Virus record (IMG/VR): IMGVR_UViG_3300017971_000265
Location: 13,933 to 77,932 of that record
Length of the DNA stretch: 64,000 nt
Reading direction: 5' to 3' (one strand)
Origin: a virus
The position numbers and the translations under genes were made by a program. Below are positions 1 through 64,000 of the stretch, one piece after another; position 1 is the stretch's first letter, and each line of letters starts with the position of its first letter. The notes beneath the pieces are model-generated. The model was not told where the DNA came from. It searched no databases and saw nothing but the letters and a program-made list of their open reading frames with translations.

Positions 1-2
1 AT

Positions 3-473
3 CGGCCCGAAGAAGAAGATCCATTTTTTGAGCTTTACAAGATGCAGGAGCATTTTAAGCTGATGGATCAGCGGATCGCGATGGAGACAGCTACGGAGAA
101 GAATCTTACTAAATTATTTAGTACGACACATAAGGAGTTTTTGACAGCGGCACGCCTGGGGGATCTCATTATGATGAAGAAAGAAAAATTGGGGCTCTTA
201 CGGAAGGAGAGAGGTGGTGTACGTCAGCGTGTTGGCAGTGGCGCTCCTGGCCGATTAGATTTGTCCGAGATAGTTTCAAATCCAGAATCGAGACAGAGGG
301 TGTTGGGTTTTGTAGAGGCCCTTTTTGGTGATCCCGAGCTTTTGGAGGAAATAGGGGGGAAGAAGAAAGAGGCAGAAGAGAAGCCGAAAAAAGTTAGGTC
401 GAAGAGAGAGAAACGGAAACGAAGAATTTCACCGCGTCCTTCGAGCGGAACATTTGGCAAGCGTAAGAGATGA
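3..473 (+). CDS. 5'-truncated protein upstream of terminase; possible terminase small subunit
   Basis: Frame is open from base 3 (RPEEEDPFFELYKMQ...); stop overlaps the terL start (ATGA). Function inferred from position only. Confidence 0.4.
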   Translation, partial: RPEEEDPFFELYKMQEHFKLMDQRIAMETATEKNLTKLFSTTHKEFLTAARLGDLIMMKKEKLGLLRKERGGVRQRVGSGAPGRLDLSEIVSNPESRQRVLGFVEALFGDPELLEEIGGKKKEAEEKPKKVRSKREKRKRRISPRPSSGTFGKRKR

Positions 474-3400
474 TTACTTCTACACGGGGGGGTCGTCACC
501 GGTCCAAGCTTACTCTTATGGAGAAGCGTCAAGATCTGGCTCGTCAGTGGGAAAGTATGTCGGAGATAGAGAAGGCTGGTGTTCGGCACATTATAGATGA
601 GGTTGATTTTCTCGGCACAGAGAATGATGTGGGGTTTGAGACGCTTGCTGAAATGTTTAGCTGCTCAGAGGTTTATCACGGTATAGCGGGGGCACATTAT
701 GTGGACCGTATCGCATCGGTAGAGGAATTTGTGTTGGATAATTACTATTTGGGCCATGTGGGGAAGTATCTATGGCCCAAGTGGTTGGCAGATTTGCAGG
801 AAGTATTTGCTGGTCGATATACCGAGGTGATTGTTACGGGGGCAATTGGCTCAGGGAAATGCCTAGATGGCAAGACTGAATTCTATGATCCGGTGAGGGG
901 ATGTAGGTTAGTTTTAAAAGAGGTTTGTGCGCGTGATGACGTCCATGTTGTAGCTTTTGATCAAGAAACGAACACGACTGTGACCAAAAAGGCTAAGGTG
1001 AGATTATCTGGAGAAAAATATCTGGGCACACTTACTCTTGCTAGTGGGAAAGTGATCAGATTAAGTCCAGATCATCCAGTTCTTACTGAGAATGGATGGA
1101 GCCCTATTGGTGATATAACTATGGGGGAGCTAATAGCAACGGCGCGTTCAGTTCCAGCGCCGGATTTTTGTTATGATGTTTCAGATGAAGAGGTAGAGTT
1201 TGTTGCTTTTCTTCTTGCAGAAAAAAGAGGAGTACTTGCAGAAAAAAGAGGAGTACTTGCAGAAAAAAGAGAAGTAGGTGCAACTGAAAACATTGGCAAA
1301 ACGATTTTTCATCCACGGGGGACGAGATGGGTTCAGCATAAGTATGGTTTGCATGAGACGTCTCATAGAAAGCGTATACCTCCTGAATTTTATGGTTTAT
1401 CAGATGAGCAACTGGGACTTTTCCTTAATAGAATATGGGCTTGCGATGGAAGTATTAATATTGCAGCTATAGCTACGTTTGAGATTTGTTTGGCGAGTGA
1501 GTTGTTTATTCGTGATATTCAGCAACTACTATTGAGATTTGGTATTCATTCTCAACTTCAAAAAGGAGAGGGAAGTGAAGATTGGCAGTTAACTATTTCT
1601 GGGGCCGAAAACATCGGCCCATTGTGTGCTGCATTGGGGCCTGTCTTGGGAAAGGAAAGTGCATGGAAAGAGGCCGCTGAGTGGGCAAGGGTTAATCAAG
1701 ACAATTCCAATATTGAACTCACTAGAATCGGGATGGATTTTGAGTCGCCAGAGCGATGTTCTTGGTGGACTGGCGTGTTTTGGGATCGGGTAGTTTCGTT
1801 TGATATAGATAATGAGATGAGCCCTGTCTATGACGTAGAAGTTCCTGGGCTTAAAAATTTTGCGCCGCATAGTGTTATTGTTCACAATACTACTTTCTCT
1901 GATATTGGTATTGCGTACATGTTCTATGAATTGTGCATGTTGAGAGATCCACAGGCGACGTTTGGACTGATGCCAGGGTCGGAAATTGTTTTGGTCTGTT
2001 TCAACCGTGATAAAAAACTAGCTAGAGATGTTACGTTTGGGGGGTTGAAGCGCAAATTAGAGGTTAGTCCTTTTTTTAAAGAGTTAGGATGCAAGTTTGG
2101 TGGTTCTGAGTTGGTTTATCCAGATAAGAATATACGGATCATTGCTGTTTCGGTTCGTTCTGCCGACGCTTTGGGCAGGGATGTGTTTGGTGGAGTTATT
2201 GATGAGACAGAGTTTATGGAGGGGAGCATTTTGAAAGGGGGAGGTGGAGTAGCAGCGCCTGGGGAAAAACCATTTGCTGAACTTTTGCATGAGTCGATTA
2301 CGCGACGTATGAAGTCTCGTTATGAACGTGCAGGTGCTTTGCCTGGAAAGCTCTTTCTTTCATCGTCGGCGCGACATAAACAATCGTTTACGAATCGCCG
2401 CATCGCGAGTGCTGCGAATGATCCGGGAATTTTTTGTCGAGACTATGCCATCTATGACGTCGCTCCTGCTGAGCGATTTTCAAAGAAGCATTTCTGGGTC
2501 ATGGTTGGGACCGAGCGTATCAAGCATAAAATATTTCATAGGCGGGAATTTAGAGCGCTAGGGGGTGAGGGTAGGAAACAACTGGAGGAAAAGGGTTGTC
2601 GATTTATCAAGGTGCCGGATAATTTTCGGCCTGATTTTGAGAGAAATATTGAGGATGCTATTCGGGAAATTGCCGGAGTAGTGACGGTTGTATTATCTCC
2701 GTTCATCCAGATGAGAGATCGCATCTATGATGCCATTGATCCGACACTATTTCATCCCATGGGGTCTGAGGTGTGGCGTACCGATGAGGCGACTCAAATA
2801 GATTGGCGACGATTGGTAAAACTGTATGAGCGGCGTGTTGGGCCGGGTCGGTTAGTAGAAGAATTGAGGCCCATTCGGCACCCTGATGCTACGCGGCACG
2901 CGCATATTGATATCAGTTTGGGAGCAAGCGATCCGGCAGGAATATGTATTGCTCACGTGGTTGATACGATAGACGTCGAGAGGAGGACAGAGGGGGGGAG
3001 GGAAGTTGTAGAGCAGGCTCCTTTGATTGAGGTGGATCTGATGTTGCGAATACTTCCTCCCCTTAACGGGGAGATCGATCTGGGATCTATTCGTGCCCTG
3101 GTCTATGATTTTGTAAAGCATGGTTATAATTTAACTTTTGTCTCGATGGATCTTAAGTTTTTGAGTGCTGATACCCTACAACAATTTGAGCATCAGGGAA
3201 TTGATACTGAGGTTATCAGTGTGGACAAGACTATTCAGCCCTATACTTATTGCAAAACTGCCCTATATGAGGGCCGGTTGAGTCTCTATGAATACCCCAT
3301 TGTTTTACAGGAACTGGAGCAGTTACAGAGAGATGAAATAAAACAGAAAGTTGACCACGTGCCGGGTGGAAGTAAAGATGTATCTGATAGCCTGGCAGGC

Positions 3401-3586
3401 GTGGTTTTTAGTCTTTCCACCAAGCAGGCATATCGTGCTCCGATTATGAGAGGCATTAGTGAGTACGAGGATCATGATAAGAGTTCGGAGTGGATACGCA
3501 AGACGATGCATCGCACAGGGGAAGAAGCGCCTCAAAAAGTTGGTGACGTCCCAGAAGACGGCAAGCCCATAATATTTACCGGGTAA
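470..3586 (+). CDS. terL: Terminase large subunit, intein-containing
   Basis: Walker A VTGAIGSGK/T (split by the intein), Walker B GGVIDETE, coupling motif LSSS, RNase H-like nuclease AHIDIS...SKDVSDSLAG. Confidence 0.93.
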   Translation: MITSTRGGRHRSKLTLMEKRQDLARQWESMSEIEKAGVRHIIDEVDFLGTENDVGFETLAEMFSCSEVYHGIAGAHYVDRIASVEEFVLDNYYLGHVGKYLWPKWLADLQEVFAGRYTEVIVTGAIGSGKCLDGKTEFYDPVRGCRLVLKEVCARDDVHVVAFDQETNTTVTKKAKVRLSGEKYLGTLTLASGKVIRLSPDHPVLTENGWSPIGDITMGELIATARSVPAPDFCYDVSDEEVEFVAFLLAEKRGVLAEKRGVLAEKREVGATENIGKTIFHPRGTRWVQHKYGLHETSHRKRIPPEFYGLSDEQLGLFLNRIWACDGSINIAAIATFEICLASELFIRDIQQLLLRFGIHSQLQKGEGSEDWQLTISGAENIGPLCAALGPVLGKESAWKEAAEWARVNQDNSNIELTRIGMDFESPERCSWWTGVFWDRVVSFDIDNEMSPVYDVEVPGLKNFAPHSVIVHNTTFSDIGIAYMFYELCMLRDPQATFGLMPGSEIVLVCFNRDKKLARDVTFGGLKRKLEVSPFFKELGCKFGGSELVYPDKNIRIIAVSVRSADALGRDVFGGVIDETEFMEGSILKGGGGVAAPGEKPFAELLHESITRRMKSRYERAGALPGKLFLSSSARHKQSFTNRRIASAANDPGIFCRDYAIYDVAPAERFSKKHFWVMVGTERIKHKIFHRREFRALGGEGRKQLEEKGCRFIKVPDNFRPDFERNIEDAIREIAGVVTVVLSPFIQMRDRIYDAIDPTLFHPMGSEVWRTDEATQIDWRRLVKLYERRVGPGRLVEELRPIRHPDATRHAHIDISLGASDPAGICIAHVVDTIDVERRTEGGREVVEQAPLIEVDLMLRILPPLNGEIDLGSIRALVYDFVKHGYNLTFVSMDLKFLSADTLQQFEHQGIDTEVISVDKTIQPYTYCKTALYEGRLSLYEYPIVLQELEQLQRDEIKQKVDHVPGGSKDVSDSLAGVVFSLSTKQAYRAPIMRGISEYEDHDKSSEWIRKTMHRTGEEAPQKVGDVPEDGKPIIFTG
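860..1888 (+). mobile_element. Intein (343 aa) in the terminase Walker A, with degenerate LAGLIDADG domain
   Basis: Starts CLDGKT, block B LSPDHPVL, ends VYDVEV...IVHN followed by Thr; removal restores GSGKTT. Confidence 0.93.
1214..1276 (+). repeat. 3 x 21-bp tandem repeat (LAEKRGV)
   Basis: cttgcagaaaaaagaggagta twice plus one copy with a single mismatch. Confidence 0.95.
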
Positions 3587-3597
3587 AGGAGAAAGTC

Positions 3598-6500
3598 ATG
3601 ACTCTAGTTGTAGCACAAAATATCAGGGATCAACTGCTTGGAAGGGGCGAGGGGAAGTATAGCCTCGATACTATAGAGGACTATTTTCTTGAGGCGATGA
3701 ATCTGATGTTGGGAGATCAGGATTTTGTGTCGGTTGGAGAGAATGTGTGGCAGGTAGAGGGTGAGACTCCGATTACCGTAGAGGTATTCAGAGTATTTCA
3801 CGAGGCTACCGGACAAGATATCATCAATAGGGTAGTAATTGTGGCGGGCGACAATAGGAAAGAGGAGCGATGGGCACTTCCCCCGGCGCGTATTACCGAG
3901 AAGTTTTATTTGGATCATCTCAATGCGATCAAGGATTATGTTTCGCAATGTGTGATGGGCAGCATCATAGGGGAAGACGTCGAGCTGGATGAAGCCACTT
4001 ATAAACCAGGCAGCGTGGCTCACTTTCTTATGGTGCTGACGAGCAAGGTAATCCAGGCGGATCAGCGTCAAGAGAAGGCGGACATTAAGCGTGGAATATC
4101 GGTGAATATTTATCGCCTTGGACATTTTTTAAAAGCTATAAAGGATGTTCAAAAGGGTGTTTCTCGGGTGATGGGTAGCACTGAAAAGAAAGACTTATTG
4201 GTTTTGAAACAGCGAATCAGCCGAGCTTTTACTCCGCAGTTTTCTCCTTCCAAGTTTGTACAAAAAGCAATCGATAAATACCTGGAGACAGGTGCGCTTC
4301 CGAAGATCTCAGGCAAGCGGGGAACGAAACCTCCGTGGGAAGAAGTGGATGTAGAACATGATGACGTCGAGTTGGATGAAGGTTTGGCCAAGGCACCTTG
4401 GGAGAAGGGTGGTCCTTCATATGAGAAGCTTGGATATACAGTATTGGCAAAGGTAAAGGGGGTTTTTAAGACAGACAATGAGCAGGCGGCAAAACGGGTG
4501 GCTCGTGAGAAAGAACTCTCCTATGGATTATCAATCTATGGTTCGTGGTATATAGGCAGGCCGTATCAGCTAAAAAAGCTTGGTGTGCCTAGATGGCAGA
4601 TAAGAGAAGACGTTTCATCTCTAAGGAAAAGAGACGGCGTGTCTTTATTTGTTGGGGAAGGGATAGATCTAGATGAGGCTATTCAGTGGAAAAAGAAGAA
4701 GCAACCAGTGACAGGACTCGATAAGTTTGTTGCGGGCGATGTGCGTAACAAGATGGTACTTTCTCCAGCACTTGCTGGGGATGGCCGGATGAAGGGGTGG
4801 AGGCTCCAGTTTCCTAGTGGTGTCGTTATAAATCATCATATTGATGTTTCCGATTCTCATGGGGCGAAGCGGTGGGCGGAGAAAATAATTGCTACACGCA
4901 GAGAAGACGTCGAGTTGGGTGATACTGGATCAGTGGGGGATATTCAGTTGATGCGAGACGAGCTTCTGGGAGATATCGATGAGGCGTGTAAGACACCGGG
5001 CATGAAGAAGCGTTCTAAGGGGAAGGGTCGTGGCTTGGCCAAGGGCAAGGGCAGGGGGCCGTTGGGTATTCCCATAGGAGACAAGGTTGAGTTGGAAGAC
5101 GTCGAGATGAATGAGGCAAAAGAGTTGTCGCATAGAGAGGTGGAAAAAATAATTACATCCTATGCTTCGGAGTTGTTACCTCTTTTTGCAGACAAATGGA
5201 GTAGGTGGCCACAGGGCCAAGCGGCCAGGGAGATTTACAACGTTTTGATGAAAAAACATAAATTTTATTCTAGCTCAAAGATGAGTAAGGAAGCTGGTGA
5301 TATAAAGAATGTTGCTAGGACAATTTTGAAGCGGGGTGGTATCAAGGAAGACGTCGGGTTGGACGAGGCCCGGCGTAGGAAGAAGATGACCCCGCGAGTC
5401 GATCCCGACATCAAGAAGATTCGGCCAGGCACGGTGCCCAAGGAGATCACGCTGTTTGGTGGCAAGAAGCACGCGGTGGACCCCAAGGCGTGGAAGCACT
5501 TCGTGAAGGAGGCCAAGAAGAACAAGAAGTGGGCCGAAGATCACGAGTACGCGAAGAACCCGGACGAGTGGCCTGCCAGCGGCATAAGCAAGGACATGCT
5601 CAAGGAACGGCTCAGAAAATCGGTCGAGCAACTGGCCCTCGATTCGTATCGGTATGCCTATATGCGGTCGCACGGCGTGGCCAAGGCGTGGGGCTCGAAT
5701 ATGGCTCTCGATCCTGCCGCCAAGAGGAATTGGGAGAAGATCACAGGCAAGAAGATCGAGATCCCGATGGACCCGGCTGAGAAGAAGGTGCTGGACGCGC
5801 TACGGAAGAAGCGCAGGAACGAGGGTGTAGACGTCTCTGGGTTGCGCGATGACCTTCTGGAGTGCGGGTGCGAGGACGAACTGGACGAGGCCAAGGGCTT
5901 TACCAAGGGGCAGCGCGTATCGACCCCGCTGGGACCGGGTGACGTGGCGTATCAGCGAATGGGTCCTCCGAACTACAGTGAGCCCGTGTCCGTGTCGGTG
6001 GTGATCGACAAGAAGCGCAACAAGCCGGGCTATACCGGGACGATGTTCAAGGCGAAGGACGTGAAGCCGCTCAAGGAGGATGTCGAGCTGGACGAGGGCA
6101 TGACCAAGCACACCGTTTTCAAGTTCGGATCGCTGGATGATTTGTGGGATGCTCACGATGCTCTGCGAGAGGCTGGCATGAATGTCAGCCGGTGGACTGG
6201 TGGCTGGAACACCGGGATGCGTGGTCCAATCGCCGCGTGGGTTCACCAGAAGTCGAAGACTCTGGCATTCGGTTCTCCGTCCGTAGCGAGCGAGGCCAAG
6301 AAGATCCTGTCCGCGAAGAAGATCAAGATCGCCAAGGAGTTCAAGGAAGACGTCGAGTTGGATGAGGGCGATTCCAATTATGCGCGTTCTGAACTTGGCT
6401 ATTTGAAAAAAGGTGAGATATGGAGCATACAGATCAGGGATGACAGTGGTGGTGCAACAAAATGGATGGATATAAACAAAGAGGTAATTTCTGCGTTGAA

Positions 6501-8583
6501 AGGGAAGGGTCGGGGGACTTACGCTGCGAAGGAGATGGGCCGTTTGAAAAAAGGTGAGATATGGAGCATGCAGATCAGGGATGACAGTGGTGGTGCAACG
6601 AAATGGATGAACGTTAGTCCTGGGAGAATCAAGGCGCTTATTTCGATATGGAGCAAGCAGGGTCAACGAGAAGACGTCGAGTTGGACGAGGCCAATAGAG
6701 GTTTGAAGTCACAGGCAAATTCTATTCTAGTGACGGCTCAGGAGATGGAGACAGATCCAGATTATTTGAGCAGAAAGCCTGTGTTGGTGAAGCCTTATGC
6801 GGAGAACATGAGGGGGCATGTCAAGGAGTTGTTGGCTCGAAGCAGAGATCCATTGGTAGAAGATATTGCCAATTCAATTAGCCAGATTCGACAGAAAATG
6901 GAAAAGATGGCTAGGTATAGTGGGGGGCGCATTCCTGCCGAAAGGTTTTCGGAGTTTTTTATAAAATTAAAAGCGCAGGCCAAGGGGATACTCTCTGCGC
7001 TGAGAAGCAAGTCGGTGGCGGAAGGCATATTAGATGAGGCCAAGAAGACCTACGTGGTGAACGTTAAGAAGTATTTCCGGGGCATCACGGATCGTGGCGC
7101 GGTGGTCAAGGCTAGGAGTGAGAAGGAGGCTATTGCCAAGGCTGCGAAGCAGCTTGGTAAGAAACCGAGTTATCTGGAGATTGAGAATGTGTACGAAGAT
7201 GTCGAGATGAATGAGGGCGAAACTCTTTTTATTTCTCCGACTAAGGAGGGGAACAAAAAGTGGCAGATCCTTCACAGCACTAGCGGGATGGTCGGGACAG
7301 GTGGCCAGATCATCAAGATAGGGGGCAAGAAGGAAATCAAGGCGCTGGCGGCCAAGCTCGCGAAGAAATGGAAGGCCGAAGTCAAGGAACTGGCTGGCGA
7401 AGACATCGAGATGGAGGCTGGGGACGAAATTCACGCTCTCAGGGACGAGCTGCTTGGGGGCGTAGATGAGGCGTGCAAGACACCGGGTATGAAGAAGCGT
7501 TCTAAGGGGAAGGGTCGTGGCTTGGCCAAGGGCAAGGGCAGGGGTCCGTTGGGTATTCCTGTTGATGAGTTGGAAGACATCGAGCTGGATGAGGGCCGCA
7601 AGGTCAAGCAGTTTGAGTTGGGTGACATTGTACGTCATACCAAGAAGTTCTTGCGAAACACGGGTCAATACACTGGAGTACCCAGGAGTGGAAAGGTTGT
7701 TGGTTTTATTGATCTTGCTGGAAAGAAACTACCAAGGGTGAAATGGGATGATGGTAATGAGGCTCCCATTCAGCCGGAAAATATCGAAATACATCCGAGG
7801 CACAGGAGGCGTATCGAAGACGTCGAGTTGGATGAGGCTAAGACCATTGCTCAGTTTGATCCAGTGAAGGTGGGGACAAAGGTCAAGTTGGTTCGTGGCC
7901 TGTTTGATATGGAGAAAGATCTTTTGCGTAAGAAAAATGTGCATTTCACTTTCGTTCGGTGGGCGAAGCCTCACGGGCATGCTGTGGTGAAGGATAGTAG
8001 TGGAGCGAATTGGCATGTGCATCCCGAGTCTCTTATTCTTGCCGAAGATGTCGAGTTGGATGAGGCTACGCCAGCTGGTGGTGCGGTAGCACTGAAAGCA
8101 ATAGCGGCACTAATGAAGGATTTCCAATACGCTCCCAAGGAATCGAACAAGTATTATGCGGCGTTTGTATATCGGGGACGAGGGGGTAATCAATCTAGGA
8201 TACTCGCGAAAGCTGAGAGTGCCTTGGCTGATGCTGGTTTTGACGAAGCGTCTTTTGGCACGTCGGGGGCTGGGCTTATGGCCGAGACGAGGAGGGGCAA
8301 GGTCTGGGTCAATATATATCTACCAGGACTAAGGACAGAAGACGTCGAACTGGATGAGGCTGGTGTAACTGGTTATTCAATTATGCAGCTTTATAATATT
8401 TTGGCCCGGACGGTTAAGAAGGGAACTGTAAAAGAGATCGAGATGATTCATAACGAGTTAAAGGCCAAGGGGGCTGATATGCACCTGGTTGACCTAATTA
8501 TCAGATCGGGAGGAAAGCTTCCTGGTCGTGTCAAAAAAATAGCATCTTTGAGCGAGATGAGAAATGAGCTGCTGGGCAGCTAG
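3598..8583 (+). CDS. Modular polyprotein-like protein: about 18 small basic modules joined by EDVELDE-type linkers; putative precursor of internal head proteins
   Basis: SD AAGGAG; 17 linker copies; lies between terminase and portal. ORF is secure, function inferred. Confidence 0.7.
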   Translation: MTLVVAQNIRDQLLGRGEGKYSLDTIEDYFLEAMNLMLGDQDFVSVGENVWQVEGETPITVEVFRVFHEATGQDIINRVVIVAGDNRKEERWALPPARITEKFYLDHLNAIKDYVSQCVMGSIIGEDVELDEATYKPGSVAHFLMVLTSKVIQADQRQEKADIKRGISVNIYRLGHFLKAIKDVQKGVSRVMGSTEKKDLLVLKQRISRAFTPQFSPSKFVQKAIDKYLETGALPKISGKRGTKPPWEEVDVEHDDVELDEGLAKAPWEKGGPSYEKLGYTVLAKVKGVFKTDNEQAAKRVAREKELSYGLSIYGSWYIGRPYQLKKLGVPRWQIREDVSSLRKRDGVSLFVGEGIDLDEAIQWKKKKQPVTGLDKFVAGDVRNKMVLSPALAGDGRMKGWRLQFPSGVVINHHIDVSDSHGAKRWAEKIIATRREDVELGDTGSVGDIQLMRDELLGDIDEACKTPGMKKRSKGKGRGLAKGKGRGPLGIPIGDKVELEDVEMNEAKELSHREVEKIITSYASELLPLFADKWSRWPQGQAAREIYNVLMKKHKFYSSSKMSKEAGDIKNVARTILKRGGIKEDVGLDEARRRKKMTPRVDPDIKKIRPGTVPKEITLFGGKKHAVDPKAWKHFVKEAKKNKKWAEDHEYAKNPDEWPASGISKDMLKERLRKSVEQLALDSYRYAYMRSHGVAKAWGSNMALDPAAKRNWEKITGKKIEIPMDPAEKKVLDALRKKRRNEGVDVSGLRDDLLECGCEDELDEAKGFTKGQRVSTPLGPGDVAYQRMGPPNYSEPVSVSVVIDKKRNKPGYTGTMFKAKDVKPLKEDVELDEGMTKHTVFKFGSLDDLWDAHDALREAGMNVSRWTGGWNTGMRGPIAAWVHQKSKTLAFGSPSVASEAKKILSAKKIKIAKEFKEDVELDEGDSNYARSELGYLKKGEIWSIQIRDDSGGATKWMDINKEVISALKGKGRGTYAAKEMGRLKKGEIWSMQIRDDSGGATKWMNVSPGRIKALISIWSKQGQREDVELDEANRGLKSQANSILVTAQEMETDPDYLSRKPVLVKPYAENMRGHVKELLARSRDPLVEDIANSISQIRQKMEKMARYSGGRIPAERFSEFFIKLKAQAKGILSALRSKSVAEGILDEAKKTYVVNVKKYFRGITDRGAVVKARSEKEAIAKAAKQLGKKPSYLEIENVYEDVEMNEGETLFISPTKEGNKKWQILHSTSGMVGTGGQIIKIGGKKEIKALAAKLAKKWKAEVKELAGEDIEMEAGDEIHALRDELLGGVDEACKTPGMKKRSKGKGRGLAKGKGRGPLGIPVDELEDIELDEGRKVKQFELGDIVRHTKKFLRNTGQYTGVPRSGKVVGFIDLAGKKLPRVKWDDGNEAPIQPENIEIHPRHRRRIEDVELDEAKTIAQFDPVKVGTKVKLVRGLFDMEKDLLRKKNVHFTFVRWAKPHGHAVVKDSSGANWHVHPESLILAEDVELDEATPAGGAVALKAIAALMKDFQYAPKESNKYYAAFVYRGRGGNQSRILAKAESALADAGFDEASFGTSGAGLMAETRRGKVWVNIYLPGLRTEDVELDEAGVTGYSIMQLYNILARTVKKGTVKEIEMIHNELKAKGADMHLVDLIIRSGGKLPGRVKKIASLSEMRNELLGS
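4981..7560 (+). repeat. Two near-identical copies of a ~93-bp module (4981-5073 and 7468-7560)
   Basis: Both encode EACKTPGMKKRSKGKGRGLAKGKGRGPLGIP. Confidence 0.95.
6403..6609 (+). repeat. Internal duplication within one module (6403-6468 and 6544-6609)
   Basis: LKKGEIWSxQIRDDSGGATKWM twice. Confidence 0.9.
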
Positions 8584-8593
8584 AGGAGGATAG

Positions 8594-9892
8594 ATGTCGC
8601 GACTAGAGTCGATTCGGGCCTTACGGGATGCTGTTGTAGAAAACAAAAGGGTTGGAAATCAGTCTCGTCTTGAATCGGGAGAGAAGCCTCGGTCTAGGAT
8701 CAGGTTGCCAATTTTGCCAACTAAGAAGAAAGAATTGAGGCAGAAAAAAATTGAGTGGAGTGGCATTGATTTCCGTCAATGGCTTACTGACGTCAACGAA
8801 GCGGTAGATTCTATTACTGGGATGGACATGGATATTTTGCCAGAGATGCCTTGGCAGAGCTGGTTCAAAGAAGGGATGGAGCCAGAGGATGCGGCAAGGC
8901 TTGCGCTGGAAGCTGCAGAGTTAGGGGATGATATCTCTGAAGAGGAGGAGGAGTTGAATGAGCGTGGCTTTTTTAGGCCGTCGTATCAAAAATGGATCAG
9001 CAAGCTCGATAAGCGATTAAGAAAAAAGGGAGGGGCTACTCTTTCAGCTCTCAAAAGGGCGGGTCGAGTCTCTAATTCAACTCTCCATTCTATATTTATG
9101 AGCCAGGCCACGGCAGAAATGGCTGCTCGGATGCTGCTTCAGGCCGTAGGAACTCCGATGGAAGATGAAGCAGTGTCTCTTCGGAGGCGCAATTTTGTAT
9201 CGGAGAACCAGATGGAGGATTCTTTTGATCAATTGCGTGACCTAATGGATGAGTTTGGGATTGGTACTAGCCGTCCCCCTGTGACGACACGGGATATTGG
9301 CGAACCAGAGGAAGGGCTCGATGAGGAAAATACATCTTCTTCTCAGGAAACCCATGAGCTTCCTCAGAAGGCCCAGAGTCCTTCTCAGTTGTCCCAAGAC
9401 GTATCAAGTGCCATTGCTGCCGTAAGGGCTGTGGAGGAGAAGGAGCGGGCACACAAGGATGCTCAGAGTGAGATAGAAGAGGCTTCTGTTCAAGGTGGAG
9501 ACTATGGAAGGTGGGGGCCAGCTACGACAGCGGCTGGATCGGCTGGCAGATCCTTAGCGTCGGCCATTGCTAAGGCGAGTGGTGAGAGCTATCATTTTCA
9601 TCAGGAAGGGATGGCTCAAAGTGCGGATGTGGGATCGGATCTTTGGTTTGAGATCGAGCCAAAAAATCCTAAGAGCCCTATTTACTATTTGGGTATCAAG
9701 ATAAAAGGGGACAAGGAAGATCCGCGATGGGATGTTATGCTTAAGAAGGGTGCTGGGCTGGGATCAGCTACTTCGGTTGGGTCGAAACGCGGCATAGAGA
9801 CGTCTAAGTTAAAGGGGGCGATTAACGAACTCAAGGCTGGGTTGAAACAAAAAACGAAAAAGAAGGATGGTGATAAAGATGCGGCCAGTTAA
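8594..9892 (+). CDS. Hypothetical multi-segment protein, possibly a second processed head protein
   Basis: SD GAGGAG; basic segments follow ELNE/R and EIEE/A; internal SLRRRNFVSE motif. Confidence 0.6.
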   Translation: MSRLESIRALRDAVVENKRVGNQSRLESGEKPRSRIRLPILPTKKKELRQKKIEWSGIDFRQWLTDVNEAVDSITGMDMDILPEMPWQSWFKEGMEPEDAARLALEAAELGDDISEEEEELNERGFFRPSYQKWISKLDKRLRKKGGATLSALKRAGRVSNSTLHSIFMSQATAEMAARMLLQAVGTPMEDEAVSLRRRNFVSENQMEDSFDQLRDLMDEFGIGTSRPPVTTRDIGEPEEGLDEENTSSSQETHELPQKAQSPSQLSQDVSSAIAAVRAVEEKERAHKDAQSEIEEASVQGGDYGRWGPATTAAGSAGRSLASAIAKASGESYHFHQEGMAQSADVGSDLWFEIEPKNPKSPIYYLGIKIKGDKEDPRWDVMLKKGAGLGSATSVGSKRGIETSKLKGAINELKAGLKQKTKKKDGDKDAAS

Positions 9893-10175
9893 AGTGAGAC
9901 TTCCGATGCATCACAAAGATCCTGAGACGGGTCAAATAAAAAGCACCTATGCGACCTATCGGGGCTATGAGGCACAAGTCACGGAGGGAGAACGGCAGCG
10001 ATTCCATACGGCACGGCTGTTCTATTTGAAAAACACCAAGGATGAGGATTGTGTATTCAGAGTCAGGGGCAACGGCATCTATGAGATGCAAAAGGTTGGT
10101 CTCAATCGCGTCTTAGCCAGTGGGACAATGATGGATTCGACACCTCCAGAAATTATTCCGCAGATGGGGCAGTAG
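9867..10175 (+). CDS. Hypothetical protein (start may be 9879)
   Basis: Fills the gap before the portal in the operon. Confidence 0.55.
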   Translation: MVIKMRPVKVRLPMHHKDPETGQIKSTYATYRGYEAQVTEGERQRFHTARLFYLKNTKDEDCVFRVRGNGIYEMQKVGLNRVLASGTMMDSTPPEIIPQMGQ

Positions 10176-10178
10176 CGA

Positions 10179-12926
10179 ATGTCTAAGATCTCGCAGGCAT
10201 CGGCCCAATTTATTCGGAATATTTTTGGGCGAGAGAGAGCAAAGAGCGATCTGGCAATTTCGTCTAGGGAGTTGATTAGAACGGCCCAGGGTGGGATGTA
10301 TGGATCTGGAATAGATGTGGGAGGTATCGGAGGTATTGGAGAAGCCCTAGCTCTCGATAGACGTCTCCTCTATCGTTACGGTGACTATGAGGAGATGGAT
10401 GAATACCCCGATATTAATGCGGCCCTGGATATTTATGCTGACGATACTACACAGGTTGATGGGGCTAAGAGACAAAGCGTGTGGGTCGAAAGTGATGATG
10501 GCAAAATCAAGGATGAACTAAATGATCTTTTTCATGAACGTTTAAAGATTGAGGAAAATATCTGGTCTATTGCGAGAACTCTCTCAAAGTACGGGAATGA
10601 TTTCGAAGAAATTGTAGTGGGGGATGGCGGGGTTGTTGATCTTAACTATTTACCTATCGCCAGTGTGAGGCGCGTAGAGGATAAGCGGGGAAACCTCTTA
10701 GGATTTGCACAGACCTTTTCTGGCAACGTGGATATATCGCCGGAACAGTTTGAGAAATTACGAATTCCCGGAGGGGGCGCTGTAGGGCCTCAAAAGGACG
10801 TCGCTGCATTTGAAGATTGGCGTGTTGTGCATATGAGATTGCTCTCGAAGCATCGTGAATCAAAGTATGGATGGAGTGTGGTAGATGCGGCGAGATGGAT
10901 CTGGAAAAGATTGATGCTGCTCGAAGATGCCGTGATGGTTTACAAGTTATGTTTGCGTGGTGACTCTCAGGTATGGACAACAAATGGTAAGAAGGCCATT
11001 AGGGATCTTGAGGAGGGGGAAGAGGTTTTTTCCTACACAAGGGATGATGTCCTGAAAAAGACTAGGGTTGTTTATAAAAAACATAATGGGAAAGATCGAC
11101 TTTTTAGGATTAAAAGCGCCCATCGTGAGCTGTTTGCTAATGCGACACACCCCGTATTGGTTGAGACAATCATTGGCAAGGGAAGTGGCAAATCGTGTGG
11201 GCGCAGGATGGATTATGTCGAGGTAAAGGATCTTAGGCCGGGTGAGCATCGTCTTGTGACTCCTTTTAGGGATGATAGTCTTTGTGAAGATATACCATTG
11301 GTCGTGCCGGAGGCGCTTGACGACAATAAGAAGTTAAATCTACCCAAAGTAGTAAATGCTGATTTTGCAAAATGGTTTGGCTTTATGATCGGTGTTGGTT
11401 TTGCTTCGGCGCGATCTTTTATCGAGGGAGATAGAGCATGTCTGGTCTACGAGGTAGGTTTTGTATCCGGGGACAAGAGGGACATTAATGAGAAGTATCG
11501 AGAACTATTTGCTTCCTTCTTTGGTGAGCCCAAATTTGTGAAAGCTGAGAGGTCCAGGCATGATTGTGTCGGTAAGTTTTTAATATCTTCGAGGGCTCTT
11601 TATGAGTTTATGATATTGAATGGATTTATGGCGCATAACAGACGGATTCCAGAATGGGTCTTTAGGTCTTCAACGGTTGTACGGGAAGCGTTCCTTGAGG
11701 GATTAGCTGATGGCTATTGCGAAGGGGGTGGGGTCAGTGTTGAACGCGGTCGTGTAAGCATATCTCTTGAGTCGTGTAATTTTGAATTGGTCAGAGATGT
11801 ACGTGAACTAGTGATGCAGCTTGGTTTTAGGGTTGGCAAGATTACGTCTAGGGAAAGACCGGATAGTTATCTTCCCGAGACGACTATTTATTGTGTGAGT
11901 TGGAGTTATGATAGGCAACCTATGACTGAGGAGCTGGAAAGTGTTGAAGAGGTCGAGGTTGATGATATTTGGGACATTGGTGTTGAGGCTGATGAGCATA
12001 ATTTCGTAGCGAATGGAATAGTTGTTCATAACACTAGGAGTCCATCTAGGTATGCTTTTTATATTGATGTGGGAAAATCGAATCGACAAGAGGCAGAGCG
12101 GTATGTGCAAGAGGTGATGCAGCGATTGAAGAAGAAGAAGTTTGTGAATCCCAAGACGGGAAAATTGGATCTTAAAAATAACCCCATGGGGATGGATGAA
12201 GACTTCTTTTTGGCAATGCGTGAGGGTAGGGAGCAGACCAGGGTAGAGTCATTAATGGGGCCGTCGTATCAGCAAGTTGACGATGTGGAATATTTTTTAA
12301 ACAAACTCTATGCTGCGATAAGAATCCCCAAGGCGTATCTGGGATATGATCAAAATCTCCCAAGCAAGGCAACCCTAAGTATGGAAGACGTCCGTTTCGG
12401 GCGGACTATTTTGCGCATTCAGCGAGAGGTGCGCAACGGGTTGAGAAAGATTGCTAATGTTGATTTAGCGGCGAGGCGAATAGATCCTGCTGCGACTAAG
12501 TTTGATATAATGATGGCTGTACCGAGTGCCATATTCGAGCTTGGCCAGATGGAGATTAGGCGAGCACGGGCCGATCTCGCCTCTATGATGGAACGGCACG
12601 TATCTCTCTACTGGATCTTGAGCAACATCTATGGTTTGGCAGAGGATGAAATAGCCGAAATAACCAAGCAGAAAAAAACTGAACAAAAGATGATGGGCGG
12701 TGCTGGAGGCGGTATGGGTGGGGGAGGTTTTGAGTCGGTTGATCCCAGGCAGGGCAGGGTAATTAGTGAGCGTGAATTGATGGATGGAAAAAAAGAAGAC
12801 GAGAAACGTGTCGAAGAGATTGTTCACAAGGTGGTAAATGATCCATCGAGTCCGTTGGGTAGGCAACTGCGAGAAACGGGACATCTCGTTCGTGAAATTG
12901 TCCATTCTCTTCATAGTTCTGCATAA
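10179..12926 (+). CDS. Portal protein (T4 gp20-like), intein-containing
   Basis: LMLLEDAVMVYKL/TRSPSRYAFYIDVG, EDFFLAMREG and KLYAAIRIPKAYL match gp20-family motifs. Confidence 0.93.
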   Translation: MSKISQASAQFIRNIFGRERAKSDLAISSRELIRTAQGGMYGSGIDVGGIGGIGEALALDRRLLYRYGDYEEMDEYPDINAALDIYADDTTQVDGAKRQSVWVESDDGKIKDELNDLFHERLKIEENIWSIARTLSKYGNDFEEIVVGDGGVVDLNYLPIASVRRVEDKRGNLLGFAQTFSGNVDISPEQFEKLRIPGGGAVGPQKDVAAFEDWRVVHMRLLSKHRESKYGWSVVDAARWIWKRLMLLEDAVMVYKLCLRGDSQVWTTNGKKAIRDLEEGEEVFSYTRDDVLKKTRVVYKKHNGKDRLFRIKSAHRELFANATHPVLVETIIGKGSGKSCGRRMDYVEVKDLRPGEHRLVTPFRDDSLCEDIPLVVPEALDDNKKLNLPKVVNADFAKWFGFMIGVGFASARSFIEGDRACLVYEVGFVSGDKRDINEKYRELFASFFGEPKFVKAERSRHDCVGKFLISSRALYEFMILNGFMAHNRRIPEWVFRSSTVVREAFLEGLADGYCEGGGVSVERGRVSISLESCNFELVRDVRELVMQLGFRVGKITSRERPDSYLPETTIYCVSWSYDRQPMTEELESVEEVEVDDIWDIGVEADEHNFVANGIVVHNTRSPSRYAFYIDVGKSNRQEAERYVQEVMQRLKKKKFVNPKTGKLDLKNNPMGMDEDFFLAMREGREQTRVESLMGPSYQQVDDVEYFLNKLYAAIRIPKAYLGYDQNLPSKATLSMEDVRFGRTILRIQREVRNGLRKIANVDLAARRIDPAATKFDIMMAVPSAIFELGQMEIRRARADLASMMERHVSLYWILSNIYGLAEDEIAEITKQKKTEQKMMGGAGGGMGGGGFESVDPRQGRVISERELMDGKKEDEKRVEEIVHKVVNDPSSPLGRQLRETGHLVREIVHSLHSSA
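10950..12032 (+). mobile_element. Intein (361 aa) in the portal
   Basis: CLRGDS...ANATHPVL...IWDIGV...HNFVANGIVVHN followed by Thr. Confidence 0.93.
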
Positions 12927-12969
12927 TCTTGTGCATTCATCGTACATACGCCAGAAGTATTCTGAACAT

Positions 12970-13036
12970 ATATCTTTAAAAAAACGTTTTATAACGTTGT
13001 GGTTTATTGACATGCACGCGATTTCATTAAGTAATG
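12970..13036 (+). promoter_or_regulatory. Possible promoter for the head genes
   Basis: AT-rich tract, then TTGACA at 13007-13012 and a weak -10 (AGTAAT) 17 bp downstream. Confidence 0.35.
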
Positions 13037-13070
13037 GAATGTGTGGTTTCATCTTTCGTTAGGAGGAGTA

Positions 13071-13973
13071 ATGAGCCACGGGAAAAATGATATGATTGTA
13101 GAGGCAAAGGTTCTTCATGATTTGCAGAAAGGTTCCTATGAGGAACTTTTGCAATCGTTGGATCGGGCCGTTATCGAAAATCAAGATCTGTTTGGGGACG
13201 ACGCTGTTTTGTTTGCTTCTCACCTAGATAGGGTCATTGTAATCAATGAGGGGGGGCAGTTTTTTTCTGCGAATTATACCAACCGAGACGGGGTGATTAG
13301 GTTTGGAAAGGTCGATGAGTTGGACGTAAATGCGGTGACGGAAGAATCAATCGTTGCCAGTGCTGTAGATAATTTTTTCGAGGGGGAATCGTTGGCTGAA
13401 GGTTTGAAGGGGCTTATGGATTTGCGTCAAGGCATTGATGAGTCGCCCATAGCTAAGACAAGGGAGTCTTTGTCTCGCCTATTTGGTGGGGGTCGATTGT
13501 GGCGCAGATATGTTGATGAGCACAGCGAACGAGTCAGCAATTTTGCTTGGGATGCAGATTATGGTTCTTTAAAGATTGATGTGCGGCCAATTTTTAGTGA
13601 CAGGGGTAGTGATGTTATCGAAGATGAACAAGAGGTAATGTCGGCACTGATCAATTTGGAGCGACGTCTTGTTGAGAGTCTGAATAAAACAACTGAGATT
13701 TACAAGGCTTACCAGGAAGAGACGAAAGATTTGCGAAGTGACGAGGCTGATCAGGTTCTGAGTCGTTTCGAATCTTTCGCTTCTGATTACATCGATCATT
13801 TGACTGAAGTTTCTAACTTTGCATCGAATGCGGTGCGACGTGGGAGAGATGGTAATGTATCTTGTGCCGCCATTACTCATGATGAGATAGCGGCTAGGTT
13901 TAAAGAGTTGGAATTGGGTGGCAGATTTGTCAGGAAAGTTTCATCTCAATTTTTGCAGCAACAATCTGCGTAG
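13071..13973 (+). CDS. Head assembly region protein (prohead core-like)
   Basis: SD AGGAGG before ATG 13071; lies between portal and protease. Confidence 0.6.
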   Translation: MSHGKNDMIVEAKVLHDLQKGSYEELLQSLDRAVIENQDLFGDDAVLFASHLDRVIVINEGGQFFSANYTNRDGVIRFGKVDELDVNAVTEESIVASAVDNFFEGESLAEGLKGLMDLRQGIDESPIAKTRESLSRLFGGGRLWRRYVDEHSERVSNFAWDADYGSLKIDVRPIFSDRGSDVIEDEQEVMSALINLERRLVESLNKTTEIYKAYQEETKDLRSDEADQVLSRFESFASDYIDHLTEVSNFASNAVRRGRDGNVSCAAITHDEIAARFKELELGGRFVRKVSSQFLQQQSA

Positions 13974-13985
13974 GAGGTAAAGAAA

Positions 13986-15233
13986 ATGGCAGTTCGACCT
14001 CTCGAAGAAGATTTCCAACGTTTAGGATTATCACAAGATGAAATCCGTGCGTCACTTCACAATATGGGGCGACCCTTGGGTGAAATGGCAGAGGCGGATC
14101 TCAGCGATGGTTCTGAAGAAGAGGAAGATGAGGACTTCGAGGAATCCTATCTGAGTGATCTGATAGGTCATGACGACGATGAGGCAGAGGACTTTGACGA
14201 GATGTCAGAGGAAGATTATTTTGAGTTTGTTGACAATCTTTCCGATGAAGAGTTGGATAGGTTGCTTGAAAACTCGGAGATGTTCGAGGCGAAGTTTATC
14301 AAGCTTACTCCTTTGGGTACGCGCAAGACGGCTCGCAGGAAGAGGAAGAAATGGCTCAAAACGGCTGCGGGTCAAGCCTATGCAAGAAAGCAGATGCAGA
14401 AGCGAAAGCGTCCCGCTTTTAAAAAGCAAGCCAAGAAGCAGCGTATTAGGCGCAAAAGAGCGGGTGGAGCACGTAAGGGCTATATGATGCGTGCCGGAGT
14501 CGAAAATCCTTCAGAAGGGAAAGAAGCTATACATGAAGATCTCATGGAAAGCTTGACCGATCTCGCTGAGTCGATTGAGCGTGAACCTGTTTCTCGTTTC
14601 GACGAATATGTCACAGCATTTAATGCCCTTGCTGATCTGGGAGAGCTGGGTGCTGCAAAGATCATGGACGAAGACGAAGATGCGGCAATGGACGTCTTGA
14701 ATCTGTCGCTCCAGGCAGAAGAAGTGTTGAAGCTCATGGAGGACATGGGTGGAGCGCTCGACGAAGACGAAGACGAGGTGCTGGAAGAGGCTCTGGCCCA
14801 GCTGATGGAGCTTGCCGGAGAACTCGTCGAGGAGTATGGCTTGCTTCTCGAAGATGAAGACGAGGAAGAGTATGAGGACGAGGAGCTGGAAGAAGATGAG
14901 GAAGAGATCAATCCCTTCCTAGAGGCTGCTGCTTCGCTTCGTGAAGCTAGACGTCCCCCCAAGGGCAAGAAGCGCTTTCTTCTCAATCCTAAGTCCAGAA
15001 AGGCCGTAAAGGGTCGGTCGAAGTGGAGCAAGGCCGGTGGCAATGCTAAGAGGCAGTTGGCTGGACGCAAAGATGTGAGGAATAAGCAGGCTTTGCTTGG
15101 CTATCTCAAGATGGTGAAGGCGGGCAAGGTTGCTCCTGGCCAACCCATTATGATGAGTAAAACCGGGAAGCCCCTCAGCAAGGGTGCGAGAGCTGCCAAG
15201 AAATTGGCTGCGGCCCGAAGGAAAGCTGGCTGA
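13986..15233 (+). CDS. Prohead core/scaffold-like protein with alternating acidic and basic blocks
   Basis: D/E tracts and K/R tracts; position of T4 gp67/gp68. Confidence 0.6.
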   Translation: MAVRPLEEDFQRLGLSQDEIRASLHNMGRPLGEMAEADLSDGSEEEEDEDFEESYLSDLIGHDDDEAEDFDEMSEEDYFEFVDNLSDEELDRLLENSEMFEAKFIKLTPLGTRKTARRKRKKWLKTAAGQAYARKQMQKRKRPAFKKQAKKQRIRRKRAGGARKGYMMRAGVENPSEGKEAIHEDLMESLTDLAESIEREPVSRFDEYVTAFNALADLGELGAAKIMDEDEDAAMDVLNLSLQAEEVLKLMEDMGGALDEDEDEVLEEALAQLMELAGELVEEYGLLLEDEDEEEYEDEELEEDEEEINPFLEAAASLREARRPPKGKKRFLLNPKSRKAVKGRSKWSKAGGNAKRQLAGRKDVRNKQALLGYLKMVKAGKVAPGQPIMMSKTGKPLSKGARAAKKLAAARRKAG

Positions 15234-17995
15234 TGAAAGGTAAGATGCTCCAGATTCTTCGGGAAGGTGAAGAAATTCAGGAGATAGGTATTCCTGAAGG
15301 AAAGACATTGGACGATCTTCTTGAAGACGTCTGTGTCTTGGAATTCAAGCCGGAAGATTTGTGTGAGAGCGAAGATGGTAAGCGCCCATATCTGAAGGGT
15401 AGATTCGGGTTCGTAGATAAGGCAACCGCGAACAAGAGGGTCTATCCTCGCAACATCATGTTGCGTGAGGTGAATCGTATTCTCGAAGATATGCATGCTA
15501 AGGGTGTCTATGGTGAGTTGGATCATCCATGTCTTACGGATAGTGATTTCCGAGTTCTTACCTCAGATGGTTGGAAGGAGTTTAGGGACATTAGGGTTGG
15601 TGACAAAATATGGTCCCGCAAGGATGGCCATGCTGTTTTGTCTACTGTTCGTGGGATTGTGGATGAGCCCTATGATGGAGATGCATACAAGGTCAAGGGT
15701 AGGAGCATTGATGCTATCTTTACACCAGCGCACAAGATGGTGTTGAACAAGAGACCTGATCGATGTGGCAACGATGTACAAGATGAGTATGTGACAATTT
15801 CCGATATTGCAGAGAATCCTGGGAAATATAGTCATTATGCTATTCCGAATAGAGCACAATGGTTTGAGGAAAAGATTGATACTGTTGTTATTCCCGGCGT
15901 ATCTATTCCTAGAGTAAAATCGGCCAGAAACGATGTTTCTGTTGATTTGAAACTAGATGCGAAGGTATATGCTGCCTTTTTGGGAATATACCTGTCTGAA
16001 GGATTTTGTAGTCCTGAAGACACAGATAACTACATTGTCAATATCTATCAGAAGAATGAGTGGTCCAAGAGGTATATTTACGACGAGGTTCTGAGCAAGT
16101 TTCCAAAAGAGCTGGAGTGGCATGAGACTGATAAAGGGTATGCTCTTTCAGATGCTCGTTTGTATTTTTATCTCAAAAAACTCGGTGACGTATACTCAAG
16201 ACATGTGCCAGAGGAAGCAAAAAATCTTGGAATCGATTGTCTCAACGAGCTTATTTTTTGGTTTGCTAATGGAAGACTTGTTTTTAGCAATTCGAAAGAT
16301 GAGAATTGCAATGTAACCAATGGGCAAACTGGGAAGCAAGTTTTAGCTGAAGAGATCAGGGAAGATTTTACCAAACCTTTGACTAGACAGGATGTTTTTT
16401 CAGTATCGAAACGATTGATAGACGACTTGCATGAATGTTTGGTTCGTTCTGGTCGGTCTGGAAGTATTTCTTGCATCTATCCAGATAATGACTATCAGTT
16501 TGCTGGAAGAACAATTCTGGCGGCTAATAAAGTTCCATTATATCAGTTACACATTGAACATAGTTGTCACACATGGATGGACCCTCGCTTTATCTCTATT
16601 GAGAAGATAAAGCATGCCGGTAACATTTATTGTCTAACTGTCGATAATGGTAATTTCTATATGGAAAAAAATGGCTATTCGTTCTGGACTGGAAATAGCG
16701 ATGGAAAAACGAAGTTTTCCCGAGTTAGCCATTTTGTTACCGATGGCGAGATCACAGAAGATGGAGAAATTCGAGGTAAGATTGAATTTATTCCCGGTAC
16801 AATCAACGGGGATCAGGCTCTTGCTATTGCGCGTGCAGGTGGCAGGTTGGGGGTGAGTAGCCGTGGATTCGGTTCTACCGCTCCCGATTCAAAAGGCAAT
16901 GACGTCGTACAGGAAGACTACAAATTGGTAACTTGGGATATTGTTGCCGATCCAGCTAACGCAGGAGCACACCCTGATTTTGTGGTGGAGCATAAGGAGG
17001 CACAGAAGATGGATCTGGATAGACTCAAAAAAGAACATCCCGAATTGGTAGAGGCGATTCAGAAGGAGACCACGGAAGCGGTTGAGTCTGAGGCGCGGAC
17101 CCATGCCAGGGAAGCATTGCGCGAAGAATTCGAAGGACGGCTTCAGGAAGAAGCAGATTCTATCCGAGAGGAAGCTGTTGAAGAAGCTCGTGGCAAATTA
17201 CTCGAAGATCCCGAGGTGGCTGGTTCTGCAACCGCCATTGAAAGGGTCAAAGAGATCGTTGCTCCATTTATCCTTTCGGAGGATGAGAGCAACGAGGTGG
17301 CGAGGCTCAAGAAGAAAATTGTCGCGTTGGAGCAAAAGATCGCTGACCAAGATGAAGCCTTGACTGTTGCGAGAGAGGAGAGTGATGAGCTTTCCGGTAT
17401 CGCTAAGGAGCTTGGGTATCATCTCTATTTGGAACGCGAACTAAGTGACAATGCGCATTTTGAGCAAGTCATGGAAATGCTTGGTGACGTCAGTGAGTAC
17501 GATACTCTGGACCAACTCAAGGATCGTGTTGAGGAGATTTCCGAGGCGCTTTCCGAGCAGGACAAGGTGACAGAGGATTACGAGGTTCGAATTTCTCAGA
17601 TGGAGAAGGAGCTGAATAAAATCACGGAAGAGCGTGATAAGGCTCTTAGTATCGGAAAGCAGTTTGGCCTGCGTGCCTATGTCGAGCGGAAGATTGCAGA
17701 TAACCCAAGGGCTTCGCAGCTGAGGGAGTTTATTGGGAATCAGGCATTCGAAAGCAGAGAAGATGTGGACAAGCTGGTCGAGTCATTTACGGCTGCTAAC
17801 CCTCCCTCAGAGGAATACGAAAAGATCCGTAATGGGATCGAGAAGAGAGGGCAAACGTTGCCGGAGGACATTGGCTCACGTAGTCCCAAGTCGTTGACGG
17901 AAGGAATGGGAGACGTCGCGGGCGTACCCATAAACGAGCTAAGGGAGCGTGCGGAGAGAATGAATCCTCCCCGCGCTTCTGTGGCGCAACAGTAG
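15233..17995 (+). CDS. Prohead protease (T4 gp21-like) with intein, fused to a C-terminal coiled-coil scaffold
   Basis: NKRVYP, GELDHP, GVSSRGFGS, TWDIVADP; long E/K-rich helical tail. Confidence 0.92.
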   Translation: MKGKMLQILREGEEIQEIGIPEGKTLDDLLEDVCVLEFKPEDLCESEDGKRPYLKGRFGFVDKATANKRVYPRNIMLREVNRILEDMHAKGVYGELDHPCLTDSDFRVLTSDGWKEFRDIRVGDKIWSRKDGHAVLSTVRGIVDEPYDGDAYKVKGRSIDAIFTPAHKMVLNKRPDRCGNDVQDEYVTISDIAENPGKYSHYAIPNRAQWFEEKIDTVVIPGVSIPRVKSARNDVSVDLKLDAKVYAAFLGIYLSEGFCSPEDTDNYIVNIYQKNEWSKRYIYDEVLSKFPKELEWHETDKGYALSDARLYFYLKKLGDVYSRHVPEEAKNLGIDCLNELIFWFANGRLVFSNSKDENCNVTNGQTGKQVLAEEIREDFTKPLTRQDVFSVSKRLIDDLHECLVRSGRSGSISCIYPDNDYQFAGRTILAANKVPLYQLHIEHSCHTWMDPRFISIEKIKHAGNIYCLTVDNGNFYMEKNGYSFWTGNSDGKTKFSRVSHFVTDGEITEDGEIRGKIEFIPGTINGDQALAIARAGGRLGVSSRGFGSTAPDSKGNDVVQEDYKLVTWDIVADPANAGAHPDFVVEHKEAQKMDLDRLKKEHPELVEAIQKETTEAVESEARTHAREALREEFEGRLQEEADSIREEAVEEARGKLLEDPEVAGSATAIERVKEIVAPFILSEDESNEVARLKKKIVALEQKIADQDEALTVAREESDELSGIAKELGYHLYLERELSDNAHFEQVMEMLGDVSEYDTLDQLKDRVEEISEALSEQDKVTEDYEVRISQMEKELNKITEERDKALSIGKQFGLRAYVERKIADNPRASQLREFIGNQAFESREDVDKLVESFTAANPPSEEYEKIRNGIEKRGQTLPEDIGSRSPKSLTEGMGDVAGVPINELRERAERMNPPRASVAQQ
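15530..16696 (+). mobile_element. Intein (389 aa) in the prohead protease, directly after GELDHP
   Basis: CLTDSD...FTPAHKM...IYCLTVDNGNFY...WTGN followed by Ser. Confidence 0.9.
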
Positions 17996-18023
17996 TAACT
18001 AATTTTCGGATTGGAGGATAGAC

Positions 18024-19508
18024 ATGGAAGCGAGAGATTATCTCAACGATGAGGCGCTTGCACAATCGGCCGGAACCGTTCTGGACGAGGATCTGAATGT
18101 GGCGCTTCAGGCAAAGTGGGGCGGATTGATGGAACAGGGCTGGGACTCGTGGACGAAGCGCTGCATGGCGCGGATGTTCGAGAACGAGATGGTCCACCTC
18201 AATCAGCTCAAACGAAGGTTTCTCACAGAGGCCACGCTGGCGCAAAACATCCCGGATCTGGTCAAATTCATCTTTCCCATCGTGCGGAGAGTATGGGCCA
18301 ACCTGATCGCTAACGGGCTGTTTTCGATTCAGCCGATGAACTCGCCAATTGGAGGCATCTTCTATTGGGAGTACAAGTACGGGACGTCAAAGGGAACTAT
18401 CACTGCTGGCGACAACATGATAGAGAACTTTGATCGTTACTACTCCTCGGAATATGTCGATGGCGAATCGATTGGAACTGGCACCGATACCTATTCTGGT
18501 ACGCTGGCTTGGAAGCCTGTGAAGCCTTATGGCATGGGCCAGGTGGGAATCGAGTTCGTTGGTACTACCGATGTCGGGGCTACTCTGCGCATCTATGATG
18601 CTGACGGAAGTGGTGATTTGTCAGGAGATGTCAGTGGTGCAAACACTATTACGTTTGCCACGGGTGCTTACAGCATCAAATTCACCGCATCTGTAAATAA
18701 TGTGGTTGCCAACTACTTCTACAACATGGAGGCTGAGGCGGACAACGTACCGCAGGTCAACGTGGACATCACCCTCGAAGCTATCAAGGCTTGGAGTCGG
18801 AAGCTGAAGATATTGTGGTCCAGCGAGGCTGCAGACGACATGAGGGCCGTGCTCAATATGGATATTGAGCCCGAGTTGACATCCGGTGTGGCAAGTGAGA
18901 TCGCGCTGGGTATCGACCGCGAGCTGATCATGGCGGCTTACGGTTCGGGAACAACCAACACAGACACGTTCGATGCAGCGGTGCCACCGGGACGAAACCA
19001 GGTGGATCACTTCCGCAACATCATGACGACCATCGAGAAGGTGTCGGGTGGGATCAACACGGCTACGCACAGAGGCCCTGGCAACTTCCTGGTTATAGGG
19101 CCGAGCGTACAGCCGATTTTTGGTGCGCTGGCCACGCACGGTGACCTGGTACGTGTCTATACGGACGTGCCGACAGGACCGGTAGGCCAGGGTGTGACGG
19201 GACGTCCCGCATTCCCATTGCCGCAGGCTCCGAGTGGATACGGTGTTTATCCGATGGGCTTCCTCCAGAACAAGTGGACGGTCATTGTGGACCCGTATTT
19301 CCCGAGTGGGAAGATTCTGGTCGGTCTGAAGGGGACGATGTTCACCGACTCCGGTTTGGTGTATGCCCCCTACGTGCCACTGGAAATGACGGCTGCGTTC
19401 CTCGATCCGGCAGACTTTTCGCTGCGGAAGGGTATGAGAACCAGGTATGCCAAGAAGCTGGTTAATTCCAATTTCTACGGCATTATCACGGTAACCAACC
19501 TTCCCTAA
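18024..19508 (+). CDS. Major capsid protein (T4 gp23-like)
   Basis: IQPMNSPIGGIF, SRKLKILWS, GLVYAPYVPL, GMRTRYA. Confidence 0.95.
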   Translation: MEARDYLNDEALAQSAGTVLDEDLNVALQAKWGGLMEQGWDSWTKRCMARMFENEMVHLNQLKRRFLTEATLAQNIPDLVKFIFPIVRRVWANLIANGLFSIQPMNSPIGGIFYWEYKYGTSKGTITAGDNMIENFDRYYSSEYVDGESIGTGTDTYSGTLAWKPVKPYGMGQVGIEFVGTTDVGATLRIYDADGSGDLSGDVSGANTITFATGAYSIKFTASVNNVVANYFYNMEAEADNVPQVNVDITLEAIKAWSRKLKILWSSEAADDMRAVLNMDIEPELTSGVASEIALGIDRELIMAAYGSGTTNTDTFDAAVPPGRNQVDHFRNIMTTIEKVSGGINTATHRGPGNFLVIGPSVQPIFGALATHGDLVRVYTDVPTGPVGQGVTGRPAFPLPQAPSGYGVYPMGFLQNKWTVIVDPYFPSGKILVGLKGTMFTDSGLVYAPYVPLEMTAAFLDPADFSLRKGMRTRYAKKLVNSNFYGIITVTNLP

Positions 19509-19522
19509 AGGGCTGTGAAGTG

Positions 19523-19586
19523 AAGGGGCAGGGAGATGTTTAGCAACTTCTGAGAGGATGCGCGACGACGCCTCCTGCCCCTTTTG
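19523..19586 (+). terminator. Long imperfect hairpin after the capsid gene (terminator or processing site)
   Basis: aaggggcagg (19523) pairs with cctgcccctt (19574); short T run follows. Confidence 0.5.
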
Positions 19587-19617
19587 CTTCCCAAGCAGGA
19601 ATTGAGGAGAAATAGGT

Positions 19618-20187
19618 ATGAAAATCACAGTCATCAATAAGAGAGTAGCATCGGAGTTTGGTGCGGACCACGTAATGTGTGTCGATGGCACCACTGTCAA
19701 CCCCGGTGAGCAGCATGAGATGCTGGGTCGTTCCAGGACAGAACTCATTTTCCAGATGAATGTCCAAGACGACGACGTATCGGTGTTGGGCGAACTGGAG
19801 GGCGATGATCGTTCTCCTCTCATTAACCAGATGAAGACTCCGGCAGATCCAGCTGCCGACACGTTTACACTGGCCGGTGAGGGATTCGATATTCTGGACG
19901 AGGTTGGAGCGGCATTCGACACAGACCTCCAGATGTATCTGGGTGTGTTTGACGACGCTGATTGTCAAACTCCTTCGGAGGATGGCACGTTGGACACGGC
20001 GGCAACTGGGACGATTGATGCAGGTGCAGGTACAAATCTGCTCAAGGTTACCCCAGATGCGGGTGTTGTATCGGTAACTCTGACGGCAACGGGAGCTGGA
20101 GAATTCTGGCTCAAAGCGTGGCCGGTCGAAACCGACTACATTGTCGATGCCAGCGATTCGCACAAAACGACATTCACCGCTTCATAG
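19618..20187 (+). CDS. Probable capsid decoration/structural protein
   Basis: SD GAGGAG; acidic, Thr/Gly-rich; follows the capsid gene. Confidence 0.55.
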   Translation: MKITVINKRVASEFGADHVMCVDGTTVNPGEQHEMLGRSRTELIFQMNVQDDDVSVLGELEGDDRSPLINQMKTPADPAADTFTLAGEGFDILDEVGAAFDTDLQMYLGVFDDADCQTPSEDGTLDTAATGTIDAGAGTNLLKVTPDAGVVSVTLTATGAGEFWLKAWPVETDYIVDASDSHKTTFTAS

Positions 20188-20204
20188 TCGGTGAGCTGTT
20201 CGGT

Positions 20205-20272
20205 ATGGTGAAGAGCACCCACGTTAGGATTCCTACCCCGGACATTCTACGGGGTGCTCGGCACCATCTTTT
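20205..20272 (+). terminator. Long imperfect hairpin
   Basis: atggtg/caccat and gagcaccc/gggtgctc stems followed by ctttt. Confidence 0.5.
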
Positions 20273-20302
20273 GAACCTTCCTTCCCACGAGGAGAGTCTA
20301 AG

Positions 20303-20599
20303 ATGAGTCTAGGTGCATATATTAGGGAGTCATTGAGAGAAAAAGTTCTTGCTGAGTCCAAGAGTGTTGAGGAGTGGTGGGATCGTTTACCGGGTAAAAG
20401 ACGTCTCAAAGTTGTGGCGATTCTTGGGTTGAGCAAGGGGAGGGCGAAGGTTATTTATAGTAAACTCAACCCTGATGAGCAGAGTGAAATCTCTGCATAT
20501 TTCAAGAAATATAAGGGCAAGGTTGAGGGAACAGAGGGGACAGATGATACTTTGAACGAGTCGATGCAGAGGAATGAAGCTAGTCTTAGCCGAGACTAG
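20303..20599 (+). CDS. Small hypothetical protein with leader ending VLAE
   Basis: SD GAGGAG; basic core flanked by LAE and LNE. Confidence 0.65.
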   Translation: MSLGAYIRESLREKVLAESKSVEEWWDRLPGKRRLKVVAILGLSKGRAKVIYSKLNPDEQSEISAYFKKYKGKVEGTEGTDDTLNESMQRNEASLSRD

Positions 20600-20712
20600 C
20601 GGGAGACATCGATGTTGCCTGAGAACATCGAGTCCAAAAGTCCCGCGTCGAGAAAAGGTTTGGTGAGAGATGGGAATTCCCAAGGGTCTTTCCCACATGC
20701 GAGGAGGGTTAG

Positions 20713-21285
20713 ATGGAGTTTTATAAGAAGAATCCAAAGATTGAGGGGACCATTACTGTCCAGAAGGTATTGCTGGATGACGACATGGTTGTGACGGGAG
20801 AAGAGTTTAGGATCTTTGCTAATCCAAAAACCTTTCCCTCTATTCCTGTTAGGTTGGTTGCTGTCGATTTTGACTCGCTGACTGAGACACAGAAAGAGAG
20901 GGCTATTCAGTTTGCTAAGGAGCGAGGGCAACCCGCGCCCAGACATCTCGGTGTGATCAAGTCGGAGAATTTTGAGCTGACAAGAGATGGTGCTTTCAAA
21001 ATTCATAGTCAACCGAAAAAGCCTTCCAAGCAAGCACCGGCACCTGTTCTTCCCCCCAAGAAGGCTGAACCAAAACTTACCCAGCTTTATAACCTGGATG
21101 AGTTTATTGATATTTTTCCAGGTATTACAGATCGGAATGCGAGGCAAGTGAGACGCAAATTTCTGACAGTGAAGAGTTTGGCAGAGGCCAGCAATGCTGA
21201 TTTGAGAGCGGTAGGGGTTAGGTCAAATTTTTTTAAGCGCCTGCGAGATCGGGCCAATTTGGAGATGGAGCAAGGAGACGAGTAG
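20713..21285 (+). CDS. Hypothetical protein with C-terminal helix-hairpin-helix-like domain
   Basis: IFPGIT...LAEASNADLRAVGV pattern. Confidence 0.55.
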   Translation: MEFYKKNPKIEGTITVQKVLLDDDMVVTGEEFRIFANPKTFPSIPVRLVAVDFDSLTETQKERAIQFAKERGQPAPRHLGVIKSENFELTRDGAFKIHSQPKKPSKQAPAPVLPPKKAEPKLTQLYNLDEFIDIFPGITDRNARQVRRKFLTVKSLAEASNADLRAVGVRSNFFKRLRDRANLEMEQGDE

Positions 21286-21294
21286 GAGGATAAT

Positions 21295-21870
21295 ATGCCC
21301 AAACTAGGAGATCTCGGACGGAACGTTGACATACTGAGGCAGATGCGTGATCGGCTAGTTGCTGAGGAGGGGAGAGCTAAGGAGCAGGAGGTTGAACAGG
21401 ATCGATGGGATAGTTTTTCCGAGGTAGCGTCCGAGATTATTGAGGCGTGTGACAATAGACGTCTGGAAGAGCTTGTTACGGCGGTTCGTAAGCTCAAGAA
21501 TCGGTTGCGCCGACCAGCGGTTAGGAAAGAATTGGCAAAGCTGGAAGCCGATGGAGGAAACGATAAGATTCCTGCCAAGAAAGATAAGCCAATTACTGGG
21601 CAGTGCAAATGCGCGGAATGCGGCAAGGTTATTGATGGGTCAAAAGAGCCCTGTGTTGAAGATGCCTTATGTACTGATTGTGCCTTGAAAAACAGAGTTG
21701 TTTCTAAGAAGGAACAGGACAAAAAGAAGAAGAAAAAGGGCGTGCCACCTACTCCAGGCATGGGATCTGAAGGAGGAGGAGCGTCAGGGGGCGAGGATGA
21801 GGGAGAGAGAGACGACGATGAGGAAAAAGAAAAGAAAGAGTCTCTGAGGAGAAGAAGCTATTCATTATGA
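21295..21870 (+). CDS. Hypothetical protein with a CxxC...CxxC zinc finger
   Basis: CAECG...LCTDC; ends ESLRRRSYSL. Confidence 0.65.
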   Translation: MPKLGDLGRNVDILRQMRDRLVAEEGRAKEQEVEQDRWDSFSEVASEIIEACDNRRLEELVTAVRKLKNRLRRPAVRKELAKLEADGGNDKIPAKKDKPITGQCKCAECGKVIDGSKEPCVEDALCTDCALKNRVVSKKEQDKKKKKKGVPPTPGMGSEGGGASGGEDEGERDDDEEKEKKESLRRRSYSL

Positions 21871-21923
21871 GTCTGGCCCAGGCAAATGAAGTCTCAACCG
21901 AGACAGTTGCGGCAAGCAGATGA
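21867..21923 (+). CDS. 18-aa mini-ORF resembling an orphan class II leader
   Basis: MSLAQANEVSTETVAASR; ATGA overlaps at both ends. Confidence 0.45.
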   Translation: MSLAQANEVSTETVAASR

Positions 21924-22684
21924 GGCTGCAAGAGTTCAAGCGATGGATTCGCCGCAAACTAGGCGATGATGGGCAATGTACCGTCAAGGTTGAATTGACG
22001 GAGCAACAGATTGAACAAGCCTTAGAGGATGCTAAGGATTGGTTCAATGTCTTTGTGGGGATCTATAGAGAATCATCTCTTAATATTGCCGAAGGAACGG
22101 TGGAGTATGATCTGTCTGCTGTTATCCCTGCTATCGATACAGTGTCCAAGGTGTGGTTTCCTCGTCGTGGCACTGAGATCGATTTTAGTGTTCTCTATCC
22201 CGGTTTTTTAGACGTCGAAGGAATTCCTTACGGAGTAGGGACACTGTGGGGCGAGGGATATCCCCAAACATCGATTACGCAGACTCTTCAAACTCTCGAA
22301 TCCATGTCTAAGCTTTTGAGTTCGGATCTAGATTGGGAGTTCTACAAGGATACCATGGTCGATCCCGCGACAAAGACGTTGCGAATAATGCCATCTCCAA
22401 AACAGGGAGGTGTTGTGTATTATTTCTATCGAGTCGATCCATCGGCTATTAAGTTGGAGAATTACGATCCGAAACATCTCTGGTTTATTAGGGAGTGGGC
22501 CTTAGCTGAGGCGAAGTATACGTTGGGGCGAATCCGAGGGAAATATTCAGGCGGTTTGCCAGCGGCAGGTGGAGATCGTAGTCTTGACGGCGAGGCGCTA
22601 ATCACTGAGTCGAGAGAAGATAAGGAACGAATAGAGGAAAAAATCCTGGATATGCAAGGTCCAGTTATGCCTATGATTTATTAG
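21920..22684 (+). CDS. Neck protein (T4 gp13-like)
   Basis: WIRRKLG...VELTEQQIEQALEDA and WALAEAKYTLGRIRGKY...LDGEAL. Confidence 0.8.
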   Translation: MRLQEFKRWIRRKLGDDGQCTVKVELTEQQIEQALEDAKDWFNVFVGIYRESSLNIAEGTVEYDLSAVIPAIDTVSKVWFPRRGTEIDFSVLYPGFLDVEGIPYGVGTLWGEGYPQTSITQTLQTLESMSKLLSSDLDWEFYKDTMVDPATKTLRIMPSPKQGGVVYYFYRVDPSAIKLENYDPKHLWFIREWALAEAKYTLGRIRGKYSGGLPAAGGDRSLDGEALITESREDKERIEEKILDMQGPVMPMIY

Positions 22685-22839
22685 GAGAGTCGAATCACAC
22701 TGGTGAGGAAGCGATGAGAGCGATACAGGAATGGCAACTTTGGATGCACCCATATCCTACTCTGATTAAAAACAAGAGTAGACGTCTGGACCCATCAAAA
22801 TTCCCCTTTGGGAGGATTTTTCGGGATGGGAAGGAGCTG

Positions 22840-23844
22840 GTGAGGCTATCTGACTTGTTTGAGGCTCGGAAGCAGACTCCTCCCCAGTTGAAACGATGTG
22901 TTCGGGCCATTGTAGACAAAGAGATGGAGGGCGAGGATCGGACCCCAGAGGCGATGCGTGCGGCCATTTCGAAGGGTTTTGCTATTTGTACCTCACAGCT
23001 CCAGAAGAGTGGCTATTTGAAGGTAGGTAGTCAGAAGCCCACCAAGGCCGGGAAACAGGCGGGGCGCTCCAAGGCTGCTCAGAAGGCTCACATGGACAAG
23101 GTGGCCGATTATGAGCGGATGCTTGGTGTGGCTCGTGGAGAAGGCTCAGAGGATACTGGGGGCTCTCTGAGCGAGGCTGAGGGGGGGTTTAGGTTGAATG
23201 TGGCCCGTGTCCCGCTCGGCAAGGCCAGATCTTATGCAGAAGGAGTGTTGCGGCAGGCAGGCGAAGATATTGAGAGAGAATTGCCTGATTTTGATAAGAA
23301 TTATGTTCGTTTGCAGAAGATGACCAGACAGGCATTAGACGTCCCAAGGATCGAGATGCCCGTTATTGAGCCCAAGGACATGAAGCGATTTGATAAAAAG
23401 CTCAAAAAGGGCCACCTCGATATTTTTGCTCCCTATGCGGAGGGTCATTTAGAAGCTCCGAAGCATTTGACCAAACAGACAGGCTCAGAATGGATCAAGC
23501 TAGGTGTGAGGGATGGCAAGAAAAAGGACGATGTAGTGGTTGGTCGCTGGACCTCGGTCCCCGCTAAAAAGCTGATTCCGACTCAATCGCAGATCTGGCT
23601 AGAGAAACTGGTGAGAAACATCGCAAAGTTTGGCAGGCCGAGGGCGGGTTCTCCAGTTCTCAATACGACAATTATCGTTTCTAGGGAGGGTTATATCTTG
23701 GATGGCCATCACCGATATGGGCAGGTGATGTTGGCGAATCCAGACTTGAAATTGAAAGCGCTCTATATTCCATTGCCCATTGAATTGTTACTCAAGATTG
23801 GACGCACCTATGGCAACGCCATTGGTAATGTTCAGAAGGGGTAA
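22840..23844 (+). CDS. Two-module protein with C-terminal ParB/Srx-like domain
   Basis: SD AAGGAG before GTG 22840 (track starts at 22714); LIPTQ...IIVSREGYILDGHHR. Confidence 0.7.
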   Translation: MRLSDLFEARKQTPPQLKRCVRAIVDKEMEGEDRTPEAMRAAISKGFAICTSQLQKSGYLKVGSQKPTKAGKQAGRSKAAQKAHMDKVADYERMLGVARGEGSEDTGGSLSEAEGGFRLNVARVPLGKARSYAEGVLRQAGEDIERELPDFDKNYVRLQKMTRQALDVPRIEMPVIEPKDMKRFDKKLKKGHLDIFAPYAEGHLEAPKHLTKQTGSEWIKLGVRDGKKKDDVVVGRWTSVPAKKLIPTQSQIWLEKLVRNIAKFGRPRAGSPVLNTTIIVSREGYILDGHHRYGQVMLANPDLKLKALYIPLPIELLLKIGRTYGNAIGNVQKG

Positions 23845-23848
23845 GGAA

Positions 23849-24523
23849 ATGTCTCTTTTCTATATGAACCAATTACTTTCTGAGGCAGTTGATACGGTTT
23901 CTAGGGACGTCTTAACAGAGGTGGCTATTGGCCAGACAACGGAAACGGCAAATCTACGAATCCACCGTTACTCTAGTGCGATCCGTGTTACCGATCTCAC
24001 AAATGCGGGAAAACGAGGAAAAAAGGTGGATGAATTCGCTCTTTACGATATTGACTCTTTGCGAGATCCCAGGATGAAAGATTTGGTAGAGATGTTTGCT
24101 GCCATGCTTAGCCGTGGGCGGATCAAAACTTATAAACAAGCTTTGACGGCGGCTAGGGGATTAGTTGATGAGTCGGAACGAATTGCGAAAGCTTCTGATC
24201 AGTTTCTTTCCGTGCCCAAGATAGAGACGGGTCAATACAAGGGCGTTCGAGTAGCACCGGCCGGTTTTAAACCTATTGATTTTAAAAATCCGAATATTGC
24301 GCTGTATGCGGACAATGAGAGGTTCCGAATCACAGATATGAGGGATAAGTACAATGAACCTACCCTAATAGCTCCGCTTCGTGGCAAGGTTGCATCGGTT
24401 AAAAAATTCTATGAGTGGGCTCGCAACAACATGGGAAAGTTGAACCGCATGACTTTTAGAGACGTCATGAAGGAGATGAAACGTGCCGGAATCGATTATC
24501 ACTACTATTGCGCGGTAGACTGA
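23849..24523 (+). CDS. Hypothetical protein, class II leader
   Basis: MSLFYMNQLLSEAV...VLTE. Confidence 0.7.
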   Translation: MSLFYMNQLLSEAVDTVSRDVLTEVAIGQTTETANLRIHRYSSAIRVTDLTNAGKRGKKVDEFALYDIDSLRDPRMKDLVEMFAAMLSRGRIKTYKQALTAARGLVDESERIAKASDQFLSVPKIETGQYKGVRVAPAGFKPIDFKNPNIALYADNERFRITDMRDKYNEPTLIAPLRGKVASVKKFYEWARNNMGKLNRMTFRDVMKEMKRAGIDYHYYCAVD

Positions 24524-24530
24524 GGGAAAA

Positions 24531-25481
24531 ATGCTTGGAAAATCCATAGAATTTTTGGAAGATATCATCTCGATATTGGGGGAACAACCCGTGGGAGATG
24601 AAAACGATGTGGATGCATTTGGCATGGATGCACATACTAGGAGAAGGTTACGGGTTGATCGTTTATTGCAACCTAGAGGGAAGAAAAAGCCGCGTAAGCC
24701 GATGCGTACCAAAATGCCGCATTCGTTGGCCAGAATTCCCCGGCTGGGGAATGAGGAGATTGTGAATTCATCACTGAGGAGACGAGGTTATCTAGCAGAG
24801 AGCGTCCGGGTTCTTAAGAAAGCTCCTCCCAAGACCGCTGTGGCAGATGTGTACGGGTTAAGATTCTCGTCGTGGGACGGGAAGCTGGCATTGGTGACGA
24901 CATCTGCATTAAGTGCTTTCAGCTCAGGCGAGCATATCAGTCAATGGTTTAATCCAGAGACATTAGCGCAGCGATATGTTGTACGGTTTGCTGTAGACAG
25001 CCGAGGGAAACCTATACCGGTGACGAATAGTAGTTGGATTGGGGCGCAGCCTTACCTTGCTGATGCGCATCTTCCTTACGAGAAGAACACATTTAAGCTT
25101 GGTAGCCGTGGATATGGCATGAGGGCCGAAGTTGAAGGATCTTTTTCAAAACCTCAAGAGTTTTGGGTAAAGAAATCGTTCAAGAATCTGGATGGTGCAC
25201 AGACCAACGTAGTGGAACACTATTTCCGCAAGCGCGGTTTTATTGACGTCTCTGATTTCAAACTCACGGTGCGGGATTGGCGCATTATGCTTGGCATGGG
25301 TTTTGACGAGATTCAGGAGAAACTGCATTACGAGAAGGCGAAGGAGGCTGATTATTTGGTTACGAGGATACTCGGACATTCTACTATCGATGATAGTTTG
25401 ATGAACAGAGTTTGGAAGGGCATCAAGGGCGTATACGCCTTGACACGGCAGGGTAAGATAAAATTCGCTGTAGAAAGGTGA
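24531..25481 (+). CDS. Hypothetical protein with internal in-frame start (24762) carrying a class I leader
   Basis: GAGGAG then GTG, NSSLRRRGYLAE. Confidence 0.65.
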   Translation: MLGKSIEFLEDIISILGEQPVGDENDVDAFGMDAHTRRRLRVDRLLQPRGKKKPRKPMRTKMPHSLARIPRLGNEEIVNSSLRRRGYLAESVRVLKKAPPKTAVADVYGLRFSSWDGKLALVTTSALSAFSSGEHISQWFNPETLAQRYVVRFAVDSRGKPIPVTNSSWIGAQPYLADAHLPYEKNTFKLGSRGYGMRAEVEGSFSKPQEFWVKKSFKNLDGAQTNVVEHYFRKRGFIDVSDFKLTVRDWRIMLGMGFDEIQEKLHYEKAKEADYLVTRILGHSTIDDSLMNRVWKGIKGVYALTRQGKIKFAVER

Positions 25482-25489
25482 ATCAAAAG

Positions 25490-25828
25490 ATGGCGCACAA
25501 AAAGCTGAGACATAGGCAATATCTGGGAGAGGGCACGACACCGTGGATATGGGCTTTTTCAAAACGTCCAGATGTTGAGTTTGCAATACAGATAGTTTCG
25601 GCTGATTCATTTCAGGTGCAAATAGGTATGGGGGGTGAGTGGTGGAACGGACGTCTAAGGCTTGGACGGAACATTCTCTATCATCGCAAGGGGAAAGTTG
25701 ATCCTGCCTACCGACCCGTAACAGCAGAGGTAAGTCATAGGAAAGACGGTATATATTTCTCAATTTCCGGTGGCTTCTATGGGGATCAGACTGCGAAGTT
25801 TACGATGAGGCTAGTTGCGAATACGTGA
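25490..25828 (+). CDS. Hypothetical protein, class I leader
   Basis: MAHKKLRHRQYLGE. Confidence 0.65.
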   Translation: MAHKKLRHRQYLGEGTTPWIWAFSKRPDVEFAIQIVSADSFQVQIGMGGEWWNGRLRLGRNILYHRKGKVDPAYRPVTAEVSHRKDGIYFSISGGFYGDQTAKFTMRLVANT

Positions 25829-26241
25829 TGGTTTCTTCTCTTACCAGTACTGTTGATCTTCTCCAAGATGCACGCAAGTTCATGACGCCTGGACGCGAGG
25901 GGCGTGGCAAGCATGATCCGGTTGGATATGTACTTGGTAAATTTTTTAACTCTACGCCAGAGTTCGATAAGTCGTTAGTTGAGAGACAGCGACGGAAGAA
26001 TGGTTGGACGCTGCGAGGAGCATGGCCAAGTACTGGTCGGAAAATATTCGATTGGGAATTTGATGTTTGGGGCGAGCGCGGGGGTGAAGTAGTTGTGAAA
26101 TTTGCGATGTGGAGTAATGAAGGATTGATTGATGGTCTGAGTTTTAGAACCAACGTAGGGACTGTGGATAGGCTTATTCCTAAGTTTTTGAGAAAATACT
26201 TCTATCCCATGAAGGCTATGGCAAAGGAGAGAGCGGCATGA
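25825..26241 (+). CDS. Hypothetical protein
   Basis: Overlapping start/stop codons with both neighbours. Confidence 0.6.
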   Translation: MMVSSLTSTVDLLQDARKFMTPGREGRGKHDPVGYVLGKFFNSTPEFDKSLVERQRRKNGWTLRGAWPSTGRKIFDWEFDVWGERGGEVVVKFAMWSNEGLIDGLSFRTNVGTVDRLIPKFLRKYFYPMKAMAKERAA

Positions 26242-26633
26242 ATCTTAGATGTCGCGGATATTTAGTGGAAAAGACGCTAAATGTTAAGCAGGCAATTCCC
26301 GATCAAGATTTAAGCGATAGGGAATTGGTACAAAGGATAAAAAGCTATAGGGTCGATAAGACTCGGGGGTGGGGTTTGTTTGTCAAGGCAAGAAATCTTC
26401 GACCGGGAATAGATGCGAAAGAATTTTATAAGATTTTTGATTCTGTAAATCCTGATCCTCATCACACGATAGTTTCGGTTAAGTTTGAGCCGACACATAT
26501 ATCGAAAGATACTCCAGGATTATCCATAATGGTTACCTCAAGAACGCCGCATTTGGTACGTCATATAATGAGCTATGGTGGAACTGGTGGCACGCCTGTA
26601 CGTGAGTTTGATCGGCAATGGAGAGCAATATGA
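26238..26633 (+). CDS. Hypothetical protein, class I leader
   Basis: MNLRCRGYLVE. Confidence 0.7.
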   Translation: MNLRCRGYLVEKTLNVKQAIPDQDLSDRELVQRIKSYRVDKTRGWGLFVKARNLRPGIDAKEFYKIFDSVNPDPHHTIVSVKFEPTHISKDTPGLSIMVTSRTPHLVRHIMSYGGTGGTPVREFDRQWRAI

Positions 26634-26863
26634 ATCTTAGACGTCGTGGATATTTACAGGAGTCGGTTGGGATTGTGAAAAAATCTCAGATTGATAGGAA
26701 CAAATCTTATACTGTTTGGGAGAAGCATCCCTATATGGATACGTGGATGATCGATAGATCTTACTATGGGATTTATTTCTATGGAGAAGGCGAGGCTTAT
26801 TTGAAATCAAAGAAACATATTGTGGTTCCCAGGGGAGTGGACCCAAATAGGGAGGACAAGTGA
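26630..26863 (+). CDS. Hypothetical protein, class I leader
   Basis: MNLRRRGYLQE; SD GGAG. Confidence 0.7.
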   Translation: MNLRRRGYLQESVGIVKKSQIDRNKSYTVWEKHPYMDTWMIDRSYYGIYFYGEGEAYLKSKKHIVVPRGVDPNREDK

Positions 26864-26864
26864 T

Positions 26865-27353
26865 ATGAGTCTTCGAGATGTAAATGAATTGCTTCGTGGC
26901 AGTGTTGCGCAGATCAGGGACATAGAAGAGGCAGCGCCAGCGCCCGGTGTGGTAGACTTGGAGAATCCGGTCTATCATATACGTCAGAAGGTGGCTAAGA
27001 TCAGTGTCCCGGTCTCACCAACAACTAGTATTGCTGCTGGACAGACAGGGGCGAAGTTGTTGAAACAGAGACTGACAGGTTGGACAAAGGCTGATCATAA
27101 AAAGGCTGTGGTTAAGTTGGAAAAAATGGCAAAGAGGGCCAAGGCTGACTATGCGCGTGCGCTCGATAGGGCGGCGCAGGAAACGTGGGGGCGAAAATGG
27201 AAGCCGACTGATTACAAGATCTCTTGCGTTGGTTCGGATGAATTTTCCGAGTCGATCAAGAAAAAACTCCGAGTGTTGTGTCGTAAGATGACAATTATTG
27301 GAGATGCGCTTGCGTCTCATAGGTATTTGGCAAAATATCTAAGGACAAAATGA
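26865..27353 (+). CDS. Hypothetical basic protein, class II leader
   Basis: SD GGAGG; MSLRDVNELL...DIEE/A. Confidence 0.7.
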   Translation: MSLRDVNELLRGSVAQIRDIEEAAPAPGVVDLENPVYHIRQKVAKISVPVSPTTSIAAGQTGAKLLKQRLTGWTKADHKKAVVKLEKMAKRAKADYARALDRAAQETWGRKWKPTDYKISCVGSDEFSESIKKKLRVLCRKMTIIGDALASHRYLAKYLRTK

Positions 27354-27835
27354 AGTTTACTCTTACAGAGAATCTGATCTTGCTTGAATTCCTCCTGGGG
27401 GAACTCTCAGGATCGGAGTATCTGGTTGAGAAAAAGATCTCTAAACTGACTCCTTACCAGAAGGCGCAAAGGGCAAGACGTCAAACAGTGGCGGCACATA
27501 CTCCTCGTCCGGCGAAACAGAGTGTGTTTTACAAACATGCTGTGCGGGCAATATTTCAGAAGCTTAGAAAAGGCGGGGATGGTTTCAAGGGGTCAGCTAG
27601 GGGAGGGCAGCTTATTGCTCAACATATGTTGAAAAAGCATGGATATGCAGCGGGGAGTCCTTCTGGCAACTTCAGTCTAACCAGCAAGGGTAGGAAGAGG
27701 AATTTGAAACATGTACGTGAGCCTGCTGGGGTACGGGCGAGAAAAGAGCGTGCCTACAACTACATTATGGGTATTCAGAAACGTGCCGCTCAGAGGCAGC
27801 AGCAGGTGAAGGCCAAGGCGGCTGGAGCTGGATAG
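27350..27835 (+). CDS. Hypothetical very basic protein with acidic/hydrophobic leader ending YLVE
   Basis: Sharp charge switch after YLVE. Confidence 0.7.
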   Translation: MKFTLTENLILLEFLLGELSGSEYLVEKKISKLTPYQKAQRARRQTVAAHTPRPAKQSVFYKHAVRAIFQKLRKGGDGFKGSARGGQLIAQHMLKKHGYAAGSPSGNFSLTSKGRKRNLKHVREPAGVRARKERAYNYIMGIQKRAAQRQQQVKAKAAGAG

Positions 27836-27843
27836 GAGACGTC

Positions 27844-28116
27844 ATGAATAGTTTGAGAAATCGCGGGTATTTGGAAGAGGGGCAGTATCAAGTGTCTATT
27901 GGTCCTGACGATGACCTGGAAGATAAGACTGGTGAGCTGATGAAAATGATCAGAGCAGCTATTCACGGTGGTATCAGGAGGGTATTGGCTCAGAATGGTA
28001 TGTCTCCTTCTGTGATCGGGAAGGTGGATAGATACCTTGATGCCAAAGAAGGTAAATTCATGGATGATTTGACTGATATTATGTTGAAAATGCGAGTTCC
28101 ACATAGGCTTGGGTAA
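27844..28116 (+). CDS. Hypothetical protein, class I leader
   Basis: MNSLRNRGYLEE. Confidence 0.7.
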   Translation: MNSLRNRGYLEEGQYQVSIGPDDDLEDKTGELMKMIRAAIHGGIRRVLAQNGMSPSVIGKVDRYLDAKEGKFMDDLTDIMLKMRVPHRLG

Positions 28117-28119
28117 ATA

Positions 28120-28149
28120 ATGGGTACACTGATAACTGATTGCAACCAA
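28120..28149 (+). pseudogene. Relic copy of the 5' end of the gp14-like gene
   Basis: 25/30 nt identical to 28449-28478 (MGTLITDCNQ vs MGTLINDCDQ). Confidence 0.75.
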
Positions 28150-28163
28150 ATAGGAGACGTCAA

Positions 28164-28439
28164 ATGTCGCTAAGAAATAGGTCTTATAGATATATCGATG
28201 AAGCCAAGATGCGGAAGTATGTTGGTGTTAGGGCCAAGGGTGTTGCATCTCTGCTTTTTTCTACTGCAAACGATGCCAAGGATGCTGCAGCTAAAATCAA
28301 TCGTTTCAAAAGGAGTTATGATGCATCTTATAGGAAGTCTGGTGACGTATGGAGAGTAGAGGTTGAGGGCATATCTATTGCCGAGCTTGTTTCATTGATT
28401 GACAAGCTGGATCTCAAACCGTTGACGCAATATCACTAG
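28164..28439 (+). CDS. Hypothetical protein, class I leader
   Basis: SD AGGAG; MSLRNRSYRYIDE/A. Confidence 0.7.
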   Translation: MSLRNRSYRYIDEAKMRKYVGVRAKGVASLLFSTANDAKDAAAKINRFKRSYDASYRKSGDVWRVEVEGISIAELVSLIDKLDLKPLTQYH

Positions 28440-28448
28440 GAAAGCAAC

Positions 28449-28928
28449 GTGGGCACACTAATAAATGATTGCGACCAATGTTTTTTCGACAGCGTGGCAC
28501 AAGAGGTGATCAAGCTGGCAGGAACTACTGCGATCATCTATCAGTTTGAAGAAGTCGAGAGTTCACGAGATGCGCTTTGGGATGAGGAGATTGAGACTGT
28601 TTACAAAAAGAATAGTGAGGGGAATCCAGGAATTGAATGTCCCGTCTTTTTTAAGGCTCCAGACAAGTCTGGTCTTACCGGAGAAGAGGGGTATAGGCTT
28701 GATAGGACGTCAGAGCTTCATGTGGCATGGCGAGACTTAGAAAGCAGAGGGCTGAGACGTTTGCGTCCTGGTGATATTGTGAAAGTTTGGGATATGTATT
28801 TTGATGTTATAGAGTCACACGCTACCGAGGGGTACATTAACGATACTCCGACAAAATCGACCATTGTTTTTGATGTGACGAGACGAACAAAGGGGCCACC
28901 TGAGAGTTTGTGGGAGCCTGGCGAATGA
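28449..28928 (+). CDS. Neck/head-closure protein (T4 gp14-like)
   Basis: AQEVIKLAG...IIY...DALWDE, RPGDIV; position downstream of the gp13-like gene. Confidence 0.65.
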   Translation: MGTLINDCDQCFFDSVAQEVIKLAGTTAIIYQFEEVESSRDALWDEEIETVYKKNSEGNPGIECPVFFKAPDKSGLTGEEGYRLDRTSELHVAWRDLESRGLRRLRPGDIVKVWDMYFDVIESHATEGYINDTPTKSTIVFDVTRRTKGPPESLWEPGE

Positions 28929-29374
28929 GTGAGGTAAGGCAAATCTTAGAGGATGTGTTTACGGAGAGGAAGAAGGCTACTATCCGTGGACGTGCCAAAG
29001 GATTGAGAAGGCCGAAGAGAGCTGAGAAACAGCATTATTTGGGGCGTGCCACAGGAATGAGAGGGCGTGATCTAAGCGGAGAGCCCGAGGCTCCGAAAGT
29101 GCCTGGAGCTAAGGAAGAGCCGTGGAAGAAAGAGAGAATTACTGAGTTTGAGAGTCCTGACGACTGGATGTTGTCGATGATTTTGGTTGCAATAATGCAT
29201 GCGAATCCTGGCATTAAACCGGAAGATGCGATTAAAATAGGGAAAGAATGGGTAAAAAAATTATATCTGCCAAGGACTGACTATCTTTGGAGAATGCAAA
29301 TGGTCAGACTGAACAGAACAGGTATCAGAGCTGAGGCATCAAAGATTCGGCGTGAATTGTTCAAGGTGATCTAG
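28925..29374 (+). CDS. Hypothetical protein, leader ending VFTE
   Basis: MSEVRQILEDVFTE then basic segment. Confidence 0.65.
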   Translation: MSEVRQILEDVFTERKKATIRGRAKGLRRPKRAEKQHYLGRATGMRGRDLSGEPEAPKVPGAKEEPWKKERITEFESPDDWMLSMILVAIMHANPGIKPEDAIKIGKEWVKKLYLPRTDYLWRMQMVRLNRTGIRAEASKIRRELFKVI

Positions 29375-29383
29375 GAGGTTGAG

Positions 29384-29665
29384 ATGGACATAATAGAAGC
29401 AAATGCTTTGCTAGATAAAGCAGTGGAAAGGCTCGCAGAGAAGATTTGGTCAGGAGAGGTTAAGACCAAGTGGCATCCTCCCGAGGGTTTTTTCGAGCAG
29501 AGTGCGAGCAAGATTGCTAGTGGTCTAAAATCAGCCTCGAAAGATCTGAAGCAAGCCATGGCCCGGTTGAATTTCTATATAAACAGAGCTGGGGAAAATC
29601 TCTCAGATGCAGATGTTAGACGTCTGGAGATGGCCAAGAAAAAACTCCAAAAGGCTTATGTATAG
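29384..29665 (+). CDS. DUF3175-like protein with class II leader
   Basis: EGFF...KIASGL...AMARLNFYINRAGENL...LEMAK resembles the DUF3175 signature as I recall it. Confidence 0.65.
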   Translation: MDIIEANALLDKAVERLAEKIWSGEVKTKWHPPEGFFEQSASKIASGLKSASKDLKQAMARLNFYINRAGENLSDADVRRLEMAKKKLQKAYV

Positions 29666-29673
29666 GAGGAGTC

Positions 29674-30285
29674 ATGAATCTACACAAAGTAAACGAATTG
29701 TTGGCTGAGACGATTTATGAGATCGGGGCTGGTGGTTTGAGGCCGATCAAAACGAGTGGTATTTTGATTCAACCAAATGTGACTTACCACATGGGTGCAT
29801 CTAGTTCTCCCCATAAAATCTTTGTGACCAAGGTTGATGATAGGATGATTTATTATCGATCTTATCCGTTTTATCGAGGACGAGAGGCCCGAATTGATCG
29901 AGGGATAGGAACGGATCTGATTCTTCAAGGCGTCAATACCTTCATGAAAAGTGGGTATGGTAAGTACCCTTGGGGAAAAGCGACGATCAGAAAATACAAA
30001 TCGTTACTTGCTGGCAAAAAGGTTAAGCCTGAAGATCTCAAGGATTACCAGAGAATAAAAGTCACGGTGGGGCCGGGCAAGGGGTATGAGGGCAAAGATT
30101 TGTGGCGTGAGGCTGAGTCGCATGGCTATGGTGTTGGGGGTAGGCGAGTCGAGGGAATGACGGATGGATTTCCGTGGATGAAAAATGATAATTCTAGTGT
30201 GTACGAGATTGAGATGGATAAGAAGAGTTTGCCGGGTCTAAAGAAAGATAAGCGTTTCAAAATTCTGAGCATAAAAGAAATGTAG
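29674..30285 (+). CDS. Hypothetical protein, class II leader
   Basis: MNLHKVNELLAETIYE. Confidence 0.7.
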   Translation: MNLHKVNELLAETIYEIGAGGLRPIKTSGILIQPNVTYHMGASSSPHKIFVTKVDDRMIYYRSYPFYRGREARIDRGIGTDLILQGVNTFMKSGYGKYPWGKATIRKYKSLLAGKKVKPEDLKDYQRIKVTVGPGKGYEGKDLWREAESHGYGVGGRRVEGMTDGFPWMKNDNSSVYEIEMDKKSLPGLKKDKRFKILSIKEM

Positions 30286-30297
30286 GGAGGTGACGTC

Positions 30298-30651
30298 GTG
30301 AAGCTTCGGAAAATAAATGAGTTATTGGGTGATACGGTTGAGAGCTTGACCGAATCGTTTCCTGCTTCATCTCCTGGTGAGGTAGCAATTCGCAAACTCA
30401 TAAGGGCTGTTCAGACAAAGACTCGTCTCCGATTTATGTATCGATCTGGTAAGATTGTTACGCTGAGCGGTGCAGTTGTGGCAACACTTGCTGCAACAGA
30501 GGACGGAAGATTCAATATAGAGGTTATCGAGTACGATACAAATTATCGATATGGATACAAGCCTAGAGGCAAAAAAACCTACAAGGAATTGTCGAAAGAA
30601 GCTGCGGTGAAAGTGCTTGCTAAGGCGTTAGAGGCGCATCCAGGAGTATAG
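30298..30651 (+). CDS. Hypothetical protein, class II leader
   Basis: MKLRKINELLGDTVESLTE. Confidence 0.7.
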   Translation: MKLRKINELLGDTVESLTESFPASSPGEVAIRKLIRAVQTKTRLRFMYRSGKIVTLSGAVVATLAATEDGRFNIEVIEYDTNYRYGYKPRGKKTYKELSKEAAVKVLAKALEAHPGV

Positions 30652-30662
30652 GAGTTGTCGTC

Positions 30663-31079
30663 ATGAGTGTTGAGTGGGTCAATGGAATGCTGAATGAGGC
30701 GATTGCAGAACTGGCTGAGGCGAGAAACAGGACTCTTAAGAAGGATTTGAAATTCAAGAGTGGCGATATTATTCCTAGAGGCACCCCGGTTGAGGTGGAG
30801 TTTTTGGGAGAAAGAGATCCCAGGGGATATAGTGTCGCGCTTTTGAAGGCGAATTGGAGAGGGTCAAATGGGCGAGATTATCAGAGGGAGCCTGTTCGAA
30901 TATCGATTGCCAAGCTACACAAATATGTGAGTGGTTTTGGTAAGCCACCAGGAATGGCCAAGCTGGAACGCATGGCCTCGGATGGAGTAGCAACGACTCC
31001 GACAGGAAAGCGCGTGGAGCCTGATGGATATGGACCAGATGGATCTCCTAGTTGGCTCATGGCGTTGGGATTTGTCTAA
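30663..31079 (+). CDS. Hypothetical protein, class II leader
   Basis: MSVEWVNGMLNEAIAELAE/A; C-terminal VEPDG...SWL..LG motif. Confidence 0.7.
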   Translation: MSVEWVNGMLNEAIAELAEARNRTLKKDLKFKSGDIIPRGTPVEVEFLGERDPRGYSVALLKANWRGSNGRDYQREPVRISIAKLHKYVSGFGKPPGMAKLERMASDGVATTPTGKRVEPDGYGPDGSPSWLMALGFV

Positions 31080-31089
31080 GAGGAGGGAG

Positions 31090-31494
31090 ATGTTAGATCC
31101 AGCAAGAATAGTAGAGGCGCAGACAAAGGGAGTCGTCTTTGTTTGCCGGATGTGTACCAGGTTTCATGAGGGGGCAGATCTTGGACTAAAAGATGAGGAG
31201 GGGGACGTGATCTGTACTGCCCATAAGACATGTGGAAGTCCCCTGTCTGGTAAGAGCTTTCAGGAATATGAGGGTCCGTTAAAAAATTACCTGGTAAATT
31301 ATTGCTATATTTGTGGCAAATATAGGCCGGAACATGCCTTAGAACCCAAAGTTTCAGGGGCCAAACGGATTGGTTGCTGTACCGACTGCTTGAACAATGT
31401 GGTAAAGAAGGTCACGCCCCGTCCCGAGGGTCGCAGAGTTGTGTTTACAACGGCAAAAAGGGCAGGGCCTGATCAGTTTGAGGTATTGCAATGA
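31090..31494 (+). CDS. Cys-rich zinc-binding hypothetical protein
   Basis: CRMC, C...C, CYIC, CCTDC; SD AGGAGG. Confidence 0.65.
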   Translation: MLDPARIVEAQTKGVVFVCRMCTRFHEGADLGLKDEEGDVICTAHKTCGSPLSGKSFQEYEGPLKNYLVNYCYICGKYRPEHALEPKVSGAKRIGCCTDCLNNVVKKVTPRPEGRRVVFTTAKRAGPDQFEVLQ

Positions 31495-31901
31495 CCACTT
31501 ATGTTACGAAACAGCTTCGTATCAAGGTTGCGGAACAGCAGAATGGCGAGAATCTTATCTTTCAGCGCGGAGATCGCGAGACTAAGTTTGAAGCCGTAGC
31601 TGCTCTTGACGAGGCAGGATTACAGCGATTCGTAATACCGCTTCCAGCTTCGGATAAGGATCTCATGGCGGGGCTAGAGATCACCACGGGACGTCTTCTC
31701 TATATCGAGACCGATACCGAGCTTTTGATCAAGTTGGCAAATGTGGCGGATACTGGTTTTGTAGTCAAGCCCATGATTGACGAGAGCGCATCAGAGAAAC
31801 CGGGCATGTTGTATTTGGAAGGGGAATTTTCTCATGTGTATGTTACTCCAACTGGGACAACGGGAGATGCCACTGTAATTTTCGGTGTAGTGGGAGCGTA
31901 G
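31491..31901 (+). CDS. Probable virion structural protein
   Basis: Beta-rich composition, operon position. Confidence 0.5.
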   Translation: MTTYVTKQLRIKVAEQQNGENLIFQRGDRETKFEAVAALDEAGLQRFVIPLPASDKDLMAGLEITTGRLLYIETDTELLIKLANVADTGFVVKPMIDESASEKPGMLYLEGEFSHVYVTPTGTTGDATVIFGVVGA

Positions 31902-31927
31902 GGATAAGACATATTGGGATTAAACAA

Positions 31928-32752
31928 ATGTTTAATATAAAACTCAAAGGCCCGTGGAAAGAGCTTGTGTCGATTCTCAATAGCTATGATAAGCGATTGA
32001 TATATGTGCGCAGGCGGGCTTGCAAAGACCTTGCAGAGGCGTTTCTGGAGCGGCTGAAAGAGAATGCTCCAGAGGGGGAAGAGTTTAATGCCTATATCAA
32101 ATCATTAGAAGTGGTCGAGTTGACCCATACGAGAGGAATTCCGGCGTTTGCGATTATTTCTAGGCGTAGCAAGGTTAAGCTGGGAACGCTTATGGGGAAC
32201 GAAGCAACTGCAAAAACGGTGGCATATATTTATCCGAGTCAGGGGGAAGTGACGTCTCCCGTTACCGAATTGATCTCCTCGGTAAATCCGTGGCCCCTCG
32301 ATTTGGTTCCGCATGGTCTTTCTGGAGATGATTTTATGTTGGTGCATAGGATTGTTACAGAGGGGGAGATGAAATGGGCTCGTCAACAAGTCTTGGAACT
32401 TATCTCAGAGAATCGTGGAGAATTTCGCAGGTACGGCATTCATTGGGGCAAGGCTGTAGAGCAAGATAGGCATTCCGATGAGTTAGAGTCCTTACCGGAT
32501 TTTATGTCTCTAGCGATAAGAGCTGAGTTTGGAATCAACGCGGATCACCAGCCTCATTGGCGACCAGCAATGAAATGGGTCATTGCCAATGCGGTGAAGA
32601 TTTTAGAAAAAGATAAGCTGATCAAGGGGGCTCTTCATGATTGGTTGTTCAAAGAGCATACCTTGGTAAAAAAGAGTGGCTTGCCTTCTGTATCAGCCAA
32701 GGACTTCTTGAAAGAGGCGGGTGCTTTTCAGAAAAAAGTGTTGAGTATGTAA
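31928..32752 (+). CDS. Putative neck/tail-completion protein
   Basis: Position; AEFG...PHWRPA motif typical of tail-completion proteins. Confidence 0.45.
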   Translation: MFNIKLKGPWKELVSILNSYDKRLIYVRRRACKDLAEAFLERLKENAPEGEEFNAYIKSLEVVELTHTRGIPAFAIISRRSKVKLGTLMGNEATAKTVAYIYPSQGEVTSPVTELISSVNPWPLDLVPHGLSGDDFMLVHRIVTEGEMKWARQQVLELISENRGEFRRYGIHWGKAVEQDRHSDELESLPDFMSLAIRAEFGINADHQPHWRPAMKWVIANAVKILEKDKLIKGALHDWLFKEHTLVKKSGLPSVSAKDFLKEAGAFQKKVLSM

Positions 32753-33495
32753 TGTCGATGATCAGGAACGAGCAGGTAGGAGACGTCTTTTTACGAGAGT
32801 TTGATCTCGGCATGGTCCTGACTCTTGGTGCTGTAGAAATTGGTCAGCGGTATTATTTGCCTACAGAGAAGGTTCCGGGAGTAAAGCCTCCGAAGTTTTC
32901 TGAGTTCTATGGTAATACCAGTGAGGTTGGGCAAACGATGCCTGGTATTCCCATTATTTATGCGAATCCTTCTACTGCTGTTCAGAGATATCTCTTGCCG
33001 TGCATCAGAATTCGGCGGGAAGATCCCAGTCCTGCCTTAGAGCGCTGGTTGAGTATCCACTATAAATATCGTAGACCTGCTCCGGGGGAGCCGGAAATTG
33101 ATGTTCAGTATCGTAAGAGGACATTGACTGGATATAAAAAATATGAACAGCAAGAGGGCGGCTATACCTATGATATTCCCTATACTATTACGGTAGAGGC
33201 AGCGGGCAAGGGTGCGCGTACAAAAGCGCATGTCATGCTGCTTCACTGTATGCGTATTTTTGGACCGCATGGAACAGTTCGAGTTGTCGACTCGTTGGGG
33301 AACGAACGTAAATATTGGGTATTTGGAGAAGGGCCGAGTGATCTTTCGGTTGCCACAGATATTAGGGATCGCACGATTATTTATGCTCTTTCTCTGCGTG
33401 TTCAGGCCGAACTGGACTTGCGCTTGCCCGTTACGAACCGTGCCATGACGTCAGAGCCCACAATAAATATGCATGACATGGAAGACTTGGGCTAG
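32752..33495 (+). CDS. Putative tail terminator / sheath stabiliser (gp15-like)
   Basis: LPCIRIRR...YDIPYTI; upstream of the sheath. Confidence 0.5.
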   Translation: MSMIRNEQVGDVFLREFDLGMVLTLGAVEIGQRYYLPTEKVPGVKPPKFSEFYGNTSEVGQTMPGIPIIYANPSTAVQRYLLPCIRIRREDPSPALERWLSIHYKYRRPAPGEPEIDVQYRKRTLTGYKKYEQQEGGYTYDIPYTITVEAAGKGARTKAHVMLLHCMRIFGPHGTVRVVDSLGNERKYWVFGEGPSDLSVATDIRDRTIIYALSLRVQAELDLRLPVTNRAMTSEPTINMHDMEDLG

Positions 33496-33506
33496 AGAGG
33501 TGAGAC

Positions 33507-33986
33507 ATGAAAAAGTATCGAAATGTGTCAAAAGGACCATTGCCGATAGATTTGGGATCGAAAGTTATCTCAGTTCCTGGCAAGGGTTTTTTTACTGTTG
33601 ATGAGAGTGATGCTAATTCGCCTGGTCTGTTGCGAAGACTGAGACGGAAGCAGGTAACTTTCATCGAAGATGTCGGGGTACGGGTTGAGGCTCTGCAAGT
33701 TCCAACTGTGCCCAAAGATGAGATTGTGACGAAGCCGAGTGAAAAACCAAAATCTCTTGAAAAAACGGATATTAAGCCATTTATGACGTCAATAGATGAA
33801 AAATCTGATGATGAAAAAGATGGCGATACATTGACAAGTACGTCTAAAATGGTGGAATCAAAAGACGATGGTGCCGTTTCTGACGACAAAGAGGAAGCGA
33901 AAAACGAACGGAACAAATCTGCCAAGCCTGCAAAAAAGAGTAGGCGAGCCAGAAAGAAGACCAAAGGCATCTCGGGATCTGAATAA
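33507..33986 (+). CDS. Hypothetical protein with low-complexity charged tail
   Basis: SD GAGGTG; directly before the sheath. Confidence 0.6.
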   Translation: MKKYRNVSKGPLPIDLGSKVISVPGKGFFTVDESDANSPGLLRRLRRKQVTFIEDVGVRVEALQVPTVPKDEIVTKPSEKPKSLEKTDIKPFMTSIDEKSDDEKDGDTLTSTSKMVESKDDGAVSDDKEEAKNERNKSAKPAKKSRRARKKTKGISGSE

Positions 33987-34021
33987 TATGGCCCGGAGCT
34001 TGAGAAGAGGAGGACAGTAAA

Positions 34022-36166
34022 ATGGGTGAATACCTGAGTCCTGGACTGTTTCTGATAGAGAGGTCTGCGAGCGCAGGGGCAATCGCTGGTGTTTCTACGT
34101 CTACCTATGCTACGGCAGGGTGGCTTAGGAAGGGGCCGGAGAATGAACCGCAGCTCGTGACCACTTTTGATAGGTTCGTAGAGATATTCGGAACGTATTG
34201 GAGGAATAGTAATATTCCGTTCATGATGGCTGCGTTTTTTCAAAATGAGGGAACGCGAGCATATGTGACACGTGTAGTTCCGAGTGATGCAATAGCGGCG
34301 ACGAATGCATCAGATCTGGATGATGCTGCTACTCCGGCATCTTTTTTTGGTCGTCCCCTAGCTTCCACTGTTGATCTGAGTACCGATAGTTATATCGCTG
34401 TAAAGATCAGCGGTGCTGCGGCTACAGAAATCGATTGTGCAGGTGCGGTTCCAGCGAGCACTACCCCCACAGAAATTGCATCGGCTATTGACGCGATAGC
34501 GGGCATTAGTTGTTCAGTAGGCACTGGCAATCGAATTGAAATTGTCACAGATGATACTGGTGCTACCGCGAGTCTTGAGTTCGAAGATGCAACAGCCAAT
34601 GATGCAACGGCTGTGATTCTCGGCTTGGACGTCTCAAACGATCAGACTTACCTGTACGAAGGTGAGGATGCATCGGACTGGACGCTTACCTCGCCTTGGA
34701 AAGGCACTTTTTACAATCAGGTTCGCATGTGTCTCTCGGGCAACAATGATTATGAGGGGGACAATGGAGGTTGGACCAGGTTTGATGTTTCGATTCAGAG
34801 CGAATCGGCAGTTGGCGAGGCCGATTGGCAGGTAGAGGAGACATATGACGAGGTGGTTCTTGATGACGATACGGATGAGCATTTCATTGAAGATGTCGTC
34901 AATGGTGAGACCAACTTCTCTCAAATCACGAAGGGATCTGATTACAACATTCCAAGATCGTTGAGAGCTACGAAGCGATTAGCTGAGTTCTTGGGTGAAG
35001 GTGATGCGGCGGAGACTTCCTTTTCCGGCACTATTCGCAATCCAGAGGTGAGGTTTGGAACGGTTTCGGTTCAGGCTGGTACTGTGACAGGTACGGACGA
35101 TAGCGACGGAGCTATCACGGGCACAGGGATTGTCAGCGGCACCATCAACTATACGACAGGAGCTTGGACGCTTGAATTTTCGGCTGCGCCAGCCGATGGG
35201 ACTCCGATCATGATGACATATTGGTCCGAGCCCGATGAGACCGAAGTCTGTGGTCAACTCTCGGGAGGAACAGACGGAACTGGGCCGTTGACACGTGGGG
35301 ACGTCACAGATCCCACTTTGCAAGCGAGCAAGACTGGTCTTTACTCCTTTGATGATCTCGATGAGATCTTGAACATTTCAATGCCAGATTTTGCAGGGAA
35401 TGTGACAGTAAGCAATGATCTCATTGCGTATGCTGAGACGAACAAGAACCGTTTCGCCATTTTGACCACCGAGGCGGGACTGGAGCCGACCGATGCGGTC
35501 AAGTTTGTGAGGAATACGGCTGCTTACAACACGAGTTATGGCGCTCTCTACTATCCCTGGGTTAAGATTTACGATCCGATAGCTGACGATGGTCGCAACC
35601 TCGATGTACCTCCCGATGGATTTATCGCGGGAGTGTTTGCACGGACAGATACCAACAGGAATGTTGGCAAGGCTCCTGCGGGCATTACCGATGGTAGACT
35701 CAATGGAGCGACTGGGCTAGAGCGTATTCTATCCAAGGGCGAGCGGGATATTTTGTATCCGGCACGTATCAATCCGTTAGTGTCTACCGTTCAGACTGGT
35801 CGAGCCGTGTGGGGAGCGAAAACTCTTAGTAAGGATGCGGAATGGATCAATGTTAACATTCGACGTCTCTTCATGTTCTGTGAGCAGAGCGTGTATAACA
35901 ATTCGTTCTGGGCCGTCTTTGAGAACAATGGGCCGGGCCTTTGGGCTCGAATCAAGGCGCAGGGAGATGGCTTTTTCCAAGGATTGCTCAGGGATGGGTA
36001 TCTGAAGGGAGCTACGCAGGCCGAGGCTTGGTTTATCAAGGTGGATGAGGAGAACAACCCGCAGGCCAGTATTGATGCTGGGTTGCTTACGGTGGACTAC
36101 TACATTGCTGGGAATAAACCAGCGGAATTTATCCGGTTGAGATTTCAGCAAAAGGTTGCTTCATAG
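34022..36166 (+). CDS. Contractile tail sheath protein
   Basis: YLSPGLFLIE, YYPWVKI, VPPDGFIAG, KAPAG, INPL, VWGAKTL, NIRRL, KPAEFI. Confidence 0.95.
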   Translation: MGEYLSPGLFLIERSASAGAIAGVSTSTYATAGWLRKGPENEPQLVTTFDRFVEIFGTYWRNSNIPFMMAAFFQNEGTRAYVTRVVPSDAIAATNASDLDDAATPASFFGRPLASTVDLSTDSYIAVKISGAAATEIDCAGAVPASTTPTEIASAIDAIAGISCSVGTGNRIEIVTDDTGATASLEFEDATANDATAVILGLDVSNDQTYLYEGEDASDWTLTSPWKGTFYNQVRMCLSGNNDYEGDNGGWTRFDVSIQSESAVGEADWQVEETYDEVVLDDDTDEHFIEDVVNGETNFSQITKGSDYNIPRSLRATKRLAEFLGEGDAAETSFSGTIRNPEVRFGTVSVQAGTVTGTDDSDGAITGTGIVSGTINYTTGAWTLEFSAAPADGTPIMMTYWSEPDETEVCGQLSGGTDGTGPLTRGDVTDPTLQASKTGLYSFDDLDEILNISMPDFAGNVTVSNDLIAYAETNKNRFAILTTEAGLEPTDAVKFVRNTAAYNTSYGALYYPWVKIYDPIADDGRNLDVPPDGFIAGVFARTDTNRNVGKAPAGITDGRLNGATGLERILSKGERDILYPARINPLVSTVQTGRAVWGAKTLSKDAEWINVNIRRLFMFCEQSVYNNSFWAVFENNGPGLWARIKAQGDGFFQGLLRDGYLKGATQAEAWFIKVDEENNPQASIDAGLLTVDYYIAGNKPAEFIRLRFQQKVAS

Positions 36167-36194
36167 TTTGTCGAGAACGTAAGGAGGATAGGTT

Positions 36195-36704
36195 ATGACG
36201 GTAAGGTCAGTAGCACAAGACGAGATTCAGAGTTTTCGCTTTCGAGTCTTTGAGATAGACGGTGGAGCAGGGGTGTTTGACAATGAAAATCCAGTTGCTG
36301 GATTTAATACGGTCACTACTCCAAACCTCACCTTTGAAACAGCGGAGCATCGAACGGGATCTCGCAAATATGCGCGGAAGTTTCTTGGACCCCCCACGTG
36401 GGAAGCTGGAACGATGACGCGAGGCATCTTGAGAGGTGATACGACGTTTTACGACTGGGCGATTGACAAATATTTGGGTCGCAAGCCGTTTCGTACCGAT
36501 CTGGAGATTCGAGTCTATGATCAGGAGGAGGACGGATCAGATGTGGCGAACGACGAGGCTGTTCGATCTGAGATTTGGAGACAGTGTATTCCATCGAGTG
36601 TCAAGCCGATGGGAGACCTCGATGCGTCGGCTACAGACGTCAACATGCAGGAAATTACGGTTGAGGTTGAAGAAGTAGAGTTGACAACCAAGCCTTCTGC
36701 CTAA
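36195..36704 (+). CDS. Tail tube protein (gp19 family)
   Basis: FRFRV...AGFN...EHRTG...TMTRG...LDASATDV. Confidence 0.85.
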   Translation: MTVRSVAQDEIQSFRFRVFEIDGGAGVFDNENPVAGFNTVTTPNLTFETAEHRTGSRKYARKFLGPPTWEAGTMTRGILRGDTTFYDWAIDKYLGRKPFRTDLEIRVYDQEEDGSDVANDEAVRSEIWRQCIPSSVKPMGDLDASATDVNMQEITVEVEEVELTTKPSA

Positions 36705-37412
36705 ATGTCTCGCAGTATTTTTAGCGATGAACTTCGAGTTCACCAATTCCATCTTATAGATGTAGATCCATCTTTTTCTTTCCCTCCCTTTGTATTAGTT
36801 CCCAATGTAGGTTTTTCTTCAATCACCATACCTGAGATTTCTATCGAGACAGAGGAGATCCAGGAGGGAACTAGTGATTTTGTTCATCACGTGTTAAAAA
36901 AAGCTTCTACCAATACTATTACTCTTTCGAGAGGATCGACTCCTTTTAATAGTGATTTTTGGCGATGGACCATGGCGTGTGTCAAGGGGACTAGCGCTTC
37001 AGGCAAAGAAAGCGTGGCCGGATTTTTAACTCAGGCGTCAACGCTTGGTTTGTTTGGCGATATCAAAATTCCTGGCAAGCGCAGGAATATGATCTTGTTA
37101 CATCTGACTGGGCTTTCTGCAGAGGGTCTTTTAGAGGCTATGGATTCAGCGAGGGGGCTGGATATGGCGAGGGGATTAGCGCTCCTCCCCTATGCTGGCT
37201 TGTCCGAAGCTTCAGGGTTGCAGTCGTCACTGACACAGGGGCTTTTAGATCTGGGGATTACTTCTATACCAGGTAAAGCCTATATGCTGTTTGGATGCTT
37301 GCCGACCCGGTATAAACCAGGTAGTGATTTTGATGCAGATACAACAGCCGTAAGTATTGAGGAGTTAGATTTGGCATATTCTCATTTTGAGCAATTTGGA
37401 GTGGGGGCATAG
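36705..37412 (+). CDS. Second tail-tube-like protein
   Basis: GFSSITIPEI...EG...ITLSRG...FDADTTAVSIEELDL. Confidence 0.75.
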   Translation: MSRSIFSDELRVHQFHLIDVDPSFSFPPFVLVPNVGFSSITIPEISIETEEIQEGTSDFVHHVLKKASTNTITLSRGSTPFNSDFWRWTMACVKGTSASGKESVAGFLTQASTLGLFGDIKIPGKRRNMILLHLTGLSAEGLLEAMDSARGLDMARGLALLPYAGLSEASGLQSSLTQGLLDLGITSIPGKAYMLFGCLPTRYKPGSDFDADTTAVSIEELDLAYSHFEQFGVGA

Positions 37413-37610
37413 ATGGGACTACGGAAAAGAGCATATCTCGCAGAAATCACCACATCGGGCGCTGTGCCCCCTCTTGTTAAGCCCTTTGCCGTCTACCGAA
37501 GAGCTTTTCCAACGACGCTGAGCGGCATTGTGGACAAGCTGACGCGATCTAAGAAACGGTTGGCCAAGAAATTCTCCAAAATGGGGCCTCCTCTTCCTCC
37601 CAAGGTTTGA
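37413..37610 (+). CDS. Small basic protein, class I leader
   Basis: MGLRKRAYLAE. Confidence 0.6.
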   Translation: MGLRKRAYLAEITTSGAVPPLVKPFAVYRRAFPTTLSGIVDKLTRSKKRLAKKFSKMGPPLPPKV

Positions 37611-37633
37611 TTGATTTTTTTTAAAACAATTCC

Positions 37634-37663
37634 TTGATCCACCTTGTTGACGTCTAGTATACT
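37634..37663 (+). promoter_or_regulatory. Sigma70-like promoter candidate
   Basis: TTGATC-18 bp-TATACT preceded by a T/A tract; GACGTC lies in the spacer. Confidence 0.45.
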
Positions 37664-37703
37664 TCTGTCATCACCCAAGGATACAGACAAAGGAGGATAC
37701 AAG

Positions 37704-37895
37704 ATGGGGCAGGATCAAGAGGTAAAATCTAATAGGAATAGCAAGGTGAGAGTGAATATGTGGTTGCCCCGGCACCAACATGATGAACTCAAACAGTTAG
37801 CTGAGTATGAGGGCAGGAGTGTGAGCGATATTATTCGACAGCTCATAGCGTCCTATCTCAGGGATAGTAGTTCTGTTGAAAAAGGAGGGCGATGA
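37704..37895 (+). CDS. Ribbon-helix-helix DNA-binding protein
   Basis: VRVNMWLP...ELKQLAEYEGRSVSDIIRQLI; SD AGGAGG. Confidence 0.8.
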   Translation: MGQDQEVKSNRNSKVRVNMWLPRHQHDELKQLAEYEGRSVSDIIRQLIASYLRDSSSVEKGGR

Positions 37896-38701
37896 TGTCG
37901 GTTCTGGATACTAAGACAATTGATGATGCGAAGGTTCCCAGTATTGAGGCAAAACTGCCTCGTGGCTATCTGTTACAGGATAGCGATGGGGTGCATGTAC
38001 TAGGTACTGCTATTTTGCGAGAGATGAGCGGTTTGGAAGAGGACATTATAGCCGATGACAAGGTATCTTTTACTAAGCGAATGCATCGGCTCGTGGGGAG
38101 TTGTTTGACGTCTCTTTCCGATGATGAGGGGCATTCGATTGTTGATCGATCAGCATTAATCAAAGCTGCTCCTCAGATGCTCATGTCGGATCTGTTGGTT
38201 TGTGCTCTTCGTATCAGAGAGGTAACTGTTGGTGACGAGTTGAGACAAATAGTGAAATGTCCAAATTGTACAACCGATGATGGACAGCCTTTCTCATGGA
38301 CGGTACGGCTAAGCCTGTCTGATTTTAAAGCTCTTCCAGCCGAGGGTGATCTGACTAAGGCGGTGAGGGAGTATACGACAAGCAGGGGGACACGTATCAC
38401 GTGGGCCATGATGACTGGCGATATGGAGTTGACGCATGAGAAGAAGAAAACGTCGAAAAATAAAGCGACGGCTGCGCTTCTGATTCGTGTCCAGACGGTA
38501 AACGATGAGCCCGCTACGATAGAGAATTTGCAAGCACTTTCATATAAGGAACGTGTCGAGATCAGGAAGCTATTTGACCAGGAGGGCGGGATAGAGACAG
38601 AGTTTGATGTTATATGTAGAGAATGTGAACATGAATTTAGGGTGCTTCTCGCAATTGGAGGTGTCAATTTTTTCGCCCCTTCGGAGACGTCAGAAGACTA
38701 G
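37892..38701 (+). CDS. Tail assembly chaperone / baseplate hub assembly protein
   Basis: LPRG, REMSGLEED, CPNC and CREC; upstream of the tape measure gene. Confidence 0.7.
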   Translation: MMSVLDTKTIDDAKVPSIEAKLPRGYLLQDSDGVHVLGTAILREMSGLEEDIIADDKVSFTKRMHRLVGSCLTSLSDDEGHSIVDRSALIKAAPQMLMSDLLVCALRIREVTVGDELRQIVKCPNCTTDDGQPFSWTVRLSLSDFKALPAEGDLTKAVREYTTSRGTRITWAMMTGDMELTHEKKKTSKNKATAALLIRVQTVNDEPATIENLQALSYKERVEIRKLFDQEGGIETEFDVICRECEHEFRVLLAIGGVNFFAPSETSED

Positions 38702-38832
38702 AGAAGGAAGTGTTTTATATGATGAGCGAATTACATCTTCCTTATGAAAGTGCGATGTCAATGCCGTCTTCGCGTAGACACAGAGCGATCCAGGAACATC
38801 TCGAATACATAGCGAGATTGAATAAATCATAG
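38668..38832 (+). CDS. -1 frameshift extension of the tail chaperone
   Basis: Slippery T TTT TTC at 38668-38674; -1 frame open to TAG at 38830-38832 (...LEKEVFYMMSELHLPYESAMSMPSSRR...). Confidence 0.7.
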   Translation, partial: FFRPFGDVRRLEKEVFYMMSELHLPYESAMSMPSSRRHRAIQEHLEYIARLNKS

Positions 38833-38845
38833 TAAGGAGAAGGCC

Positions 38846-38911
38846 ATGTTGAGAAAAAAGTGGATGTTGCCAGTGGTTAGGAATTGTTGTGCCGGTAGCT
38901 GTTTCAGATGA
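38846..38911 (+). CDS. 21-aa Cys-rich peptide
   Basis: SD AAGGAG; MLRKKWMLPVVRNCCAGSCFR; ATGA overlap with the next gene. Confidence 0.5.
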   Translation: MLRKKWMLPVVRNCCAGSCFR

Positions 38912-39273
38912 AGCTTTTTCTCTTCTTGTCTATAGGTTTTTCGATTACCAATGCGGTGGTTTTTCTCCACGTTTTTCATTGGTTGAGGAGGGCCGTTTCG
39001 GGCCTATCCGATCATGATTTTTACGAGATGGTACAGAAGAAGAGAGGGCGTAGTGTTGGGTTTCGTACCTCATATCTGGGTCGCCTAGTGAGATGCCATG
39101 CCTGTGTAGGGTTTTGGATCGGTGTTTTCTTGTCACTTATCTCTGGTAGTTTTATAAATGAATATATGTCTTTGTCATTTCCGATAGACGTCGTTGCAGA
39201 TGGGCTCTTAATGTCTGGATTCAATTTCGTTGTTTGGGTAATATTGAAAAGGCACGGAGCAACGGAGTTATAG
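38908..39273 (+). CDS. Membrane protein, DUF1360-like
   Basis: Three hydrophobic segments; LGRLVRCHACVGFW. Confidence 0.55.
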   Translation: MKLFLFLSIGFSITNAVVFLHVFHWLRRAVSGLSDHDFYEMVQKKRGRSVGFRTSYLGRLVRCHACVGFWIGVFLSLISGSFINEYMSLSFPIDVVADGLLMSGFNFVVWVILKRHGATEL

Positions 39274-42200
39274 ATGGCACGTAATTTTGAAGGGCTCGGA
39301 ATTGGTATTGAGGCCGAAGACGACGGGTCGGAAAAGAAATTACAGGGCCTATCTGATACGGTTAATAACCTGTGGGGTGGTTTGAAGAAAGCTAGTGGGT
39401 TAGCTCCTACTCTGGGACGTAAGCTTGGACGGGGATTGGGACGGATGGGGCAGCAGGGAGCGAAGACGGTTGGGCTCGTCACTACGGCGATTGGGGGGAT
39501 GATCGATAAGGCGATGAGTCCCGAGTTGGACACCGCATATTCATCGATGTTTACTGGTTTCAACAAGTCGTTTTCAGCGATGGTTGCGGGGATGAAGATT
39601 TCTGAGAAAGAGATGAAGGAGGCACGCAAGATCATTGGGGGTGCAGCATTTGGTATGGCCGAAGATATGGAGGGGACTGCAAAGAGTTGGGCAGCCTTTC
39701 GGCAACAAAATGTCGATCTTATCAAGGTGTTGGGAGCAGATGGATTAAGTGGGGCAGTTAAGGATCTAATCAAGGTGACGTCTGTATTTGATATGGAGGG
39801 GGAGCAGCTTGCTATCATAGCTGGCGGGTTAACAAAGGGGTTTGGTTTTACCGAGGAGGCAGTGGGTAGTCTGGCCGATAAGATAGTTGCGGTAGGTCGT
39901 GAATTCAATATTGGACGAGAGGCCCTTCAGGCATGGCCCGCCATCTTTGAATCCATAAACAATGAGATGGCTGCGTTTGGAAAGCAGCTTAGTCCAGAAG
40001 AGGTAGAGAATCTAACCCTGTCTATTGTTCAACTAGGTGGTGGGTTACAGGAGTCTCTTGGTGTAGGAGCGCAACAGAGCTTAGAGATTGCGCGTACACT
40101 GTTTACTACCTTGATTGGAGAGCGAAAAAATATTCATCAGATGTTCGTTGGGATGGGTGGAGAATTTGGAGAAGTGGCCAAAAATCTGATGGAGACGGGA
40201 GGAGACGTCAATAAGGTTTTTGAAATGATAACCAAGGGCGATCCTCTTAAGTTTATGGATATGTTGAGGGAGATGGGAAGAGAGGCTAAGGCAAGGGGGG
40301 GAGAGACGGGAATTGCATTTGAGCGCATGGCTCATGTGATGGATAGTGCATTAGGTGCTGATGTAGCCTGGGCCGTGAAGGGGAATTGGGACAAGGTGAG
40401 TGAGACGATGGCCAATATGCCCGGTGTAATTGCTGGAGCTAAGGGCACCCTAAAGGAAGTGGCTGATGCTCACTGGAAATCGACTATTACGGCGGGGGAA
40501 GCTTGGGATCGGATGATGCAGACTATGAAGGCTCAGCTTTTTAGGTTGAGTAATAAAGAAATTCGGGCTTGGCAAAAGAACATGAAGCGGGGTTTTAAGA
40601 CTACGTTTGGAGTAATTAGTGATTTTGCCAAAGACAAAGGTCCGCTTGGCGAATTAACGAGAAGACTGCTTGCTGTGCAGCGCGTAGGTCTTTCTGCACT
40701 TATTCCGGGCCTCAGTTCTTTGGCTCCACTATTAGGAGGTATCGCAACGAGTGCATTGCCCGTTCTGACAGCTTTGGGGGCGATGGGAATGAGGTTTAGT
40801 GATCTGGGTAAGTTTGCAATTGCCGGTGGTGGATTATGGTTAGTTTTCAAGTTGCTGACTGATGGTCCAGACAAAGTTATTGAACAGTTCTCGAATATGA
40901 AAGAAAAAATTAAGGAAGTTTTTGAGAAGCGATTTATCGACAATAAAAAATTCAAAAAGAATTTTCCCGATACGCATGCATGGTTAAAAAGTACCTATGA
41001 AGATATTCAGACCAAAGGGTTGATACAGGTAATTAAGGATAAGTTCAAAGAGATAAAATGGGGCGAATTATGGGGGACCGTGTGGGGAACGAGCGAACAA
41101 GTCCTTCGTAGTATAGGAAAGTTTTTGGCAGACGTCGATTGGGCCGGTATTGTCAAAACTGCTTTTACATATATTGGTAGAGGTATATCTGCACTTGGGG
41201 GTGCGATCTGGGGATCGATATTTGGCGAGGAAGCAGAACAAGGTGCGGTCGGATCAATACAGCGTTTGTTAGAAGATGCCTTTAGGGGAGCAATAGATAT
41301 TGTTAAAAAGACAGTGAAGGGAGCCATAACTGGTCTGTGGGAATCTGTTTTTGATCCCGAATCTATCAGTGGAACGCTGAAGAATGTTGTTAAATTAGTA
41401 ACGGGGACGTTTGCTACGCTTCTTGTTTTGTCCAAATCTTTTCGTGCCAAAATGATGGGTATTGCTGGGAGCGGTATTAGTAGAGTAATGACGCCACCGA
41501 TGGGAGGGGCCGGAGCCTTTTTTGGGGGTGTCCCCCTGTCTGGTCTAGGCGTAGGAGCAGCGGGAAAGGGTATGTTGGGTGCGGGAAAGGCAGGGCTTGG
41601 TAAAGCATTGGGAGGGGCGAAGGCGGTTGGTAAAATGATGGCTCCTATCGGTGCTTTGATGGGAGCTATGGAAGCTGCTAATCAAGTCTCTATTAGGGCG
41701 CAGACTATTTCTGAAATATCCACTTCAAAAATACTTTCTGATCAAGAAAAGATGGCGCTTAAGAGCGAGGAAGCATTTAAGGGGGTGACGTCTACTATTG
41801 ATTCTATGTTTATGGGCCTCCCCTCTTTAATAGGGAGGATGTTGGGTATTTCAAGCGACGATCTGAGTGATTTTTATCAACACACTGTTGCTACTGTTGA
41901 GGCGCAAATTAGTACGATTGTTGGGTTTTTTGGGTTCTTGAAAGATGCTGCTTGGGATTCTTTCAAATGGGTAGGATCAAAATTGACGCAGCTTTGGGTG
42001 TGGATTGGTGAAAAGGTCAATAGCGGTCTTGGGTATGTTGTAGGTAAGATCTATGATTTTGGTGAGATGGTTCATAAGGGGATGAGCAAATTAGCGAGCT
42101 GGATAATGTATCCATTTGAATGGCTCGGATTCAAACTGAAAGGCTGGATTGCGGAAGTTATTGAGGGCATGTTTGGAACAGAGCAAGCTCCTACATGGCT

Positions 42201-42888
42201 TGGTGATATTGTTAAAAAGTTTGGTGATGAGGAAACTTTTGCCAAAATTTCTGATACGGTTAAACAACTACGCAAAGAACAGCGTCAATTCTTGGGAGGA
42301 GAAAAAACTTTTACGGATGCCTATGAAAAAAAAATGAAGGCGTCCGATGAAGAGACACATGATCTTTGGGAAGGTATGAGAGAAACGGCAACGTTTATTT
42401 CTGATACTGTCGAGGGTGGGCTTGGTAAGGCTGGAAAAGCAGCTGAAGATATTGCTGATAAATCGGCAGCTAATTTAGGGGGGGCATGGAGCAAGTTTAC
42501 AGGAGATGTCGTCGAGTATAGTTCGGCTTCCTATGCCGAGGCTGATAAGGCGATAAGAGCTAGGGCTAAACATGCGAGGGGGCAAACTAGGATGACTGCG
42601 ACTGAGGAGGTGGAAGAAACAGCGGCGAAACCGAAGGGGGGGGGGAGAAATATACCTAGTGCTGAGGAAAGAGCAAAGAGGAAGCAGGAGAAGAAGGATG
42701 CGGTAGCATTGGAGGAAGTGATTCGTAAACAAGAAGGTATAGCCGAAGATTTGGGAAGGTTTATTAAGACTCCAATTGTGATAGAGAATTATCTAAAAGT
42801 GGATAAAAAAGTCTTGGCCAAAAGTGTTGATCAGGTTTCATTGTCAGGGGCTGCTAGAAGTGGCAGAGCGGTAGGAGGGGTGAAATGA
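39274..42888 (+). CDS. Tape measure protein
   Basis: 1204 aa, Ala/Gly-rich helical with periodic W/F; follows the chaperone. Confidence 0.85.
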   Translation: MARNFEGLGIGIEAEDDGSEKKLQGLSDTVNNLWGGLKKASGLAPTLGRKLGRGLGRMGQQGAKTVGLVTTAIGGMIDKAMSPELDTAYSSMFTGFNKSFSAMVAGMKISEKEMKEARKIIGGAAFGMAEDMEGTAKSWAAFRQQNVDLIKVLGADGLSGAVKDLIKVTSVFDMEGEQLAIIAGGLTKGFGFTEEAVGSLADKIVAVGREFNIGREALQAWPAIFESINNEMAAFGKQLSPEEVENLTLSIVQLGGGLQESLGVGAQQSLEIARTLFTTLIGERKNIHQMFVGMGGEFGEVAKNLMETGGDVNKVFEMITKGDPLKFMDMLREMGREAKARGGETGIAFERMAHVMDSALGADVAWAVKGNWDKVSETMANMPGVIAGAKGTLKEVADAHWKSTITAGEAWDRMMQTMKAQLFRLSNKEIRAWQKNMKRGFKTTFGVISDFAKDKGPLGELTRRLLAVQRVGLSALIPGLSSLAPLLGGIATSALPVLTALGAMGMRFSDLGKFAIAGGGLWLVFKLLTDGPDKVIEQFSNMKEKIKEVFEKRFIDNKKFKKNFPDTHAWLKSTYEDIQTKGLIQVIKDKFKEIKWGELWGTVWGTSEQVLRSIGKFLADVDWAGIVKTAFTYIGRGISALGGAIWGSIFGEEAEQGAVGSIQRLLEDAFRGAIDIVKKTVKGAITGLWESVFDPESISGTLKNVVKLVTGTFATLLVLSKSFRAKMMGIAGSGISRVMTPPMGGAGAFFGGVPLSGLGVGAAGKGMLGAGKAGLGKALGGAKAVGKMMAPIGALMGAMEAANQVSIRAQTISEISTSKILSDQEKMALKSEEAFKGVTSTIDSMFMGLPSLIGRMLGISSDDLSDFYQHTVATVEAQISTIVGFFGFLKDAAWDSFKWVGSKLTQLWVWIGEKVNSGLGYVVGKIYDFGEMVHKGMSKLASWIMYPFEWLGFKLKGWIAEVIEGMFGTEQAPTWLGDIVKKFGDEETFAKISDTVKQLRKEQRQFLGGEKTFTDAYEKKMKASDEETHDLWEGMRETATFISDTVEGGLGKAGKAAEDIADKSAANLGGAWSKFTGDVVEYSSASYAEADKAIRARAKHARGQTRMTATEEVEETAAKPKGGGRNIPSAEERAKRKQEKKDAVALEEVIRKQEGIAEDLGRFIKTPIVIENYLKVDKKVLAKSVDQVSLSGAARSGRAVGGVK

Positions 42889-43187
42889 CGGTTAGAATTA
42901 GAAGGGGGAGTTCGAGGTTGGTACATTCCACATTAGTCGTCATTGATGGCGTAGAGTTTTGGACCAGGCCGAATCTGCCAGAGTTGACTCCTTCCAGTAT
43001 GGATAAACAGCATCTTGTTGCAGATCCTGAGCGAATCGATTCTATCGCTAATGCTCGTTACAAAAGGGATGATTGGTGGTGGGTCTTGGCTCACCGCAAT
43101 GATCTCAGATTGTTGCCCAGTGCGCTCATTCCGGGACAATCAATTATCGTTACCGATGTGACGCAGGTTCGCAGGGAGTTATTCTAG
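42885..43187 (+). CDS. LysM-like / gp53-like baseplate protein
   Basis: ERIDSIANARY...WWVLAHRN...PGQSI. Confidence 0.7.
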   Translation: MTVRIRRGSSRLVHSTLVVIDGVEFWTRPNLPELTPSSMDKQHLVADPERIDSIANARYKRDDWWWVLAHRNDLRLLPSALIPGQSIIVTDVTQVRRELF

Positions 43188-44563
43188 TGGCCTTTCGTAG
43201 TGTTTTTGTCGATGCGAAAATTGCTAATCCAAAGACTGGAAGGGCCATTTCGCTTAACGTTATCAATGGGATAGATACAATTCCTTATCTTCAGAGTGTA
43301 CAGATATCATTGGTACGTGGAATTGCCTCGGAAATGTCTGTTGTTTTTGCTCCACCTTATGAGAAGGCCCTTGAATTGATTTCTGTAGACAATGAATGGT
43401 TTCATGTCGGCAATACATTAGGAATACGGTGGGGGTATTCGGATATTAGTGGGGCAATGTCTGATTGGCACTATGGATTTATGTTGCGACCAGAGGTTTC
43501 TTTTGGCGAGGAGATCACTGTAACAATTCCAGCCACCACATTGGCGTTTCAAGCTGATCGTTTGGGACGTCTTCGGGACTGGGCAGCTGATGGTCCGACG
43601 AATTTTAAAACAATTGCAGAAACAATTGCTAAGCGATACGGGATGGAGGTGGAGTTTAAAATAAGGAATTCGGCAGTTGAAACACTTGCCGAGTATTATC
43701 GGGACTCATTTGTTCAGGGAGGACGGACTGATTTGCAATTCCTAACATTGGAGGCAGAGAAGGTAGGGTTGCGATTAGTGATTCAGAATCAAAAATTTAT
43801 TTTTGCAGATCCAGCGGCAACATATCATGACGATATTAAGACCAGTGCGAATTTTCGCATGTATGGCAAAATTGATATTGCGAAAAACGAGTTTCCGCTT
43901 ATGTCTTTTACTCCTACCAGTTTGGGAACTTTGTTTCTTCAGGATTTTCAAGGGGTAGGCACTGTGCCCAATGGTCCCAATGATGATCCCGAGGCAGATT
44001 CAGGTATAGTTGTTTCTGCCGATACCGATACAAAAAATGTTTCTCCCTCTTTTTCTGCGAAGAAGACACAGGCTGCGCCTCCCTCAGAGGATGGTCAACC
44101 CCCACGGGATATGGGCGACGTCAAGGTTAAGTCAATAATTGCTAAGCGGGAAAATGAAGATGAAGCAGGTCGGCACTTTTATTTTCCGCGTGATGGGAAA
44201 GAGCCGAGTGACATCATAGAAGCCCAAGTGTCTGCGTATAGGGAGGCTCAGGAGGCGGGGCATGGCATTTTGGTCGATTTCTCTGCTTTTGCACTACCTC
44301 ACCTTTTGCCTGGAATGTTTGTGGGAATAGCAGGGGTGGGCGACTATTTTACCGGGAATTATATGTTGAATAAGGTGGATCTAAAAGTGGAAGCTGGAGG
44401 GGCCGATATGGATTGTGAAGCTTTTGCCAGGGGATTTCCAGGTGTCGACGAATCATTGGATGTGTTTAGTGGGAATTTCTATAGTTACGAAGAGGTCTCT
44501 GAGGGGACTTTGCTGGACTTTTTAGATCAGTCGATAACGGCCACTGAGGGGGAAATGGGATAA
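43187..44563 (+). CDS. Baseplate hub protein (gp27 / P2 gpD-like)
   Basis: GIRWGY, QGGRTDLQFL, LLPG...GVGDYFTGNY. Confidence 0.75.
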   Translation: MAFRSVFVDAKIANPKTGRAISLNVINGIDTIPYLQSVQISLVRGIASEMSVVFAPPYEKALELISVDNEWFHVGNTLGIRWGYSDISGAMSDWHYGFMLRPEVSFGEEITVTIPATTLAFQADRLGRLRDWAADGPTNFKTIAETIAKRYGMEVEFKIRNSAVETLAEYYRDSFVQGGRTDLQFLTLEAEKVGLRLVIQNQKFIFADPAATYHDDIKTSANFRMYGKIDIAKNEFPLMSFTPTSLGTLFLQDFQGVGTVPNGPNDDPEADSGIVVSADTDTKNVSPSFSAKKTQAAPPSEDGQPPRDMGDVKVKSIIAKRENEDEAGRHFYFPRDGKEPSDIIEAQVSAYREAQEAGHGILVDFSAFALPHLLPGMFVGIAGVGDYFTGNYMLNKVDLKVEAGGADMDCEAFARGFPGVDESLDVFSGNFYSYEEVSEGTLLDFLDQSITATEGEMG

Positions 44564-45492
44564 TGGGAGTCTTGTTTCGGAATTTTTTAGATAACCTTCT
44601 CCAGCATGGCTTGGAGTATTTTCAGCTCTACTATTCGGAGTATGACGGGGTATGTGTCAACAACGAAGATCCCGAGGAGCAGGGGCGCATAAAAGTAAAG
44701 GTGCCACAGGTGGGAGGGAATAAGCCGTTGGGAGCGTGGGCGTGGCCGAGACCCCTGTGGGGTGGCAGAAATAAGGGGTCTTTTTTCCCCCCAGACGTCG
44801 GTGATCCCGTGGGAGTTACGTTTAGGGGTGGGAATCCGTCCTATCCTCGATATTCTGGTGGATCATGGCCCAATGTGGGGGGGAGCGATAATTTTTATCC
44901 CATTGGTGGATATGTTGATGGAAAGCCGGTTGTTCGAGGTTTTCGTACCAAGGCTGGACATGAACTGACATTTAGCGATGAGGAGGGGAAGCCTGGATGC
45001 AAATTTATTTGGCACGATCCAGTTAGTGATAGGTACAGTTTTATCGCCTTTACCGAAGATGGCAGTATCCAGATGGCTACACATGTTGGATCGTTCTTGG
45101 AGATGCGAGCCAAAGAAGATGGTGAGTTGAATATGTTGGTGGATAAGAATGGAAATTCCATTATTCAGGATCAGGATGGAATCAAAGTGGTAGATGCGAG
45201 TGGGAATGTGTTTGAGTTAAGGGAGGGTATGGTTCAGATCATTGGAACAAAGGATGTTGTGGTAAATTCGCAAAGCGTCAATCTGAAGACGGGAGGTGTG
45301 ACAGTGGGGGATGTGGCAACGGATAGTGCGGTCAAGGGGACGTCGTGGCTCGCGTGGTGGACCGGCACGGTTCTCACCTGGCTCTTGGCGCATACTCATC
45401 CAACAGGGGTAGGGCCGAGTGGGCCACCAGCTCCTCCTGTGTTGCAACCTCCATCTCCAACATTGTTGACGGACAAATTGAAGATGCAATGA
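44563..45492 (+). CDS. Baseplate spike (gp5/gpV-like)
   Basis: DPEEQGRIKVKVP, FFPPDVGD.V.V.F..G.P OB fold; C-terminal HTH motif. Confidence 0.88.
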   Translation: MGVLFRNFLDNLLQHGLEYFQLYYSEYDGVCVNNEDPEEQGRIKVKVPQVGGNKPLGAWAWPRPLWGGRNKGSFFPPDVGDPVGVTFRGGNPSYPRYSGGSWPNVGGSDNFYPIGGYVDGKPVVRGFRTKAGHELTFSDEEGKPGCKFIWHDPVSDRYSFIAFTEDGSIQMATHVGSFLEMRAKEDGELNMLVDKNGNSIIQDQDGIKVVDASGNVFELREGMVQIIGTKDVVVNSQSVNLKTGGVTVGDVATDSAVKGTSWLAWWTGTVLTWLLAHTHPTGVGPSGPPAPPVLQPPSPTLLTDKLKMQ

Positions 45493-45501
45493 GAATAAGA
45501 G

Positions 45502-45864
45502 ATGAGCAGATGTACATTTCCCCCATTTCCTCCCTCGATAGGTTTGCCGGGAATTCCTGCGGCACCAAGCCCTCCGGGGATACCAAGTGTTCCCACCATG
45601 CCATCTCGACCTACATTTGCGGTAGACGTTTCTGTTCCCCCATTTCCTCCCTCGATAGGTTTGCCGGGAATTCCTGCGGCACCAAGCCCTCCGGGGATAC
45701 CAAGTGTTCCCACCATGCCATCTCGGCCTACATTTGCGGTAGATGTTTCTGTCCCCCCATTTCCTCCCTCGATAGGTTTGCCGGGAATTCCTGCGGCACC
45801 AAGCCTTCCGGGGATACCAAGTGTCCCCACCATGCCATCTCTGCCGGGTTGTCCCATCGATTAG
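45502..45864 (+). CDS. Proline-rich repeat protein
   Basis: 39-aa repeat; Cys near both ends. Confidence 0.6.
   Translation: MSRCTFPPFPPSIGLPGIPAAPSPPGIPSVPTMPSRPTFAVDVSVPPFPPSIGLPGIPAAPSPPGIPSVPTMPSRPTFAVDVSVPPFPPSIGLPGIPAAPSLPGIPSVPTMPSLPGCPID
45520..45841 (+). repeat. 117-bp tandem repeat, about 2.75 copies
   Basis: Units start at 45520, 45637, 45754. Confidence 0.95.
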
Positions 45865-45870
45865 GGGGAT

Positions 45871-46368
45871 ATGATGCCACTTGATATGTCGTCATTGGCG
45901 AGGGGATTAGCTGCTATTTTTAAGAGCTGGCCCTCAAATGGGACAGAGGCAGCGTCTAAGATCGCGGAGGAATATGATAAATATTGCAGGAAAGGAAAGG
46001 CTCCACCGGGATCACCCGTCTTCACAGGGGCCGAGAAGCCTGCCTTAGCTTCTGTTTTAGCTGGAGCCATAGGTGCGCCAGGGGGATCAGCTGCGGCGGC
46101 AGCGGCGGCTTTCTCGTCGGGCATACAGGCATATTGGTTGTCACCCCCGGTTCCTTTTGTGGGAGGGGCGGCAAGTGGGGTAAGTTCGGCCATGCCAGGA
46201 GCTGCGGCTATTATCGGACCTCTCACGGGAGCGTTGTCAAATCTGGCCAATAGTGAGGAAGCTATTGGTCAGCAGATCGCGTCTCAACTCGATGCAGCTA
46301 CCAGGACTGTTTTGGTCATATTTGCAACACCAACATCGGGACCACCACCACCGGCAACTGTAATATAG
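45871..46368 (+). CDS. Ala/Gly/Pro-rich baseplate-region protein
   Basis: Between spike and gp25-like genes. Confidence 0.55.
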   Translation: MMPLDMSSLARGLAAIFKSWPSNGTEAASKIAEEYDKYCRKGKAPPGSPVFTGAEKPALASVLAGAIGAPGGSAAAAAAAFSSGIQAYWLSPPVPFVGGAASGVSSAMPGAAAIIGPLTGALSNLANSEEAIGQQIASQLDAATRTVLVIFATPTSGPPPPATVI

Positions 46369-46377
46369 GAGGGTGGG

Positions 46378-46755
46378 ATGACAATATCGGGAGTAATAGG
46401 AATTTCATGGCCCTGGAACACGTTTCCTGTCTGGGTAGAGAATGATGACGTCATCGGTTTGGCCATTAACGATATCGTTTTTACTGCTTTGGGTGAGAGG
46501 AAGATGAACTCTAATTTTGGCAGCGAGGCGATGCGTCTAGTCTTTGAAAACAGGGGAGAACTGCTTGAAGCCCTTGCTCGCAGGGAACTTTCCCTAGCGA
46601 TACGGCAACATTTGCCCAGTGTTAGTGTGCTAAACATTGACGTTATCGAGGCTGCGACGGATACTGATCCAGATAGAATAGTGGTCGATTATGAATATCT
46701 AGGTGTGAGAGGGAGAGCAATTACTGACATTTCTGCCTCAGAGGTGAGTCGATGA
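46378..46755 (+). CDS. Baseplate wedge protein (gp25/gpW-like)
   Basis: TALGERKMNSNFGS...LVFE...AIRQHLP.V. Confidence 0.88.
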   Translation: MTISGVIGISWPWNTFPVWVENDDVIGLAINDIVFTALGERKMNSNFGSEAMRLVFENRGELLEALARRELSLAIRQHLPSVSVLNIDVIEAATDTDPDRIVVDYEYLGVRGRAITDISASEVSR

Positions 46756-49472
46756 TACTTGCAGTACCAGAATATAGTTCGGCACCAGCTGCTCCGGCTC
46801 AGTGGGATCGGTACTACAATACTTCTGACGACAAGTTATATATTCAGACCGTGGCAGTTGGTAGCCCCACATATCCGGCCTGGGTAGAGATAGAAGAGGG
46901 TGCTGCGGTTCGAGAGAGCATGCGGCGTGAGATTACGCTAACCAGGTCGAAGTATTCGGCAAAGGATTATCAAACATTTCTGGATGCTACGATTGCTTAT
47001 ATTGCGGAGAGATGGGGCGATAGTTTTAATGATTTCATGTCGAGCGATGCGGCTATGATGATTGCTGAATATGTAGCAGCTGCGTTTGACCAGATGAGTT
47101 GGTACTTAGATCGAGAGATCGATGATCATTATATGGAGTTGGCACGAGTCGCAAGCAATGTGGCCCGGCTCGCGAGGTATTTGGGATATAAGCCTACTGC
47201 TTCTGTTGCTGCCTCGGCAGATTTGACGGTGACTCTGCCTGATGGTCCTTACTCGTTTGACGTCCCACTTAGGGCGGGGCATCAATTTGAGGGTCCGAAC
47301 GGATTGATTTTTGAGTTGGGGACGGATCAAGTAATTTCGGCAAGTGAGACTGAGAAGGAGGATCTTGGGGTTTATCAGGGACAGACCTATGTTGAAGTCT
47401 TTACTTCAGATGGTACGCCCAACCAAACCTTTGATTTATCTCTCGTTCCGGGGGATGAATATCTCGCGCAGCAGAAGACGTATCTGACGGTAGATTTGGA
47501 TGAGTGGACAGAGGAAGATTATTTGCCCTATGGCCAGTTAGATGTTTACGAGATATCTTATTTGACGTCCCCGCCTAAGTTGAAATTTGGCGATGGAGTT
47601 ATTGGGAAAATTCCACCTGACGGTGCCGAGATTAGGGTTAGCTATGTAGCTACTAAGGGGAAAAGTGCTACTCTGGCCACGTCGGGAACGATTACTACGA
47701 GCCTCACAACAGTTGTGGTCAATTTCCAAGAAATACCAATTGAGGTTACGAATCCTATCACGGCAAGTGGAGGTGCGGATTCGGAATCGTTAGAGAGTAT
47801 CAAGGCAGAAGCACCTCGCTATTTCTTGGCGGCTGAAAGACTTGTTACGAAGGGGGATTATGAAGCGCTTGCGGGGCAGTTTAGCTCTATCTCGGGAGCG
47901 GTGGCAAAGGCGAATGCGATTATTGTGAGGGGAGTAGAGGATGATTTGGAGCTGCAAGCCTTAATGGATGCAGTCGTAGCCAATAGGGTAGCTTTGGATA
48001 GCTATCTGGACACTATTGAGACGAACCAAGACGACATAAAGGCTAAGACGGGGGATACTGGCACTGCGGACACTATTCGATATGAAGTAGAGGCGGCAAA
48101 GGGTAAAAATACAGATATTCGCTCAAAAACAGATCAGATTGATACTCAGGTAGGGGTGGTTAAGGGGCATATTTCGGATTGTCGAGACAATATCGATTTG
48201 GCTAGGACGCGGCTTGCTTTTTTGCCCTATCAGCACATGATCGGCCAAGGGGACGGGTTGGCTACTGTTTTTTCTTCTTTTCTTCCCATGGTGCCAATTA
48301 GGGAGGGTTCTGTAACTGTTCTAGTGGGGAGCCAAGATGAGGAGAAGTCAGGCACAGATGGGGATTGCGATACAACTCCGGGGAGGTTGCGGGCAACGGT
48401 AGTTCCGGTATTTTCTTCTGACGACGTGGGAAAGCTAATTAGAATCGGTGGAGAATATAGGCAGATTCAGAAGTATGTGGGAACTTCTGAGATCGAATAT
48501 AGTGGCCCCAGGATCTATGGAACGGACCTATTGGTGGATGTTTATGAACCTGCCGTGGTTGGATATGATGATGGGGCGGGTAATATTTCAGGAAACGGAA
48601 TTAGCATGGGGACCGTTTCATATAGCTCGGGTTTTTTATCAATTGCGCTCACGGTAGTTCCGGCTGGAATTTCTGGTAAGTACGGTGTGCCAATTATGTG
48701 TACTTTTCAATATAAGGGGGAAGCGATACGGGAGATTTTGGAAGATGCCGATACAGATGCGGGAGAAGCGGATACGGGCACGGACACTTTTTCTACCCAG
48801 GGCAATGCGATAGATGGGTACGCAGATGACTCCGATGATAGTCTTGATAAAATTGACGAAATCAGTGACGACATAGATGCAGAGGCGAATAATTCTCAGA
48901 CAATCATAGCTAGTGCCAGGAACGTTCCTGACCAGATTCAGAATGATATCGATGATCTGAGTGAATACTTAGATGAGATGCTTTCGGATGTTTGCAAGGC
49001 CAATATCGTTCGTGTCTCATGTCTAGTCTTGGATTCTGAAGGATTTTATACGGCTCCTACAGAGGCTCTGAAGCAAGATTTGAAGACATATCTGGATGAA
49101 CGCAAAATCGTAACGGTTCAGAATAGTGTTGTGGGTGGCGAATTTTACCTGGTAAAGGCGAAGCTTAATATTGAGGTTAAGATCTTACCTCTTTTTGTTT
49201 TTCAAACAGTGAGTGCTCTAATAGAGGCGGCTATTGATGAGATGTTTAAGGGACGAGACTATAAGCAGCCGCTACTTAGAAGTGAATATTATAGTGTGAT
49301 AGATGCTATTGATGGAGTGGATTATCACAATACCACTATTTCGGATACGGATTATGTCGACACAGACAATACGGGAACAGCCCCGGTTGCTGATAGCGAT
49401 GGAAATCTGTTTGTTGGAGACTACGAAGTGATTACCAAGTGGGACGTCACTATTACGCAGATCGAGGAGTAG
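46752..49472 (+). CDS. Baseplate wedge protein (gp6/gpJ-like) with large insertion
   Basis: AKDY, LARYLGYKP, FGDGVIGKIP, ASGGADSES, RLVTKGDY. Confidence 0.88.
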   Translation: MILAVPEYSSAPAAPAQWDRYYNTSDDKLYIQTVAVGSPTYPAWVEIEEGAAVRESMRREITLTRSKYSAKDYQTFLDATIAYIAERWGDSFNDFMSSDAAMMIAEYVAAAFDQMSWYLDREIDDHYMELARVASNVARLARYLGYKPTASVAASADLTVTLPDGPYSFDVPLRAGHQFEGPNGLIFELGTDQVISASETEKEDLGVYQGQTYVEVFTSDGTPNQTFDLSLVPGDEYLAQQKTYLTVDLDEWTEEDYLPYGQLDVYEISYLTSPPKLKFGDGVIGKIPPDGAEIRVSYVATKGKSATLATSGTITTSLTTVVVNFQEIPIEVTNPITASGGADSESLESIKAEAPRYFLAAERLVTKGDYEALAGQFSSISGAVAKANAIIVRGVEDDLELQALMDAVVANRVALDSYLDTIETNQDDIKAKTGDTGTADTIRYEVEAAKGKNTDIRSKTDQIDTQVGVVKGHISDCRDNIDLARTRLAFLPYQHMIGQGDGLATVFSSFLPMVPIREGSVTVLVGSQDEEKSGTDGDCDTTPGRLRATVVPVFSSDDVGKLIRIGGEYRQIQKYVGTSEIEYSGPRIYGTDLLVDVYEPAVVGYDDGAGNISGNGISMGTVSYSSGFLSIALTVVPAGISGKYGVPIMCTFQYKGEAIREILEDADTDAGEADTGTDTFSTQGNAIDGYADDSDDSLDKIDEISDDIDAEANNSQTIIASARNVPDQIQNDIDDLSEYLDEMLSDVCKANIVRVSCLVLDSEGFYTAPTEALKQDLKTYLDERKIVTVQNSVVGGEFYLVKAKLNIEVKILPLFVFQTVSALIEAAIDEMFKGRDYKQPLLRSEYYSVIDAIDGVDYHNTTISDTDYVDTDNTGTAPVADSDGNLFVGDYEVITKWDVTITQIEE

Positions 49473-49475
49473 ACG

Positions 49476-50270
49476 ATGGCAAAGGGAATAACTGCTAAAC
49501 TAGGATGGATCTACCCCTCGGAGGGACAAGAGACATGGTATCAAATCTTTCAGACCCTTATTGGTCAACAAGATGCTGATGTTTATTCTGCCCTGGAAGA
49601 TCCTAATCTTTGGCTGAGGGGGGGCGGGATTATTTCGCTAGATGCTGGAGCTGACGAGTTGACTTGGACAGAGGACATGGAAATATTGGCGATGCTTACG
49701 GGTGGCATAATTACTATTACAGCCGATACGTTGACTGGTTTTGAAGATGGCAAGATCGCGTATGTGGAGGTGGCACGTCCCGTGGTTGGCAGCAGAGAAT
49801 TGACCCTCCAGGTCGCAGATACTATTGGCGATAACCGCAACAACCTCTTCATAGCGGTGAGGCGGGGGGACACCGTATATATGCGCAACCAGGTTAATCG
49901 AGCCTCGGTTGCGTTGGTGGACACGTTTGGAGCGCTCAAAACTGTGACGTCTTCGGCTGCGAGTGGAGGAGGAACAGTCACTGGATCAATTGCTGTGGGA
50001 GTTGCACAGGCCGGAATGTGGAGAGTCAAGGTTGTGGCCAACGGGAATACGGTGGATTCAACGGTCAAGTTCTTTTCGGATCAGGGGATGACAGATCAAA
50101 TATATGAGGCGGCAAACCAGGATTGTTATACTTCTCCCTATGAGGATCGAAATCCTCCCTGGTTTGGAACTCTTACAGATGGGTTGCTTTATTATGAGAT
50201 AACAAATGATGGGGCCAATTCGTCTACATATGATATTGAGTTGGCAGGCATGGGAGAAATGGCAGGATAA
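49476..50270 (+). CDS. Baseplate/tail structural protein
   Basis: Position and composition. Confidence 0.5.
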   Translation: MAKGITAKLGWIYPSEGQETWYQIFQTLIGQQDADVYSALEDPNLWLRGGGIISLDAGADELTWTEDMEILAMLTGGIITITADTLTGFEDGKIAYVEVARPVVGSRELTLQVADTIGDNRNNLFIAVRRGDTVYMRNQVNRASVALVDTFGALKTVTSSAASGGGTVTGSIAVGVAQAGMWRVKVVANGNTVDSTVKFFSDQGMTDQIYEAANQDCYTSPYEDRNPPWFGTLTDGLLYYEITNDGANSSTYDIELAGMGEMAG

Positions 50271-50746
50271 TGAGAGGTTTTGGGCACGGCCCCTTTGGGG
50301 AGGAGACGTTTGGTTATACCAACTGGGCCTATGTCGTCTTGTGGGAAGAGTTGCCAGAGAGGAAGAAGCAGGAGGATTTAGACGCGGGTGGTTGGTATGA
50401 AAAGTTTGTGCGATGCATGATACCTAGTCTCAACGAACTCAAGTTCCTCATCTATAAGTCGCACGATTATGTTCTAGATCCCCGTACTGCGAGAAAGGAT
50501 TTGTTACGATACATTGCGGGCAATTTTGGGATTATTCCCGATCTGGATGAGCCCGAGGCATATCAGAGGACTAAAATTGAGATTGCGGGCCGGTGGAGAC
50601 TTATCAAGGGCACTGAAGATGCCTATAAGGTGCTGTGTGCTATACATGGGTTCAATGTTGATGTAGAGGAAATATGGACAGATGGGACCACATACTCCTC
50701 GACCGGAGCGCATGTAGAAAATGAAGTAATCGGGGTCATTCCATAG
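50270..50746 (+). CDS. Baseplate protein (P2 gpI-like), N-terminal part
   Basis: DPRTA...LLRYIAGNFG...R...IKGT. Confidence 0.65.
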   Translation: MRGFGHGPFGEETFGYTNWAYVVLWEELPERKKQEDLDAGGWYEKFVRCMIPSLNELKFLIYKSHDYVLDPRTARKDLLRYIAGNFGIIPDLDEPEAYQRTKIEIAGRWRLIKGTEDAYKVLCAIHGFNVDVEEIWTDGTTYSSTGAHVENEVIGVIP

Positions 50747-50755
50747 GAGAAAAAG

Positions 50756-53407
50756 ATGAGTCTATCAACCTTTAGAATCAATCAGCCCCCAGGAACTCCA
50801 GGTCCAGCCTGGGATCGTTCTCGACGAGACATTGAGTTATATTCGGTAGCAAGCGAGAAGGTTGAATGTGAGGCCCAGAATCAGGCTGAGTCGTCATATC
50901 TGTGGGAAATGATCAGTGCTCCTCATGGAGTTTCGGTTACTATAAATAATGATACTACGCATACGTGTGATTTTCAGATAACCGATAGGGGTGGCTACCT
51001 GATTCGTCTCATTGTAAACGCGGGAGATCCCGATGAGTCCATAACGATTCTCTATATTGGAGTAGCAGAGGAGGTTACGGGTTATTGTCTCCCCGCAATG
51101 AATGAGACTAATCAGGACAACTCATTGTCACCCTACGATGGAGCTAGGGGATATGAAGATAAGGTGAATACCTTTCTGAGAAAGGTGGATCATAATACGC
51201 TGGTAGAGAATCTTCATACAGAGGCGGGAGCAGGACTTGTTCCGGCATCGAATGGAGCTGGCGATCTAGTTATGACGCCTGGTGCCTTTACGGATTTAGA
51301 TTCAGCTTATAATCATTTCGGTTCATCTCCCGCTACAGTAAATGTGGACGGTGCCGAGGGACAGGGGGATTTAACATTTGATCTTGATGGCGCTTACTCG
51401 ATGATTGCCAATTTGGACGGGGTGACTAACGTAAACGATGGTTTTATTGTTGGGAGAGATTCTAACTACTGGAGGGTGGTGCCGCACACTGCTGACCTTT
51501 CCAGCGGCGCAGATCTTGAGGCAGATCTCATTGATATAGATATTGCTGCGGATCAGTTTAGCCTTAACTCCAGCACCAAGAATACTATCCAGGGTTATAC
51601 CGTATTTGGTGCAGGTGCCACGTCACACGACCTAAGTGCTAATGGCGATGTTGTCGTTGATAAACTGGAGGTCAATAGCTCGCTGTATGCCGATGGAGGC
51701 ATCCTACTCGCAGATCAGCAGTCGATTGTTTTTGGTGATGCTGGCGGCACGACAAATCCGTTGCTACGGTGGTCTACTACTCAGGTGCCAGATACGCTTT
51801 TTCTTGGCTTGGGTTCGACGTCAAATCATGTGGTGATCGCTGAGTCTGCATCAATTGCTCACAATTTTGCTCATGCACAAACTGCGCATCCAACAATGTT
51901 TGTGCATTCAAGTGGATCGTCAAATGACCAGTGGATTTCAATCGCATGTGTCAACACCGTCGGCACGATAAATGCGGGCACGGGAGCGGCAATCAACTTT
52001 CCAACCGGCATTCACGTCGATGACACCTCACGTTTTGATGCAAATACGACATTTTATGCCACGTTAATTGCGGCCTCATCGATTGTAGTTCAGGATTGGG
52101 CCTCACCAGGCACGGGCAGCAAACTCAACTTTGGCACGAGTGCAGACGCGTCGTTATTGTTTAATACCTACCCGACAAACGATTCGCTTTATCTTGGCCT
52201 CGACGCGACGTCGAGAACTTTGGTGGTTGGTGATGTGGCGGATATCTCCTACAACTTCGCTCACGACAATCAAAGCGACCCGACCATTTTTGTGCATAGC
52301 GCAAATCAATCAACTTCGCAATGGATCTCGATCTCTCATAACCAGACCGACGGCGTAATCAACGCGGGCACAAATCTCAGGATCACACCGTATACTCAGT
52401 TTGGAGCCGGTACGACTTCGCATGGTCTGAGTGGAAGTGGTTCTGTCCTTGTGTCGGACGAATTTGAGGTGCAAAGCTATTCGTTTTTCCGAGCAAATGC
52501 GCGATTAATAGACAATGTCAACTTGATGCTTGGTTCAAGTAGCGATGTAGCATTGCAATACAGCACAGGACAGACCGCCCACGCCGTTTTGCTGGGATTG
52601 TCTGCGGACAGTCGTAATTTGGTGATCTGCGAAAAAGCGGACATGGGTACGAATTTTGGACATACACAACAGACAAATCCAACCCTTTTTATTCATAGCG
52701 CAAATACGGCAACAGATGAGTGGATCTCAATCGCGCACAACCAGACAGACGGTGTGATTAATGCAGGAACAAATCTCAGGATAACGCCATATACTCAGTT
52801 TGGATCGGGCACGACGACACACGGTTTGGGCGCGAGCGGTGATGTGCTGTTTTCGGGTAAGTTGGAAGTGGATGGGTTGGTTTATTTTGATGATGCAATC
52901 GTTTGTTACGGGCATATCAATTTATCTGACGATAAATTTTTGAGATTTGGCGACGGACAAGATGCGGCCTTGTACTACTCCACTGCACAAGAAGTTGACA
53001 CCTTGTATCTGGGAGTCAGTGACGACAGTCGATATCTTATTATTGCCGAATATCTCGATAGAGCGACGAATTTTGGACATACACAACAGACAAATCCAAC
53101 CATTTTTATTCATAGCGCAAACACGGCAACAGATGAGTGGATCTCGATATCGCACAACCAGACAGACGGTGTCATCAATGTAGGCACAGGTGCGATCAAA
53201 TTCGTCGACAACATCAAATTAGAAGCCCACAGCATAATCACCGACACTTCTACAGGGATGAATATCGCTACTGCTGCGGCGCAAAAGATCGGGTTTTATG
53301 GCGTTACTCCAGTGACTCAGCGGGCAAAAGCGAACTACAATAACTGGGCAGCATTCACGGACGTGGTTGATGCTCTTGTTGATCTCGGATTATTCGACGC
53401 TGCGTAA
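50756..53407 (+). CDS. Tail fibre / receptor-binding protein with internal ~135-140-aa repeats
   Basis: Four copies of LxLG...NFxH.QT.PTxFxHS...WISI; C-terminal KIGFYGVTPV. Confidence 0.7.
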   Translation: MSLSTFRINQPPGTPGPAWDRSRRDIELYSVASEKVECEAQNQAESSYLWEMISAPHGVSVTINNDTTHTCDFQITDRGGYLIRLIVNAGDPDESITILYIGVAEEVTGYCLPAMNETNQDNSLSPYDGARGYEDKVNTFLRKVDHNTLVENLHTEAGAGLVPASNGAGDLVMTPGAFTDLDSAYNHFGSSPATVNVDGAEGQGDLTFDLDGAYSMIANLDGVTNVNDGFIVGRDSNYWRVVPHTADLSSGADLEADLIDIDIAADQFSLNSSTKNTIQGYTVFGAGATSHDLSANGDVVVDKLEVNSSLYADGGILLADQQSIVFGDAGGTTNPLLRWSTTQVPDTLFLGLGSTSNHVVIAESASIAHNFAHAQTAHPTMFVHSSGSSNDQWISIACVNTVGTINAGTGAAINFPTGIHVDDTSRFDANTTFYATLIAASSIVVQDWASPGTGSKLNFGTSADASLLFNTYPTNDSLYLGLDATSRTLVVGDVADISYNFAHDNQSDPTIFVHSANQSTSQWISISHNQTDGVINAGTNLRITPYTQFGAGTTSHGLSGSGSVLVSDEFEVQSYSFFRANARLIDNVNLMLGSSSDVALQYSTGQTAHAVLLGLSADSRNLVICEKADMGTNFGHTQQTNPTLFIHSANTATDEWISIAHNQTDGVINAGTNLRITPYTQFGSGTTTHGLGASGDVLFSGKLEVDGLVYFDDAIVCYGHINLSDDKFLRFGDGQDAALYYSTAQEVDTLYLGVSDDSRYLIIAEYLDRATNFGHTQQTNPTIFIHSANTATDEWISISHNQTDGVINVGTGAIKFVDNIKLEAHSIITDTSTGMNIATAAAQKIGFYGVTPVTQRAKANYNNWAAFTDVVDALVDLGLFDAA

Positions 53408-53489
53408 AAAGTAGGAGAATCTAGGCTATGGCAAATAAAGTGGTCGGAGTTTTCAAACACGATAGTTAGCTAAGGAAAGGAGAAGAAAG

Positions 53490-53711
53490 ATGACGACTCG
53501 AACTGACGAACAATTGTTGCACCGTGCCTCGGCTGGTGTATCTGAACTGCTGAAGATTTATCATCAGTACCAAAAGGGTAAGGTAGCACTGGTGGATGGG
53601 ACTGACATAGATATTCCAGCGGAGAAGATTCAGGCAATGAAGACACGCTTTGATGCCGTTCGGGATCAAGTCAAGGCGGATCTTGACGCAATACCGCAAC
53701 CCAAGGAGTAG
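53490..53711 (+). CDS. Hypothetical protein
   Basis: SD AAGGAG. Confidence 0.6.
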   Translation: MTTRTDEQLLHRASAGVSELLKIYHQYQKGKVALVDGTDIDIPAEKIQAMKTRFDAVRDQVKADLDAIPQPKE

Positions 53712-53749
53712 GAACAACGTTTCCGAGATGTAGATGAAAGGATTTTATC

Positions 53750-54391
53750 ATGGGAGATGCAGTGCAAAACAATGAGGCACGAAAAGAGATTGATCCGGTC
53801 TTGTTGACAAATACAGAAGCAAACGCGCTATGGAGAGTCAGCGACGACATTCTGAAGAGTTCAGTGAAGATGCAGCGAAAGTTTACTTTCAATGTCTCAT
53901 TCAACATGGGGAAGTTAGAAAGACACGTAAAGAGCGTTTCACTGGCTATCCAAAAAGACGAGGATTATCAGGAATATGAGGCGAAGCGTCTTGAAATAAC
54001 AGATAAGTATACCGAGGAAGATAGTAACGGCAACGATGTCTTGAGGAAGACTACAGCGCATAGTAGGGAACAGATGGAGCTGCGTCGAGAATATCGAGAA
54101 GTCTTGGATAAGCACGAAGAATATATGAATGAGGAGCATCCCTACAGGCTTCGACCGATCAAGCTCTCGATGGTCCCTAGATCTCTTGCTGGAATTGTCA
54201 CGAGATTCATGGTTGATTTCTTGGAAGACGACTTATCAGAAGGTGAAGAGGGGGAAGATGATGATCTCAAAGAGCAGGTGAATGCTCTTGAACAAATTGT
54301 AACGAATCTTGCAAACGAATTTGCCGCTTTTAAGCAGGAAGAGGAAGAGGAAGAGGAAGATCCCAAGCCTAAGAAGAGACGGCGCAGATAG
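53750..54391 (+). CDS. Hypothetical helical acidic protein (possible fibre chaperone)
   Basis: Position after the fibre gene. Confidence 0.55.
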   Translation: MGDAVQNNEARKEIDPVLLTNTEANALWRVSDDILKSSVKMQRKFTFNVSFNMGKLERHVKSVSLAIQKDEDYQEYEAKRLEITDKYTEEDSNGNDVLRKTTAHSREQMELRREYREVLDKHEEYMNEEHPYRLRPIKLSMVPRSLAGIVTRFMVDFLEDDLSEGEEGEDDDLKEQVNALEQIVTNLANEFAAFKQEEEEEEEDPKPKKRRRR

Positions 54392-54400
54392 GAGATCGGT

Positions 54401-54826
54401 GTGTCTAGTGGTTATGGCCAGGTAGGTTTTGGAAGATGCGAATTTGGGCAAGCAAAGAGTGATGTCGAGCCCAGATTCGAATCTTCCCTTCCCACGGATG
54501 GGGGGAGTGGGGTGTCTATTTATCAGGTTTTTACCAGGACAGTTCTTTATAATTTTTCAAGTCGTATCCAGGAAGATAATACTCTCAAGGTGAGAGTGAG
54601 TGAAGATGGTGGGTCGTTGTACAACGATGCCTATGCTAGTGGTGCCTTTGTGGCTCCATATAATGGTTCTAATAGTAAGCTTATGTGGATTGACAGCCAG
54701 AGGCTGCTAGTGGCGGTTGAAAAAACAGCGCCATGGACTGATAATCAGACAGTAATGTTTGAAGTGACCGCTTTTGATGAATACGGACAAGGGGCGACAA
54801 AGACGACGCCTATAGTGTGGGATTGA
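54401..54826 (+). CDS. Ig-like structural protein
   Basis: GYG..GFG...FG N-terminus; PRFESSLPTDG pattern. Confidence 0.5.
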   Translation: MSSGYGQVGFGRCEFGQAKSDVEPRFESSLPTDGGSGVSIYQVFTRTVLYNFSSRIQEDNTLKVRVSEDGGSLYNDAYASGAFVAPYNGSNSKLMWIDSQRLLVAVEKTAPWTDNQTVMFEVTAFDEYGQGATKTTPIVWD

Positions 54827-54827
54827 T

Positions 54828-55382
54828 ATGCCGTTTATTTGGAGCTTTTCAACTGGCGGTGCCTCTATATTGGGCCGACTAAATTGTTGGCCAATTGAGC
54901 CTAGTAGCGTAAGGGTCGAGGTTGACGATGGAGATCCATTGCATAGGAAGGTATTAGTAGATGATGGAGATGGCAAACTGAGTGGAGATGGCCTGGGCGA
55001 GATCGATTATGACTATGGATTTATTGCGATGGATTTTTCTGTTCCTTTGCCAGATGCAGGGACGGAAATACAGGTAAGTTACGATCCCGTAGAGGGTGGA
55101 TGTTCAGAGGATTGTGGCAAATGTGCGACACATTTGGTACGATTAGATATTACGGCTGGAACAATATCTGGGTCAGATGCGTTTACAATTGCCGATGCCT
55201 GGAGAAGGCTTTTTGAGAAGATTGAACGAGATATTTTGCCCATTCATGTAGAGATTATTAACGACATCTTATCGGAAAGCTATGTTTTGCCAATTGGGTA
55301 TCGTTTCGACATCGTGCCTGGCGATACAGAAATTTTGGACACGAGTGGTCTTCATCTCATGTGGGATGATACTTCGTGGTAA
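54828..55382 (+). CDS. Baseplate protein, probable C-terminal part of the gpI-like protein
   Basis: DDGDG..GEIDY domain; IERDILPIHV. Confidence 0.55.
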   Translation: MPFIWSFSTGGASILGRLNCWPIEPSSVRVEVDDGDPLHRKVLVDDGDGKLSGDGLGEIDYDYGFIAMDFSVPLPDAGTEIQVSYDPVEGGCSEDCGKCATHLVRLDITAGTISGSDAFTIADAWRRLFEKIERDILPIHVEIINDILSESYVLPIGYRFDIVPGDTEILDTSGLHLMWDDTSW

Positions 55383-55394
55383 TATGGAGACGTC

Positions 55395-56606
55395 ATGAGT
55401 GGTGGTGTAGCTTTAACAACAGTGGGTCGAGACGAGATAGTTACAATCCTAAAGGAGAGAATTTCTTACCTCAAGGTAGGAGAGGGTGGTTTTTATCTCT
55501 CGGGTGAAACTATTGAAGTGATCGATCCAGGTGCGGTAGGTGGTAACAGTGACGTTGACTATACGATCTCGGGGGGTGATTTTCCACTAACCGGAGTAAA
55601 TCAGGGGACGAAAACTTTTACTATCAGTGGTGAATATGCCTCTTATTTTCCTGAGGGGACACGACTAAGAATAGTTGAATCTACTGCAAACAACGGTTTA
55701 TACACTGTCGCTGCCGGGGGAGCATCAGAGGGAGGGGGCGAAACGGACATAACAGTTGACGAGTCAATTCCAAGCGCTACTGTAGACGGAAACCTCCTTG
55801 TAGATCATTTGCCCATAGCGAAGGGGCCGACACAAGATGCCAAGCATTGGCCATTAGTAGTTGAAGAGAGAACTCCGGGGCTCGCATTGGTACAGAGTGT
55901 ATCTGATACAACTGGAACTGGCAGTTTAACTGGAAATGGTACGGGAACGATCAACTACAAGACCGGGGTGCTTCATGTTGATTTCAATCTCAACATAACG
56001 CCTGGCAATATTATTCGCGCAGTATTTAAATATCATGATACTCGAAAAGATCCCACTGTTGGTCAGGGTTATGAGGATATAGAGTCGTCTCAGCGCTATA
56101 GTATTATTGGTGTCAATCAGGGCACGAAGACATTCCGTCTGGACGGCCTACACGCCGGTCTGATGGTCAATACTCCAAAGGTAAAGGTAGAGGGGTCAAC
56201 GAATATTGATGGCCTCTATACGCCAGTCTCGATAACTGAGGCGACAGGAGATACCTATGTACAGGTGAGCGAGGCAATTCCTGGTACTACAGCGGATGGT
56301 TTGCTTGGGCCGGTCTCGTTGGATGGAGAGCCTGAGTTGGCTACCTTTACGAAACAGTTCGGGGCCGATGTGGATACGGTTATCACTTTTAGAGGCGTAG
56401 GGTGGGGCACGATTCGTTGTAATATAAAGTTGCAACTGTGGGAGGGGATCGATGATGGCCGGGGCTCAACCTATGGAGGTATCCCCTATTATTTTGAGGG
56501 GGGTATTTTTGATGATAATGACGTCTTGTTGGCATATTTTACTTTTGACAAACAGAGAAAGACAGGTTCTGTTGAGATAGAGCATACGGTAGACTTCGTG
56601 GTGTAA
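55395..56606 (+). CDS. Baseplate / fibre-attachment protein
   Basis: LTTVG...LKVGEG N-terminus and EGGIFD...LLAYFTF..QRK C-terminus (tail-collar-like); two GVNQGTKTF repeats. Confidence 0.6.
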   Translation: MSGGVALTTVGRDEIVTILKERISYLKVGEGGFYLSGETIEVIDPGAVGGNSDVDYTISGGDFPLTGVNQGTKTFTISGEYASYFPEGTRLRIVESTANNGLYTVAAGGASEGGGETDITVDESIPSATVDGNLLVDHLPIAKGPTQDAKHWPLVVEERTPGLALVQSVSDTTGTGSLTGNGTGTINYKTGVLHVDFNLNITPGNIIRAVFKYHDTRKDPTVGQGYEDIESSQRYSIIGVNQGTKTFRLDGLHAGLMVNTPKVKVEGSTNIDGLYTPVSITEATGDTYVQVSEAIPGTTADGLLGPVSLDGEPELATFTKQFGADVDTVITFRGVGWGTIRCNIKLQLWEGIDDGRGSTYGGIPYYFEGGIFDDNDVLLAYFTFDKQRKTGSVEIEHTVDFVV

Positions 56607-56617
56607 GGAGATCAGAT

Positions 56618-59050
56618 ATGTCTGAGGTCGAACAAGCAATTGCTGCTAGTAAAATCAAGGTTCGGTGGGAAGAGCCCTATGTCAGCGAGGCATCGAATAG
56701 GCAATTCACAGCGATTCCTCCAGGGCTTTATCGTGGTGGTTATGTTGTACCAACATCGCCCGATTCTCAATCGATCAAGATTGTACCCGATGATGGGAGT
56801 GGAATATATTCTGATACATTCATAGTAGTGTTCGATAAAACGAACGGATTTGGTGTAACAGTTCTGGACCCGGACGAGGTAGTGGTCGATTTAAGCAGTT
56901 GGTTTCCCGGTGGAGTCGTAGCAGTTCCTACCACGTTGTATGTTTGTGTCGAGCTTGACTATGCCACGAGCAATGAGACGACTGGGCGATATTTTGTGAC
57001 CGATGTGGCACAGCCAGATGGTTATGCCGTTGGCATTGGCGGGTTGACACTTGCAACGATTACTCTTGGTATTGGTGATACGGAAGTGGAAGCCTCTAAT
57101 ATTTCTCAATCTACCACGGCTATGCCTGTTCCATCGCCGGAGAGAGAAGACGAGAGTGGCCTAACTGCGAACGATAGAATTCTCGGTCTGCTCTCCAGTG
57201 TAGAGGCGTGGAGAGTTCCTTCTCTGGACCAGAAGAAGGCGATGAATAATGCGCCGACAACCCCTGATGCGACAAATCCATTCGTAACCAAGGCGGATAC
57301 GATGGACATAGATATGGCGCAACCAGCATATGAAGATGTGACTGGGCTCTCTGCGGTCACGAAGGTGCAGTTGTCGGGTTGGTTCTATGTGGGGGATGGT
57401 GCGGCGGGGACAGCGCAAAGGTTCTTTACCTTGGAGACACATGGAGAAGACAATCGAGGCTATCCGCTTGTTGTGACGGGAGACGATAGCAAGGCTCCTT
57501 ATGTGGGTGCGATCTATAAAAACGATGACAGTGCAGAGCTTAATCCGTCGTCTGATTCTGGCGTGGATGATAATGGATTCTATCAGAATCCTTATGTGTA
57601 TTTTTTCTACGGGGGATCTCCCTATTCCTACAGTGGCGATTTGTCGATTCGATGCTTACGGAAGGCGCAGCTTTCTACGTTGGAACAAGAGCCTGCTACC
57701 CCATTTCCATTCGCAGCTCTTACACAGCAGCTTGCGACGAATAGGATTCCGGGAAGGGCCGAGTCAGGTACTCCCGATAATATGGCGGCGGGTACATTAG
57801 ATGCTCAACTATTGGCTCTTCTCGGTTTGATCAACGGCAGGATCAAAACGGTACATCCCACTGCATCGTCTTCGAGTTGGATCTTACTATGGGCATCTAA
57901 CAATAATGGATCAGACTATGAGACGACGCGGATATATTGGAGAGATCAGGAATTTGCCATATTGATCAATGGAACTTTCTCTAGCGATACCGAGATCACT
58001 AGTGGGGGCACGACGGCTACCGATACTAGACTATGGTTGCTCTCTACAAAGACAGACAATACTGGAGGATTGATTAGGGCCGTGAGGAGATCGGGTGCAT
58101 CGGACGTCTTTGCCTATGGAGACAGGAATAATTGGGATCATTGGTTTCAAGAGCCAACCATTATGTCTGGTCTTGACGATGAGATTGTACCGCTGATAAG
58201 CATATTTAAGTCTGGAGCTGCCTCTCTTGATTTTCCCCTAAATTTTTATGCTGGCAAGCCCTGGGGCAAAGGGTTTGCGATTACTTTTAACTCGGCATGG
58301 GATGCATCTGCTAATAAGTGGACAGGTAATACCTTAACAGGAGATGCTTGGGCGCTATTTGTAGGTGAATATGGAATAAGGCTATGTTGCAAAGATGATG
58401 CGACTACGCCATGGGTCAATGCAGACTGGTCGTCTCAGGTTGATCTATTAACAAATAAAGAAACGATCATTGAGCCACAGACAGATCCTCCTACGGGCAA
58501 GTGGTATGAATTATTTACTTTACCTCATGGTTTGAGGCCGACTGCTTTTTATAATGGGAATGGTTGGACTTTTGCAATCAATGCTAAGTATAATAATACT
58601 ACTGAAGCATGGTCATTTGTTGACGATAATGATGATGCATATGCCTTAGTATTGACTAACAGTGGTGTGCAATTATATTCTGTTAAGGCTGGTACATCTC
58701 CCTTTAGTTGGAAATATTCTACGCTGAAGAAGGCTGAGGCGGGGACTATGGATTACTCCTTCTTGATTGAAGGTTTAGTCGATGGCGGTTCTGGTTTGAT
58801 TCCAATAGATCATCCTTCTAGTGGTATGCTTATTGTAAATGCCGACACTGCGGGTGGCCAGAAAACGGGTATTTACAGGCTGGAAGAAAATAACGTAGCC
58901 TTGATTAGTGGTGATAGTGCAGTTTTTACTGCTGTATCGGGTACTCCCGGTAGGATAAATATTTATGAGTCTACTGGTTATAGGCTGCAAAACAATTATG
59001 GGGAGACCCTGGATATTGTAATGGGCTTTTTTGGGACATCCCCGTTCTAG
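56618..59050 (+). CDS. Tail fibre / baseplate-associated protein
   Basis: 810 aa, beta-rich; repeated FAI..NA.W/Y...W motif. Confidence 0.55.
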   Translation: MSEVEQAIAASKIKVRWEEPYVSEASNRQFTAIPPGLYRGGYVVPTSPDSQSIKIVPDDGSGIYSDTFIVVFDKTNGFGVTVLDPDEVVVDLSSWFPGGVVAVPTTLYVCVELDYATSNETTGRYFVTDVAQPDGYAVGIGGLTLATITLGIGDTEVEASNISQSTTAMPVPSPEREDESGLTANDRILGLLSSVEAWRVPSLDQKKAMNNAPTTPDATNPFVTKADTMDIDMAQPAYEDVTGLSAVTKVQLSGWFYVGDGAAGTAQRFFTLETHGEDNRGYPLVVTGDDSKAPYVGAIYKNDDSAELNPSSDSGVDDNGFYQNPYVYFFYGGSPYSYSGDLSIRCLRKAQLSTLEQEPATPFPFAALTQQLATNRIPGRAESGTPDNMAAGTLDAQLLALLGLINGRIKTVHPTASSSSWILLWASNNNGSDYETTRIYWRDQEFAILINGTFSSDTEITSGGTTATDTRLWLLSTKTDNTGGLIRAVRRSGASDVFAYGDRNNWDHWFQEPTIMSGLDDEIVPLISIFKSGAASLDFPLNFYAGKPWGKGFAITFNSAWDASANKWTGNTLTGDAWALFVGEYGIRLCCKDDATTPWVNADWSSQVDLLTNKETIIEPQTDPPTGKWYELFTLPHGLRPTAFYNGNGWTFAINAKYNNTTEAWSFVDDNDDAYALVLTNSGVQLYSVKAGTSPFSWKYSTLKKAEAGTMDYSFLIEGLVDGGSGLIPIDHPSSGMLIVNADTAGGQKTGIYRLEENNVALISGDSAVFTAVSGTPGRINIYESTGYRLQNNYGETLDIVMGFFGTSPF

Positions 59051-59058
59051 GAGTTGAA

Positions 59059-59733
59059 ATGGCTGGTCTTCTCTCAGCATTTAGCGGCAATTTTGAGATT
59101 CATCCCAAGACGGCTGAAGTCGTCATAATGCCCCTAGATGACAATGGAAAAGAGGACAACGATTTGGGTGGCAAGAAAATTCTCCAGTATTGGCCATCGA
59201 GTTTGACAACTGCTAGGTCTGCGAATTGGCAGAGTAGGCAGATTCCGGGTGCGCCCCTACCTCTTTATCAATGGGTGAGCGGAAGTGATCGCACGTTCAA
59301 TTTTACCGCGATGTTTTCGAGAGATATGGATGGAGAGATTGGTACGGATGTGGCAGAGGATAAATACAATGTGGACGTCGACGCTGCCATTGCATGGTTG
59401 AATCTTTTATCTTGGAATGATTATAAAGATTTGGGGGATGCGGGCAAAATAGCAGTGGCCCCTCCCGTTTTGTGGCTGTATTTTACTGGTACGAAGCTTG
59501 GATACAATAGGCAAGCGATCAGCAGTTTGAGGCATGAGGGTGATGGTATCTACTGTATCCTGCTTGAGGTGGGGGAGGAGCGTAGCAATTGGTTTCAGGG
59601 AGGAACGGTAAGGCTCGCTTCTGTTTCGTTAAATTTTGCCGAGGTGATGCAGATAGGGGGAGCTATTTATCCCTATGGGAGGTCAGATTTCAAATCGATG
59701 GCAGATAAATATACGAGGAGAAAAAGCTCATGA
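59059..59733 (+). CDS. Tube-initiator-like protein (contractile tail family)
   Basis: LQYWPSSL...IPG.PLPLYQWVSG..R.F.F; APPVL; ASVSLNFAE. Confidence 0.65.
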   Translation: MAGLLSAFSGNFEIHPKTAEVVIMPLDDNGKEDNDLGGKKILQYWPSSLTTARSANWQSRQIPGAPLPLYQWVSGSDRTFNFTAMFSRDMDGEIGTDVAEDKYNVDVDAAIAWLNLLSWNDYKDLGDAGKIAVAPPVLWLYFTGTKLGYNRQAISSLRHEGDGIYCILLEVGEERSNWFQGGTVRLASVSLNFAEVMQIGGAIYPYGRSDFKSMADKYTRRKSS

Positions 59734-59933
59734 ATATGGCGCAACTAGATGATGGAACGAGAGTATTTATTCTCCCCCTTGCCGTGCCAGTAGAGGCATT
59801 TAAGTTATTGAATGAAGCCTCGATATCTTCTGGAAAAACCATTGGAGTCTTGATAAACGAAGCGATAAAAGAAAAAATTGAAACATTGGCTAGAGGAGCC
59901 GTTGAAAGAGAGGAAAAAGATGGACGTCTATGA
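59730..59933 (+). CDS. Possible ribbon-helix-helix protein
   Basis: EAFKLLNEAS..SGKTIGVLINEAIKE. Confidence 0.5.
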   Translation: MNMAQLDDGTRVFILPLAVPVEAFKLLNEASISSGKTIGVLINEAIKEKIETLARGAVEREEKDGRL

Positions 59934-60270
59934 TGCGATTGTGAATATCAATACGGTGCTGATTCTATTGGCAGCAGGGCTCATGACCTGGATAGTTCGC
60001 CAGATCGTGCCTGATCCGGTTGAGAATACAAAGATATGGAGGATAGCACTTCGCCTCTTTCCCATTTTTTTCGGTGGAGCGGTATCGTTGATTCCCGGAT
60101 TGAGACCGATGGAAAATACGGCACAGTGTGTAGTGATCGGTGCTGTATCTGGTTCTCTCGCCATGAGCACGTATGAGATTGTGAGGGAGATAATGGGTCA
60201 GAAGATTAGGGCCATTATGGGGAGTCCACAGGCTCGTAAGAGGTCGTCTCAACCTCCCATAAAGGAATAG
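59921..60270 (+). CDS. Holin-like membrane protein (start approximate; track ORF begins 59878)
   Basis: Three hydrophobic segments, basic C-terminus. Confidence 0.5.
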
Positions 60271-60272
60271 GT

Positions 60273-60605
60273 ATGCCTCCTCAGATAAGAATGATTTGGG
60301 GGTTTTTAAAGACGTTTTGGTGGGTCATCGCCTTGGTGGTGGTTGTGGTTTTGGTAGGTTGGATCTATCTGGTAAATCGGAAAAATAAGCGAAAAGTTGA
60401 AGAGATGGCAGGGAATGAGGCAGAATCGTTAATAGAGAGGGTGCATGGGCAAGTTAGAGAGGCAATAGTGGACGTCAAGATAGAGAAGGCTGTGATAGGC
60501 GCTGAGACGGCGATGAAGCGAAAAGAAATGGAAGAGATACGAAACGAGCCGGATGGCAAGAAGAGGCGGGAGAAGCTTGCCGAGGCGCTTCAGAGGAGCT
60601 TGTGA
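60273..60605 (+). CDS. Single-TM coiled-coil protein (i-spanin-like)
   Basis: N-terminal TM then charged helix. Confidence 0.45.
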   Translation: MPPQIRMIWGFLKTFWWVIALVVVVVLVGWIYLVNRKNKRKVEEMAGNEAESLIERVHGQVREAIVDVKIEKAVIGAETAMKRKEMEEIRNEPDGKKRREKLAEALQRSL

Positions 60606-60717
60606 TGCGGTAGTGACGTCTCCTAGTATTGGACAATGGCATGGTGGAATGTTTCTATATCATGGGGGTTGTGGCGCAAATCGAGACAAAGATCGAGGAG
60701 CAAAAGGAGGAGTAACG

Positions 60718-61035
60718 ATGGGTCCGACCCCTGAAACTGGAATGTATATCAATTTGTTTTCTAATCTGGGGGCACTTACTTTTATTCTCTGGCTCGTGTG
60801 GCGCACGACAAACCACACAATACCGAGGTTGGCGAAATCGTTTGAAGATGGACTCGAAAAGGCCCGGCTTGAATATCGTGAAACTTTGGCGCAGCAGCGG
60901 CAGGATTTTCGCGACATCCTGTGTGAGCAACGAGATTTTTTTGCCGACCGAATCGAATCGGAAGAAACAAAGACGGACAAAATAATTCAAGCCTTAAAAG
61001 AATTTAAGGCTGTAACGCAAACGGAGGTAGTGTAA
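60718..61035 (+). CDS. Single-TM coiled-coil membrane protein
   Basis: SD AGGAGG; NLGALTFILWLVW. Confidence 0.55.
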   Translation: MGPTPETGMYINLFSNLGALTFILWLVWRTTNHTIPRLAKSFEDGLEKARLEYRETLAQQRQDFRDILCEQRDFFADRIESEETKTDKIIQALKEFKAVTQTEVV

Positions 61036-61439
61036 TGGGAACTTTTGGAGATTTCTTGGAAGACGAACTGCTCGATCATGTGTTTGGAGACGCCTCTTAT
61101 AGCGCTCCCGCTACGCTGTATGTCGGTCTGAGCACGGCCGATCCGACGGACGACGGCAGTGGAATTGCCGAGCCGGGCGGCGGGAGTTATGCGCGTGTAG
61201 CCGTAACAAACAACGCGACTAACTGGCCCGCAGCGTCGGGAGGAGCCAAGGCGAACGGTACGGCAATTACTTTTCCGCAAGCGTCGGCGTCCTGGGGTAC
61301 GGTGACGCACTTCATCATCATGGACGCGACAAGCGGCGGTAACATGCTCGCGCACGCTGCGCTCGACGCATCGAAGACCGTCGACTCCGGCGATACGCTT
61401 AGTTTTGCCGTGGGCGAGCTGGATATAACGCTCGACTAA
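61035..61439 (+). CDS. Phage virion/tail-associated protein
   Basis: LYVGLSTADP...SYARVAV...ITFPQA..SWGTVTHF...DA.SGGN. Confidence 0.7.
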   Translation: MGTFGDFLEDELLDHVFGDASYSAPATLYVGLSTADPTDDGSGIAEPGGGSYARVAVTNNATNWPAASGGAKANGTAITFPQASASWGTVTHFIIMDATSGGNMLAHAALDASKTVDSGDTLSFAVGELDITLD

Positions 61440-61843
61440 TGCCGTTTTATTTGTATCGCAAAAACGGCGGGCAGGTCTTAGCTGCATCGGTTCAAGAGGC
61501 GTGGACCGAGGACGACTATCTAGCGGTTTTCGAGGATGCGCAAAATCTCGATCTGTCCACGGCGTATTGGTGCAATGGCTCGCAGATACGTGAGGCGACA
61601 GCAGAAGAGATCGCTGCGTTCGACGACAAAGCTCTTGAAGACCAGATCACAATAGATCGATTGGTAGCAAAAGACATTGCCGACGCGCTTGCGAATTATC
61701 GACAAGCCTTGCCGCGTGTTATCCAGGCCCTGGCGTCTTTGATGCTGCAAGAGATCAACACGCTGCGATCTATCCACAGCTTACCGACGTATACTGCACA
61801 ACAGTTTAAGACGGCACTGAAGAATCAGATCGATAGCGAGTAA
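61439..61843 (+). CDS. Hypothetical protein
   Basis: Overlapping start, in operon. Confidence 0.6.
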   Translation: MPFYLYRKNGGQVLAASVQEAWTEDDYLAVFEDAQNLDLSTAYWCNGSQIREATAEEIAAFDDKALEDQITIDRLVAKDIADALANYRQALPRVIQALASLMLQEINTLRSIHSLPTYTAQQFKTALKNQIDSE

Positions 61844-61848
61844 TCGCT

Positions 61849-64000
61849 ATGGCCCTATCGACAAAAATAGGGTCTTTCGAATCGCCGGACTCTACAGGCA
61901 CGGCGGACATTACGGACGTCGGTTTTCAAGCCGATCTTGTTCTGTTCTTTTCCAATTATCTTACGGCACCTGGTAGCGGCAGCTCCGCGATCTGCGATCT
62001 TTCAATGGGCGGCGCTGTTTCTGCGTCGTCTCGATTCTTTTGTTCCGCTTCGGCGGCGGGAGGTTCTTCGGCCTATGCCGATTCGAGGCACGACGACACG
62101 CACTGCCTGGGCCTTCTCAAAACGGACTTTTTCCCGAGCACGCCATACGAAGCGGATTTCGACAGCTGGTTATCAAATGGATTTACTGTCGATTGGACTA
62201 CCGTTACGGCGTTTAACTCATACGATGTCGATTATTTTGCTTTAGGTGGAGTTGATAACGTCGCGATCAAGCAGTTCACTTCGAAGACTTCGACAGGCAC
62301 GCAGGCGATTACCGGCGTAGGGTTTCAACCCGACGCTATTATCTTGGTAGGCATTGGACAAAGCGACGCGCCACCGGCGACCGATGCGGACGGGCGGTTG
62401 CAAGTAGGGTTTTCTGACGGTGTATCTGACTATTGTTCGAGCATCGTGTCAAAAGACGAGGGTAACGATGCGTACCGTTCGCTTCGTAACGACGCCTGTA
62501 TTTTTTTGATAACGAACGCGGGATCGGTCGCACAAAAAGCGGTGATAGATTCGTTCGATTCGGACGGGTTTACTCTTGACTGGCTCACGGTCGATAGTAC
62601 GGCGAGATATTACGAAGCGATCTGTCTTAAGTTCGACGGGATCAAGACCGGTGATGATACGCAGAAGACTTCGACCGGCACCAAGGCGACGACAGTTGGA
62701 CACGAAAGCGAGCAGGTCTTTTTTGTTCAAGGCGATACCGATACCTTCAACTCGGTAGACGACGACGCCTCGATGGGCGTGGGCGGTTGTGAGACTGCTA
62801 ACGAGTTTGCAAGGTGGGCCGCACGCCAGAACGGCGGCGGGTTTCGCAAAGCCGGGCAAGCATATCGAAACACAAAATGTTTGACCGAATGGATCGAAGG
62901 CACGGGATCACCGTCGCTCGATACCGAAGCGGAACTCAGCTCACTTGACGCAAACGGGTTTACACTTGACTGGACCACGGCTGATTCGACTGCACGAAGA
63001 TTTGCCTATATGTCATTTGCAGAGCCCGCCGCTGCCGAGATACCGATCTCGGGTACTGTTGCAGCACAGAGTTCGGTATCGGGTGCAATTGACGCCACGG
63101 TTCCGATCTCCGGCACGGTATCAGCTCAAAGCGCGGTGTCGGGCGCAGCCGAAATTTACAAAATGGTTTCAGGCACCGTTTCAGCACAAAGCGCTGTCAC
63201 AGGTGCGGTTGGTGTCGACGCGGCGCTCTCGGGTAGTGTCTCAGCGCAAAGCACGGTATCCGGTGCTGTTCAAGTCGAAGGGGCCTTATCAGGTACAGTC
63301 GCAGTTCAAAGCGATGTGTCTGGCGCTCTCGATGCAGAAGTACCTATTTCCGGTACTGTCTCAGCGCAAAGCGCAGTATCAGGTGCTGCCGAAGTTGAAG
63401 GAGCTTTGTCAGGCACGGTAGCAGCACAGAGTTCAGTATCAGGAGCAATTGACGCAACGGTTCCTATTTCCGGGACTGTTGCAGCTCAAAGCGGTGTATC
63501 GGGAAGTCTCGATGCAACGGTCCCTATTTCAGGCACAGTCTCAGCACAGAGCGTAGTGTCTGGAAATGTCGAAGCCACACTTCCGATCTCTGGCACAGTC
63601 TCAGCACAAAGTGCGGTATCCGGTGCTGTCGAAGTCGAAGGGGCTTTGTCTGGCACCGTCTCAGCACAAAGCTCGGTATCGGGTGCTGTCGAAGTTGAAG
63701 GAGCTTTGTCGGGCACCGTCTCAGCACAAAGCGGTGTATCTGGAAGCATCGATTCCGAAGTACCTATTTCTGGGACTGTCTCAGCGCAAAGTGCGGTATC
63801 GGGCAATGTCGAAGCCGAAGTACCTATTTCCGGCACAGTCTCAGCACAGAGCGCGGTATCCGGTGCGGCAGAGGTGACGTCTGCAATTGCAATTTCTGGT
63901 ACAGTCTCAGCACAGAGTTCGGTATCAGGTGCGGTCGAAGCTGAAGTACCTATTTCAGGCACAGTCTCAGCACAAAGCGTAGTGTCTGGCGCTCTCGAAG
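61849..64000 (+). CDS. Large repeat-containing fibre/surface protein, 3'-truncated (absent from the ORF track)
   Basis: ATG 61849 (MALSTKIGSFESP...); three ~130-aa GFQ.D...GFT.DW-type domains then 20-aa tandem repeats; no stop seen in the parts translated by hand. Confidence 0.8.
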   Translation, partial: MALSTKIGSFESPDSTGTADITDVGFQADLVLFFSNYLTAPGSGSSAICDLSMGGAVSASSRFFCSASAAGGSSAYADSRHDDTHCLGLLKTDFFPSTPYEADFDSWLSNGFTVDWTTVTAFNSYDVDYFALGGVDNVAIKQFTSKTSTGTQAITGVGFQPDAIILVGIGQSDAPPATDADGRLQVGFSDGVSDYCSSIVSKDEGNDAYRSLRNDACIFLITNAGSVAQKAVIDSFDSDGFTLDWLTVDSTARYYEAICLKFDGIKTGDDTQKTSTGTKATTVGHESEQVFFVQGDTDTFNSVDDDASMGVGGCETANEFARWAARQNGGGFRKAGQAYRNTKCLTEWIEGTGSPSLDTEAELSSLDANGFTLDWTTADSTARRFAYMSFAEPAAAEIPISGTVAAQSSVSGAIDATVPISGTVSAQSAVSGAAEIYKMVSGTVSAQSAVTGAVGVDAALSGSVSAQSTVSGAVQVEGALSGTVAVQSDVSGALDAEVPISGTVSAQSAVSGAAEVEGALSGTVAAQSSVSGAIDATVPISGTVAAQSGVSGSLDATVPISGTVSAQSVVSGNVEATLPISGTVSAQSAVSGAVEVEGALSGTVSAQSSVSGAVEVEGALSGTVSAQSGVSGSIDSEVPISGTVSAQSAVSGNVEAEVPISGTVSAQSAVSGAAEVTSAIAISGTVSAQSSVSGAVEAEVPISGTVSAQSVVSGALE
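63040..64000 (+). repeat. 60-bp tandem repeat (ISGTVSAQSAVSGAVEAEVP), about 16 units
   Basis: tcagcacaaagc recurs with 60-bp period. Confidence 0.95.

Follow-up and report, generated by a model that had tools for sequence, protein, structure and literature searches.

Unrelated small proteins of a phage with a T4-type head share a portable N-terminal leader that is probably a capsid targeting sequence

The question raised by this locus is why small genes with otherwise different products begin with one kind of N-terminus, referred to here as the class II leader, and what that N-terminus does. We analysed a window of 64,000 nucleotides (the whole stretch of DNA under study) from an IMG/VR fragment of an uncultured T4-like phage, and genes are named below by their start positions (Table 1). 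The six N-termini quoted in the initial annotation were recovered exactly, all on the plus strand, at 23849, 26865, 29384, 29674, 30298 and 30663, and each start is preceded by a Shine-Dalgarno (SD) site of the GGAG/AGGAG type. A seventh canonical copy was found at genome position 10444 (window position -3488), 3.5 kb before the window. The pattern [MV].[LIV]..[VIMA]N.[LMI]L gave 8 matches in the six-frame translation, confined to the plus strand, whereas 300 shuffles averaged 0.2 matches and never gave more than 2. A class II profile built from 25 leaders was scored on 3645 candidate starts; the seven leaders scored 23.5 to 31.3 bits, while the next unrelated start remained below 10 bits. Without its Met column the profile returned the same seven N-termini only, with no internal match and a next best score of 5.5 bits. 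All seven copies are strictly N-terminal, and N7 and L10 are invariant across class II leaders. Residues shared between pairs of leaders used the same codon in 42 of 113 cases, compared with 36 expected from codon usage; the leader is conserved as a peptide and not as DNA.

The proposal that the leader forms an amphipathic helix was borne out, with a mean hydrophobic moment of 0.44 vs 0.22 for 37 other N-termini (p = 4e-5) and hydrophobic residues at positions 3, 6, 10, 13/14 and 17. Class II leaders are 12-24 residues long and acidic (net charge 0 to -4), with a mean hydrophobicity of about 0. Every one of the seven contains at least one (L/I)xE motif within residues 3-24, as had been claimed. 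The density of the motif was 10-fold higher in the leader region (24 of 400 positions within the first 25 residues) than in the bodies (11 of 1869), an enrichment that is partly circular because the motif was among the criteria by which the leaders were originally selected. (L/I)xE is also short, and an acidic helix would often hold one by chance. In the AF2 model of the 29674 protein the leader is predicted as a detached, low-confidence helix (residues 3-12, pLDDT 44) on a well-folded body (mostly 85-96).

Table 1. Features of the window, with coordinates in window positions.
Feature	Coordinates	Strand	Evidence or remark
Class II gene, putative cargo, 224 aa	23849..24523	+	profile 28.1 bits; SD site
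Class II gene, putative cargo, 162 aa	26865..27353	+	profile 25.9 bits; SD site
Class II gene, putative cargo, 93 aa	29384..29665	+	Pfam PF11373, E = 3.7e-10
Class II gene, putative cargo, 203 aa	29674..30285	+	profile 29.7 bits
Class II gene, putative cargo, 117 aa, GTG start	30298..30651	+	profile 29.6 bits; SD site
Class II gene, putative cargo, 138 aa	30663..31079	+	profile 31.3 bits
Diverged class II N-terminus, 316-aa ORF	24531..25481	+	L006 ortholog
Fusion protein, 376 aa	22714..23844	+	SD site at 22714; phrog_2859 hit
Looser case	20303..20599	+	N-terminal helix containing IRE, LRE and LAE; outside class II by profile
Looser case	27350..27835	+	hydrophobic N-terminus; four (L/I)xE in first 27 residues
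Looser case	28925..29374	+	short N-terminal helix containing ILE and FTE; L002 and L006 orthologs
gp21-type prohead protease	15233..17995	+	Pfam S77, phrog_207
gp23-type major capsid protein	18024..19508	+	Pfam Gp23, E = 3.6e-60
Candidate prohead core or scaffold component, 415 aa	13986..15233	+	position and composition
Polyprotein, 1661 aa	3598..8583	+	at least 8 strict E[DE][VIL]E[LIM][DE]E linkers

The boundary between leader and body could be placed in each of the six proteins (arrows mark the junction). Leaders of the 29384, 30298 and 30663 proteins span residues 1-19 and end in LAE↓K, LTE↓S and LAE↓A, respectively, and that of the 26865 protein spans residues 1-22 (IEE↓A). The 23849 leader covers approximately residues 1-24 and ends in LTE, with LSE also present at residues 10-12; in its ortholog from L002, one of two relatives compared (L002 and L006), a leader ending in LVE is kept at the same junction. 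The 29674 protein has a short leader of residues 1-12 or 1-16 (LAE or IYE), and in its family alignment the leader persisted in members as distant as 38% identity, the junction itself containing indels. The bodies are unrelated, as previously described, with no BLASTP pair with E below 0.002 among the 26 proteins compared, and the description of these proteins as basic was likewise accurate for the six class II proteins of the window (net charge +4 to +16). The 29384 body is a complete DUF3175 domain and the 26865 body is a widespread module. No PDB fold match and no Atlas hit were found for the cargo bodies.

Homologs of these bodies showed that the class II leader is portable between unrelated bodies and absent from cellular homologs. 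Bacterial homologs had been expected to lack the leader, and for DUF3175 they do: the start of the bacterial genes lies 7-9 residues ahead of the conserved Trp, and all 6 copies from MAGs or SAGs were without a leader, with ordinary cellular neighbours at the two loci checked. Viral DUF3175 copies occurred as polyprotein modules or carried lineage-specific leaders, of which there were at least six, each with a terminal xxE placed 1-4 residues ahead of that Trp. Among the DUF3175 relatives aligned (alignment A3) the body was approximately 80-90% conserved, while the leader was invariant only at M1, L10 and E19. None of 253 homologs of the 26865 body covered the leader; one (P0190) is preceded by an EDVELDE linker, and elsewhere the body was observed behind ES[LVI]DE↓A joints in 1200-2600-aa polyproteins, behind a short capsid targeting sequence (CTS), or behind nothing. 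Body homologs of the 30663 protein had other N-terminal extensions, a fused domain, or no extension.

L002 and L006 have kept a syntenic structural backbone with swapped cargo genes, and no orthologs of 26865, 30298 or 30663 were found in either. Gene fusions and splits among relatives fell exactly at LxE joints in the comparison with L006. Six leader-tagged genes, one of them encoding DUF3175, were observed between the gp20 portal and gp23 capsid genes of L040, an unrelated phage of 368 kb. Judging from these comparisons, the genomic behaviour of leader-tagged genes is like that of the T4 internal protein (IP) loci.

The phage fragment encodes a gp20 portal, an S77 protease and a gp23 capsid protein, the set of a T4-type head by Pfam. 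The prohead protease is interrupted by an intein (residues 100-488) and is fused at its C-terminus to an acidic, helical, scaffold-like region. With the intein removed it aligned to T4 gp21, and the catalytic motifs were intact (NKRxYP, GELxHP and GVSSRGxGS kept). The capsid protein matched solved T4 gp23 structures, and its predicted propeptide (residues 1-69) ends in FLTE↓A, which in the N-terminal alignment falls on the T4 gp23 maturation site between E65 and A66. (L/I)xE sites were abundant in the protease ORF (29 vs 14 expected) and in the 415-aa protein (15 vs 8 expected), in which acidic and basic blocks alternate; from its position and composition we infer the latter to be a candidate prohead core or scaffold component. 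The strict linkers of the 1661-aa polyprotein (seven EDVELDE and one EDIELDE) contain LDE↓A/G, an LxE site, and the polyprotein may provide context for the same protease logic as in the leaders.

We consider the class II N-terminus to be most probably a CTS of the T4 kind in a new sequence variant, which would load proteins into the head and then be clipped off. This reading is favoured because the tag ends in the motif cut by the T4 protease family, and the phage has both that protease and the T4 maturation site. The acidic amphipathic helix of 12-24 residues would dock newly made cargo to the scaffolding core while the prohead assembles, and the shell would close around the core. The gp21-type serine protease would then cut after the Glu of the leader-terminal (L/I)-x-E, freeing the mature and mostly basic protein, which would stay in the head with the DNA and would probably pass into the host on infection. 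Core docking, the cut itself, retention in the virion and ejection are all inferred. The head module is not the sole location of leader-tagged genes, which were also observed at genome positions 10444, 11441 and 12139, and a class I gene (the second leader type, described below) lies in the tail module at 37413; both were counted against the CTS reading.

In T4, gp21 cuts after L/I-X-E and the 10-19-residue CTS propeptides of internal proteins target them to the core (PMC9026906, PMC3012670); the CTS on IPI, IPII, IPIII and Alt is removed by gp21 (Mullaney and Black 1996, via PMC9026906, PMC3012670). The class II tag resembles these in being short, N-terminal and ended by L/I-x-E, and in its carriers, which are small, basic and fast-changing. 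As in T4, a gp21-family protease is encoded together with gp20/gp23 head genes, and cargo sets vary between close relatives. The class II profile gave no score on T4 ipI, ipII, ipIII or alt, and there was no similarity to MKTYQEFIAE or MELITELFDE, so that class II is a different tag sequence family with the same architecture. Tags here reach 24 residues, beyond the range of the T4 CTS, and whereas T4 has a handful of cargo proteins, this phage has at least seven class II genes, at least eight class I genes and an 18-module polyprotein.

Propeptides of the T4 proteins gp24 (MAKINELLRE), gp23, gp22, gp67, gp68 and gp21 are likewise short helical N-termini ending in (L/I)xE, and the INELL core is common to gp24 and class II. 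When 2969 candidate starts in T4 were scored with the class II profile, the true start of gp24 came third, a weak match (8.4 bits, E = 0.47). The two T4 candidates scoring above it lie within coordinates annotated as gene 5. The class II tag could conceivably be a copy of the scaffold-binding helix at the N-terminus of T4-type shell proteins, so that cargo would impersonate a capsid subunit and the class I tag (RxRxYLxE) would use a second docking site, a proposal that we regard as unlikely. The sequences compared were gp24 MAKINELLRE and gp23 ...KAELLNKW..LLE. The class II register differs from that of gp24 by two residues, and the T4 shell and core proteins with propeptides are structural, whereas the class II proteins are putative cargo; no gp24 paralog was seen within the window. 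If the proposal were true, one phage would have two addressable channels plus a polyprotein with which to adjust the amounts of over 30 injected modules.

Explanations unrelated to head loading have to account for the same observations. The leader helix might be a shared interaction or regulatory module, contacting a chaperone, a host target or an assembly factor or mediating oligomerisation, with the LxE incidental. Amphipathic heptad-like helices are generic interaction elements and not all tagged genes belong to the head module, but such a role would leave unexplained the constant spacing, in many unrelated leaders, from a Glu-ended site to the conserved body start that follows it, the use of the same bodies as polyprotein modules joined by LxE-type linkers, and the fact that the pattern tracks phages with T4-type heads, and we find it quite unlikely. 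That these genes are clustered and co-oriented, with cassette-like exchange between relatives, might instead reflect a relic of gene duplication, with bodies diverged beyond recognition, or a cassette for recombination or translation initiation acting at the DNA level. Either is highly improbable given that shared residues have no excess of codon identity, that the motif was never found away from a start codon, and that among the bodies are DUF3175, a Pfam family, and further modules that have histories of their own and homologs lacking a leader. A secretion or membrane-targeting signal is barely credible: such a signal would also be N-terminal, short and probably removed, yet the class II leader is acidic with no hydrophobic core, amphipathic and not apolar, and has no signal-peptidase-type site. 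Judged from composition, Sec/Tat architecture (a basic n-region with an uninterrupted hydrophobic core) was not found in class II leaders.

If the class II leader is a CTS, its relation to class I has to be considered. The initial annotation had viewed class II as a separate, second targeting route, which was not borne out as stated, since the closest relatives of the 26865 body (P0188 and P0189, 52-53% identity) have a class I leader instead. Also, the two halves of the 22714 protein are separate genes in L006, with class I and class II-like leaders. With one body found under either tag and the 22714 halves bearing one of each, the two classes look interchangeable for a single destination. 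Two physically distinct loading routes, differing in core docking site, timing or copy number, are nevertheless a serious possibility, though we lean against them; this would be a refinement of the CTS explanation and not an alternative to it. The tags are chemically opposite, class II being helical with a net charge of 0 to -4 and class I having an RxRxY core and a net charge of 0 to +3 (seven of eight at +2 or +3). Class II is confined to N-termini, while class I has internal copies as well (at 24768 and 9173), and both acidic and basic blocks are present in the 415-aa core candidate. Distinct routes are harder to reconcile with either tag on the same cargo body in close relatives and with the same cleavage motif at the end of both classes.

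Comparable arrangements are known from other elements. In the giant phages phiKZ, 201phi2-1 and SPN3US a gp21 homolog processes head-internal proteins after Glu, and paralogs of ejection proteins share conserved N-termini thought to target them to the prohead (PMC5694885). Propeptides in those phages are mostly longer than 100 residues and end in S/A/G-x-E (PMC5694885), whereas the leaders here are short and end in L/I-x-E. In phages and conjugative elements, polyvalent proteins carry two to fifteen effector domains per polypeptide (Iyer et al. 2017, PMC5512222). As in those proteins (PMC5512222), delivered effector modules are shuffled between elements and ParB-like domains adjoin virion genes, and the 26865 module is found inside 1200-2600-aa multi-module proteins. 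Class II genes differ in encoding a single module with an address tag, which the prohead protease, and not an in-chain metallopeptidase, would release by cutting at LxE joints. The 22714 protein is a two-module fusion. [quoted passage not shown]

If the tag works as proposed, sequence alone would define which proteins this phage lineage ships into its host. This would provide a handle on a large pool of uncharacterised early-acting effectors, including DUF3175, a ParB-like domain, the widespread 26865 module and several orphans. Across T4-like phages that differ widely, one cargo module would be given new addresses by lineage-specific tags or built into polyproteins with protease joints, and such tags could serve as loading signals in engineered phages. 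The principle of a head-loading tag has been known from T4 since the 1990s, so the gain lies in breadth and cargo discovery and not in a new mechanism.

Five looser cases had also been assigned to class II (20303, 22840, 24531, 27350 and 28925), and the class II profile gave no scoring match on any of them. Only 24531 is a diverged class II N-terminus (profile score 3.3 bits). The orthologous gene of L006 encodes 77 aa beginning with a canonical class II leader; a stop comes next, and then a class I-like gene of its own. The 24531 ORF contains an internal class I motif (SLRRRGYLAE, nt 24768-24797). Position 22840 was rejected as a gene start, being an internal GTG of the gene that starts at 22714 with its own SD site. 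The 22714 protein has a short N-terminus (MRAIQE↓W), an LSE joint near residue 152 and a ParB-like DGHHRY motif in its C-terminal half. The remaining three (20303, 27350 and 28925) have other conserved helical N-termini carrying xxE sites. The L002 ortholog of 20303 has a different helix, ending in LVE before a conserved WWD motif, and the leader type of 27350 is conserved in its relatives (orthologs in L002 and L006).

The source record, an IMG/VR virus entry 77.9 kb in length of which the window spans bases 13933-77932, was estimated to be about 46% complete and carried all of its genes on the plus strand. The stretch at 20303-31079 followed the capsid gene and preceded the neck and tail genes. 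Identity of the capsid protein to the nearest cultured phages was only about 33%, and no relative was found among viral contigs when the adaptor protein was used alone as query.

Head and tail genes located in the window
Feature	Position	Strand	Module
gp20 portal with intein	10179-12926	+	head module, T4 type
S77 prohead protease	in 15233-17995	+	head module, T4 type
gp23 major capsid protein	18024-19508	+	head module, T4 type
Tail sheath, tube and hub genes	from 34022 onward	+	

Six N-termini that the initial annotation had grouped as a class II leader (genes starting at 23849, 26865, 29384, 29674, 30298 and 30663) were found exactly at those positions, each preceded by a strong Shine-Dalgarno site. 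A seventh copy, at genome position 10444, lay before the start of the window. A loose pattern for residues 1-10 occurred 8 times in the six-frame translation, compared with 0.2 expected. Using a profile built from 25 leaders (from the window, two related contigs and database homologs), the seven leaders scored 23.5-31.3 bits, with the next unrelated start below 10 bits among 3645 candidate starts. Asn7 and Leu10 were invariant across leaders, hydrophobic residues occupied positions 3, 6, 9, 14 and 17, and (L/I)xE was present in every class II leader, inside residues 3-24. The mean helical hydrophobic moment was higher in the leaders (0.44) than in a set of 37 other N-termini (0.22; p = 4e-5), and the net charge of the leaders ranged from 0 to -4. 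When class II proteins were taken together with those bearing the basic, RxRxYLxE-type class I leader, the density of (L/I)xE in the first 25 residues was ten times that of the bodies (the proteins minus their leaders).

The shared N-terminus might be read as a trace of paralogy among the genes, as a DNA or RNA element, or as a copy of part of the phage's own scaffold. Paralogy was rejected on BLASTP, which returned no pair with E < 0.002 among 26 proteins stripped of their first 25 residues. The bodies had been described as mostly unrelated and basic, and all six in-window class II proteins indeed had a net positive charge. Where two leaders had a residue in common, the codon was also common in 42 of 113 cases, with 36 expected from codon usage, and selection is therefore on the peptide; the nucleic acid element was rejected on these codon statistics. 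A copied piece of scaffold was dropped after the profile without its Met column, run over all six frames, returned the same seven places and zero internal copies. We also rejected REVNRILED in the protease ORF (15470) as a leader, this being the conserved gp21 helix that precedes the catalytic His.

In T4, gp21 cleaves after L/I-X-E, and the internal proteins carry propeptides of 10-19 residues, the capsid targeting sequences, that bind the prohead core and are then removed (PMC9026906, PMC3012670). The T4 core and internal proteins all begin with a short helix ending in (L/I)xE in the T4 sequence read here. Exchanging the P1 Glu for Asp in T4 prevents cleavage and leaves targeting intact. The protease ORF of the present phage contained a 389-residue intein (residues 100-488) directly after the catalytic-His motif GELDHP; inteins were also observed in the portal gene and in a 1038-aa ORF (470-3586). 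Without the intein, the ORF aligned with T4 gp21 across the NKRxYP, GELxHP and GVSSRGxGS motifs, and residues 1-69 of the capsid protein aligned with the T4 gp23 propeptide, placing FLTE↓A exactly on the T4 E65↓A66 maturation site. With this site conserved, the cleavage specificity is very likely that of T4. The protease continued into a scaffold-like tail of 320 residues, acidic and helical, and this C-terminal part contained 29 (L/I)xE sites (14 expected); a 415-aa charged protein encoded upstream, in the stretch of candidate core genes at 13041-15233, contained 15 (8 expected). A 1661-aa polyprotein (3598-8583) contained at least 8 strict linkers, seven EDVELDE and a single EDIELDE, all of them LDE↓A/G sites. 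Together these features suggest that the class II leader is an address tag which the prohead protease would remove.

The class II leader had zero similarity to the T4 internal protein tag. INELL was common to the leader and the T4 gp24 propeptide (MAKINELLRE; position 11324 in the T4 sequence L052), and the N-terminus of T4 gp23 has a similar KAELL...LLE layout. The gp24 start ranked third among 2969 T4 candidate starts with the class II profile at 8.4 bits, a score too weak to claim homology and only a lead. The class II leader is best read as a new sequence variant of the known T4-type device.

Searches of Pfam and PHROGs returned nothing for most bodies, the 29674-family model had zero matches in the PDB at E <= 0.001 using Foldseek, and nothing was found for the 23849 body in the ESM Atlas. 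The AlphaFold model of the 29674 family placed the leader apart from a well-folded body, as a helix of low confidence (pLDDT 44). Members of this family as distant as 38% identity retained the leader, and indels occurred at the leader-body junction. Homologs of the 30663 body had other extensions, a fused domain or no extension. None of 253 homologs of the 26865 body covered the leader, and the nearest of these (52-53% identity) had a class I leader. Many were modules within proteins of 1200-2600 aa, following ES[LVI]DE↓A, and many others began directly at the module; in one database protein (P0190) the homolog was preceded by EDVELDE, the linker of the 3598-8583 polyprotein.

The body of 29384 (29384-29665) was a complete DUF3175 domain, for which our literature search found no paper mentioning it. 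Its closest relatives retained a class II leader in which M1, L10 and the P1 Glu were the sole invariant residues, compared with about 80-90% conservation of the body. The initial annotation had asked whether bacterial homologues lack the leader, and they did: in six DUF3175 copies from MAGs and SAGs (Ignavibacteria, Dependentiae, PVC group and others) only 7-9 residues preceded the conserved Trp. The two loci examined had ordinary cellular neighbours (MFS transporter, peptidase M90, RNase D-like exonuclease, urocanase). Many viral contigs also encoded the domain, either on tagged cargo or within a polyprotein. In 39 of them it nearly always followed another leader ending in xxE, 1-4 residues before the Trp, and the remaining copies formed the terminal part of a long polyprotein. 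Among cultured jumbo phages DUF3175 was present in Burkholderia BCSR5 and BcepSauron, Ralstonia phiRSL1 and Xanthomonas PhiXhv (phage records MW460245, AB366653, MK552141), and the proteins examined, those of BCSR5 and phiRSL1, had other N-termini.

Two related viral contigs, L002 and L006, had the structural backbone in common with the window, while the leader-bearing genes were mostly different. A 376-aa protein (22714-23844) corresponded to two individual L006 genes (482-919 and 5269-5997) fused into one; of these, one has a class I leader and the other a class II-like leader, and an LSE site was observed at the joint. In the C-terminal half of the fused protein, a DGHHRY motif of ParB/sulfiredoxin type recalls the DdrB-like ParB domains that are predicted to be injected (PMC5512222). 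Similarly, 24531 spanned two L006 genes split by a stop, the class I motif at 24768 belonging to a separate gene there. Class II was found N-terminally only, and the class I motif was also internal in fused proteins; these internal motifs, SLRRRGYLAE at 24768 (ORF 24531-25481) and SLRRRNFVSE at 9173 (ORF 8594-9892), would be protein joints. The initial annotation had suggested an amphipathic helix serving a second targeting route. The class II leader as an amphipathic-helix address tag is well supported, if indirectly, whereas a route distinct from class I is unsupported because the same cargo carries either class.

Five looser cases had also been listed, and the class II profile gave no score for any of them. 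The start at 22840 was an internal GTG of the gene beginning at 22714, which has its own ribosome site and the N-terminus MRAIQE↓W. Those at 20303, 27350 and 28925 had other helical N-termini with xxE sites, conserved in relatives. The window copy of 24531 is a decayed class II leader, since its L006 ortholog begins with a canonical one.

Other leader families were observed on gene clusters of further phage contigs: M(R/K)xLIE in L014, the T4-like MKFKxYLxE in L023 and leaders ending in YLxE in L037, with an RLVARYK leader in L005 and some database homologs. In the 368-kb phage contig L040, the interval from the gp20 portal gene to the gp23 capsid gene, the site of the core genes in T4, held a DUF3175 gene together with five more genes, and two further leader types (MExxRLKxLAGxxTE and MLxxELLE) were present there. 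Finally, the gene at 37413-37610, flanked by the tail tube and later tail genes, encoded a strongly basic 65-aa protein that bears a class I leader and is conserved in L002 (16661-16867), the tail module being an unexpected place for a putative head-loading tag.

Follow-up and report, generated by a model that had tools for sequence, protein, structure and literature searches.

The window analysed here, a stretch of 64,000 nucleotides (positions 13,933 to 77,932 of the IMG/VR record IMGVR_UViG_3300017971_000265), comes from an uncultured phage with a T4-type head (Pfam: Portal_T4, 8.2e-65; Gp23, 3.6e-60), in which about ten unrelated small basic proteins begin with the same 11-residue N-terminal tag, M-x-LRxRxYLxE, referred to below as the class I leader (Table 1). 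The record is about 46% complete, and the phage and all of the relatives used for comparison are uncultured metagenome contigs.

Table 1 Class I leader genes, core copies away from the N-terminus and head-assembly features of the window (arrows mark predicted junctions).
Feature	Position in window	Strand	Details
Internal LRRRNFVSE copy	9179–9205	+	Within ORF 8594-9892, the gene preceding the portal
S77 prohead protease (T4 gp21 type)	15233–17995	+	Split by an intein after ELDHP↓C; Ser motif SSRG
LKRRFLTE of the gp23-type major capsid protein, residues 62-69	18207–18230	+	Gene 18024-19508; predicted junction E69↓A70
C-terminal core LRRRSYSL-stop, without cleavage Glu	21844–21867	+	Zn-ribbon head-module protein, ORF 21295-21870
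Gene C	24762–25481	+	Leader MNSSLRRRGYLAE at 24762-24800, GTG start; basic 226-aa mature part
Gene D	25490–25828	+	Leader MAHKKLRHRQYLGE at 25490-25531; 98-aa mature part, pI 9.9
Gene E	26238–26633	+	Leader MNLRCRGYLVE at 26238-26270; 120-aa mature part, pI 10.0
Gene F	26630–26863	+	Leader MNLRRRGYLQE at 26630-26662; 66-aa mature part; start overlaps gene E stop
Gene G	27844–28116	+	Leader MNSLRNRGYLEE at 27844-27879; 78-aa mature part
Gene H	28164–28439	+	Variant leader MSLRNRSYRYIDE at 28164-28202: LRNRSY core, two-residue spacer, I-D-E
Gene I	37413–37610	+	Leader MGLRKRAYLAE at 37413-37445; 54-aa mature part, pI 11.6

A six-frame scan found L-R-x-R-x-Y-L-x-E at window positions 24774, 25505, 26244, 26636, 27853 and 37419, and the variant LRNRSYRYIDE at 28170, and thus recovered all seven leaders of the original prediction. 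All seven lie on the + strand, with the leucine 2–5 codons past a start codon that is ATG in every case except gene C, and the spaced form of gene H is also seen in relatives (LRRRSYTELSE, LRQRRYSELNE). Two further N-terminal leaders, MRLRRRTYLAE (L009:11441) and MTLRRRRYVVE (L009:12139), lie upstream of the window in the same record, where N-terminal copies number nine in all. The eight training leaders scored 22.8–27.5 bits when scanned with a PSSM, a circular result since the same sequences were used for training, and 20 rounds of shuffled six-frame translation yielded 0–3 matches of at least 12 bits; a match at 57918 (14.5 bits), out of frame within a large ORF, was set aside as being at chance level. 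The exact pattern M-x-LRRRGYL-x-E had two matches in all of IMG/VR, both in relatives of this phage. A Tat signal peptide, which the RR-x-Y-L string resembles, was rejected as an identity, with x-E and then polar or charged residues following and no hydrophobic stretch seen. For gene C, whose orthologues (P0021, P0022 and L003:18145) have M-x-LR.R.YL.E from residue 1, an ATG at 24531 opens the same frame further upstream, and the motif may instead be a cut site within a 316-aa precursor of two modules; a protein atlas search with gene C gave no usable match.

Could such a repeated leader act as nucleic acid, DNA or RNA, in a cassette for translation initiation or recombination, or be the shared start of a simple paralogous family? 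The leaders at 26238 and 26630, which had been called nearly identical in DNA, do agree at 28 of 33 positions, and three tandem genes of the relative L011 share even the codons that precede the ATG, so the leader DNA may aid cassette exchange. As explanations of the leader itself, however, we give these readings next to no credence. Codons vary synonymously throughout (Leu CTG/CTT/TTG/CTA, Arg AGA/CGG/AGG/CGT/CGC/CGA, Glu GAG/GAA), and a GGAG-type ribosome-binding site is the sole feature common to the upstream DNA of the leader genes; selection on the leader thus acts at the level of the peptide and not of the DNA, which rules out a DNA repeat or regulatory element, and the motif occurs inside and at the C-terminus of proteins as well. 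Paralogy is ruled out by the dissimilarity of the mature parts, in line with the proposal that the carriers are unrelated and alike only as far as the Glu: when the sequences beyond the Glu were compared with one another by all-against-all BLASTP, no pair fell below E 0.1, column identity there drops to about 0.05–0.13, and the 31 tagged proteins of the phage and of relatives with a 71–78% identical capsid protein (50–289 aa after the Glu, mostly pI 9–12) form 24 unrelated clusters. No match in Pfam or PHROGs was obtained for the tagged proteins, save that M90 matched L009:11441 at its HExxH, below the threshold.

Compositionally, the end of the leader fits the gp21 cleavage rule L/I-x-E. In the column-identity set, P9, P8, P6, P4 and P1 were fixed by the scan pattern, and among the free positions identity was 0.61 at P3, 0.25 at P7, 0.20 at P5 and 0.09 at P2. 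P1 was Glu in 27 of 27 leaders, as the search pattern demanded, P3, which was free in the search, was Leu in 21 of 27 (the remainder V/I/M/F), and P1' was G, S, A or T in 17 of 27. An enzyme of the matching type is encoded in the head module, where an S77 protease is recognised by Pfam (PF03420, Peptidase_S77, 36.7 bits against a cut-off of 27) and PHROGs (PHROG 207, 8.6e-28) and aligns to PDB 5JBL in two pieces, residues 45-119 and 512-586, which contain the His and Ser motifs. The relatives have an uninterrupted copy, and this prohead protease is the presumed leader-removing enzyme, with splicing of the intein assumed. The two ORFs between portal and protease (13041-13973 and 13986-15233) had no significant Pfam or PHROG match, and these two collections identified no scaffold protein of the T4 gp22, gp67 or gp68 type in the record.

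Removal by a head protease can be set against enzymatic modification, in which the leader would be a recognition tag for a modifying enzyme in the manner of RiPP leaders. A short N-terminal sequence common to unrelated small proteins is what such a tag would look like, but Pfam searches of the neighbouring genes turned up no modifying enzyme, Radical_SAM (PF04055) was absent from the record and from an 86%-complete relative (both incomplete; controls positive), and the S77 protease was the only enzyme common to all leader-bearing lineages tested. We therefore regard a modification tag as very improbable. The profile scan of genome and relatives that had been proposed for the leader placed it in the near clade only: the 86%-complete relative had 12 matches at E<=1 (about nine of them strong), two relative fragments had six and four, and a more distant relative had none.

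The leader also has a counterpart in the shell itself. The predicted junction of the major capsid protein, LKRRFLTE↓A, resembles it, basic residues included, and its last four residues are identical to those of T4 gp23 (FLTE65↓AEIGG, compared with FLTE69↓A here). Six of eight relatives keep the junction, in which a position that is mostly hydrophobic precedes K, x, [RKQ], x, L, x and E↓[AS]T; those of L007 and L008 deviate. Such a resemblance fits a propeptide that serves cleavage only, the nine residues being no more than an extended prohead protease site, which might for example keep cargo inactive until maturation while entry into the head followed another route, and the Glu and P3 Leu do obey the gp21 rule. 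We consider this unlikely, if the least unlikely of the alternatives weighed, given how the basic core LRxRxY and the L-x-E come apart. Related copies proposed for ORFs 8594 and 21295 are indeed present, as the core. ORF 21295 ends SLRRRSYSL-stop, without a Glu, and its orthologues end LR.R.Y plus 0–3 residues in five further relative contigs (one orthologue, L008/L025, has a divergent end). Within ORF 8594 the copy reads SLRRRNFVSE, and the L003 orthologue retains SLRRRRF, with RVD where x-x-E would stand; an Asp at P1 in T4 prevents cutting and leaves targeting intact (PMC9026906). A spacer can part the core from the L-x-E, as in gene H, and the equivalent T4 10-mer suffices for targeting (PMC9026906). 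Conversely, the linkers of a cleavable polyprotein (EDVELDE↓A/G) and the class II leaders end in L-x-E within very different acidic or leucine-rich contexts, and since the linkers have only L-x-E and a small P1' in common with the class I leader, the basic core would seem dispensable for cutting as such. This suggests a tag of two putative parts, the core LRxRxY, also found without a cleavage site, and the L-x-E.

The HExxH cargo family of L009:11441 comprises >1,000 representative clusters, and among 124 full-length representatives a hydrophobic-x-Glu lies at most 14 residues ahead of the conserved domain in 110, against a roughly estimated chance rate of about 25%. L or I occupies P3 in 92, and 14 have a class I leader. 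Class I leaders occur on this cargo in the near clade, and quite different leaders, acidic and leucine-rich and still ending in L/I-x-E, occupy the same E↓A junction elsewhere. Such leader exchange shows the putative tag to go with the lineage of the phage rather than with the cargo. The AlphaFold model of L009:11441 predicts a loosely appended tag: pLDDT is <50 for residues 1-10 and about 90 on average over the remainder. This confident model had no fold match in Foldseek (best E 0.2), and in VIA-align the best Z was 4.7, while PprI/IrrE and CapP, which are HExxH proteins, gave weak rows; T4 Inh was considered as a homologue and dropped, its sequence having no HExxH. In a tblastn search of 50,697 phage records with two family members, the only match was to a metagenomic huge phage that lacks annotation, and no homologue was found in cultured phage records. 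The acidic leaders elsewhere on HExxH cargo also bear on whether the tag might be an uncleaved arginine-rich interaction peptide, binding nucleic acid or a host or phage factor without relation to the capsid. It is basic, short and N-terminal, as are the Arg-rich N-peptides of lambdoid N proteins, yet this would leave the invariant Tyr, the terminal Glu, the small P1' and the capsid-junction match unexplained, and we judge it quite improbable.

Among known systems, the closest in working is the capsid targeting sequence (CTS) of T4, MKTYQEFIAE, which is borne by the internal proteins IPII and IPIII (IPI has a similar one) and removed by gp21 (Mullaney and Black 1996; PMC9026906, PMC3012670, PMC5694885), with residues 4 and 7 serving targeting and 8 and 10 processing (PMC9026906). 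In both phages a 10–11-residue N-terminal tag is found on unrelated small basic proteins, with an aromatic-aliphatic-x-Glu followed by a small residue (Y-L-x-E here; F-I-A-E in T4, where IPII and IPIII read MKTYQEFIAE↓A), both have an S77 gp21-type protease, a gp20-type portal and a gp23-type capsid protein, and in both the cargo genes vary among relatives. The first seven residues, however, are unrelated, being basic here (M-x-L-R-x-R-x) and mixed in T4 (M-K-T-Y-Q-E); about ten genes are tagged per partial genome, compared with three IPs and Alt in T4; and the core occurs here at internal and C-terminal positions without a cut site. Also unlike T4, a second putative leader class and a polyprotein predicted to be cleavable coexist with the class I leader, and the class II leaders resemble the start of T4 gp24 (MAKINELLRE↓S). 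In T4 the IP tag shares with the gp23 junction only the aromatic-aliphatic-x-Glu, whereas here the basic residues are shared as well. The leader thus appears to resemble the CTS in working without belonging to the same sequence family, the last four positions alone agreeing in kind, and we take it to be a novel form of T4-type capsid targeting sequence.

Two other systems offer looser parallels. In the giant phages phiKZ and SPN3US, a related prohead protease cuts off propeptides that are believed to direct inner head proteins to their place, and conserved N-termini have been seen on diverged paralogues (PMC5694885, PMC7411985). Their cut rule is, by contrast, S/A/G-x-E or A-x-E, most propeptides exceed 100 residues, and diverged paralogues, gp53/gp54 for example, are among the proteins processed. 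Encapsulin cargo-loading peptides are alike in concept, a short terminal peptide loading unrelated cargo into an HK97-fold shell, and are usable uncut at a protein terminus, like the C-terminal LRxRxY copy (PMC8346489); they differ in sequence and involve neither a protease step nor a DNA-filled capsid, so that the comparison is conceptual and carries no claim of homology.

Thus, we posit that the class I leader is probably a two-part portable propeptide, fitted to the T4-type head assembly of this clade, that loads ejected cargo; capsid loading followed by removal of the leader, as with the T4 internal proteins, would be the most likely course. The core L-R-x-R-x-Y would act as a short docking motif onto the assembling prohead, whether on the scaffold core or on the shell's inner face, and the adjoining (Y)-L-x-E as the site cut by the S77 prohead protease. 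Tagged proteins would be produced late, alongside the structural genes, co-assembled into the prohead and cleaved after the Glu, and the mature cargo, small and mostly basic, would remain inside the head as internal proteins and enter the host with the DNA, like IPI-III and Alt of T4. The tag looks as if copied from the propeptide junction of the capsid protein itself, and a core without the Glu, as at the C-terminus of ORF 21295, could serve as a permanent anchor. Docking, cutting, packaging and ejection are all steps that we infer. The original prediction, a portable capsid-targeting sequence of about 11 residues, comparable in length to that of T4, is supported: all of the computational tests that it suggested favoured it, and the head proteins that a T4 analogy calls for are present. 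The reading is refined to a two-part tag for which targeting and cutting are proposed.

A bolder version, which we offer tentatively and think possible rather than probable, is that LRxRxY is a self-contained docking peptide for one prohead receptor, copied from the capsid propeptide junction and active at N-terminal, internal or C-terminal positions. A protein that bears it with L-x-E attached would then be cargo for release, and one that bears the core alone would stay fixed in the head for good. The class II leader and the polyprotein linkers would be further loading routes that run in parallel, and each lineage would re-tag a shared cargo pool, the HExxH family being one example, for its own head. 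If this is true, the tag and its receptor would act as a code of compatibility, specific to each lineage, for the effectors that phages eject, and the tag would lend itself directly to loading proteins into the capsids of non-model phages.

Functionally, capsid-borne proteins act ahead of any phage gene expression, and those of T4 include an inhibitor of a host restriction enzyme; to our knowledge, almost nothing is known of packaged proteins and their selection beyond T4 and the giant phiKZ-like phages. A short recognisable tag would mark about ten packaging candidates per partial genome in an uncultured clade, and because it follows the phage lineage and not the cargo, packaged effectors could become predictable from sequence. 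The tag suggests that a docking part and a cutting part are separable, and it would offer a second, unrelated targeting peptide for engineered protein delivery via phage heads.

One tagged gene has an unusual setting. Gene I lies directly 3' of a tail-tube-like gene, and a place in the tail module is odd for head cargo and counts against a packaging reading; its orthologues in L011, L013 and L014 occupy the same location and have the leader.

The source contig, a linear viral sequence of 77,932 bp with every gene on one strand, is ~46% complete (CheckV), and the window forms its right-hand 64 kb. Seven class I leaders (N-terminal M-x-LRxRxYLxE) had been claimed, and a six-frame scan recovered all seven, with the leader Leu two to five codons past the start codon in each and a GGAG mostly 4–8 nt 5′ of the start. 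Four additional motif copies occur in the same record, two N-terminal, one internal and one C-terminal, the last two being the related copies already proposed for the ORFs at 8594 and 21295, both now located by sequence. A ninth pattern match, MRRRGYIGE at 57918-57944 in a 44-codon frame, was counted as chance because it lies out of frame within an 810-aa ORF (56618-59050) and scores inside the shuffled-control range. Several GACGTC sites stem from leader codons AGA-CGT-CGx (Arg-Arg) or from GGAGACGTC directly 5′ of the ATG. Separately, 5′ of the window (L009:3944-10386) the record encodes two N6/N4 DNA methylases, a Mom-like protein and a nucleoside 2-deoxyribosyltransferase-like protein, and the phage probably modifies its DNA.

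Leaders and head genes (plain positions, window; L009, full record in its own coordinates)
Feature	Position	Basis or detail
First large ORF, with intein	470-3586	Intein_splicing and LAGLIDADG
1,661-aa polyprotein	3598-8583	
T4-type portal with intein	10179-12926	Portal_T4, 8.2e-65
920-aa protein with S77 prohead-protease domain and intein	15233-17995	profile match
L-R-x-R-x-Y-L-x-E	24774, 25505, 26244, 26636, 27853, 37419	six-frame scan
Spaced variant LRNRSY-RY-IDE	28170	six-frame scan
MRLRRRTYLAE	L009:11441, just 5′ of window	N-terminal, 233-aa protein with HExxH
MTLRRRRYVVE	L009:12139, just 5′ of window	N-terminal, 73-aa protein
SLRRRNFVSE	9179-9205	internal in ORF 8594
SLRRRSYSL-stop	21844-21867	C-terminal on ORF 21295
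Class II leaders	26865, 29674, 30298, 30663, 29384, 23849; L009:10444	
GACGTC sites at leaders	26247-26255, 26639-26647, 27835-27843, 28152-28160; L009:11450	

The Leu, Arg, Tyr and Glu codons of the leader vary synonymously from copy to copy and the DNA 5′ of the start codon is not conserved among copies, which together directly contradict a DNA-level element. Paralogy is contradicted just as directly, since the parts after the Glu are without similarity in any pair: the original observation that similarity ends at the Glu was borne out, with no similar pair beyond it (best E 0.17, nine-sequence database) and column identity there at background level. The 31 tagged proteins collected from this phage and its relatives form 24 clusters without detectable similarity to one another, and only genes C (24762) and I (37413) have orthologues across genomes. 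Gene I, whose leader three relatives conserve, is part of the tail module, a weak point for a head-cargo reading. Structurally, the AlphaFold model of the HExxH protein has a mean pLDDT of 89.8, with residues 1–10 below 50 and the fold beginning right past the Glu.

The window encodes a gp23-type major capsid protein (3.6e-60) together with portal and protease. The protease domain aligns to the T4 gp21 structure as two pieces (residues 45-119 and 512-586), the split after ELDHP|C being an intein insertion, with the Ser motif SSRG retained; the S77 gene is uninterrupted in relatives. Inteins occupy three essential packaging/head genes, portal and protease each being split in two by an insert, and the two ORFs between these last two carry no recognisable scaffold domain. 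The capsid-targeting principle in T4 has been known since 1996. T4 gp21 cleaves after Glu in L/I-x-E, and the 10-residue capsid targeting sequence alone suffices for loading foreign proteins (PMC9026906; also PMC3012670, PMC5694885); its residues 4 and 7 act in targeting and 8 and 10 in processing, and Asp at position 10 blocks cutting with targeting retained (PMC9026906).

In the T4 record, IPIII and IPII start MKTYQEFIAE|A, gp24 starts MAKINELLRE|S, and gp23 reads ...GSFLTE65|AEIGG. The capsid protein of our phage reads ...QLKRRFLTE69|ATLAQ at its predicted junction, with homology to mature gp23 beginning 12 residues further on, and eight relatives have I-K-N-Q-Y-L-R-E|ST, L-K-Q-K-Y-L-S-E|ST, M-K-R-R-A-L-T-E|ST and similar at the same site. 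The class I leader therefore has P1 Glu, P3 Leu, an aromatic/hydrophobic P4 and basic residues farther upstream in common with the predicted capsid junction; its overlap with the T4 tag is aromatic-aliphatic-x-Glu, and the parts after the Glu (50-289 aa, mostly pI 9-12) resemble T4 internal proteins. New here is a basic Arg/Tyr tag of its own kind, a copy of the predicted capsid junction. Class II, the second leader type of the same phage (MSLRDVNELL.., MNLHKVNELLAE, MKLRKINELLGD, MTLSEVNSILE), closely resembles the gp24 propeptide. Evolutionarily, class I may have been added within this clade to an ancestral T4-type tag represented by class II.

Likeness to the capsid junction is also accounted for by the main rival, a propeptide that serves cleavage only, which leaves copies of the LRxRxY core without the Glu unexplained. 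The ORF 21295 protein (21295-21870), a conserved Zn-ribbon protein encoded between the capsid and adaptor genes, combines a CxC...CxxC zinc ribbon and a Lys-rich, acidic tail with a C-terminal core that has no cut site (LRRRSYSL); its orthologues in five relative contigs end in LRQRGYLR, LRRRGYIQG, LRSRRY (two contigs) and LRRRRY, and in one further contig the end is divergent. Likewise, the ORF 8594 orthologue in a relative (L003) keeps SLRRRRF with RVD in place of the expected Glu, and gene H (28164) and two relatives have a two-residue spacer between core and L/I-x-E. Conversely, the polyprotein contains at least eight exact [ED][ED]V[ED]L[ED]E linkers (EDVELDE-type), each followed by A/G, that share P3 Leu and P1 Glu with the leaders, and class II leaders terminate in L-x-E within quite different contexts. 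From these Glu-less cores, spaced forms, linkers and class II contexts we infer that the protease would require L-x-E plus a small P1′ residue, with LRxRxY serving another role; most simply, LRxRxY would dock the protein in the prohead. Also new are the tag's build from two parts, seemingly independent of position, and a C-terminal copy, putatively uncleavable, carried by a conserved head protein.

HExxH homologues at 49–57% identity carry MxLRRRxYLxE|ATYERD (one fragment lacks the N-terminus), and those at 35–48% carry MRELLERLEE|AT, MRGILERIESLNE|AT and similar at the same E|A junction, which hardly varies. The family comprises 1,022 clusters at E≤1e-3 (profile search, 1.84 billion representatives), some members being embedded within proteins or polyproteins of 700–1,400 aa. 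Among 124 full-length representatives, whose leaders are mostly 8–13 residues, hydrophobic-x-Glu lies ≤14 residues ahead of the conserved domain in 110, against a roughly estimated chance rate of ~25%; Leu occupies P3 in 71 cases and Ile in 21, and 56 have Ala at P1′. Class I leaders occur in 14 of the 124 and MIKLKDLILE-, MRLKRYIKE- or MKFKEFLTE-type leaders in others, and the class I motif is absent from 20-kb stretches around distant homologues. A conserved cargo with a tag that tracks lineage is as expected if tags are matched to the head machinery of each phage; it offers clear natural evidence, also new, that one cargo has exchanged its tag. An uncleaved Arg-rich interaction peptide would explain neither this exchange for acidic leaders nor the invariant Tyr and Glu. 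Functionally, H117, E118, H121 and D124 are invariant in the family (L009:11441-12142), for which neither a Pfam or PHROG model nor a solved-fold match was found; the protein may be a packaged metallopeptidase.

IMG/VR relatives (capsid protein 71–78% and sheath 62–71% identical) share this leader, which invariably lies on the coding strand and is nearly always N-terminal. Scanning them with a profile built from 22 leaders, as had been proposed, gave 12 matches at E≤1 (~9 strong) in a 142-kb, 86%-complete relative, 6 and 4 in two fragments, and 0 in a more distant 105-kb relative, and an exact M-x-LRRRGYL-x-E scan of all IMG/VR hit only two contigs, both of this clade. A tag for a modifying enzyme, such as a radical-SAM one, would find no partner here: no modifying enzyme was found among neighbour genes, and the Radical_SAM domain is absent from both the ~46%-complete record and the 86%-complete relative.

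Orthologues of gene C have the leader at residue 1, so that gene C would either start at the GTG at 24762 or make up the second of two modules in a 316-aa precursor. The frame (24531-25481) is open for 77 codons ahead of the class I motif, with a class II-like beginning, MLGKSIEFLEDIISILGE, then a very basic stretch, and it may be a two-module mini-polyprotein rather than a GTG-started gene. A 301-aa ORF of a relative (L003:16822-17727) has class I leaders at residues 1 and 166 in the same frame, explained either by fusion of two cargo modules or by a start site that was missed.
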